From an uncultured bacterium (GTDB taxonomy: Bacteria; GCA-001730085): a stretch of 32,000 bases of DNA. The position numbers were made by a program, and so were the translations under genes. A model generated the notes under the pieces. The model was not told the origin of the DNA and did no database searches. It saw only the letters and a list, made by a program, of their open reading frames with translations. The stretch covers positions 14,856 to 46,855 of the forward strand of contig CAZMGY010000034.1 of NCBI GenBank assembly GCA_964565945.1, written 5' to 3'. This document shows positions 1 through 32,000 of the stretch, piece by piece. Position 1 is the first letter of the stretch, and every line of letters starts with the position of its first letter.

Positions 1-164
1 AGCAACAAGCGCAAGAGTTGGTTGACTTGATGTGGTGGATGATCCATGAAGGTCAAGAGTTAGCTGAGCCATTGCATTATGTTCCTTTGTCGGAAAGAGC
101 TCGTTCAAAAGCCATCGCTATTTTGCGTTCGATTACATATAACGGGACGCCATTGATGAATTAA
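1..164 (+). CDS. pstS: 3' end of phosphate-binding protein PstS (partial, enters from upstream of the window)
   Basis: Frame 3 is open from the window edge to TAA at 162-164 (..LMWWMIHEGQELAEPLHYVPLSERARSKAIAILRSITYNGTPLMN*). It lies directly upstream of pstC-pstA-pstB-phoU. It is absent from the ORF track because it has no start in the window. Confidence 0.6.
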   Translation, partial: QQAQELVDLMWWMIHEGQELAEPLHYVPLSERARSKAIAILRSITYNGTPLMN

Positions 165-218
165 GTTTAGTTAGTTGAAGTTGTGTGAAAGTAGATTAAC
201 AAGGGGCTTTAGGTAAAA

Positions 219-1097
219 ATGGGTATAGGTGGAGAGAGCCTTTTAAGACGATTTGTGTTTTTTTCGGGCGTATCCATTTTGATTGTTGTGAGTCTTTTTG
301 CGAGTACGCTGTTTTGGAAAGCTTTGCCCGCGATTCAAACTTTTGGCTTTCCCTTTTTGGGTGGCCAAGAGTGGGATCCCGTGATGGACTCCTTTGGTGC
401 TGCACCTTTCCTTGTGGGGACGCTCCTTACGTCTTTTTTAGCCCTTCTTATGGCAATTCCTCTTTCCTTGGCATTGGGTATTGTGCTTGGTGAGTATTTT
501 AGAGAGGGGATTATATCGCAATTCTTTCGTAGCTTGATTGAGTTGTTGGCGGGTATCCCTTCGGTGATTTATGGCTTTTGGGGCTTATTGGTTCTGGTAC
601 CATTGGTGCGAAGTATCGAAATCAAATTAGGCATTATGCCTTATGGTGTTGGTATTTTCACCTCGTCGATCATTTTGGCTGTGATGATCATTCCTTTTTC
701 AGCCTCCATGGCTCGCGAGATGATTAACTTAGTTCCGACGGAGTATAAAGAAGCTGCGATTGCTTTGGGTGCTACCCGTTTTGAAATGATTTGGAAGGTG
801 CTGCTTCCTTATGCACGTTCGGGTATCTTTGTGGGTTTTATGTTGGCTCTAGGTCGTGCCTTGGGCGAAACCATGGCTGTGACCATGCTGATTGGTAATA
901 ATAATAACTTTCCAAGCAGTATCTTTAGTCTGGGCAATACGATGTCGAGTTTGATTGCCAATGAGTTTGCCGAAGCTTCTGATGATTTGTATTTGTCGGC
1001 TTTGATTGAGATTGGTTTGATTTTATTTGTGGTAACCACTGTGATTAACATTGTTGGTAAGTACATTACGAAAAAGTTAAGTGTGAGGTCTGTCTGA
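219..1097 (+). CDS. pstC: phosphate ABC transporter permease PstC
   Basis: 292 aa polytopic membrane protein with an ABC permease EAA-type loop (EYKEAAIALGATRFEMIWKVLLP). First gene of a pstCAB-phoU order. Its stop overlaps the pstA ATG (TGATG at 1095-1099). Confidence 0.9.
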   Translation: MGIGGESLLRRFVFFSGVSILIVVSLFASTLFWKALPAIQTFGFPFLGGQEWDPVMDSFGAAPFLVGTLLTSFLALLMAIPLSLALGIVLGEYFREGIISQFFRSLIELLAGIPSVIYGFWGLLVLVPLVRSIEIKLGIMPYGVGIFTSSIILAVMIIPFSASMAREMINLVPTEYKEAAIALGATRFEMIWKVLLPYARSGIFVGFMLALGRALGETMAVTMLIGNNNNFPSSIFSLGNTMSSLIANEFAEASDDLYLSALIEIGLILFVVTTVINIVGKYITKKLSVRSV

Positions 1098-1945
1098 TGG
1101 ATCGTACTTTAGCTATTCGCAAAATCAAAAACCAGCTCTTTTTTGGTATTATTTTAGGTCTTTCCTTGTGTCTGCTGGTTCCATTGGTTTTGATTTTTTA
1201 TTATGTGACCGTGCGCGGTTTTAAGGCGATTAACTGGGGGTTTTTTATTAATCTGCCTACACCTGTTGGAGAGACGGGAGGAGGGATCTTTAATGCTATT
1301 TTAGGTTCGTTTTATATTGTTGCTATGGCATGTCTGATCGCTATTCCTTGGGGAATGAGTACTGGAATTTTTCTTTATGATGCTCAAGAAAATTCACGTT
1401 TGGCTTATTGGGTTCGCTTATGTGTTGATGTTTTGCAGGCGACACCTTCGATTGTGGTAGGAATTGTGGCGTATGTGTGGTTGGTGCTGCCGATGAAAAC
1501 TTTCTCGGCCATTGCGGGGAGTTTTACCCTAGCGATTTTGATGATGCCGATGATTGTGCGGGCGACGGAAGAAACCTTGCATTTGATTCCTAATACCTTA
1601 AAAGAAGCCTCTCTTGCTTTAGGTGTGCCTTATTATCGCACCTTATTTAAGGTGATGATTCCTTCGGGTCTCAGTGGTATTTTAAGTGGTATTTTGCTAG
1701 GGGTTGCACGAACCATGGGTGAGACAGCACCATTGTTGTTTACGGCTTTTGGCAGCCCTTATTTGGTGCATAATGTTCTTAAGCCTATGGGCTCTTTGCC
1801 TTTATTGATTTTTAATTACGCGATGAGTCCTTATGAAGATTGGCACACATTGGCGTGGGGTGCTTCGTTTATACTGATCCTGTTTGTTTTATTGATAAAT
1901 CTTTTGATAAAGGTAGTGACACGGCGATGGAACGTCAAGTTTTAA
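1097..1945 (+). CDS. pstA: phosphate ABC transporter permease PstA
   Basis: 282 aa membrane protein with a permease loop ([22 protein letters not shown]). Lies between pstC and pstB. Confidence 0.9.
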
Positions 1946-1948
1946 ATG
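1910..1948 (+). repeat. Copy A of an imperfect 39-bp direct repeat covering the pstA stop and a pstB-type start
   Basis: aaggtagtgacacggcgatggaacgtcaagttttaaatg. 31 of 39 positions match copy B, 96 nt downstream (hand alignment). Encodes [11 protein letters not shown] in the pstA frame and MERQVL in the pstB frame. Confidence 0.8.
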
Positions 1949-2005
1949 GTCCCCAAGTTGGGAGAATGGATTTAGATTCTTTGATGGCTAGTGAACCTCT
2001 TAAAC

Positions 2006-2044
2006 AAGGTAGCGAGGCGAAGATGGAACGTGAAGTTTTGAAAG
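2006..2044 (+). repeat. Copy B of the pstA/pstB junction repeat
   Basis: aaggtagcgaggcgaagatggaacgtgaagttttgaaag. In the pstA phase it still reads [11 protein letters not shown]-stop (a ghost pstA C-terminus). In the pstB phase it reads MEREVLKV. Confidence 0.8.
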
Positions 2045-2784
2045 TCAAAAATTTAAAGGCTTTTTTTGGAAATAATCAAATTCTCAATGGAATTGAGATG
2101 TCATTTTTCGAAAATAAAGCCACGGCTATTATGGGTCCTTCTGGCTGTGGAAAGACCACGTTGATTCGTTGTATTAATCGCATGCATGAACTGAATAGTA
2201 ATGCTAAAACAACTGGTGAAATCATTTTGCATGGTCAAAATACTTTGGAGATGGATACCATTTTGGTGCGTCGTAAAATAGGTATGGTTTTTCAGCGTCC
2301 CAATCCTTTTCCGACCATGAGCATTTATGAAAATGTGTTAGCTGGTTACATCTTGAATGGAATTAAGAAGTCCAAAGAGGATAAAGATCAAATTGTTCAA
2401 GAGGCTTTGGAGAAGGCAGCCTTGTGGAACGAAGTGAAGGATTCTTTGCATCATCGTAAGGGGACGTTTTTGTCGGGTGGACAGCAACAACGTTTGTGCA
2501 TTGCACGTTCTTTGGCAATGAAGACCGATATTTTGTTGCTAGATGAGCCTACGTCGGCTTTGGATCCACGTGCAACGGCAAGTATTGAAAATCTTATTGA
2601 AGAGCTTAAAAAAAGTGTGACGATCATTATCGTGACTCATAATATGAGTCAAGCTGCGCGTGTGACAGATTACACTGCGTTTTTGTACGAGGGTGATTTG
2701 ATTGAGTTTGGAGAAACTAAAAAAGTATTTACCGTGCCAAAGAACAAAATGACTGAAGAGTACTTGGCTGGTAAGTTTGGATAA
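2023..2784 (+). CDS. pstB: phosphate ABC transporter ATP-binding protein PstB
   Basis: Walker [10 protein letters not shown], signature [13 protein letters not shown], Walker [13 protein letters not shown]. Start trimmed to ATG 2023, which has GAGG 5 nt upstream and gives 253 aa, the usual PstB size. The track ORF starts at 1840 inside pstA. In-frame ATG 1927 is an alternative start. Confidence 0.9.
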
Positions 2785-2791
2785 ATTTTGA

Positions 2792-3439
2792 ATGTTAAAT
2801 GAAAAAATCATACAACTGAAAAAAAGCTTTGTTGAATATTCTGATTTAGTTGAAGATACTCTGCAAAAAGTTCACAGCGGTGTATGTGAACGGAAATCCG
2901 ATGATTTGCGCGATGTGATTGAAAATGACGAGCCGCAAATTAATGATAAAGAGATCGAAATTGATGAATTGTGTATGAGTATGATTGCTCAGTTTCAACC
3001 TAAAGCCAAAAATTTGCGCACCATTGTGATGATCACCAAAATCAACAATGATCTCGAGCGTATTGGAGATCAAGCGGTTAACATTGCTCAGAGCGGTTTG
3101 TATTTGCTAAGCCACGAAATCTTTTTGATGATGGTTAATTTTTCCGATATTATTAATCAGGTGATTTCAATGTATCGCGACAGTATCCAAGCGTTCATTC
3201 AAGAGGACGCTGATTTGGCGAGGCAGGTTTTGGACAAAGATGCCGTTATCGATAGTTTTAATCGCAATGTTTATCATAAACTTAAAGGAGAAATGAAAGA
3301 AGATCCACAGGTGGTTTCTCCAGCTCTCCAAATCATGCGCATTGCGCGCAATCTTGAGCGTATTGCTGATCACGCCACTAACATTGCCGAAGACGTTGTT
3401 TATGTCGTCGAAGGCCGCGTTCTAAAACATGGTTATTAA
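2792..3439 (+). CDS. phoU: phosphate signalling regulator PhoU
   Basis: 215 aa with the two PhoU repeats, each ending in the conserved motif (NNDLERIGDQAVNIA and ARNLERIADHATNIAE). Lies immediately after pstB. Confidence 0.9.
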   Translation: MLNEKIIQLKKSFVEYSDLVEDTLQKVHSGVCERKSDDLRDVIENDEPQINDKEIEIDELCMSMIAQFQPKAKNLRTIVMITKINNDLERIGDQAVNIAQSGLYLLSHEIFLMMVNFSDIINQVISMYRDSIQAFIQEDADLARQVLDKDAVIDSFNRNVYHKLKGEMKEDPQVVSPALQIMRIARNLERIADHATNIAEDVVYVVEGRVLKHGY

Positions 3440-3531
3440 GGTCGGGATTATTTTTTCGTTACATTATTCCTTCTCGCAGTGAGATTTTTTATTATTTGTT
3501 TTTTTTTGTCATCCCGTGGATAACGCTCTTT

Positions 3532-4839
3532 TTAAATATCTCGAATGAGAGTGTTCGCTTTAATCGCTCCAGAGGCTTTTTGCCAGATTTTAAGGGTGGC
3601 TTGAATCGATGCGATTGATTCATGGATAGGAGTGGGTATGTCGTTGCGACCGTGCTGATTCAACTTAAAATAAACAGATGTGATGGTCAGTTTGGCTGGA
3701 TTTTGAGACACCACATAACCTTCGTAAGGATTGTCGGTGTGGTGAATTAGCTTGGTTTGCACAAGGCATTTTAAGCCATGTTGCAAAACGTCGTTGGGGA
3801 GTTGCAAAGCGTTCTCAAGTTGTTGGGAACTGACACTGCCGTGACCTTCTTCGAAGGCTTTGATTGTTTCTTGAAGGATACGAATAGCCACCACACTTTG
3901 TGTGTCGGTGCTAAGGCTTAACGATCCAGAAGATTGATAATCGAGTGTCCGAAAGTGCTGGAAGGTAAAAGCGATTTCGGCGCCGACGAAAACTAAGATC
4001 CAACTGAGTTGCAACCAAATCAAAAAGAAAGGAATGGCGGCAAAGCTACCATAAATAGCTCCATAGTGGCTGACAAGCACTTGCGCTTGAATGAAAAAAG
4101 TTTGGACCATTTGATAGCCGATGGCTGCAATAATGCCTCCATACAAGGCATGGCGAAAACGGATAGGGGTGTTTGGAATTGTGATGTAAAGCAAGGTGAG
4201 AATGAAGGACATGATCATGAAAGGAATGATTCGGGCCGCTATGGCAATAATATCTGTCAAGATTTGTGTGTTGGCTAAGGATCCTGTACTTTGGACGAGC
4301 TGTGTTTTAACCACGACGGTTAAGCTACTAGCCACAATCAATAGAAAGGGACCTATGAACATAAAGGCCAGGTAGTTAACATAGCGACGGGCAAAAGGAC
4401 GATTCTCTTGAATATGCCAGATATCTTGGAATGATTTTTCGATATTTTCGAAAATTCTCATGATGGTCCACAACAAAATAAAGACACCGATTCCAGCAAT
4501 TAGACCGCCTTTAACGTTATTGAGCATTGTGTGAGCAGAGTCCATTACCTTGCTGGCGAAGACTTTATGATCTTTGAGGTTATCTAAAATGACATTTTGC
4601 AGAAGGTTTTCGAAGCCAAATCCTTTGGCTACACCAAAGGCAAGGGCAAAAATAGGTACAATGGCCATAAGAGTGTAGTAGGTTAAGGCTGAGGCCCGCA
4701 TGTGGCATTTATCGTTGACAAACTCCTGAAAGGACCAGCAAATGATTTTGAAGGTTTTGTAGAGCCATTGCTGTTGCTTGGGAATATTCTGCAAGGGTTG
4801 GCGGACTTTTTGTAAAAAAGATTGCACACACTGAATCAT
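3532..4839 (-). CDS. YihY/BrkB-family inner-membrane protein with an extra C-terminal soluble domain of about 130 aa
   Basis: 435 aa. N-terminal hallmark RASALTYYTLMAIVPIFALAFG followed by multiple hydrophobic spans. The last 130 aa or so are hydrophilic and not part of the usual roughly 290-aa family core. Confidence 0.75.
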   Translation of the reverse strand: MIQCVQSFLQKVRQPLQNIPKQQQWLYKTFKIICWSFQEFVNDKCHMRASALTYYTLMAIVPIFALAFGVAKGFGFENLLQNVILDNLKDHKVFASKVMDSAHTMLNNVKGGLIAGIGVFILLWTIMRIFENIEKSFQDIWHIQENRPFARRYVNYLAFMFIGPFLLIVASSLTVVVKTQLVQSTGSLANTQILTDIIAIAARIIPFMIMSFILTLLYITIPNTPIRFRHALYGGIIAAIGYQMVQTFFIQAQVLVSHYGAIYGSFAAIPFFLIWLQLSWILVFVGAEIAFTFQHFRTLDYQSSGSLSLSTDTQSVVAIRILQETIKAFEEGHGSVSSQQLENALQLPNDVLQHGLKCLVQTKLIHHTDNPYEGYVVSQNPAKLTITSVYFKLNQHGRNDIPTPIHESIASIQATLKIWQKASGAIKANTLIRDI

Positions 4840-5038
4840 AATCCTAAGTGTAGCATATTTTTTTATAAATCGTCATGTGAGAGCCGTTGCATTGGTTATT
4901 GTAAGTTCAGATAAGTTAGGATCACGGGATATTCTTATTAGTCCATGGTCAAGCCAAGGGATGATAATTTAAAATGGTGGAGCTGTTTTGAAATAAAACA
5001 AAAACAATGCCACCCAAGGAATATGTCGATAAGCCTAT

Positions 5039-7417
5039 TTAAGCCACGGGGCTTGCAGAGAGAGCATTTTCGAAAACAAAATTAATTTTTCCTTCTTTAT
5101 TGAGCACTAAGCTCGTGGAAAAGGTTTTTCCTGATTTATTTTTAAATCCACTCATAGCAGAGGTTTGTTTTTTGGTGAGCAATGTTTTGGCAATCTCGGG
5201 AGTGATGGTTTTGCCGGCTATTTCTTTCCAGATGGCAAAGGTGCAACCTTTATCTTTCCAGTTTGAGCATCCGAAGGCTTTGGCTGTTTCCAGAATGTCG
5301 CTTTCGCACAGAGGGCATTGCCCTAGAACCTTTTTGGGAATGTTATCGAAATCAAATTGAACTTCAAAGTCGTTGTTCATCACAAGAGATGCATTGAATA
5401 AGGATCCTTTCTTACTTTTAAATCCTTTGATGGGACCCACCTTTTTATCTTTGAGCAACTTGTTGACTTGAGCATTGGAGAGACGTTTGCCAGCCACGAT
5501 TTTCCAAATTTTGAAGGAACAATCGTTTTCCCATTGCGAGCAACCATAAAATTTTTGTTTTTCTTCCATGGGATGATTACATTTAGGACATGATTCTAGT
5601 AAGTTTGGTAAAGAATCAATCACTTTTTTGACAATGTTGTGAATGAGTTCTTTGATTTCGTTCATAAATTGATCTCGTGAGTATTTGTTTTGTGCCATAT
5701 GGTTGAGTTTTTGTTCCCATTCGCCTGTGAGTTTGGGAGAGGTAAGCTCTTGTTCTTGGATCGATTCGATTAAATAAATACCTTTTTCGGTAGGAACAAG
5801 ATGATTTTTGTGTCGTTCGATATAGCCGACCTGAATCAGACGTTCGAGAATTTGAGCTCGTGTAGCAGGTGTGCCTAAACCGCAGTCCTTCATCGCTTGG
5901 CGTAGTTCATCATCTTCGATATTTTGGGAGGCGGTTTCCATAGCTGCAAGAATAGACGCTTCGTTATGAATGGTTGGTGGCTTGGTGGTCTTTTTTTCGA
6001 GGCTGAGTTTTTTTTGAAGAATAGCGTCGTTGACCTTAACATCGGGCAAGAGTGCTTCCTTTTCTTTGTTGGCTGAATCATTCATGTAGATGGCGCGCCA
6101 ACCAAGAGCAAGGATACTTGTGCCAGTACTTTTGAATACAAAGGTGCCAAATTGGGAAATAATTTCGGTTTGAGCTTTTTTGCAAACCAGCATAAAGACA
6201 GCCAGAAATCGTTTAAGAACAAGATAAAACAGTTTGGTCTCGTCGGGATTAAGGCGTTGCAAATTGGCTTTTTTCTCCGTCGGAATAATTGCATGGTGGT
6301 CGGTGATCTTTTTATCATCAACGATCCGCTTACTGAAGGAGAGGTTTTTCTGTAAAATCTCTTGGGCAAAAGAGCCTAATTGAGGATCTTGGGTTAAGTT
6401 TTGAATGCGAGATTTGATTTTAAGCTTAAGATCGCTTGACAAATAACGCGAGGATGTTCTTGGATAGGTGATTACTTTATGCGTTTCGTAGAGAGCTTGA
6501 GCCAGTTTGAGTGTTCGATCAGCCGAAAATTTAAAACGTTTATAAGCATCTTTTTGCAATTCGGTAAGGTCATACAGCAAGGGTTGTTTGTCTTGCCTAG
6601 ATTTTTTTTCGGCTTTGGTGATTGTGCCTTTGGGATGTTGGTGAATTTGCTCCATGGTGTTCTGAGCATCTTCTTCTTTAGAAAAACGATCTTGTTTTTT
6701 GTCGGGATCAAACCACAAGCCTTGAAACACGCCATTAGGGTGTTTGATGTGAGCTGTAATTTTAAAGTAATTTTCTGGCTCAAAATTCATATGTTTGTGA
6801 TAGCGATCGACAATCATTTTAAGAACGGGTGTTTGCACGCGCCCTACGCTCATGACACCATCTCCGCCCGAGAGACAAAGGGTGTAAGCGCGAGTAGCAT
6901 TTATGCCAATCAGCCAGTCGGCTTCGGAACGAGAGACTGCTGAATGATAGAGGGGGTCGTAGTTCTTGCCTTCTTTAAGATTATTAAACCCTTCTCGAAT
7001 GGCTTCGTCGGTTTGGGAGGAAATCCATAATCTTTTGATGGGTTTGTCGCATTGGGCTAGGTCGTAAATGTAACGAAAAATCAACTCTCCTTCGCGTCCA
7101 GCATCTGTGGCGCAGATAACTTCCGATGTTTTGTCTTGGTTAATCAGGCGCTCAATGATTTTGTATTGTTTTTGAACGCCTCCATCACCAGTGACCGACT
7201 TATGAAAATCTTCGGGAATGATGGGCAGTTGTTTGAGGTCCCACTTTTTGAAACTGCTACCATAGCTGTCGGGAGGATCTAGAGCCACAAGATGACCCAA
7301 CGCCCACGTGACAGCATAATCTTTGTTCGAAAAATAACCATTCTGTTTCGAAGAAATGTTAAGCACACGGGCAATATCACGAGCTACACTGGGTTTTTCT
7401 GCGATGATCACCTTCAT
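5039..7417 (-). CDS. topB: DNA topoisomerase III with two C-terminal zinc-ribbon/topoisomerase C-terminal repeat modules
   Basis: MKVIIAEKPSVARDIARVL.., ..TWALGHLV.., DAGREGELIF (Toprim), GVMSVGRVQTPVLKMIV, and the active-site region ITYPRTSSRYLS all parallel E. coli TopB. The C-terminus carries two CPxC...GC..W...C.F.IWK units. Start placed at the ATG giving MKVIIAEK; the track ORF extends to 7471, and 7429 is also possible. Confidence 0.85.
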   Translation of the reverse strand: MKVIIAEKPSVARDIARVLNISSKQNGYFSNKDYAVTWALGHLVALDPPDSYGSSFKKWDLKQLPIIPEDFHKSVTGDGGVQKQYKIIERLINQDKTSEVICATDAGREGELIFRYIYDLAQCDKPIKRLWISSQTDEAIREGFNNLKEGKNYDPLYHSAVSRSEADWLIGINATRAYTLCLSGGDGVMSVGRVQTPVLKMIVDRYHKHMNFEPENYFKITAHIKHPNGVFQGLWFDPDKKQDRFSKEEDAQNTMEQIHQHPKGTITKAEKKSRQDKQPLLYDLTELQKDAYKRFKFSADRTLKLAQALYETHKVITYPRTSSRYLSSDLKLKIKSRIQNLTQDPQLGSFAQEILQKNLSFSKRIVDDKKITDHHAIIPTEKKANLQRLNPDETKLFYLVLKRFLAVFMLVCKKAQTEIISQFGTFVFKSTGTSILALGWRAIYMNDSANKEKEALLPDVKVNDAILQKKLSLEKKTTKPPTIHNEASILAAMETASQNIEDDELRQAMKDCGLGTPATRAQILERLIQVGYIERHKNHLVPTEKGIYLIESIQEQELTSPKLTGEWEQKLNHMAQNKYSRDQFMNEIKELIHNIVKKVIDSLPNLLESCPKCNHPMEEKQKFYGCSQWENDCSFKIWKIVAGKRLSNAQVNKLLKDKKVGPIKGFKSKKGSLFNASLVMNNDFEVQFDFDNIPKKVLGQCPLCESDILETAKAFGCSNWKDKGCTFAIWKEIAGKTITPEIAKTLLTKKQTSAMSGFKNKSGKTFSTSLVLNKEGKINFVFENALSASPVA

Positions 7418-7484
7418 GGACTTTATCATATCATAAACTGTGGTAAAATATTTGCGTATGGGTCCAATCAAAAGGAGAAAAATA

Positions 7485-7727
7485 ATGCCTAATCTAGTGC
7501 TTTACGGTATGGAAAGTTGTATGTTTTGCCAAAAAGTTCGTCAATATCTTCAAGAAGAGGGGATTGAAGTGCCTGTGAAAGAGATTCAAGAAGATTCTGC
7601 GGCACGTGATGAATTGATGGCGATTGGGGGGAAGACCCAGGTGCCTTGTTTGGTGATTGATGGTGAACCTTTGTATGAGTCTTTGGATATCATTGAGTGG
7701 TTTAAAAATAATTGGAGTAGAGTATGA
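7485..7727 (+). CDS. small glutaredoxin/NrdH-like thioredoxin-fold protein (CMFC active site)
   Basis: 80 aa, MPNLVLYGMESCMFCQKV..GGKTQVPCLVIDGEPL. AGGAG lies 7-8 nt upstream of ATG 7485; the track start at 7440 has no SD. Its stop overlaps the bolA start (ATGA at 7724-7727). Confidence 0.75.
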   Translation: MPNLVLYGMESCMFCQKVRQYLQEEGIEVPVKEIQEDSAARDELMAIGGKTQVPCLVIDGEPLYESLDIIEWFKNNWSRV

Positions 7728-7957
7728 TTGACAAAATTAAGGCAATTATTCTGGATGCGATTCCTGATGCGGTAGTTGAGGTGAGTGATCCTCGTAATGA
7801 TGGGCACCACTTTGAAGCAAGGGTAATCAGTTCATTGTTTGAAGATATGTCCTTGGTGAAGCAGCACCAGATGGTTATGAAGGCTTTAAAAAATGCGTTT
7901 GATTCGGAAACGATGCATGCTTTGCAGCTCAAAACATTAACACCTAAGGATGTTTAG
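7724..7957 (+). CDS. bolA: BolA-family protein
   Basis: 77 aa. The DGHHFEARVISSLFEDMSLVKQHQMVMKAL pattern is typical of BolA. Adjacent to a monothiol glutaredoxin. Confidence 0.8.
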   Translation: MIDKIKAIILDAIPDAVVEVSDPRNDGHHFEARVISSLFEDMSLVKQHQMVMKALKNAFDSETMHALQLKTLTPKDV

Positions 7958-8032
7958 GATAGAGTTCCTTAGGTAGCTCTCCCTTTGAAAAATGGAGAGG
8001 AGATTAATTGAAATATAAGGAGTATTTGAAAA

Positions 8033-8347
8033 ATGAACAAATCAGTGAAACAACAAATTGAGAAAAATATTCAAGACCACCCCATTATGCTTTTCATGAA
8101 GGGAACACCGCCCTTTTCTACGTGCGGTTTTTCGAGTGCTGTGATTGATGTTTTGAATTCCTACGATGTTAAATTTGGCTCAGTCAATGTTCTCGATAAT
8201 AAAGATTTGCGCCAAGGAATCAAAGATTTCTCGGATTGGCCCACGATTCCTCAGCTTTACGTGAAAGGTGAGTTTATTGGCGGTTGCGATATTGTCTTGG
8301 AGATGCATCAGAAAGGAGAGCTGGAAGCTCTTTTGAAAAATGCCTAA
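8033..8347 (+). CDS. grxD: Grx4-type monothiol glutaredoxin
   Basis: 104 aa with the CGFS active site (PPFSTCGFSSAV) and WPTIPQLYVKGEFIGGCDI. AAGGAG lies 10 nt upstream. Confidence 0.9.
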   Translation: MNKSVKQQIEKNIQDHPIMLFMKGTPPFSTCGFSSAVIDVLNSYDVKFGSVNVLDNKDLRQGIKDFSDWPTIPQLYVKGEFIGGCDIVLEMHQKGELEALLKNA

Positions 8348-9107
8348 AACGCTCATCTCTTGGAATGTGAATGGCTTACGAGCGGTGATGAAAAAAGGTT
8401 TCTTGGATTGGTTGCACGATACCGATGCCGATGTGGTGAGCTTGCAAGAAACCAAGCTTCAGCTGGATCAAGTACCTGAAGAGATTTTGAAACACTCTCA
8501 ATATCGGTCCTATTGGCATTCGGCCGAGAAAAAAGGTTATAGTGGTGTAGCGACTTTGTCCAAATACGAACCTTTATCTGTGACCGAAATGGGAATTGAT
8601 GAGTTTGATCAGGAGGGTCGCTTTCAGGCCCTTGAGTATGATTCTTTTGTCTTGATTAATGCTTATTTTCCCAATAGCCAGGCTGAGCGTGCACGATTGA
8701 AGTATAAGCTTGCCTTTTGCGATGCTTTGTATGAGAAGGCCGAGGAATGGAAAAGTAAAGGCAAGGGCGTTGTTATTTGTGGGGATTACAATATTGCTCA
8801 TCAGCCAATCGATTTGAAACGGCCTAAGCAAAATGAGGATAATCCTGGTTATTACATTGAGGAGTGCGAATGGATGACGTCGTTTTTGCAGAAAGGCTAT
8901 GTTGACTTCTTTCGTGAACAGCATCTTGATGAGCCGGATCATTACAGTTGGTGGTCCTATCGTGCGCAGGCCAGAAGTCGAAATGTGGGTTGGAGGATCG
9001 ATTACCATTGTGTTAATCAAGAGTTTATGGATCATGTGGATGAGGCGCGCATTTGCCCCGAGGTGATGGGATCGGATCATTGCCCAGTGATGCTAACATT
9101 GAAGTGA
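8340..9107 (+). CDS. xth: exodeoxyribonuclease III (AP endonuclease)
   Basis: 255 aa. [22 protein letters not shown], and the C-terminal SDHCPV motifs of the ExoIII/APE1 family. Its start overlaps the grxD stop by 8 nt. Confidence 0.9.
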
Positions 9108-9120
9108 TAAGAAAACTAAA

Positions 9121-9657
9121 ATGATTCTTTCGGATGCAACGATACAAGAGATGATTAAGAGCCAAGAATTGATTGTTAAGCCCTTGGATGAACATTCGAT
9201 TCAACCTGCTTCGATCGATTGTCGCTTAGGGACGCACTTTTTAAGCTTGGATGACAATCGTATGGATGTGATTTCTCTTCGATCCGACATTATTTATCGA
9301 GAGTTTGAAGAAAAAGCGGTGACCATTCCACCGCATTCTTTTTTGCTAGCGACAACTATGGAATATATCGAACTTCCTGATCATGTGACGGCTTTTGTTG
9401 AAGGACGCAGCTCGATAGGGCGTATTGGATTATTTATCCAAAATGCTGGTTGGGTTGACCCAGGCTTTAAGGGTCGTATCACCTTAGAGTTGTACAATGC
9501 CAATTCTTTGCCGATCCGCTTGGAAGCTGGACGACGTATTTGTCAGTTAGTTTTTTGCAAAATGGATCGTACCGCTCAAGTTCCTTATCACGGAAAATAC
9601 CAAGGCCAAGAAAAAACTGTGGGAAGTCGCATTTTTTCTGATGCCGATATCGGTTGA
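9121..9657 (+). CDS. dcd: dCTP deaminase
   Basis: 178 aa. MILSD..I.., [24 protein letters not shown] and ITLEL motifs of the Dcd/dUTPase trimeric family. Confidence 0.85.
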
Positions 9658-9660
9658 TTT

Positions 9661-10236
9661 TTATTTAAAATTGTTGTTTTTATTGCGTTGCGTAGGGGGT
9701 CGACGTCGCTGTTGTCCTCGCGAATTATTTTTGCGAGGTTCGCGTGATCCTGGCTGAAAAGGGTTAACCGTTAGAGGACGAAACCATTCGGTTAAACGTT
9801 GAAAACGATAGTCAAACATTTGTTGGATTTGTCGTTTAACAATCAGATTATTGAGAAGATCGGACAAAGGTCCACCAGGAAGAGTGTAGGTGATGTCATC
9901 GGTGATTTCTGTGATTTCACTATTAAGCCCATTAATAATGTGTTTGTGCACCCATGTTTTAAAAGGACCGCGCACTTGTTGTTCCATAAACGACTTTTGC
10001 TTAGGGTTCCATTGAATGATTTCTGATTCCCAAAACATTGGAATGAGGGCTGGTTTGAATTTGAAACGTAATTTAAGTCCCTTGTGCATAATGATAGGGT
10101 AACTGTTTAAAATCTCGAGGCGATGTTTAGGGGGGGTAACTTGGCGTAAGTTGTAAGGATTAGAAAAAAACTCAAAAACAACTTCGGCATTAGCATTCAC
10201 AATTTGCTTACGTTTAAATGTGTATTTTTTACTCAT
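9661..10236 (-). CDS. SRPBCC (START/cyclase-dehydrase-like) family protein with a highly basic C-terminal tail
   Basis: 191 aa. Size and pattern resemble the small SRPBCC proteins often paired with TIGR01777 epimerases. Its start lies inside the upstream gene's stop (cATGAGTAA, 8-nt overlap). The tail reads PGSREPRKNNSRGQQRRRPPTQRNKNNNFK. Confidence 0.55.
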   Translation of the reverse strand: MSKKYTFKRKQIVNANAEVVFEFFSNPYNLRQVTPPKHRLEILNSYPIIMHKGLKLRFKFKPALIPMFWESEIIQWNPKQKSFMEQQVRGPFKTWVHKHIINGLNSEITEITDDITYTLPGGPLSDLLNNLIVKRQIQQMFDYRFQRLTEWFRPLTVNPFQPGSREPRKNNSRGQQRRRPPTQRNKNNNFK

Positions 10237-11122
10237 GAGTCAAAAGCTCCTTTAAGGCCACTTCAAGAATTGGGTATTGAAATGTAAAGTTGAGTTCTCG
10301 GGCCCGTTTGGGTATAACACGTTGACCTTTGGTTAATAACATAGCTCTCTCTCCAAGCATAAGGCTCAAAACACCTTTGGGGGCTTTGAATAAGCAAGGA
10401 CGATGAAGTTCTTTAGCGATGCTTTTCATGAAATAGCGGTTGATAACAGGATAAGGTGCCGTTCCATTGATAACACCTCTGAATGATTTTGTTTTAATAA
10501 TGTTCAGGATCATATGAACCAAGTCATTGATATGAATCCAAGAAATCCATTGCCAGCCTGAACCTAAAGGGCCGCATATGCCTAAACGGACAGGGTGAGC
10601 CATTTTGGGAAACGTACCGCCATCGCGACCTAAAACAATGCCAAAGCGAACAATGCTAGAGCGATGTTTATTGTTTAACTTTTTGACCTCCTGTTCCCAT
10701 TTACGACATAATTGAGCTAAGTAATCTTTGCCCGATCGAGAACTTTCGTCGATGAAAGAGTCTCCGCTTGTTCCATAAAATCCGATGGCCGAAGCTTGAA
10801 TTAATGTTTGGGGTTTCGAGCTCAGGTTCATTAAGGTGACCAAGCGACGCGTGATTTTGATGCGACTTTCTTCTAATTTTTTCTTTTGGCTTGGCGACCA
10901 GCGGCGATCCCTAATCGGTTCTCCGCAAAGATTGATAACTACATCGTGATTTTGGATCACTTTGGGAAGGTTATTATCTTCCCAAGAGACATAGGTGTAA
11001 GATCTTGGTTCAGAAACTTTTCTGGACAAGATGGTGATGAAATATTTGTTACGATCTTGCTCCAGTGCTGTTATTAGGTGGCGTCCGATAAAACCTGATC
11101 CACCCGCAATTAAGATTTTCAT
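10229..11122 (-). CDS. TIGR01777-type NAD-dependent epimerase/dehydratase family protein (YfcH-like)
   Basis: 297 aa with an N-terminal Rossmann motif (MKILIAGGSGFIGRHL). AAGGAG lies 6 nt upstream of the ATG. The length and C-terminal region fit the YfcH/DUF1731 subfamily. Confidence 0.75.
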   Translation of the reverse strand: MKILIAGGSGFIGRHLITALEQDRNKYFITILSRKVSEPRSYTYVSWEDNNLPKVIQNHDVVINLCGEPIRDRRWSPSQKKKLEESRIKITRRLVTLMNLSSKPQTLIQASAIGFYGTSGDSFIDESSRSGKDYLAQLCRKWEQEVKKLNNKHRSSIVRFGIVLGRDGGTFPKMAHPVRLGICGPLGSGWQWISWIHINDLVHMILNIIKTKSFRGVINGTAPYPVINRYFMKSIAKELHRPCLFKAPKGVLSLMLGERAMLLTKGQRVIPKRARELNFTFQYPILEVALKELLTHE

Positions 11123-11140
11123 GTCATGCTCCTTGCATAC

Positions 11141-12244
11141 TTAAACGGATGATTTGTTTGCTTGTAATGGTTTTAAGTCTTCCCATGTTTTCATAATTTG
11201 GGTCGAGTCGTCAACCGAAAAAACAGGATCAAGGGAATCATTACCTAATAGTTTGTCTAAGTCAAAGTCCGAAACAATGTCAAAACCAGCATCGGAAATC
11301 ATTTGTAATGTTTTGCGAGCAGGACTTCCTTTGGTGTTGAGATAGCCATTAAGAAACAATGAGTCTGCAGGGTAAAAGGACATGACTTCGAGTCCTCTTA
11401 GGTGACCTTCTCGTCCTGCGGCTATTCTTAGTTCAGCTTTGGGGTTAAGTAAACGAAATAAACAAAGGGTGCGAAGACAAAACTGAGGGGGTATAGGGGT
11501 TGCTTGTTTAAGGAGATTGCCTTCAATGGGAACTAAAAAGTTGACTGGAATGGAGGGGGCTTCGAATTCACGAAGTTCTAAAGCGACATCGACTAAGTCA
11601 TCATGTGTTTCACCCATGCCAACAATCAATCCCGAACAGATTTCTAAATTAGCTTTTTGGGCGAACTTAAGAGTGTTGATGCGATCTTGGTAGGTGTGTG
11701 TGCTGCATATTGAGGGGTAATAACTGCGCGATGTGTTTAAGTTGTGATTGAGTCTGTCTAACCCAGCTTTTTTTAAGGTTTGAGCAGCTTCTTCGCCCAT
11801 GAGTCCTGCAGACACGCAAATCTGAAGGGGATAGGTGCTTTTAATTTTTCGAATCAATTGTGCCAATTGAGCCACACGTTTTTTGGAAGGACCACGACCC
11901 GAGCTGACCATGCAATAACGAAAAGCACCTGATTCGTAAGCTTTTTTGGCTTCGGCCATACATTCTTCTTCACTTTTGAGGGGGTACTCTTCGATAGCGG
12001 CTTTCGATGATTTGGCTTGGGCGCAGTAATTGCAATCTTCTGGACAAAACCCATTTTGAGTATTGTTAAGGATATGCAAAGTAATGCTATTGCCTTTGTG
12101 TGTTTTACGAACTTGATAAGCGGAGTCAAGCAATGGGAGTAGTTCAATATTAGGGTCGGACAAAATGCGTTTGCATTTGTCTCGATTAATCACTTCGCCG
12201 TTGAGGCTTTGTTGCCTCAGTTGTTGATAAAATTCGTGGTTCAT
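11141..12244 (-). CDS. bioB: biotin synthase (radical SAM)
   Basis: 367 aa. The radical-SAM cluster motif CPEDCNYCAQ matches BioB CPEDCKYCPQ. Also LNHNLNTS (BioB YNHNLDTS), TYQDRINTL and CSGLIVGMGET. It has a C-terminal extension of about 40 aa relative to E. coli BioB. Confidence 0.75.
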   Translation of the reverse strand: MNHEFYQQLRQQSLNGEVINRDKCKRILSDPNIELLPLLDSAYQVRKTHKGNSITLHILNNTQNGFCPEDCNYCAQAKSSKAAIEEYPLKSEEECMAEAKKAYESGAFRYCMVSSGRGPSKKRVAQLAQLIRKIKSTYPLQICVSAGLMGEEAAQTLKKAGLDRLNHNLNTSRSYYPSICSTHTYQDRINTLKFAQKANLEICSGLIVGMGETHDDLVDVALELREFEAPSIPVNFLVPIEGNLLKQATPIPPQFCLRTLCLFRLLNPKAELRIAAGREGHLRGLEVMSFYPADSLFLNGYLNTKGSPARKTLQMISDAGFDIVSDFDLDKLLGNDSLDPVFSVDDSTQIMKTWEDLKPLQANKSSV

Positions 12245-12339
12245 TTTGTATTCCTTTTGCTACTTGATTAAGGGACGTTACCGTCAAGCCCTGGTATGAC
12301 GAAAGCAAATGAGCCTAGTGATAATGATAAACTGTATCT

Positions 12340-14064
<1,725 letters not shown>

Positions 14065-14347
14065 CTATGTCAATGTATGGTTAATAACGTTTTTATGAGG
14101 TTCTATTATACACTGGAAAGCTTACAATTGTTTGGAGAGAGAAGTTTTTCTTATTGATGGGCGGGTGTGAGACAATCTTACACCTTTAATCACCAAATAA
14201 AAAAATGAGTGTTATGGGAGGAATGCTGTTTGTGACTATGTGGGCAATCACAAAGTTTCCAGCCCATATGACACAGGCAAAAGGGCGAGTAGATAAGCTT
14301 TAGTGGCAGTTGTTTTCATTAGGGGCATTGCCCCGTAGCATATAGGC

Positions 14348-17300
14348 TTAAATACTAAAGTATTTGGTTTTGGGGTGATGAAAAACCAATGCTGAGACCG
14401 AAGCTTCTGGCTCCATCATGCAATCTTCTGTGAGTTCGACACCCAAGTACTTGTTGGGTTCGAGTAAGAGCCATAGAATGTTTTGGTCGTCTAAATTAGG
14501 ACAGGCGGGGTAACCAAAGGAGACACGAATACCTTGGTACTTGGCTTGTAAAATGTTAGGAATACTCAGTTCGGGGCTATCGGGGATACCCCAGACTTGG
14601 CGAATGTTTCTGTGCAAGACTTCGGCCAAGGACTCGGCTGTTTCCATGGCAAGTGCAAAGAACGTGTGCGATAAAACGTATTCTCCTGCGTCGAGATATT
14701 CTCTGGCAATAGCGCCGACATCACAGCCCGCTGTTGTTACAAAAGCGCAAATTGTATCTGTGCGGTCGGGATGGACAAAGTCTGATAAGCATAGATCTTC
14801 GCCACCTTGCTGGCGTGGAAAATCAAATCGTTCTCTTTCTTGTTCAGTGTTAGGATCAAGAACAAGGATGCTATTGCCTTCGGGTTTAACTTTAAAAAAT
14901 TGATAAAGACCTTTTGGCTTGAAAAGATTTTCGTCGAGAATTTTTTGTTTGATTTGATCGACAGTTGCTTTTAACTTAAGGGCTTTGTCATCTCCTTTTT
15001 CGAGCAGGCGCTTGATTGAACCTTTAAGACCTAGATTTTTGCCATAAAGCATGTTGTTATTCAGGTAAGGCCAGACTTCTTCGGGAGAGTAGGAGACCAC
15101 GTGTCTTTTAAAATCAGGAGTTTTTGGTAGTTTGTGGCTGTGATCAAGAATGAATTTTTCTTTTTTGGACACCACGGTGGTTTTGGTTTTGATTTTGGTT
15201 TTGATTTGTTCGCAGCGGTTCAAAAACTGTGGTTTCCAAGTGGTGAAAAGTTCTGAATCAACGATATGATTGGAAATATCGAGACCATTCATGGCATCAC
15301 GGCAGTAGATCACCAAACCTTCGTATTCGGGAGTAATTTTGGTGATTGTGAAATTTTCGGAGAGAGCGGCACCTCCAACCAAAATGGGTGCATTGATGCC
15401 TGCCTCTTTCATATCTTTGGCGCTGATGACCATTTGGTGGGCTGATTTAACCAAAAGACCGCTGAGACCGATGAGATCAGGATTATGTTTTTTGGCTGCC
15501 TCGATCAAAACCGCGGATGGACACTTAATGCCTAAATTTACAACTTTGTAGCCATTGTTGCCCAAAATAATCTCGACTAAGTTTTTGCCAATATCGTGGA
15601 CATCCCCTTTAACGGTGGCTAAAAGGAGAGTTCCCTTAACATTAGTTTCCACTGCATCCATAAATTGTTCCAAATAATTGACGGAAGCCTTCATGGCTTC
15701 GGCTGATTGCAATACTTCGGCCACGATTAACTCGTTGTCGTTGAACATTTTTCCAACAATGGCCATAGCGGCCATGAGAGGGCCGTTGATGATGGCAAGC
15801 GGATTAGGATATTTTTGGCATGCTTCTTCGAGGTTTTCGATGAGATATTCTTTGGTGCCTTGCACAATATTGATTTCGAGCTTGTCTTCGATCGAGAGCT
15901 TGGAGCGATCGACTTTGGGCTTTTCGGACACGGCTTTATCCCGATAATAGGCCACAAAATTACTGATAGGATCGTTGCCATCCGTTTGCTTGTACCATAG
16001 CAAGTCATCGCACAATTTTTTTTCTTCGTCGGATAGGGTGGCGTAGCGTAGCATTTTTTCAGAATTGACAATAGCGGTATCTAGACCAGCTTGGGTGCAG
16101 TGATAAACAAACACTGTGTTTAAAGCTTCTCGTCCTGCTGGAGGAAGACCAAAAGATACATTCGAAATACCAAGAGTGGTTTTGCATCGAGGAAAGCGTT
16201 TTTTGATCAGGCGAACGCCTTCAATGGTTTCTTTACCCGAGCCAAAGTAGTTTTTATCTCCAGTTCCACAAGGGAAGACGAGTGGATCAAAGATAATATT
16301 TTCTTCGTGCAAACCATATTTTTCTGTTAGTAATTTGTGTGATTCAATCGCCACATCGAGTTTGTTTTCGGCGGTGACGGCCATTTCGCCGCGAATGCAA
16401 CCGACGACGACCGATGCGCCATATTTTTTAATCACAGGAACCAATTCTTCGAAACTTTTTTCACCATCTTCTAAATTAATCGAATTAAGAATGCACTTGC
16501 CTTGGGTAAGCTTAAACGCTTCTTCGATCACTTCGGGAACTTGAGAGTCGATCATGAAAGGTATTTTGACCAGCTTGGTGGCAATGCTTAGAAAAGCGAT
16601 GATATCGGACGTTTCGTCGCGGTCAGGATTGGACAGACAAACATCAATAATGTGAGCACCCGCTTTGACTTGTTTTCGAGCAATTTCGGCTGCGTCTTCG
16701 AATTTTTCTTCGATAATCATATTTTTGAAGAGGCGTGATCCAATCACATTGGTTCGTTCGGCCACAATGTAGGGGCGCCCCTCATCTTCCAAAACCAAAG
16801 ATTCGATACCTGATATGCGACTGGCATGCTCTTTTTGAGGTTCTCTCGGTTGTTTGTTGTGAGAAATATTAGCAAGAGCTGCAATATGTTCTGGTGTTGT
16901 TCCACAGCATCCTCCAAGCAAATTGATCCAGCCTTCTGCAATAAATTGCTCAAGAACTTTAGCTAACATGTCGGGGTTTTCCAAATATTCGCCATTTTCG
17001 TTGGGGAGACCTGCATTTGGCACAACGGCGACGGGACAACAGGCAATTTCGGACAATGTCCGAATATGGTCTTTCATAAAAGCTGGTCCTGTGGCGCAGT
17101 TAAGTCCGATGTAAAGGGGTGTCATATGTTCAACCGAAGCATAGAGAGCTTCGACACCTTGCCCGGCAAGCATAGTGCCCATCGTTTCGATGGTGCCCGA
17201 GATGGCAATGGGGAGTTCTTGGCCACATTCGTCAAAGGCTTGTAAAATGCCGACATAAGCAGCTTTGAGATTAAGTGTGTCGAGAGCTGTCTCAAGTAAA

Positions 17301-17776
17301 AGATAATCTGATCCACCTTTAATAAGGGGAATGGCTTGCTGTTTAAAGTTTTCGACCAATGTGTCGAAGGTGATACCACCAGTAACGGATAATGATTTAG
17401 TGGTCGGTCCCATAGATCCAGCGACAAAGCGAGGTTGTTCGGATGTCGAAAAGCGGTCGCAGGCCTGACGCGCAAGTTGGGCGGCTTGAAAGTTAATCTC
17501 GTAGTAGTGGTCTTGCAACTGATATTCTTTGAGAACAAGTGGAGTAGCGCCAAAGGTATTGGTTTCAATAATGCTGGCTCGAGCCCTTAAATAGCTTTCA
17601 TGGACAGTTGTGATGGTTTCGGGTTTAGTGATAACCAAGTATTCATTGCAGCCGTCGTATTCGGCACCTCCGAAATCGTCTGGTGTTAAATTCATATCTT
17701 GTAGGGAAGTGCCCATGGCGCCGTCGATGACTAAAATTTTACTATTAAGTTGTTCATAAATTATATGTTTATCCAA
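14348..17776 (-). CDS. metH: cobalamin-dependent methionine synthase MetH
   Basis: Hcy-binding domain (ILVIDGAMGT.., GGCCGTTPEHI), a pterin-binding domain, the B12-binding DxHxxG motif (GDVHDIGKN) and a C-terminal AdoMet-activation domain. Start trimmed to in-frame TTG 17774-17776 (LDKHIIYEQLNSKILVIDG), which parallels the E. coli N-terminus. No ATG lies between there and the conserved core. The track ORF runs to 18208 through the yggS gene on the other strand. Confidence 0.85.
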   Translation of the reverse strand: MDKHIIYEQLNSKILVIDGAMGTSLQDMNLTPDDFGGAEYDGCNEYLVITKPETITTVHESYLRARASIIETNTFGATPLVLKEYQLQDHYYEINFQAAQLARQACDRFSTSEQPRFVAGSMGPTTKSLSVTGGITFDTLVENFKQQAIPLIKGGSDYLLLETALDTLNLKAAYVGILQAFDECGQELPIAISGTIETMGTMLAGQGVEALYASVEHMTPLYIGLNCATGPAFMKDHIRTLSEIACCPVAVVPNAGLPNENGEYLENPDMLAKVLEQFIAEGWINLLGGCCGTTPEHIAALANISHNKQPREPQKEHASRISGIESLVLEDEGRPYIVAERTNVIGSRLFKNMIIEEKFEDAAEIARKQVKAGAHIIDVCLSNPDRDETSDIIAFLSIATKLVKIPFMIDSQVPEVIEEAFKLTQGKCILNSINLEDGEKSFEELVPVIKKYGASVVVGCIRGEMAVTAENKLDVAIESHKLLTEKYGLHEENIIFDPLVFPCGTGDKNYFGSGKETIEGVRLIKKRFPRCKTTLGISNVSFGLPPAGREALNTVFVYHCTQAGLDTAIVNSEKMLRYATLSDEEKKLCDDLLWYKQTDGNDPISNFVAYYRDKAVSEKPKVDRSKLSIEDKLEINIVQGTKEYLIENLEEACQKYPNPLAIINGPLMAAMAIVGKMFNDNELIVAEVLQSAEAMKASVNYLEQFMDAVETNVKGTLLLATVKGDVHDIGKNLVEIILGNNGYKVVNLGIKCPSAVLIEAAKKHNPDLIGLSGLLVKSAHQMVISAKDMKEAGINAPILVGGAALSENFTITKITPEYEGLVIYCRDAMNGLDISNHIVDSELFTTWKPQFLNRCEQIKTKIKTKTTVVSKKEKFILDHSHKLPKTPDFKRHVVSYSPEEVWPYLNNNMLYGKNLGLKGSIKRLLEKGDDKALKLKATVDQIKQKILDENLFKPKGLYQFFKVKPEGNSILVLDPNTEQERERFDFPRQQGGEDLCLSDFVHPDRTDTICAFVTTAGCDVGAIAREYLDAGEYVLSHTFFALAMETAESLAEVLHRNIRQVWGIPDSPELSIPNILQAKYQGIRVSFGYPACPNLDDQNILWLLLEPNKYLGVELTEDCMMEPEASVSALVFHHPKTKYFSI

Positions 17777-17878
17777 ATATTTGTCATTCTCACTAGATTG
17801 GGGTTTATAAAGCTCGTGATCATGTCGTAAGGTGATGCTTAGTGTGAAAAAGACATTATAACATGATAAAATGGTGGG

Positions 17879-18532
17879 ATGAAAGTATCTTGCGAACAAT
17901 TTCAGCAAAATAGACACAGGATTCAAGCTCATATCTCTGATTTTAATGGAGATATGGTGGTGGTGACCAAGTATTTTAGTGCCGAAGAGATGGATTTTCT
18001 TGCAGAGACAGATGTTGTTGATGTGGGAGAAAATCGGGTTCAGGCGCTTAAGGATAAACATGCTTATTGGGGTGATCGCTTTCGCTGGCATATGATAGGT
18101 CCATTGCAGACCAATAAAGTTAAACTGGTCGTTCAAATTTGTTCGATGATTCATTCGGTGGATCGTCTTAAACTTGCTTATGCTATTGATGCCGAAGCGA
18201 AAAAACAAGGCGCGCGTATGCCTAGTTGTTTGCAGGTAAATGTGCGTGGAGAGGAACGTAAACAGGGCTTTCGTCCTGAGGAGCTAAAATCTGTGTATAA
18301 TGAATTAAAGACATGCGAAGGTCTGGATATTCAGGGGCTTATGACAATGGCACCCTTGGTTGACGATCTGGAAGAGACGCGATCCTGCTTTAGGCATTTG
18401 CGTCGATTGGCAGATGACTTGAAGTTAAAACATTGTTCGATGGGGATGAGTCAAGATTTTCACGTAGCTGTTGAGGAAAGGGCGACGATCATTCGCTTGG
18501 GACGAGTGCTTTATAAGGAGTCTTTAGGATAA
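17879..18532 (+). CDS. yggS: YggS-family pyridoxal-phosphate homeostasis protein
   Basis: 217 aa. VVVTKYFSAEEM (PLP lysine context), DVGENRVQ, WHMIGPLQTNKV and the C-terminal SMGMS..D motifs of the YggS/PROSC family. Confidence 0.85.
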   Translation: MKVSCEQFQQNRHRIQAHISDFNGDMVVVTKYFSAEEMDFLAETDVVDVGENRVQALKDKHAYWGDRFRWHMIGPLQTNKVKLVVQICSMIHSVDRLKLAYAIDAEAKKQGARMPSCLQVNVRGEERKQGFRPEELKSVYNELKTCEGLDIQGLMTMAPLVDDLEETRSCFRHLRRLADDLKLKHCSMGMSQDFHVAVEERATIIRLGRVLYKESLG

Positions 18533-19335
18533 TGAATGCAAAAGTTGGTTTTACAGGTGCTGGTAATATGGCCGAAGCGATTATTCGTGGGGTCTTAGCT
18601 GCCAACATTTTAGACGTGGCTCATGTGGTTGTGAGTGATAAGTCGCAAAAGCGCTTAGCTCATATGCAAGATCATTACAGCATTAGGCATCTTTCTAATG
18701 AAGAGTTATTGGCTGAGGTGGACATTGTTGTTATTGCTGTTAAACCACAGGTTTTCGAAAGTATTCTTCCTATCTTGCAAAGCTCTTTTCGCTCAGACGT
18801 GTGTTACGTGTCGATTATGGCTGGTGTGACTATGACAAAACTGAGTGACATTGGTGTTGGTGCTAAAATTGTTCGCGTCATGCCTAACATGCCCGCTTTG
18901 ATAGGATTAGGAATGAGTGTTTTGTCGTGCTCGGATAATGTGGACACCAAGGTGCGCACACGGGTCAAAAATATATTTCAAGCGGTTGGCAAAACTTTGT
19001 GGGTCAATGAGTCTCAAATGGATGTTGTGACTGCTGTATCGGGAAGCGGACCAGCTTATGTGTTTCGTTTGGCCGAGGCGATGATTCAAGCGGCGGTGGG
19101 CAATGGCTTGAACGAAAGTGGGGCAAATGTGTTGGTGAAACAAACATTGAAGGGAGCTGCTGAGTTGATGATGCAGTCAACGGATACGCCAGCCGAATTG
19201 TGTCATAAAGTGAGTTCTCCAGGCGGAACTACATTGGCTGGCTTAGACGTTCTTGAGCAGGCTGATTTAAACCAAATTATGAATAACGTGGTGGTGGCTG
19301 CCAAAAAACGATCCGAAGAGTTAGGAAAGGAATAG
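18532..19335 (+). CDS. proC: pyrroline-5-carboxylate reductase
   Basis: 267 aa. N-terminal GFTGAGNMAEAI Rossmann motif, AVKPQ, VRVMPN, SGSGPAY, and SPGGTT near the C-terminus. Its ATG overlaps the yggS stop (TAATG). Confidence 0.9.
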   Translation: MNAKVGFTGAGNMAEAIIRGVLAANILDVAHVVVSDKSQKRLAHMQDHYSIRHLSNEELLAEVDIVVIAVKPQVFESILPILQSSFRSDVCYVSIMAGVTMTKLSDIGVGAKIVRVMPNMPALIGLGMSVLSCSDNVDTKVRTRVKNIFQAVGKTLWVNESQMDVVTAVSGSGPAYVFRLAEAMIQAAVGNGLNESGANVLVKQTLKGAAELMMQSTDTPAELCHKVSSPGGTTLAGLDVLEQADLNQIMNNVVVAAKKRSEELGKE

Positions 19336-19337
19336 CT

Positions 19338-19637
19338 ATGTTTGTGTTGGGGTATTTGTTTTTAGCTTTAGCCAAGTTGATTGGTATGGTGTTAAGTATT
19401 ATTTATTTTTTATTGGTGATTCGGATTATTATGTCTTGGGTTAATCCCGACCCGTATAACGATATTGTGCGGATGATTTATAAATTGACCGATCCCATTT
19501 TGAATCCCATTCGACGTATGTTGCCAATGCAAATGGGGATGATGGATTTTTCACCGATTGTGGCTTTTTTGGGCATCTATTTCTTGAATCAATTTTTGGT
19601 TAATATCCTTATGACGATGGGGCAACGGATGTTCTAA
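19338..19637 (+). CDS. yggT: YggT-family small membrane protein
   Basis: 99 aa, two hydrophobic spans, and the motif NPDPYNDIVRMIYKLTDPILNPIRR typical of YggT/Ycf19. Conserved neighbour of yggS and proC. Confidence 0.85.
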   Translation: MFVLGYLFLALAKLIGMVLSIIYFLLVIRIIMSWVNPDPYNDIVRMIYKLTDPILNPIRRMLPMQMGMMDFSPIVAFLGIYFLNQFLVNILMTMGQRMF

Positions 19638-20521
19638 TGCAAAAGCAATTTTTTGGATCAACAGATCTTTGGACAACGCCGTTGTGTTTTGGGGCTTGGC
19701 AGATTGGGGGTTTCCCCTTCTATAAGGATTGCGAGCGTGATCATGCCATAGCTTTAGTGCATGCTGTTCTCGATTTAGGTGTTAATTTTATTGATACGGC
19801 ACCCGTGTATGGGTTTGGCTTATCTGAGGAAATCTTGGGTGAAGCTTTGCAGGGCCGTCGTCACGAGCTTGTCCTTTCGAGTAAATGTGGTTTACAGTGG
19901 GACAAGGAAAGCCTTAGTGCGATTCATAAATGTGCCACGAGAGAGGCTATTATGCGAGATGTGGAGCAGTCGTTGCAACGACTGCAGACTGATTACATTG
20001 ATCTGTATCTTTTACATTGGCTCGATGTGAACACACCTCTTGAAGAAAGTATTTTGGCATTGCAAGAATTGAAGGATCAAGGTGTTGTGAAGCATATAGG
20101 TGTTTCGAATTTTTCTTTGGAGCAAATGCAAGAAGCTGTTACGTTTGGAGATGTAGAGGCCTTGCAATCGCGTTTGAGTCGTTTGCGTCCCGAAATCACA
20201 CCCGAAATGAGAATATTTTGTCTGGAGAGGGGTATCGGTATTCAAGCCTATTCTCCTTTAGAGAGAGGGCTTTTGACGGGGCAAACTTGGCAAAACCTGA
20301 AAGATAAAGATGAAGCGGCGATTCATTGGGCTTTGAAAAATGCGCCCAAAGGGTATGAAACAAAGATTGAAACGTGGGCTAAAGAAGCTGATGCGCAGGG
20401 TCTGAGTTTAACCCAAGCATCATTAAAATGGGTGTGTGACTTGGAGGGAGTGAGTTGTGCGATTGTGGGGAGTACGAACAAAGATCATATCGCAGAATGT
20501 TTGCAATCCTTCTCTGTGTGA
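19637..20521 (+). CDS. aldo/keto reductase family oxidoreductase
   Basis: 294 aa. GAWQIGG, NFIDTAPVYG.G.SEEILGEAL, IDLYLLHW and GVSNFS are AKR signatures. Its ATG overlaps the yggT stop (TAATG). Confidence 0.85.
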   Translation: MQKQFFGSTDLWTTPLCFGAWQIGGFPFYKDCERDHAIALVHAVLDLGVNFIDTAPVYGFGLSEEILGEALQGRRHELVLSSKCGLQWDKESLSAIHKCATREAIMRDVEQSLQRLQTDYIDLYLLHWLDVNTPLEESILALQELKDQGVVKHIGVSNFSLEQMQEAVTFGDVEALQSRLSRLRPEITPEMRIFCLERGIGIQAYSPLERGLLTGQTWQNLKDKDEAAIHWALKNAPKGYETKIETWAKEADAQGLSLTQASLKWVCDLEGVSCAIVGSTNKDHIAECLQSFSV

Positions 20522-20738
20522 AGGGCAATATCGTTTAACTGTAGAGCCTTTTAGCAAAGGCTGATGTTCGATTTATACCTTGGTCTTTGGATCTTTATGG
20601 ATTCGAGGGAATTTTACCGATTCAAGAGGCTTTGGTGTTTTAGCTGTGCTGCAAAGTTGTGCCCAACTATCGTGCAGTGATTTCTATCCGAAGTTTTCCT
20701 CTATGATGTTATAATAACGCTTTTCTTAAAAGGAGGAA

Positions 20739-21599
20739 ATGAATCATAAGGTGAGTGTTATGAGACAAATATTTATGTTTCCGGGGCAGGGCTCCCAGTC
20801 TAAAGGTATGGGGTTCGATCTTTTTGAGCAATTTTCTCAAGAAACGCAAGAGGCTAGCGATATTTTGGGCTATTGCATCAAAACTTTGTGCTTGGATGAT
20901 CCCAACGAAGAACTCAATCGTACGCAATTTACCCAGCCAGCCTTGTATATGGTGAATGCTTTGTCGATGATGAAACTAGCCGAAGACGGTGTTGTCCCCG
21001 ATATGGTTTTGGGTCACAGTTTGGGAGAGTATAATGCTTTACTGGCGGCTGGTGTGTTTGATTTTGAAACTGGTCTTAAACTTGTTCAAAAGCGTGGAGC
21101 TTTAATGGCTCAAGCTTCGGAGGGTGGCATGGCGGCGGTGATAGGCTTAACCCGTGAGCAAGTAGCTGAAGTTTTGTCCGACAACGCCTTAGATAGTATT
21201 GATTTGGCTAATCATAATGCCCACTTACAGGTGGTTCTTTCGGGCATGGCAGCCGATATTCAAGCTGCGATTCCCGTGTTTGAACAAGCTGGTGCCAAGC
21301 GTGTAATTCCTTTGGCTGTCAGTGGAGCGTTTCATTCACGCTATATGAAACATGCTCAAGAGGAGTTTTTAATTTTTTTGGATAGGGTTGATTTTAAAGA
21401 CCCATCTTTGCCTGTTATTTCAAACGTGACCGCTAAGCCTTACGAACTTAGTTCGATGAAGGAGAATTTAGCACAGCAATTGCTACAGCTGGTGCGTTGG
21501 GTTGAGAGCATGATCTATGTGTTGGAGCACGGTGACGTGGAATGTCGAGAAGTTGGCCCTGGTAAAGTGCTAGCTGGATTATTAAAGCGCCTAAAATAA
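20739..21599 (+). CDS. fabD: malonyl-CoA:ACP transacylase
   Basis: FMFPGQGSQSKGMG, the active-site GHSLGEYNALLAAG, and the AFHSRYM region. The start is uncertain: AGGAGG at 20731-20736 is only 2 nt from ATG 20739. In-frame ATG 20760 (MRQIFMFPGQGSQ) aligns best with E. coli FabD. Confidence 0.88.
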   Translation: MNHKVSVMRQIFMFPGQGSQSKGMGFDLFEQFSQETQEASDILGYCIKTLCLDDPNEELNRTQFTQPALYMVNALSMMKLAEDGVVPDMVLGHSLGEYNALLAAGVFDFETGLKLVQKRGALMAQASEGGMAAVIGLTREQVAEVLSDNALDSIDLANHNAHLQVVLSGMAADIQAAIPVFEQAGAKRVIPLAVSGAFHSRYMKHAQEEFLIFLDRVDFKDPSLPVISNVTAKPYELSSMKENLAQQLLQLVRWVESMIYVLEHGDVECREVGPGKVLAGLLKRLK

Positions 21600-21808
21600 T
21601 AAAACAAGGACTGCCTCGACTTATTCCTCACAGAACCCGTAAAAACAAATTCTACACTCAAGTCAATACACTGCTTGATTGGCATCAGATAGACAAACAA
21701 CATTTAATGGACTGTCTATCAAGAAGAGCTGACGCGAAGGGCTTATTAGCAAGATTTAGCCTATGAGTTATTGGGTGCAGAGTTCCGCATAGGCTTATTG
21801 GCTGGGTG

Positions 21809-21817
21809 TGCTACAAT
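21809..21817 (+). promoter_or_regulatory. possible extended -10 element (TGcTACAAT) 7 nt upstream of the polA ATG
   Basis: The sequence tgctacaat ends at 21817 and the polA ATG is at 21825. No Shine-Dalgarno is visible in between, although most other genes here have clear AGGAG-type sites. Confidence 0.3.
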
Positions 21818-21824
21818 AGTTGCC

Positions 21825-24392
21825 ATGACAAAGTCGAACGACAAAACTCTTTATTTGATTGATGGTAATGCCTATATGTATCGCAGTTTTTATGCGATTC
21901 GAGAGCTATCGACAGCGCAAGGTCAGCCGACCAATGCGCTGTTTGGCTTTATTAAAATGATCCTTAAACTTAAGCGTGAGCAAAATCCTTCGCACTTAGC
22001 GGTGGCCTTTGATGTGAAAGGTCCCACCAAACGCCATAAACAGTTTAAGGCCTACAAGGCTCAGCGCAAGCCGATGCCCGAAGATCTCGTGCTACAAATG
22101 GGACAAATTCGCGAAATCTTGCAGTCTTTTAAGATTTCTATTTTTGAAGGACAGGGCTATGAAGCGGATGACTTTTTAGCGACCTTAGCTAAGAATGGTC
22201 AAAACAAAGGCTTTGATGTGACGATTGTGACTGGCGATAAAGATATATTGCAATTGGTGAACGACCATGTGCGTGTTTTGAGCATTCACAAAGATAATTA
22301 TGTCTACGATACTGCCAACGTGATTGAAAAATATGGAATTGAACCCAAGCATATTGTTGATTTTTTGGGTTTAGCTGGCGATAGCGCCGACAATATTCCT
22401 GGGGTTCCTGGTATTGGTGTTAAAACAGCCACCCGTTTGATCCAACAGTTTGGATCGGTGGAGGATATTATTGCCTCGGTCGATAAAATTAAATCACCCA
22501 GTCAGCAAAAGAAAATGAAAGAGTATGCTGAGCAGGCTTTGATGAGTAAAGCCTTGGCTGTCCTTGAAGATAATATTGAGGGCTGTGACGATATTGATGC
22601 TCTTCAAGTGGTTGATCCCGATCATTCCACCTTGCATCGGATATTTCAAGAGTGGGAGTTCTTTTCTTTTATTCGCGAAATGGGCTTGCAAGACTATGCC
22701 GACAGCGAAAGTGTGCGAGCTGTTTTGCCCGAAGTTCAGGTGGAAGATGTGCCCGATTGGAAAGCGATTTTGCCTTTGTTAAAAGATAAGAAAGTTGCTT
22801 ATTTCTGGCAGTGCGAAGGCTTGATTGTTGTAAAGCTTCAGGGAGAGGGCAAAGGATATCTGTGTGCATGGACCCAAGACGAGGATTTGTGTGCCTTGTT
22901 ACATAGTGATATTGTTTGGGTTGGTTTTGATATGAAGCCTATACTCAAACAAGTGGGCTGTTTCGATCGCAAAGGTGATATTATCGATCTTAAATTGGCG
23001 GCTTACATGAATGCGCCAGGCAAAAACCAGTATCGCATCGAAGAATTAAGCGAAGAGTATGTTCAGCAAGCCTGGAGTGATGGCGAAGATGCGAGTGCTT
23101 GGGCGCATAATTTAGCGGTAATGGAAGCGTTGCATCTGTATTTGGATGAGCAACTGCGCACAAAAAAGTTAGACAAATTATTGGATTCTTTGGAAACTCC
23201 TTTGCTAAGTTTGTTGGCTAAAATGGAGGCGGTTGGGGTTAAAGTCGATGCAGGTTTTTTGGGAGAAATGTCGCAAAAGATGCAGATACGCTTGGATCAG
23301 TTGACCATCGACATTTATACGGAGGCAGGGGGAGAGTTTAATATTAACTCCCCTAAGCAGCTAGCCGAAGTTTTATTCGACGAACTAGGTTTTCCTCCGT
23401 CCAAAAAAACTAAAACGGGTTATTCGACCAGTGTCGAGGTGTTGGAAAAATTAGCCGAAGACTATGTGTTGCCAGCGCTCATTTTGGAGTATCGTCAATT
23501 CTATAAGTTGAAGAGCACCTATGTGGATGCTTTGCCAAAACTTATTGATGCTCAAACGGGACGGATTCACACCACCTTGCATCAGGAAGTAGCGGCCACA
23601 GGGCGTTTGAGTAGTTCTGATCCTAATTTGCAAAACATTCCGATTCGCACCGAAGAGGGGCGTGATATTCGTAAAGCTTTTGTGGCGGCCTCCGCGGATT
23701 GTGTTTTGGTAGCGGCCGATTATTCCCAAATTGAGCTACGTGTTTTGGCTCATCTAAGCCAAGATGAAACAATGATTTGTGCTTTTAATGAAGGCCAAGA
23801 CATTCATCGTCAAACGGCTTCGGATGTGATGGGGGTGCCTTTGGACAAAGTCACGGATAATATGAGGCGCATGGCCAAAGCCATTAATTTTGGTTTGATC
23901 TATGGCAAAACGCCATTTGGTTTGTCGAAAGACTTGGGGATTCCCATGTTTCAGGCTAAGGAATTTATCGAAACTTACTTTGCGCATTTTTCTAAAGTGA
24001 GAGATTTTATGGGTTCTACGATAAAACAGGCCAAAGAGGAGGGTTTTGTGCGAACGATGTATGGGCGAATCCGTTATTTGTCCGACATTAATGCCAAAAA
24101 CAAGATGACACGCGAGTTTGCCGAACGGATGGCGATTAACAGCCCTGTACAAGGAGCGGCTGCCGATATTATTAAGATGGCGATGCTTAAAGTTGATGAC
24201 TATTTGGTGCAAGAAAATTTCAAAAGTCAGCTAGTTTTGCAAATTCACGATGAGTTATTGCTCGAAGTTCCCAAAAATGAGCTCGATCAGGTCCAAAAAC
24301 AGGTCAAAGAGCTTATGGAGCAGACGGTTTCACTCGATGTACCTTTAACGGTCAATATCAGTTCAGGCCAGAACTGGGCGGAGGCACACTAA
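21825..24392 (+). CDS. polA: DNA polymerase I
   Basis: 855 aa from ATG 21825 (MTKSNDKTLYLIDGNAYMYRSFYA, a 5' nuclease N-terminus). Pol A motifs DYSQIELRVLAH, RRMAKAINFGLIYG and QIHDELLLE. The track start at 21771 is a TTG extension. Confidence 0.93.
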   Translation: MTKSNDKTLYLIDGNAYMYRSFYAIRELSTAQGQPTNALFGFIKMILKLKREQNPSHLAVAFDVKGPTKRHKQFKAYKAQRKPMPEDLVLQMGQIREILQSFKISIFEGQGYEADDFLATLAKNGQNKGFDVTIVTGDKDILQLVNDHVRVLSIHKDNYVYDTANVIEKYGIEPKHIVDFLGLAGDSADNIPGVPGIGVKTATRLIQQFGSVEDIIASVDKIKSPSQQKKMKEYAEQALMSKALAVLEDNIEGCDDIDALQVVDPDHSTLHRIFQEWEFFSFIREMGLQDYADSESVRAVLPEVQVEDVPDWKAILPLLKDKKVAYFWQCEGLIVVKLQGEGKGYLCAWTQDEDLCALLHSDIVWVGFDMKPILKQVGCFDRKGDIIDLKLAAYMNAPGKNQYRIEELSEEYVQQAWSDGEDASAWAHNLAVMEALHLYLDEQLRTKKLDKLLDSLETPLLSLLAKMEAVGVKVDAGFLGEMSQKMQIRLDQLTIDIYTEAGGEFNINSPKQLAEVLFDELGFPPSKKTKTGYSTSVEVLEKLAEDYVLPALILEYRQFYKLKSTYVDALPKLIDAQTGRIHTTLHQEVAATGRLSSSDPNLQNIPIRTEEGRDIRKAFVAASADCVLVAADYSQIELRVLAHLSQDETMICAFNEGQDIHRQTASDVMGVPLDKVTDNMRRMAKAINFGLIYGKTPFGLSKDLGIPMFQAKEFIETYFAHFSKVRDFMGSTIKQAKEEGFVRTMYGRIRYLSDINAKNKMTREFAERMAINSPVQGAAADIIKMAMLKVDDYLVQENFKSQLVLQIHDELLLEVPKNELDQVQKQVKELMEQTVSLDVPLTVNISSGQNWAEAH

Positions 24393-24525
24393 TTGTTATC
24401 TTTAAAAAGATCAATGTGCGGCAAAGTCCTTATCGGGTGGAAGTTGAGGGAAGCTCTTGTACACTTATCGTTCCGTAGTATAATGCGATATTCATGTATT
24501 CATAGGAATCCTTTTGGGAATTTAG

Positions 24526-24553
24526 TTGACACCTGCGTTCATAGACTTATAAT
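24526..24553 (+). promoter_or_regulatory. near-consensus sigma70-type promoter upstream of gap
   Basis: TTGACA (24526-24531), a 16-nt spacer, then TATAAT (24548-24553), about 140 nt upstream of the gap ATG. A weaker TTGTAC-N15-TATAAT pair lies at 24457-24483. Confidence 0.55.
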
Positions 24554-24682
24554 AACAAGTTTGAAGTTGTAAACGGTTTTATCGAATAGGCTTTAATGTT
24601 AAGTTTCGTATCTGTATGATGAATTGAACCTGAGTTAAACAAGGGATTTTTAAGCAAAAAAAATAAATAATTTCTTTATTAA

Positions 24683-25699
<1,017 letters not shown>

Positions 25700-25709
25700 T
25701 CTTTTATAA

Positions 25710-25751
25710 GGATTCTCTCTTTACGTGTGCTGTAGAGGGGAGTCCTTTTTT
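25710..25751 (+). terminator. probable intrinsic terminator or attenuator between gap and pgk
   Basis: GGAUUCUCU (25710-) pairs with AGGGGAGUCC (-25745), about 9 bp including G-U pairs. It is followed by TTTTTT at 25746-25751. Confidence 0.5.
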
Positions 25752-25802
25752 ATTGCTCCACAGGATGACGGATCGCGGAATCCAGACAAAAAGGAGAAAA
25801 CA

Positions 25803-26990
25803 ATGAACAAACTATCCCTCAAAGATTTAGATTTACAAGGCAAAAAAGTTCTTATGCGTGTGGACTTTAATGTGCCTTTGGATGATGCGCAAAACATCAC
25901 CGATGATAAGCGTATTGTGGCGACGCTTCCTTCGATCAAATATGTTTTGGAACACGGGGCCTCCCTGATTCTTATGAGCCATTTAGGTCGCCCTAAAGGA
26001 GAGGTTGTTGAAAGCATGCGCCTTAAGCCTGTTCAAGAACATTTGGCTAAGTTGTTGGGTCAAGATGTTGTGATGGTTCCTGACTGTGTTGGATCTGAAG
26101 TGGAAACTTTGGCTGAAAATTTGCAAACGGGACAGGTTTTGTTGTTGGAGAATTTACGTTTTTATAAGGCCGAAACCGACAATGAGGAGGTTTTTGCAAA
26201 GCAATTGGCTTCTTTGGCCGATGTGTATGTGAATGATGCTTTTGGAACAGTGCACCGCGCCCATGCGTCGACGGAAGGCGTAACGCATTTTATCGATCAT
26301 TGTGCCGCGGGTTTTCTTATGCAAAAAGAGTTAGAGTATTTTACAGTTGCTCTTTCGAACCCCGAACGTCCGTTTGTGGCGATTTTGGGTGGGGCCAAAG
26401 TTTCGGACAAAATTTTGGTGATCGAAAACTTGTTGGACAAAGTGGATATCTTGATCATTGGAGGAGGAATGGCCTATACCTTCTTTTTGGCTCAAGGCGT
26501 GGCGGTTGGAAATTCGATTGTCGAAAAAGATAAAGTGGATTTGGCGCAATCGATTATGGATCAAGCTAAAGCCAAAGGTGTGAATTTACTGTTTCCTTTG
26601 GATCATGTGATTGCCGATGATTTTTCGGCTGTTGCCAATATTGAAATCACCGATAAAGTTGGTGTGAAAGACAACTGGGAATCGTTGGATGTGGGACCAA
26701 AATCAGTGGCGATTTTTTCTAAAGCTGTGGCCCAAGCGAAAACGGTGATTTGGAATGGTCCTGTTGGTGTGTTTGAATTCGAGCCTTTTGCCAGTGGAAC
26801 CAAAGGTTTGGCCGAAGCCGTGGCTCAAAGTGATGCGATAAGCATTATTTGTGGTGGTGATACCGCTGCCGCGGTGGCTAAGTTTGGCTTAGAAGGCAAA
26901 ATGTCTCACGTGTCTACGGGTGGTGGCGCTTCACTCGAATTTATGGAAGGCAAAGAGCTTTCTGGTGTGGTGGCGTTGTCGGATAAATAA
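25803..26990 (+). CDS. pgk: phosphoglycerate kinase
   Basis: 395 aa from ATG 25803 (GGAG upstream). KKVLMRVDFNVPL, ILMSHLGRPKG, NLRFYKAE, and GGGASLEF near the C-terminus. The track start at 25725 is a GTG extension. Confidence 0.95.
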   Translation: MNKLSLKDLDLQGKKVLMRVDFNVPLDDAQNITDDKRIVATLPSIKYVLEHGASLILMSHLGRPKGEVVESMRLKPVQEHLAKLLGQDVVMVPDCVGSEVETLAENLQTGQVLLLENLRFYKAETDNEEVFAKQLASLADVYVNDAFGTVHRAHASTEGVTHFIDHCAAGFLMQKELEYFTVALSNPERPFVAILGGAKVSDKILVIENLLDKVDILIIGGGMAYTFFLAQGVAVGNSIVEKDKVDLAQSIMDQAKAKGVNLLFPLDHVIADDFSAVANIEITDKVGVKDNWESLDVGPKSVAIFSKAVAQAKTVIWNGPVGVFEFEPFASGTKGLAEAVAQSDAISIICGGDTAAAVAKFGLEGKMSHVSTGGGASLEFMEGKELSGVVALSDK

Positions 26991-27095
26991 AAGTCTATGT
27001 CATTTCTGCGGAGGTGGGAATCTAAATTAGAGAGGTACCTGTGAATCTCGCGGTCAAGTCGCGGGATGACGATGCAAGAATAAGAGGAGAACATA

Positions 27096-27845
27096 ATGAG
27101 ACGTAGAATTATTGCTGGAAACTGGAAGCTTAATAAAACCAATGCTGAAGCTGTTGAGCTTGTGAAGGAATTAGCGGCTCAGGTGAGTGATGTAAGCGGT
27201 GTGGATATGGTGGTTTGTCCAACAGCGATTGCTCTTTCAGATGTGGCTCAAAAACTTGAAGGGTCTGTGATTGGTGTGGGGGCTCAGAATATGTGGTGTG
27301 AAGACAGTGGAGCTTTCACGGGTGAAATTGCGGCGCCCATGATTCAAGCGATTGGAGCTCAGTATGTGATTTTAGGTCACTCTGAACGTCGTCAGTATTT
27401 CGGAGAAGACAATGCGGTGATCAATAAAAAAGTTCATAAAGCGATTAGCACTGGTTTGACACCGATTGTCTGTGTTGGCGAAACTTTGGCAGAGCGCGAA
27501 GGTGGCATTATGGAAACTGTGGTTAAAGATCATATTTTGGGATCTTTGGAAGGTGTTTCAGCTGCCGATATGACGAAAGTTGTTTTGGCCTATGAACCCG
27601 TATGGGCGATTGGGACAGGGAAAACCGCTACTCCTGAGGAAGCGCAAGAGGTTCATGCCTTCATTCGTAGTTTGTTGGTCGAGGCTTATGGCCAAGACGT
27701 GGCGGATCAGGTGCGTATTCAGTATGGCGGAAGTGTGAAACCTGGCAATGCAGCCGAACTTTTAGGCCAAGTCGACATTGATGGAGCCTTGGTTGGTGGC
27801 GCTAGCCTTAAGGCCGAAGATTTTGTGGCAATCATTAAGGCTTAA
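27096..27845 (+). CDS. tpiA: triosephosphate isomerase
   Basis: 249 aa. IAGNWKLN, ILGHSERR, AYEPVWAIGTG and LVGGASL motifs. GAGGAG lies upstream. Confidence 0.95.
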   Translation: MRRRIIAGNWKLNKTNAEAVELVKELAAQVSDVSGVDMVVCPTAIALSDVAQKLEGSVIGVGAQNMWCEDSGAFTGEIAAPMIQAIGAQYVILGHSERRQYFGEDNAVINKKVHKAISTGLTPIVCVGETLAEREGGIMETVVKDHILGSLEGVSAADMTKVVLAYEPVWAIGTGKTATPEEAQEVHAFIRSLLVEAYGQDVADQVRIQYGGSVKPGNAAELLGQVDIDGALVGGASLKAEDFVAIIKA

Positions 27846-27881
27846 AAATGATATATTACATTTATGATTAGAGCCTTAGCC

Positions 27882-28440
27882 TGACCTTCTGCCTCAATTT
27901 GGCTATATTTGATTCATGTAGTCATTTGGGCTAATATAGTCCAAATGAGAATGCAAATGTAGGCCGTTATAAAACATCACTATGTAATTCAAAATATCCT
28001 GTTGAGCTCCACTATTAGTCTGATAATGCTTCCACTGTACTCGTACCCGTTTTTTCTTTAGCGCTTGCGAAAGAAGTTCTCCGTGGACAGCGTTGTCCTG
28101 GTAATTGCCCTTACGGCTACATGCTACCAACAAAACCATGGGCGGCACAAGCGTAATCTGTTGTAAGTCTTGCTGCTATACTGAGAGCCACGGTCTGAAT
28201 GTACAATTAAGCCTGATGTTGGAGGACGCTCTTCTACGTCCATCCGAAATGCCTTTGTGAGAAGCCGAGTTGTCATACGCGAATCCCTGCTCCAGCCAAC
28301 GACTCGACGAAAAAAAAGGTCTATCAATATGGTCCAAATACAGCCAACCTTCCTGTGTCCAAATATAGGTTATATTAGAAACATAGGCATGATTTTGTCT
28401 GGGGACTTCAAATTGACGTTTTAGGACATTTTCAAAGGTA
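27882..28440 (-). mobile_element. 5'-truncated, decayed IS3-family insertion sequence remnant (right end only)
   Basis: Three consecutive transposase fragments lie in three different frames. A TGACC...-type terminus at 27882 sits just beyond the transposase stop. No OrfA, left end or second inverted repeat is present. The upstream boundary is approximate. Confidence 0.7.
27903..28430 (-). pseudogene. IS3-family OrfB (DDE/rve integrase-like transposase) pseudogene
   Basis: Fragment 28335-28430, hand-translated: NVLKRQFEVPRQNHAYVSNITYIWTQEGWLYL (family pattern ..W.TDITYI.T.EGW.YL, with the catalytic D replaced by N). Fragment 28124-28327: IDLFFRRVVGWS...HSDRGSQYSS. Fragment 27903-28148: SRKGNYQDNAV...FYNGLHLHSHLDYISPNDY. 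At least two frameshifts, and the N-terminal part is missing. Confidence 0.8.
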
Positions 28441-28654
28441 GAAAAACTTATGGTTACTTTAAACCCTACACTATACGGTATAGTAATATTAAATTTCTTA
28501 TGTGCAATAGTATTTCTATATGTTGTTTTATTTAATTAAAGTAGTTATAAATAATATATTTTGATTATTGTTACATTATGATAACATATATTTCTTGTAA
28601 AGAAAGAAGCAGGAAACTTAAGAAGACAACCCTTAAGATAGGAACCATTAAGGA

Positions 28655-28705
28655 TGAAATATTTAATTACTATTATTCAAACAAATCTCTTGGTTATTAT
28701 TATGA
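28655..28705 (+). other. 16-codon upstream ORF (MKYLITIIQQISWLLL*) ending in an ATGA overlap with the first ATG of the giant ORF
   Basis: ATG 28655 to TGA 28703-28705; the giant-ORF ATG is at 28702-28704. It could be a leader peptide, or the displaced true N-terminus (signal-peptide-like) separated by a 1-nt indel. Confidence 0.4.
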
Positions 28706-31700
28706 TGATGAATCTTTGGGGCTTAAGTGTACCTAGCCAACTTACTATGTTGCCAGGAGTGGCTAATACGGCGCAGATCTTATCGGCAAAGATGAATTTG
28801 ATTTCTGTTGAGGGGATATTAGGAGATCTTACCCAAATATTTCAAGACCATTGGCACTGGTTGATTGCAATCAAACATGAAGATTTTATTCCAGAAGAAG
28901 CCCATTTCGAAAAGAGGGACAAGGCACAAGTTCTTTTTAAAGCTCTTAAAACCAAAGCCTTAGACGAAGAGAATGTTGCCTTGTATACGGAAGTGGTTCA
29001 ATTTGAAAAATTTTGGAGCGAATTTGTTTTTGTTTTTTTGCCCAACTATATGTGGAATGTTTATATTGGTAAGGGTTTTTCTAAGAAATTTCCAGCTTTT
29101 TGGGAAAAATACTTTGAAAAGCATTGGCCTGAACAAAAGTATGACGAAAGCTTTTACAAAGAGTGGACAGAATGTCTGAGCAATCAAGTTGGTTTTGTTT
29201 GGAGTACAGAGCAGTGGAACCATACGAATGAGCATCAAAATTGGCAAGTGCTTTTTGCGCGTTATGAGGAGGCGCATGATCAACAGGTTTTGGGGCAACG
29301 TTTTGAATTATATGTTCAGCATTGGAAAGTTTGGCTAAGTGATAAAAATTCAGTTTTGGAAAATCTTGATGAGGACGCTATGGTGAAATATAGAAAAGCT
29401 TTGAATGCGCACCAAGCTTTGAAAAAATCATTAGTTTTGCCTCTTGCACCAGTATCTCAGCCTGTGGATGTGGCTGTGATTTCTAGAGGGGGTGGTGCTT
29501 TTGGGACTGTTTCCGAAAGTGCCGACGCGGACTTAAGGAAGAAATTAGATGATTTCTTGAAGGCAAAAAACACACAGCAAGAGGGGCAAAAAGAAGGAGT
29601 CGCTTTTCAATTATTGAGGGGTCTTTTGAAAGAGTGGAGCCAGGTGACAGCTTTTTTTCAAAATCATGTGACCGATTGGGTTAATGAACCTGTGGGGATT
29701 CACAACGATGTTGAATGGCGCGCCAAAGTGGCGCAAAAACTACTGCTGATTTTGGCGGATGAGCAAAATTTTACTAATGTGGAAAATCGTTCCGATAAGT
29801 CACAAGCTTTGATAAAAGCTATGTTAGGTTGGAGCGAAAATGCTCAAGGAGACGACGCTTTATGGCGAAGAGCTTCTGAAAGATTTCAGAATATTTTAGC
29901 TCATGTTCCCTTAAATAGTCACGATGTTCAAAGGAAATGGCCGGCCGTATGGGGTGAGCTTTGGAGTGGGTTACAGGGCTATGATGAACAAATAAATCGC
30001 TTGGTCCAAAGTTTTAAATCTTTTTTGAAAGACTACATTTTTCATATGTCTCAGGCCGAAGGTCTAGATTACGATATGGAGCAAATAATTGAAGAGTCTT
30101 TGCTGGAGCAAATGCGTCAAGGTTCCGAAGCTATTAAAAAAATAGCTCAGCAGATGAAAGGAGAATTGAATGAAAACTTGAATAATCGTGGTCAAGAGTG
30201 GTTGCAATTTCAGGGCTTTCTTGACCGATTGTTGCAACAGTTGATTGTGTTGGCAACTCTATTGGGGGGAGAGTTATCCCCGGAAATTTTACCTTTCTGG
30301 ACAAAAACCTTGGTAAACATTGAGCCCAGCAAGCAAGTGCCTATTTATGATCAAGCTGTTTTTGAGCAGTGGACGACGGAATGGAAGGAGTTGTGGAGTA
30401 TTATTGTGAGCGAAAAATGGGTTTCAAATAGGTATTTTCTTATTGATGTTATCTCCGCGTTACGGAAAGTCACACAAAAGTATATGGTTTTTGAAGGTCG
30501 TGAGGTGTTTCGGGGTGCTGATGAGCACATGGCTCGTTTAATGAAAGACTTTAATGGCTCTCTTCAAACATGGGTTTCTCAAAGAGCTAAGAATAATGTT
30601 TCTGATTCTACGCTGGTCACTTTAGCTGAGCAAGTTGAGACTATGCGTGGGATAGCTCAGCAAATGCGAAATCAGGGCAAGTCTGTTATTGCCAATAAAG
30701 GCGAAGAATGGATGAGGCACTATGGTTTTTTGCAGCGCTTGATGCAAAATATAGGAGAGATGGGAGATCTCTTAAGTGCGATTAATATCTGCAAGGGGCC
30801 TCCTAATAGAGAATCTCTCCTTATGGCGGGAAAATTTATTTATCTGATCAATAAGGTTTCCCCAGCGGATAGTTTAACAATTGTTGTGAAGGATCAAGAT
30901 GTTTACATTGCTTGGACAGAGTTATGGAGTCAGGTTTGGGATATCTTGTTAAGTAGCGATCTATGGAACGGAGAAGCGCCAGAATTTTTTATATCAATGA
31001 GAGATACTCTTAATAGCAAGCTGGTATTTGAGGAGGTGCAATCAATGGAGTTATTGTCTCAAATGGCTACTGAAACGGGAGGACGACACTCTTCTCCTGA
31101 AGGATCCCTTTCTCCTGAAGATCGAGGTTTCGTATTGATGCCAGCTCTCCCTCAAACAAAAATCTATTCAGAAGGGACAGTTGTTTGGGAGGAGACCCTG
31201 AAGAACTGGGATATAACTGACTTCGTTGGTCATGTTCGGGTTAATCATAAGCAAAGTTCGTTGGTTCAAAGTATTCCAGCTAATACTTATAAACAAACTA
31301 TAGATACGATTCTAGTGCATCCTAGTGCCTTTCAATTGCCAGGAGCTTTGATGCATTTTTTGATGCGCAATGAGATGCATCATCTTATGATCGCTGGCGA
31401 TACGGAGCTCCAAGAGTTTTATGCTCAAGAACCGCCGTTTATTTTAGGAACGGATAACTTGCTTTATACCATTGCCACGACACCGCGAGAAGTGTGGGCA
31501 GAGGTTTTGAAAGCGATGAAAGATTACGCTGATAAACTTGAGCAAGCAGGGGTGGAAAATGTGAATAGGTACCGTATTTTGCTAACCGCTTTGGACGCTA
31601 TGACATCGCCTAAACTTTATGAATCTTTGTTGAAAACCGAAGGAAAAGAGATTAACTATTGGATCCTACAGCAGAGTGATTTATTAGATAAATTCGATGA

Positions 31701-32000
31701 TTGGTTTAAGGTTTCATATGGAACACTGAGAGGGGGTATGCGTGACAAAAATGCATTTAGAGAGGCGCATCCTGCTCAAGTGGAGGTTGCTTCCGAAAGA
31801 GACGATGATGCCTTAAGGAAGAGATTAAATGATTTCTTGACGGCAGGGGCAGGAGTTACACCACAACAGGGGCAAAGGGAAGGAGGCGTTTTTCAATTAT
31901 TGAGGAGCCTTTTGAAAGACTGGGATCAGGTGACAGCTTTGTTTCAAAATCATGTGACCGATTGGACTAATGAAGATGTGAGAACTCACAAGGATGTTGA
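28702..32000 (+). CDS. 5' part (at least 1,099 codons) of a giant Trp-rich, internally repetitive protein of unknown function; continues beyond the window
   Basis: Hand translation of every line from 28681 to 32000 in the frame aligned to the line starts gives no stop codon. The last in-frame stop is TAA at 28582-28584. The first in-frame ATG is 28702; TTG 28690 is the only earlier canonical start. The repeat copies differ by in-frame indels and many conservative changes, which is consistent with coding selection. It is missing from the ORF track, presumably because no stop lies in the window. Confidence 0.85.
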   Translation, partial: MMMNLWGLSVPSQLTMLPGVANTAQILSAKMNLISVEGILGDLTQIFQDHWHWLIAIKHEDFIPEEAHFEKRDKAQVLFKALKTKALDEENVALYTEVVQFEKFWSEFVFVFLPNYMWNVYIGKGFSKKFPAFWEKYFEKHWPEQKYDESFYKEWTECLSNQVGFVWSTEQWNHTNEHQNWQVLFARYEEAHDQQVLGQRFELYVQHWKVWLSDKNSVLENLDEDAMVKYRKALNAHQALKKSLVLPLAPVSQPVDVAVISRGGGAFGTVSESADADLRKKLDDFLKAKNTQQEGQKEGVAFQLLRGLLKEWSQVTAFFQNHVTDWVNEPVGIHNDVEWRAKVAQKLLLILADEQNFTNVENRSDKSQALIKAMLGWSENAQGDDALWRRASERFQNILAHVPLNSHDVQRKWPAVWGELWSGLQGYDEQINRLVQSFKSFLKDYIFHMSQAEGLDYDMEQIIEESLLEQMRQGSEAIKKIAQQMKGELNENLNNRGQEWLQFQGFLDRLLQQLIVLATLLGGELSPEILPFWTKTLVNIEPSKQVPIYDQAVFEQWTTEWKELWSIIVSEKWVSNRYFLIDVISALRKVTQKYMVFEGREVFRGADEHMARLMKDFNGSLQTWVSQRAKNNVSDSTLVTLAEQVETMRGIAQQMRNQGKSVIANKGEEWMRHYGFLQRLMQNIGEMGDLLSAINICKGPPNRESLLMAGKFIYLINKVSPADSLTIVVKDQDVYIAWTELWSQVWDILLSSDLWNGEAPEFFISMRDTLNSKLVFEEVQSMELLSQMATETGGRHSSPEGSLSPEDRGFVLMPALPQTKIYSEGTVVWEETLKNWDITDFVGHVRVNHKQSSLVQSIPANTYKQTIDTILVHPSAFQLPGALMHFLMRNEMHHLMIAGDTELQEFYAQEPPFILGTDNLLYTIATTPREVWAEVLKAMKDYADKLEQAGVENVNRYRILLTALDAMTSPKLYESLLKTEGKEINYWILQQSDLLDKFDDWFKVSYGTLRGGMRDKNAFREAHPAQVEVASERDDDALRKRLNDFLTAGAGVTPQQGQREGGVFQLLRSLLKDWDQVTALFQNHVTDWTNEDVRTHKDV
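29515..29716 (+). repeat. Start of long-period module, copy 1 (inside the giant ORF)
   Basis: ..DLRKKLDDFLKAKNTQQEGQKEGVAFQLLRGLLKEWSQVTAFFQNHVTDWVNEPVGIHNDVE. It contains a 24-nt stretch (29656-29679, tttcaaaatcatgtgaccgattgg) identical to 31942-31965. Confidence 0.85.
29950..30930 (+). repeat. Nested degenerate sub-repeats of about 144-177 codons inside module 1
   Basis: W-x-E-L-W-S occurs three times (WGELWS 29950-29967, WKELWS 30382-30399, WTELWS 30913-30930). IAQQM...EW(L/M)..GFL.RL(L/M)Q occurs twice, exactly 510 nt apart (30142 and 30652). Confidence 0.7.
31792..32000 (+). repeat. Start of long-period module, copy 2 (truncated by the window edge)
   Basis: ..ALRKRLNDFLTAGAGVTPQQGQREGGVFQLLRSLLKDWDQVTALFQNHVTDWTNEDVRTHKDV. 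Offset from copy 1 is 2,280 nt before and 2,286 nt after an in-frame 6-nt indel. About two-thirds of the aligned residues are identical (hand alignment). Confidence 0.85.

Follow-up and report, generated by a model that had tools for sequence, protein, structure and literature searches.

A tryptophan-rich orphan gene with nested repeats between tpiA and ligA in an uncultured bacterium

Gene content of the tpiA-ligA interval

We analyzed a 32,000-nt stretch of DNA (the window) from what is evidently a metagenome-assembled genome (MAG) of an uncultured bacterium. Downstream of tpiA, the window carries a degenerate transposase gene, an AT-rich spacer, and a large open reading frame (ORF) that continues past the window end (Table 1). 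Good evidence indicates that this large gene, which follows a dead IS3-like element, occupies the tpiA-ligA interval. In a relative whose housekeeping proteins are 61 to 81% identical, the gene order is polA-gap-pgk-tpiA-(three unrelated genes)-ligA-dsbH-panC-panD-aspDH-TPR, which joins the half of the locus seen in the window and the half around ligA by synteny. The large gene is absent from the same locus in this family-level relative; there, the tpiA-ligA interval holds a NeuB-like gene (neuB), an unannotated 606-aa gene, and vanZ, and this different content indicates that the interval is variable.

Table 1. Features at the 3' end of the window
Feature	Position (nt)	Strand	Basis
IS3-like transposase remnant, OrfB integrase core only, frameshifted, truncated	27903..28430	-	Pfam
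AT-rich spacer, presumed 5' region of the large gene	28431..28653	.	G+C 24.2% vs 42.3% for the window
Large orphan ORF	28654..32000, runs off the window 3' end	+	stop-free frame, codon score
N-terminal hydrophobic segment MKYLITIIQTNLLVIIMMMNLWGLSVPSQ, candidate signal anchor or signal peptide	28654..28743	+	hydropathy
N-terminal region, aa 31-284	28744..29505	+	Trp 4.7%, weak sub-repeat traces
Module A, ~750-aa large repeat unit, aa 285-1036	29506..31761	+	start recurs downstream
Trp ladder WPAVWGELW (W at i, i+4, i+8), closes degenerate R0	29938..29964	+	regex
Sub-repeat R1, about aa 443-612	29980..30489	+	HMM from four copies, E about 1e-79 to 4e-79
Trp ladder WTTEWKELW, closes R1	30370..30396	+	regex
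Sub-repeat R2, about aa 613-800	30490..31053	+	HMM, E about 1e-87 to 2e-87
Trp ladder WTELWSQVW, closes R2	30913..30939	+	regex
Ser/Pro/Gly linker GGRHSSPEGSLSPEDRG	31078..31128	+	sequence
Module tail domain, aa 826-1024	31129..31725	+	best-conserved module part
Module B start, aa 1037-1115, cut by window end	31762..32000	+	80% nt identity and protein alignment

Two out-of-frame minus-strand ORFs at 27903-28327 match Pfam rve (E 5e-11) and rve_2 (E 5e-6), in agreement with the IS3 remnant that an initial annotation of this DNA had placed upstream of the large ORF. The element is a remnant and is not active; no candidate OrfA was found in the translations upstream of the integrase core. Among those listed, the short-read contigs with an identical tpiA end about 160 nt past tpiA (window ~28005), and one ends about 21 nt past it. 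From these ends, the element is probably multicopy. The spacer is as AT-rich as had been described. It has no Rfam match, and its plus strand upstream of the ORF contains no convincing sigma-70-like site and no terminator.

The host has no close GTDB genome. The best match to its TpiA (65%) comes from an Omnitrophota MAG, with Planctomycetales and Hydrogenedentota next at 58%. The named LigA matches, all at approximately 50% identity, are scattered across Omnitrophota, Ratteibacteria, Chlamydiota, and others.

The large ORF is a protein-coding gene

The plus-strand frame is free of stops over 28642-32000, a total of 1,119 codons, which agrees with the earlier claim of more than 1,100. That claim had the frame open from 28585; an in-frame TAG at 28639-28641, within the spacer, interrupts it there and bounds the ORF. 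With no in-frame ATG, GTG, or TTG between 28642 and 28653, translation can begin no earlier than the ATG at 28654, which leaves 1,115 codons inside the window. Shine-Dalgarno spacing is poor here, with AAGG directly abutting the ATG, and better at gap, pgk, tpiA, and fabD. As had been observed, the ORF list lacks this frame, but only because the frame runs off the window end and the list excludes ORFs that run off the source.

The probability that 1,119 codons of this composition stay open by chance is approximately 2e-30. Codon-usage log-odds are +0.22 for this frame and -0.31 to -0.74 for the other five, compared to 0.21 to 0.48 for neighboring genes, and synonymous-codon usage in the large ORF correlates with that of its neighbors at 0.85. 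The large ORF is a real protein-coding gene with native-like codon usage. Its G+C content (40.7%) is close to that of the remainder of the window (42.7%) but slightly lower, rather than equal as first suggested. The initial annotation had also considered a recent foreign insertion not obvious; native-like codon usage agrees with this, but the statement needs a qualifier: by synteny, the gene is cargo specific to its lineage, set in a variable interval beside an IS remnant.

Nested repeats and tryptophan ladders

The large protein is built of repeats at two scales, as proposed from first inspection, with a period of approximately 760 aa and a sub-repeat of approximately 175 aa. The longer period is evident at the nucleotide level, with 80% identity between 29508-29714 and 31788-32000, and the start of module A recurs at aa ~1045, an offset of 760 to 762 aa. 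The shorter one is evident from aa 440-615 compared with 616-799 (HMM E 1e-79 and 1e-87). Within module A, R1 and R2 are clear sub-repeats, giving diagonal scores at offsets of 170 to 181 aa in self-comparison, and R0 is a degenerate third. The Ser/Pro/Gly linker lies exactly where it had been reported. We conclude that the large gene grew through nested tandem duplication.

Trp accounts for 40 of the 1,115 residues (3.59%) compared to 1.15% in 19 neighboring genes (7,904 aa; binomial P 7e-10), matching the earlier hand count of about 40 and the estimate that this is about three times the typical share. Three Trp ladders of the form WxxxWxxxW close R0, R1, and R2; when the protein was shuffled 20,000 times, only 3 of the shuffled sequences had three or more such motifs. 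The region between the N-terminal segment and module A has the highest Trp share of any part except R0. Here, aa 163-190 and 208-254 weakly match the HMM at its sub-repeat end and are degenerate traces of the end motif; the region is helical by DSSP assignment of a predicted model of low confidence.

The protein has no relatives in public databases

No relatives of the large protein were found among approximately 15 billion public proteins. We found no match in Pfam, NCBIfam, PADLOC, PHROGs, PDB sequences, GTDB genomes, JGI metagenomes, IMG/VR, plasmids, or phages, and none in 5.8 billion clustered proteins or, by full HMMER search, in 1.84 billion representatives. The sole match in all searches was a 171-aa fragment that is the gene's own probable 3' end. 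Neither the whole protein nor its separate domains reached the curated family cutoffs of Pfam-A, NCBIfam, PADLOC, or PHROGs. The best family scores were 13.6 bits for Translin (cutoff 25.9), 13 to 16.6 for CPL (22.3), and 13.2 for YicC (167.5), and no family recurred between paralogous copies. These searches strongly support an orphan protein. The first description of the protein as Trp-rich, helical, and repeated at two scales was correct.

The probable 3' end and the length of the gene

Beyond the window, short-read contigs yielded the probable 3' end of the gene but not its middle. On contigs L089, L090, L091, and L081, a cut ORF ends 28 nt before ligA. The cut ORF of L089 (583 aa) is colinear with aa 444-1022 of the window protein at 50% identity and finishes at the module boundary. 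The aligned part of the module is approximately 50% (BLASTP) to 53% (global alignment) identical, and the tail domain is 62 to 63% identical to its counterpart (P0001/L081). This cut ORF is probably the 3' end of the large gene itself, in the same genome as the window; besides the colinear alignment and the synteny described above, two further observations support this. The first 30 nt of L089 are identical to window 29981-30010, which is the k-1 junction expected if k = 31, as assumed for Logan, and which would then place both copies in the same sample. The adjoining LigA (P0002), like the window's proteins, is drawn from NCBI plus Logan, and both turn up in the same SRR series; among 5.8 billion proteins, no other LigA exceeds 62% identity. 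Near-identical 3' ends (0 to 4 nt differences) were found in several samples from two SRR series.

It is highly improbable that the gene is an assembly artifact or a chimera of misjoined repeats within the metagenome bin. The source is evidently a MAG contig, and a second assembly of window 28654-32000 was not found among the short-read contigs; however, many independent assemblies reproduce the sequence upstream of ~28005 and encode identical proteins there, the 3' module is present in five contigs from five samples, and the 30-mer at the start of L089 recurs in the window as if module A were present in that sample. In addition, misjoining would not result in 1,119 open codons with native codon usage.

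The simplest reconstruction joins two modules into a protein of approximately 1,780 aa, with a gap of approximately 88 codons, from module position ~355 at the end of the window to position 444 at the start of L089. The word "giant" used initially goes beyond what 1,115 aa in the window and ~1,780 aa by the simplest join support, although more modules are possible. For the number of modules, the total length, and the choice between one gene and two tandem paralogs, a single two-module gene would be the simplest case.

A truly giant gene of many thousands of codons, in which short-read assemblers have collapsed further near-identical ~750-aa modules, is a rather doubtful prospect. Such a gene would suit the fact that both flanking assemblies break inside it: upstream of ligA, Logan contigs cover no more than 1,782 nt and have differing end points, and the 46,855-bp source contig probably ends no more than ~0.5 kb past the window end (shared upstream break at window -14,384). 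In two samples, contigs L081 and L082 have their break at an identical base, with initial bases that do not occur in the window; a repeat shared with an unseen module would fit this. However, the two-module model already accounts for the breaks, with a gap of only ~88 codons; L089 starts exactly at the 30-mer common to module A, and nucleotide identity to module A is approximately 80% on either side of the gap.

The nearest TpiA comes from a MAG of Omnitrophota, a phylum reported to be rich in giant genes (West-Roberts et al., bioRxiv 10.1101/2023.11.21.568195; Nielsen & Lui, bioRxiv 10.64898/2026.06.07.730766). As described there, Omnitrophota giants range from 10,000 to >100,000 aa and have numerous transmembrane regions, and most full-length ones have SecA DEAD-like domains. 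On that description, our gene resembles them as a large, lineage-restricted, mostly unannotatable repeat ORF that is fragmented in short-read assemblies and begins with a putative membrane or signal element. It differs in its size (1,115 aa seen, ~1,780 aa in the simplest case), in its single hydrophobic segment, and in having no recognizable domain. The window protein and the L089 pieces have no SecA or DEAD match, and the L089 pieces match no Pfam family. The large protein showed no sequence similarity to anything among the 1.84 billion representatives.

Divergence between module copies

Module A and the L089 copy are colinear and free of stops, with all gaps in frame, which argues against frameshifts. 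Between these copies, pS is 0.25 and pN is 0.265, giving a dN/dS of 1.08, and across comparisons between copies dN/dS ranges from 0.8 to 1.1. Control pairs of housekeeping genes have a pS of 0.55 to 0.73 and a pN of 0.12 to 0.27. Across the five contigs carrying the 3' end, the four distinct SNPs are all nonsynonymous, whereas ligA shows no difference over 2,007 nt. The module copies have diverged with as many amino acid as silent changes while the frame stayed open. A dN/dS near 1 is equally compatible with relaxed constraint and with diversifying selection.

Relaxed constraint would be the rule in a barely functional young or decaying gene that originated and expanded through tandem duplication, came in with or next to an IS, and owes its Trp richness and repeats to historical accident. 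We consider this distinctly unlikely, even though the dN/dS values, the empty database searches, the dead IS element and variable interval, the weak ribosome-binding site, and a codon score at the low end of the neighbors' range would all agree with it. Neutral simulation at the observed divergence of 26% over 581 codons predicts 21.5 ± 4.6 stops; none was observed, and none of 2,000 neutral runs gave a stop-free outcome. Trp, Tyr, Pro, and Leu are preferentially kept between copies (71% of Trp compared to 53% of all residues, module A versus the L089 copy), and the tail is better kept (dN/dS 0.72 over aa 844-943). The near-identical 3' ends across samples also count against decay. The R1 ladder is kept in the L089 copy as WTTEWEELW, the R2 ladder is WTELWDQVL, and the linker is reduced to GGRENSG through an in-frame deletion.

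Predicted structure, export, and possible roles

Two AlphaFold models are almost entirely helical by DSSP assignment, with low confidence (pLDDT 36 and 41); the tail domain model (pLDDT 41) is mostly helical. A Foldseek search with these models returned nothing (best E-value 2.6). The models suggest that the protein is mostly helical. Over the whole in-window protein, only one 19-aa window is strongly hydrophobic, at aa 4 (Kyte-Doolittle 1.83); beyond the N-terminal segment, the highest value is 1.48, at aa 530. This N-terminal stretch is long, contains Q, T, and N as interruptions, and lacks an obvious cleavage site; judged from sequence, it may drive export. The Lys at position 2 weakly favors an N-in/C-out topology.

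The large size, acidity, modularity, growth by tandem duplication, often variable loci, and often fast divergence of RTX, Bap, and Ig-like adhesins all recall the present gene. Those adhesins are unlike it in being beta-rich, with repeats of ~80 to 110 aa and GGxGxD or Ig-like Pfam domains. We rejected membership in the RTX/Ig-like adhesins: no such Pfam domains were found, the models are almost all helical, and the periods are ~175 and ~760 aa. Plasmodium tryptophan-rich antigens are helical, lineage-specific, fast-evolving, surface-exposed or exported proteins with positionally conserved Trp. The large protein is likewise helical, lineage-specific, and fast-evolving, with many positionally conserved Trp residues, a resemblance that is compositional only; the antigens are eukaryotic, much smaller, and nonmodular, and no Pfam match to them arose at E ≤ 1.

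EzrA and spectrin-like proteins have repeats of ~100 to 180 aa and belong to broadly conserved families. As in these proteins, a putative N-terminal membrane helix is followed by tandem repeats, predicted as helical bundles, with conserved aromatics; the large protein differs in leaving their Pfam models unmatched, in occurring in one lineage, and in its dN/dS near 1. A cytoplasmic, membrane-tethered helical scaffold, EzrA-like or resembling a long coiled coil, that organizes division, shape, or a membrane domain is an unlikely reading. It would explain a single N-terminal hydrophobic helix ahead of 1,000 or more residues of predicted helix bundles with no further hydrophobic segment, and the positionally conserved Trp in the repeats, a trait that spectrin repeats share; the 28 nt between the gene and ligA would allow cotranscription. 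However, no EzrA, spectrin, or scaffold family in Pfam was matched by the separate domains even at E ≤ 1. Conservation is the norm for core cytoskeletal proteins, but this gene is absent from the locus in the family-level relative and from all databases; the observed dN/dS is atypical for such proteins, and the topology weakly favored by Lys2 also counts against this reading.

The initial annotation had suggested a secreted, surface, or effector protein by analogy. The N-terminal hydrophobic segment, the dN/dS near 1, and the surface-polysaccharide-type genes in the relative's interval lend such a role indirect support. We tentatively favor a helical-repeat protein that is exported or anchored in the membrane and is subject to diversifying selection. 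In this proposal, the N-terminal segment would carry the protein across the inner membrane or anchor it there, and the array of helical repeats might form an extended, fast-diversifying protein of the envelope or surface, in contact with other cells, a host, prey, or phages, with the Trp stripes perhaps forming packed repeat cores or a binding face.

A bolder proposal, which we hold to be somewhat unlikely, is that the protein is the founding member of an unseen family: an exported Trp-ladder repeat array with a new fold, maintained by diversifying selection as a contact or decoy surface of a bacterium related to the PVC and Omnitrophota groups, and recently built by nested tandem duplication. 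If this is true, the gene would offer a naturally occurring case of the first steps by which very long bacterial proteins grow.

A large lineage-specific gene at the 3′ end of the window

The plus-strand frame that runs off the 3′ end of the window is a real, lineage-specific gene with native codon usage. The initial annotation read this frame as open from 28585 and overlooked a TAG at 28639-28641; the frame is stop-free only from 28642 onwards (1,119 codons up to the window end), and its first possible start, the ATG at 28654, gives a translation of 1,115 codons in the window. With the base composition found here, a stop-free run of this length would arise by chance with a probability of approximately 2e-30. 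The frame is indeed missing from the ORF track, for the trivial reason that the list leaves out ORFs running off the source. We scored codon usage by log-odds trained on 19 neighbouring genes and obtained +0.22 in the frame of the large ORF and -0.31 to -0.74 in the other five frames (neighbours, 0.21 to 0.48). Synonymous codon choice follows that of the neighbours (r = 0.85). The G+C content described as core-like is so only approximately, at 40.7% compared to 42.7% in the rest of the window (GC3, 0.38 compared to 0.43), and the reported excess of Trp is marked (40 of 1,115 residues, or 3.59%, compared to 1.15% in the 19 neighbouring genes, P = 7e-10).

The strongest coding evidence is that paralogous module copies within the gene are free of stops. 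Module A, one of its large repeats, and the copy on the short-read (Logan) contig L089 differ at approximately 26% of aligned nucleotides and contain zero stops; a neutral simulation of this divergence predicted 21.5 +/- 4.6 stops in 581 codons, with zero-stop outcomes in 0 of 2,000 runs. Because the alignment is colinear, has no stop, and includes only in-frame gaps, frameshifts between the copies are argued against. That the frame is an artefact of assembly is very improbable.

The gene is a true orphan with no place in any described family, as the initial annotation had proposed. The protein gave no significant match in Pfam, NCBIfam, PADLOC, PHROGs, the PDB (queried with the sequence and with two profiles), IMG/VR, GTDB genomes, or JGI metagenomes. 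Scanned against Pfam one domain at a time at E <= 1, the paralogous copies had no family in common; tblastn against plasmids and phages was empty, as was a word-indexed search of 5.8 billion proteins that used the entire window fragment as query. An alignment-based search of 5.8 billion clusters and a full HMMER search of 1.84 billion representatives of approximately 15 billion proteins each returned a single match, P0001, a 171-aa fragment that is 63% identical to aa 854-1022 of the large protein (E 2e-61) and is probably the gene's own 3′ end. Structure prediction with a Foldseek search, a check suggested at the outset, gave AlphaFold models of low pLDDT (35.8 for the whole 1,115 aa, 41.1 for the tail domain with one paralogue) and nothing in the PDB below E 2.6. 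By DSSP these unreliable models are nearly all helix.

Repeat architecture of the protein

The two scales of repeats noticed earlier are borne out as a module of ~750 aa and sub-repeats of ~175 aa, and the Ser/Pro/Gly linker lies at 31078-31128 as described. R0, R1, and R2 each close with a form of D-x-x-V-(F/Y)-x-x-W-x3-W-x-E-L-W, in which Trp falls at i, i+4, and i+8 (WPAVWGELW in R0, WTTEWKELW in R1, WTELWSQVW in R2). Three such ladders occurred in 3 of 20,000 shuffles of the protein, and their Trp residues would line one helix face. The protein is acidic along its whole length but for residues 1-30, which have a net charge of +1 and where Kyte-Doolittle hydropathy over 19 aa reaches 1.83, compared to 1.48 for the next best segment elsewhere. 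We considered NEMHH in the tail domain as a metal site and rejected it, since HH is WQ in the other copy.

Features of the large protein and their positions
Feature	Position (aa)	Description
N-terminal hydrophobic segment	1-30	MKYLITIIQTNLLVIIMMMNLWGLSVPSQ; sole strongly hydrophobic stretch
N-terminal region	31-284	Trp 4.7%; weak traces of the sub-repeat end motif
Module A	~285-1036	R0 + R1 + R2 + linker + tail domain
R0	285-442	Degenerate sub-repeat of module A
R1	443-612	Clear ~175-aa sub-repeat, HMM E 4e-79
R2	613-800	Clear ~175-aa sub-repeat, HMM E 2e-87
Tail domain	826-1024	~200 aa, after the linker in module A
Module B	from ~1037	DNA 80% identical to the start of module A

The 3′ end and the size of the gene

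P0001 is encoded by a cut gene with which its Logan contigs begin; ligA follows 28 nt downstream. In L089 (SRR12008133), the cut ORF extends to 583 aa, is colinear with residues 444-1022 of the window protein (50% identity), and stops exactly at that protein's boundary between modules A and B. Four lines of evidence make it probable that this cut ORF is the large gene's own 3′ end, in the same genome. The adjoining LigA (P0002) is present in NCBI plus Logan (longest contig, 88,380 bp), as are TpiA, PolA, FabD, PGK, and ThiC of the window (longest contig, 46,855 bp). The collection contains no other LigA above 62% identity, though the window organism is in at least 29 blocks of it. The window genes and the contigs with LigA and the cut ORF occur in the same SRR series. 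In addition, the first 30 nt of L089 match window 29981-30010 exactly, as a k-1 junction would if the Logan assembler used k=31, which we assume; both copies would then share one sample. The fourth line is the gene order in a more distant relative, described in the next section. We rejected the reading of P0001 as an orthologue in a different species: both the ligA beside it and the 30-nt junction place it in the same genome.

Look-ups of TpiA, LigA, and PstC for the missing middle of the gene gave only contigs ending at the insertion sequence (IS) or inside the last module, and a look-up of the 67-aa IS-remnant ORF for contigs spanning the gap had no match. A literature search with the run accessions, aimed at the origin of the samples, gave nothing relevant. 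Logan contigs carrying window genes start at window -14,384 and end at ~28005, inside the IS. Two independent contigs (35,485 and 42,389 bp; L099) begin at one point, ~14.4 kb upstream of the window, which suggests another repeat or IS copy there. If the 46,855-bp NCBI contig shares this upstream break, it would end less than ~0.5 kb past the window end, so the rest of the gene is probably not on it.

Counted along the module, the window stops at position ~355 and L089 begins at 444. On the simplest reading, with module B as the final one, the gap amounts to just ~88 codons and the full protein to ~1,780 aa; the ~80% nucleotide identity to module A on both sides of the gap fits this two-module model. 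The protein called giant in the initial annotation is large, with 1,115 codons in the window, and probably has ~1.8 thousand residues rather than a giant length. A truly giant gene whose near-identical modules collapsed in assembly is somewhat unlikely, even with two contigs from two samples (L081 and L082) breaking at the same base, in sequence absent from the window; such a gene would be compatible with either cellular location discussed below. There may also be two tandem genes, rather than one, between tpiA and ligA.

Synteny of the tpiA-ligA interval

We compared the locus with that of a more distant relative (L096, L097, and L098), whose TpiA, GAPDH, PGK, and LigA are 66, 81, 76, and 61% identical to those of the window organism. 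The relative's order is polA-gap-pgk-tpiA-[NeuB-like, 344 aa]-[606 aa, no Pfam]-[VanZ]-ligA-dsbH-panC-panD-aspDH-TPR; the window has polA-gap-pgk-tpiA-[IS remnant]-[large ORF...], and L089 and L081 have [...cut ORF]-ligA-(AI-2E)-dsbH-panC-panD-aspDH-TPR (L096/L097 5136-10000 was compared to window 27096-32000). This synteny indicates that the large gene fills a variable interval between tpiA and ligA. The relative's 606-aa gene was rejected as a homologue (best BLASTP E 0.059 over 62 aa).

Both upstream elements of the initial annotation are present: an IS3-like remnant with a frameshifted rve/rve_2 transposase, and an AT-rich spacer (28431-28653, 24% G+C). All but one of the tpiA-identical short-read contigs shown (L083-L088, L092-L095) end ~160 nt past tpiA, at window ~28005, in the IS3-like remnant (window 27846-28430). 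Related IS copies are therefore probably scattered in the genome, fragmenting assemblies.

Downstream of ligA, the length of the AI-2E family transporter differs by one residue between samples (343 or 342 aa; L081 2578-3609, L089 3795-4823), which, beside nucleotide-identical ligA, points to some strain-level variation around the locus. Both lineages have a TPR protein of ~610-640 aa downstream of panC-panD-aspDH (L081 7927-10445; L097 16325-21657); in the relative, it precedes genes for a prepilin-type N-methyl protein and an LTD/ComEA-like protein as well as small unannotated ones. This cluster, ~8-10 kb from the large gene, may serve in a pilus, secretion, or competence.

Other features of the window

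The mechanically called metH ORF (14348-18208, minus strand; 1,286 aa, TTG start) extends ~150 residues past the N-terminal end of the MetH profile and reaches into the start of a plus-strand YggS-like gene (17879-18532); the real start is probably near 17750. Upstream of thiC (14053-14347, minus strand), no TPP riboswitch was found at Rfam gathering scores or at E <= 1, and there is no cobalamin riboswitch in the window, despite metH. The ~870 nt between the divergent topA and xth-like genes (7472-8339) contain no ORF of at least 150 aa and no Rfam match at gathering scores.

Mode of evolution

The large gene was built by nested duplication. Between module A and the L089 copy, pS is 0.25 and pN 0.265, giving a dN/dS of 1.08 over 567 codons (0.72 to 1.24 in 100-codon blocks, lowest in the tail domain); between the starts of modules A and B, dN/dS is 0.81. 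Four housekeeping pairs run through the same script gave pS of 0.55 to 0.73 and pN of 0.12 to 0.27, so the pattern is not a method artefact. Tyr (76%), Pro (76%), Trp (71%), and Leu (68%) are conserved between module copies above the overall 53%. The frame and the aromatic and structural residues are under selection, and most positions change freely. A young or decaying gene under almost no constraint, to which a dN/dS near 1 would correspond, is quite unlikely. The ligA sequence (2,007 nt) does not vary among five contigs from as many samples; in these contigs the 3′ end of the large gene carries four distinct SNPs, all nonsynonymous, three of which lie near one contig start and could be assembly variants.

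Possible function and significance

Preceded by Lys2 and followed by few charges, the hydrophobic N-terminal segment could be a Sec signal or an N-in anchor. The helical array would then lie outside the cytoplasm and could form an extended, rapidly diversifying envelope or surface protein, a reading that we put forward tentatively. Spectrin and EzrA repeats and the Trp-rich antigens of Plasmodium are possible analogies; the predicted models are too unreliable to compare folds with the former, and the likeness to the latter has no sequence support. A cytoplasmic scaffold of the EzrA or spectrin type, tethered to the membrane by the same segment, is unlikely.

In kind, the gene is like large, lineage-specific repeat proteins. 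Judging from the abstracts, its nearest counterparts in the literature are the very long Omnitrophota proteins (bioRxiv 10.1101/2023.11.21.568195 and 10.64898/2026.06.07.730766), which are described there as exceeding 10,000 aa, with many transmembrane regions and SecA DEAD-like domains; the large protein, as far as recovered, is without these. The best TpiA match of the window organism is 65% identical, in an Omnitrophota MAG, and the host may or may not belong to that phylum.

Few parts of bacterial genomes are as poorly understood as large lineage-specific repeat proteins, which drop out systematically when genomes are assembled from short reads and genes are catalogued: this gene is missing from approximately 15 billion catalogued proteins, yet its organism is in dozens of public sequencing runs. 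It provides a clean case, with tpiA-ligA synteny as bounds, a clear repeat hierarchy, conserved Trp ladders, and an open frame at a dN/dS of ~1. Export would make the protein a candidate for interaction or for a diversifying surface role in an uncultured lineage; without export, the gene would be a well-defined case of a young gene that grows through duplication.

What the first reader, a model, noticed from the sequence alone, without database searches (positions are those of the whole stretch)
29515..32000. Very long-period (about 760-codon) in-frame repeat; the second module starts just before the window edge
Segment 29515-29716 recurs at 31792-32000, offset by 2,280 nt (760 codons). The offset becomes 2,286 nt after an in-frame 6-nt insertion. 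The 24-nt block tttcaaaatcatgtgaccgattgg is identical in both copies. By hand alignment 41 of about 63 aligned residues are identical, with many conservative swaps (K/R, E/D, D/N). The copies keep the reading frame, so this looks like duplication of a whole module of about 760 aa followed by divergence under coding constraint. If copy 2 is complete, the protein exceeds about 1,850 aa, and more copies may follow. The N-terminal 270 aa or so (28702-29514) do not resemble the module end, so they look like a distinct head domain.
Basis: seen in the sequence. Interest (0 to 1): 0.7.

Follow-up and report, generated by a model that had tools for sequence, protein, structure and literature searches.

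The report
Duplicated module in fast-evolving orphan protein
The long-period repeat is real: an uncultured PVC-group bacterium carries a gene for a large protein with no detectable relatives, in which a roughly 740-residue block has been copied in tandem and the two copies have changed amino acids unusually fast while the reading frame stayed intact. What the protein does is not known.

Summary
Window 29508-29714 recurs at 31788-32000 at 83-85% nt and 62-64% aa identity, with an offset of 2280 nt that becomes 2286 nt.

Public Logan assemblies of the same organism supply the end of the gene. A 583-codon open frame ends 28 nt before ligA. It aligns colinearly with module-1 residues 444-1022 at 50% aa and 74% nt identity. 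In a relative, the gene order is tpi, three genes, then ligA, so both pieces lie in one locus. The Logan contig starts with 30 nt identical to module 1, which is k-1 of the assembler and marks a repeat branch node. About 90 codons remain unseen. With exactly two modules the protein is about 1,790 aa.

Each module is nested. It holds three sub-units of 145-180 aa, each ending in W-x3-W-x3-W, followed by a domain of about 195 aa.

"Coding constraint" holds only for the frame. There are 0 stops against about 17 expected, and every indel is a whole number of codons. But dN/dS is 1.03-1.7, against 0.11-0.19 for housekeeping controls.

I found no homologue in 1.84 billion representative proteins, Pfam, PDB or the metagenome collections. 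AlphaFold models were unusable.

Best reading: an exported, Trp-rich, helical surface or interaction protein that is diversifying. The module count and the function are inferred, not shown.

The parts
27903..28400 (-). Degraded IS3-type transposase (integrase core) remnant between tpi and the big gene. It has frameshifts and stops.
   Evidence: The three-frame translation shows the pieces. The joined pieces hit Pfam rve (2e-10) and rve_2 (3e-5). All Logan contigs that carry tpi end at window 28005, inside this remnant.
28654..32000 (+). Large ORF, open from ATG 28654 to the window edge (1115 codons). It comprises the head, module 1 and the start of module 2.
   Evidence: An AGGAA lies 10-14 nt upstream of ATG 28654, and neighbouring genes use AGGAG-type ribosome-binding sites.
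28654..28737 (+). N-terminal hydrophobic leader, aa 1-28 (MKYLITIIQTNLLVIIMMMNLWGLSVPS). Putative export signal or membrane anchor.
   Evidence: This is the only stretch with Kyte-Doolittle 19-residue mean above 1.5. It resembles the N-termini of two large orphan proteins of the Bugula PVC MAG. No signal-peptide predictor was available, so this is an inference.
28654..29511 (+). Head region, aa 1-286. It is Trp-rich and is not a copy of the module.
   Evidence: Self-comparison gives only weak hits, E 0.005-0.2. The sub-repeat HMM gives marginal W-motif matches at aa 163-197 and 208-257.
29512..31791 (+). Module 1 plus inter-module linker, aa 287-1046 (760 aa, the duplication unit).
29512..29973 (+). 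Sub-unit A, aa 287-440. It contains the conserved FQNHVTDW block and ends in a W-x3-W-x3-W motif at aa 429-437.
29974..30504 (+). Sub-unit B, aa 441-617. W-x3-W-x3-W at aa 573-581.
   Evidence: Self-BLAST of 440-586 vs 619-767 gives E 2e-13. The HMM domain covers 437-617 with 6e-82.
30505..31053 (+). Sub-unit C, aa 618-800. W-x3-W-x3-W at aa 754-762.
31054..31143 (+). Gly/Ser/Pro-rich, indel-prone linker, aa 801-830.
   Evidence: The alignment with the tail has a 10-codon gap here. The AF2 model shows no secondary structure in this stretch.
31144..31725 (+). C-terminal domain of the module, aa 831-1024. It is the most conserved part between the copies.
   Evidence: 63% aa and 82% nt identity to P0001 / L087. 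This part has the lowest local omega, 0.72.
31726..31791 (+). 22-aa inter-module linker, aa 1025-1046. It is absent from the terminal copy.
   Evidence: The tail ends in YRA-stop, aligned to aa 1022-1024.
31792..32000 (+). Start of module 2, aa 1047-1115, in frame with module 1.
29981..30010 (+). A 30-nt stretch identical to the first 30 nt of Logan contig L093, the tail copy. It is a shared (k-1)-mer that forms a branch node in the k=31 assembly graph.
   Evidence: It is the longest exact match between the tail and the window; the next longest is 23 nt.

Best explanation
The finding is the 5' part of one long gene that lies between tpi and ligA. The organism is an uncultured bacterium of the PVC superphylum. 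Its nearest named relative is a MAG from the bryozoan Bugula neritina, followed by Omnitrophota.

The gene encodes a lineage-restricted, Trp-rich (3.6% W), mostly alpha-helical protein with an N-terminal hydrophobic leader. The protein was built by nested tandem duplication in two steps.

1. An old duplication made three sub-units of 145-180 aa. Each ends in a helix with Trp at i, i+4 and i+8. They are followed by a domain of about 195 aa. Together these form a 738-aa module.
2. A more recent unequal recombination duplicated the whole 760-aa unit (module plus 22-aa linker) in frame.

The second copy, or the last copy if there are more, ends the protein 28 nt upstream of ligA. With two modules the product is about 1,790 aa.

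Since the duplication the copies have diverged by 26% in nucleotides. Nonsynonymous change has been as fast as or faster than synonymous change, yet no stop or frameshift has been tolerated. The protein is therefore kept but its surface is diversifying.

Inferred function, not shown: an exported surface or secreted binding scaffold that takes part in interaction with a host, prey or other cells, where diversification is favoured.
For: Shown:
- Repeat and open frame.
- A second copy at the C-terminus. L093:3-1754 is 583 codons and aligns colinearly with aa 444-1022 at 50% identity, followed by a stop and then ligA.
- Same organism. Logan contigs are 99.97-100% identical to window 17096-28005.
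- Same locus. Relative L096 has fabD-polA-gap-pgk-tpi, then three genes, then ligA-dsbH.
- L093 begins with 30 nt identical to module 1, which equals k-1 and is the signature of a repeat node.
- dS is similar for M1-start vs M2-start (0.23) and for M1 vs tail (0.24-0.30 in the well-aligned parts).
- Nested sub-repeats and the W ladder. Three motif occurrences were seen against 0.05 in shuffles.
- Omega of 1 or more by NG86, LWL85, YN00 and ML. GY94 likelihood-ratio test: omega 1.41, p=0.017. Controls gave 0.11-0.19.
- 0 stops against 16.9 expected, with a minimum of 4 in 5000 simulations. All indels are whole codons.
- All 4 SNPs among samples in the tail are nonsynonymous, against 1 SNP in 8.9 kb of flank.
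- Orphan status.

Inferred:
- Export, from the leader.
- Helical fold, from the secondary structure of low-confidence AF2 models.
Against: - About 90 codons between window 32000 and the start of L093 were never seen. Continuity of the frame and the number of modules are therefore inferred.
- No accessible assembly spans tpi to ligA. In the protein collection the longest contigs carrying them differ, 46,855 vs 88,380 nt.
- The test for omega above 1 is only nominally significant. NG86 gives 1.03-1.09, which is indistinguishable from neutrality.
- Three of the four tail SNPs sit within 16 nt in one sample and may be a single event.
- No signal-peptide predictor, expression data or confident structure is available (pLDDT 35 and 41).
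- Function rests on analogy only.
Confidence: 0.6

Rival explanations
1. The gene has three or more modules. The tail seen next to ligA would be module 3 or later, and the intermediate copies are collapsed or missing from all short-read assemblies.
For: No assembly spans the gene. Logan contigs break on both sides. The collection's longest contigs for tpi and ligA differ. No complete product of this gene is in the 15-billion-protein collection, which suggests that the source contig ends inside the gene. The assembly graph contains a loop through the shared 30-mer, and the number of passes through it cannot be read from contigs.
Against: dS of M1-start vs M2-start matches dS of M1 vs tail, as expected if the tail is the rest of module 2. 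The break points on the tail side differ among samples (L093 position 1, then 305, 839 and 1215), so most breaks are due to coverage or polymorphism rather than one fixed repeat boundary. Apart from the single 30-mer, module 1 and the tail share no exact match longer than 23 nt.
Confidence: 0.2
2. The ORF is a decaying or functionless lineage-specific gene. On this view omega near 1 reflects relaxed selection after duplication, not diversifying selection.
For: NG86 omega is 1.03-1.09. The gene has no homologues. It sits next to an IS remnant in a locus that holds different genes in the relative. Its codon usage is the least typical among genes of the window, with RSCU r=0.55.
Against: There are 0 stops in 565 aligned codons against 16.9 expected, with a minimum of 4 in 5000 simulations. 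All 8 indel runs are whole codons. More than 1,700 codons are open in total. Methods that account for the transition/transversion ratio give omega 1.3-1.7, and the likelihood-ratio test rejects omega=1 at p=0.017.
Confidence: 0.12
3. The ligA-proximal tail is not a second module in the same genome. It would be the allele of module 1's remainder in another strain (a one-module haplotype), or the M1-to-M2 junction in the window would be a chimeric assembly join.
For: L093 starts with 30 nt identical to module 1, so the graph also allows the path head, then M1(1-157), then tail. The region 28005-32000 of the window could not be checked against an independent assembly.
Against: The flanks are 99.9-100% identical among samples, whereas the tail differs from module 1 by 26% in nucleotides. 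That gap is implausible for alleles. The window shows module 1 running in frame into a diverged copy of its own start (83-85% identity), which a mis-join of identical reads would not produce.
Confidence: 0.05

Closest known systems
Large lineage-specific secreted or surface proteins of host-associated and predatory PVC bacteria. Examples are the no-Pfam 2,030-aa and 2,757-aa genes of 'PVC group bacterium (ex Bugula neritina AB1)', GCA_001730085.1, and the very long proteins of Omnitrophota (bioRxiv 10.1101/2023.11.21.568195).
   Same: Same broad lineage: PolA is 52% identical to the Bugula MAG and 44-48% to Omnitrophota. All are large ORFs without any Pfam domain. The N-terminal hydrophobic leader is similar, with an N-x(1,2)-G-L motif.
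   Different: There is no detectable sequence similarity beyond the leader. The Bugula 2,030-aa protein has no internal repeats. At about 1.8 kaa this protein is far below the 'giant gene' range.
Alpha-solenoid repeat proteins (TPR, Sel1, HEAT, ARM) used as binding scaffolds by bacterial effectors.
   Same: Predicted to be mostly alpha-helical, internally repeated, and built by tandem duplication.
   Different: The repeat period is 145-180 aa, nested inside a 760-aa period, rather than 30-50 aa. No Pfam repeat family is hit even at E=1. The PDB profile search gives only chance-level hits; a designed helical repeat protein scores E=0.15.
Tryptophan-rich helical antigens of Plasmodium (Pfam Tryptophan-Threonine-rich antigen family). 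This comparison comes from my own knowledge, not from a tool result.
   Same: Trp-rich, helical, exported proteins that evolve fast and are thought to bind host surfaces.
   Different: No sequence match was found in the Pfam scan. The organisms are unrelated. This is an analogy only.
IS3-family insertion sequences (for the flanking remnant only).
   Same: rve and rve_2 integrase-core domains.
   Different: Only the C-terminal half is present. It is broken by frameshifts and stops, so it is not an active element.

Membership tests
Any curated protein family (Pfam-A, NCBIfam, PHROGs, PADLOC) | A profile-HMM match at or above the family's threshold. | tested here: not met
   The best Pfam hits are Translin (E 0.066) and CPL (E 0.13), both below cut-off. 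The best NCBIfam hit is E 0.052 against a cut-off of 167 bits. PHROGs gave 0 hits. PADLOC gave only E above 0.03. Scanning the sub-repeats individually gave nothing below E 0.008.
Short-period alpha-solenoid repeats (TPR/Sel1/HEAT/ARM) | Tandem units of 30-50 residues recognisable by family profiles. | tested here: not met
   The period is 145-180 aa. No repeat-family hit was found.
Chlamydial Pmp / autotransporter adhesins | Repeated GGA(I/L/V) and FxxN motifs and a C-terminal beta-barrel translocator. | tested here: not met
   There is no GGA[ILV] motif, and FxxN occurs at the chance level. No autotransporter Pfam hit was found. The C-terminus (the L093 tail) is predicted helical and ends 28 nt before ligA.
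Giant genes of Omnitrophota and other PVC bacteria | A single ORF of tens of kilobases (products above about 10,000 aa). | tested here: not met
   1115 codons are seen in the window and 583 in the tail. The minimal model is about 1,790 aa. A larger size through extra modules is not excluded.
Sec-type exported protein | An N-terminal signal peptide with a positive n-region, a hydrophobic h-region, and a c-region with small residues at -3 and -1. | tested here: inconclusive
   The sequence starts with MK, has a hydrophobic stretch over aa 3-26, and has possible cleavage sites at GLS|V or VPS|Q. No predictor such as SignalP was available.
Gene under diversifying (positive) selection | dN/dS significantly above 1 while the ORF stays intact. 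| tested here: inconclusive
   Omega is 1.03-1.71 depending on method. The pooled likelihood-ratio test gives p=0.017, and M1-tail alone gives p=0.038. The ORF is intact. Only a pairwise comparison of paralogous modules was possible, so no site or branch model could be run.
IS3-family transposase (flanking element) | An intact OrfA/OrfB with an rve integrase core, plus terminal inverted repeats. | tested here: not met
   rve and rve_2 are detected, but across three frames with stops. Inverted repeats were not searched for.

The most novel reading that the evidence does not exclude
A protein family with no detectable relatives among 1.84 billion representative proteins is evolving under net positive selection (omega above 1 averaged over more than 600 codons) after a recent whole-module duplication. 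Its architecture is a Trp-ladder (W-x3-W-x3-W) helical repeat. If so, it would be a newly arisen, arms-race-driven surface or effector protein of an undescribed, possibly host-associated PVC lineage, with a fold class not yet represented in structure databases.
Probability: 0.2. Interest if true: 0.6.

Novelty: new variant of a known kind. Interest (0 to 1): 0.42.

Why it matters
Internal duplication of a large module is a common way for proteins to grow, so the repeat itself is ordinary. Three features together are less ordinary:

- The protein has no homologue anywhere in very large public collections.
- dN/dS between the two copies is at or above 1 over hundreds of codons, while the frame is strictly kept.
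- The gene sits in a variable slot between two conserved housekeeping genes in a poorly known PVC lineage whose nearest named relative comes from a bryozoan.

If the diversifying-selection reading holds, the gene marks the interface between this uncultured bacterium and its partner or prey. It would also be a clean case for studying how new repeat proteins are born and diversify.

On the practical side, the locus breaks every short-read assembly examined. Its true length is therefore likely to be misreported in MAGs.

Tried and rejected
Homology searches that found nothing:
- The word-index search of 5.8 billion proteins, run with the ORF and with a module alignment. Neither run even returned P0001, so negatives from this tool are weak.
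- The GTDB genome scan.
- Two JGI metagenome scans.
- Viral contigs.
- Plasmids by tblastn.
- PDB by sequence and by profile.
- PHROGs and PADLOC.

The exhaustive HMMER search returned one hit, P0001. That hit was the key lead to the tail.

Structure: AlphaFold2 on module 1 (pLDDT 35) and on the C-terminal domain (pLDDT 41). Both were too poor for a fold search, so none was run.

Bridging the unseen 270 nt:
- Exact-product look-ups of an IS-remnant ORF and of the 1115-aa fragment were not on record.

Hypotheses considered and dropped:
- I first guessed Chlamydia from GC content and skew. Gene content (metH, thiC) and the PolA relatives ruled this out.
- The 606-aa orphan in the relative's tpi-ligA slot is not an ancestor of this gene; there is no similarity.
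- The gene is not homologous to the Bugula MAG's giant genes.

Other:
- A search for the SRA run numbers in the literature found nothing useful, so the host or habitat is unknown.
- No named W-x3-W-x3-W motif exists in the literature library.
Full report

Yes. The repeat finder reports 29508-29565 vs 31788-31845 (83% identity, offset 2280) and 29572-29714 vs 31858-32000 (85%, offset 2286).

The frame that starts at ATG 28654 is open for 1115 codons to the window edge. ATG 28702 is in the same frame. An AGGAA lies 10-14 nt upstream of 28654, and neighbouring genes use AGGAG-type ribosome-binding sites.

In protein terms, aa 287-353 match aa 1047-1115 at 64% identity over 69 columns, E about 1e-24.

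**2. What lies beyond the window?**

The window ends 69 residues into copy 2, so I looked for the rest in public data.

- Word-index protein searches, a GTDB genome scan and two JGI metagenome scans found nothing.
- An exhaustive HMMER scan of 1.84 billion representative proteins gave a single hit. P0001 is 171 aa and 63% identical to aa 854-1022.
- P0001 sits at the very start of Logan contigs L087 and L088, immediately upstream of ligA.
- Looking up ligA gave a longer contig, L093. There an ORF is open from the first base for 583 codons and stops 28 nt before ligA.
- This tail aligns colinearly with window residues 444-1022: 50% aa identity, 595 columns, 74% nt identity. It ends at the position of residue 1024, which is 22 residues before the module boundary.

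So a nearly full second copy of the module exists, and it is the C-terminus of a protein.

**3. Is the tail part of the same gene?**

Three lines of evidence say it is the same locus in the same organism.

(a) Logan contigs from at least three run series carry the window's tpi region at 99.97-100% identity. The tail contigs come from the same run series.

(b) A relative with 59% PolA identity (JGI contig L096) has the gene order fabD-polA-gap-pgk-tpi, then neuB, a 606-aa protein and vanZ, then ligA-dsbH. The window's tpi and L093's ligA are therefore the two conserved flanks of one slot. The genes inside the slot differ, and the 606-aa protein is unrelated.

(c) L093's first 30 nt are identical to window 29981-30010 in module 1. 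This is the longest exact match between the two sequences; the next is 23 nt. It also equals k-1 for Logan's k=31 assembler. The contig therefore begins at a de Bruijn branch node shared by module 1 and the tail module. That is what a genome containing both copies would produce.

What is not seen is the equivalent of module-1 residues 354-443, about 90 codons. With exactly two modules the protein is 1115 + about 90 + 583, or about 1,790 aa.

dS of M1-start vs M2-start (0.23) matches dS of M1 vs tail in the well-aligned parts (0.24-0.30). This fits the tail being the rest of module 2 but does not prove it.

No assembly I could reach spans the gene:
- All tpi contigs stop at window 28005, inside an IS remnant.
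- Tail contigs start at four different points.
- The longest contigs on record for tpi and ligA differ, 46,855 vs 88,380 nt.
- No complete product of the gene is in the 15-billion-protein collection.

The source contig therefore probably ends inside the gene. The graph contains a loop through the shared 30-mer, so contigs alone cannot give the copy number.

**4. Anatomy**

The head is aa 1-286. It starts with the only strongly hydrophobic stretch of the protein (aa 1-26). It is Trp-rich but is not a copy of the module; only marginal motif matches appear.

Each module is itself repetitive.
- Residues 437-617 and 615-798 are clear paralogous sub-units, with about 30% identity and E 2e-13 by BLAST. 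The same two units are found in the tail.
- A shorter first unit, aa 287-440, ends with the same motif.
- All three units end in D-x-x-[VI]-[FY/Q]-x-x-W-x3-W-x3-W, at aa 429, 573 and 754. That is three occurrences against 0.05 in shuffles. The motif also occurs at tail positions 132 and 315.
- Trp at i, i+4 and i+8 would line one face of a helix. This is an inference.
- After the third unit come a Gly/Ser/Pro-rich, indel-prone linker and a domain of about 195 aa. That domain is the best conserved part between copies (63% aa identity).

Sub-units within a module are about 30% identical, whereas the same sub-unit in the two modules is 57% identical. The sub-unit duplication is therefore older than the module duplication.

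**5. Mode of evolution**

The frame is indeed protected. With the observed 443 substitutions in 1695 aligned nt, random substitution creates 16.9 stops on average, with a minimum of 4 in 5000 trials. None is observed, and all eight indel runs are whole codons.

Amino-acid constraint is absent on average.

| Comparison | Method | dN/dS |
|---|---|---|
| M1 vs tail | NG86 | 1.07-1.09 |
| M1 vs tail | LWL85 / YN00 | 1.30 |
| M1 vs tail | ML | 1.35 |
| M1-start vs M2-start | four methods | 1.03-1.71 |
| Pooled, 638 codons | GY94 pairwise | 1.41 |

For the pooled GY94 fit, the likelihood-ratio statistic against omega=1 is 5.7, p=0.017.

Identity by codon position is 0.705, 0.743 and 0.767, so the third position is the most conserved.

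As a control, the same pipeline on tpi, gap and polA against the relative gives omega 0.11-0.19, with the third position least conserved.

Among Logan samples the tail carries four variable sites, all nonsynonymous. The 8.9 kb downstream carries one. Three of the four tail sites lie within 16 nt in one sample and may be a single event.

Together these results favour a retained but diversifying protein over a decaying one. The evidence for omega strictly above 1 is only nominal.

**6. What is it?**

No Pfam, NCBIfam, PHROGs, PADLOC or PDB relative was found. AlphaFold2 models were of low confidence (pLDDT 35 and 41) and show mostly helices. I ran no fold search on them.

The organism belongs to the PVC superphylum. 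PolA is 71% identical to an unnamed Logan contig, 59% to a JGI contig, 52% to 'PVC group bacterium (ex Bugula neritina AB1)' and 44-48% to Omnitrophota. TPI is 65% identical to an Omnitrophota MAG.

The Bugula MAG has two large no-Pfam genes (2,030 and 2,757 aa). Their N-termini are FFFTNAGLMHLQSLATKS and FFFMNIGLVNLDALATES, which resemble IIMMMNLWGLSVPSQLTM here. Among ORFs of at least 150 aa in five loci, a post-hoc pattern matched only these three proteins. This suggests a shared export leader, but the evidence is weak.

My best reading is an exported surface or secreted helical scaffold involved in cell-cell or host interaction, sitting in a variable slot next to an IS3-type remnant. The anatomy and the mode of evolution are shown. 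Export and function are inferred.

**7. Verdict**

- The repeat is real and reflects a whole-module tandem duplication nested on older sub-repeats.
- The product is probably about 1,790 aa with two modules. More modules cannot be excluded.
- The striking features are orphan status and omega at or above 1 with a strictly kept frame.
- It is a new sequence family of a familiar kind (a lineage-specific modular repeat protein), not a new kind of system.
- Interest is moderate.

Noticed in passing
window 27903-28400 (- strand): This is a remnant of an IS3-type transposase (rve + rve_2) broken by frameshifts. It lies between tpi and the big gene. Every Logan contig that carries tpi, from at least 10 runs in several projects, ends at exactly window 28005 inside it. 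The element or a part of it is therefore probably repeated in the genome.
   Followed up: partly
L096 13569-17289 vs window 27846-32000: In a relative (59% PolA identity) the tpi-ligA slot holds a neuB-like gene, a 606-aa glycosyltransferase-like orphan and vanZ instead of the big gene. The slot is a variable region that, in the relative, carries cell-surface-related genes.
   Followed up: partly
L097 1-8166 (- strand): The Bugula neritina PVC MAG has adjacent 2,030-aa and 2,757-aa genes without any Pfam hit. Their N-terminal leaders (hydrophobic run, N-x-G-L, then L-A-T) resemble the leader of the window's protein. There is no other similarity, and the 2,030-aa protein has no internal repeats.
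   Followed up: partly
window 14053-14347 (upstream of thiC, - strand): No TPP riboswitch was found upstream of thiC, nor any other Rfam family anywhere in the 32 kb, even at a permissive threshold.
   Followed up: partly
L093 874, 887, 889, 1434: The tail of the big gene is polymorphic among SRA runs: S/T, R/S, C/Y and F/L, all nonsynonymous. The tpi side is 99.97-100% identical across runs, and the 8.9 kb downstream of the gene has one SNP.
   Followed up: partly
whole window: GC skew is strongly positive (0.06-0.28) across the entire window, whatever the direction of the genes. This suggests that the + strand is the leading strand throughout and that replication-strand asymmetry is pronounced.
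   Followed up: no
window 21771-24392: PolA of this organism and of its closest relatives (846-873 aa) lacks the Pfam 3'-5' exonuclease domain hits (PF01612, PF22619) that the Omnitrophota homologues carry.
   Followed up: no
tool behaviour (vs 27): The word-index homology search never returned P0001, although the exhaustive HMMER search scored it at 2e-61. ORFs cut by contig ends also seem to be missing from the protein collections. Together these explain why the window's own ORF had no self-hit.
   Followed up: no
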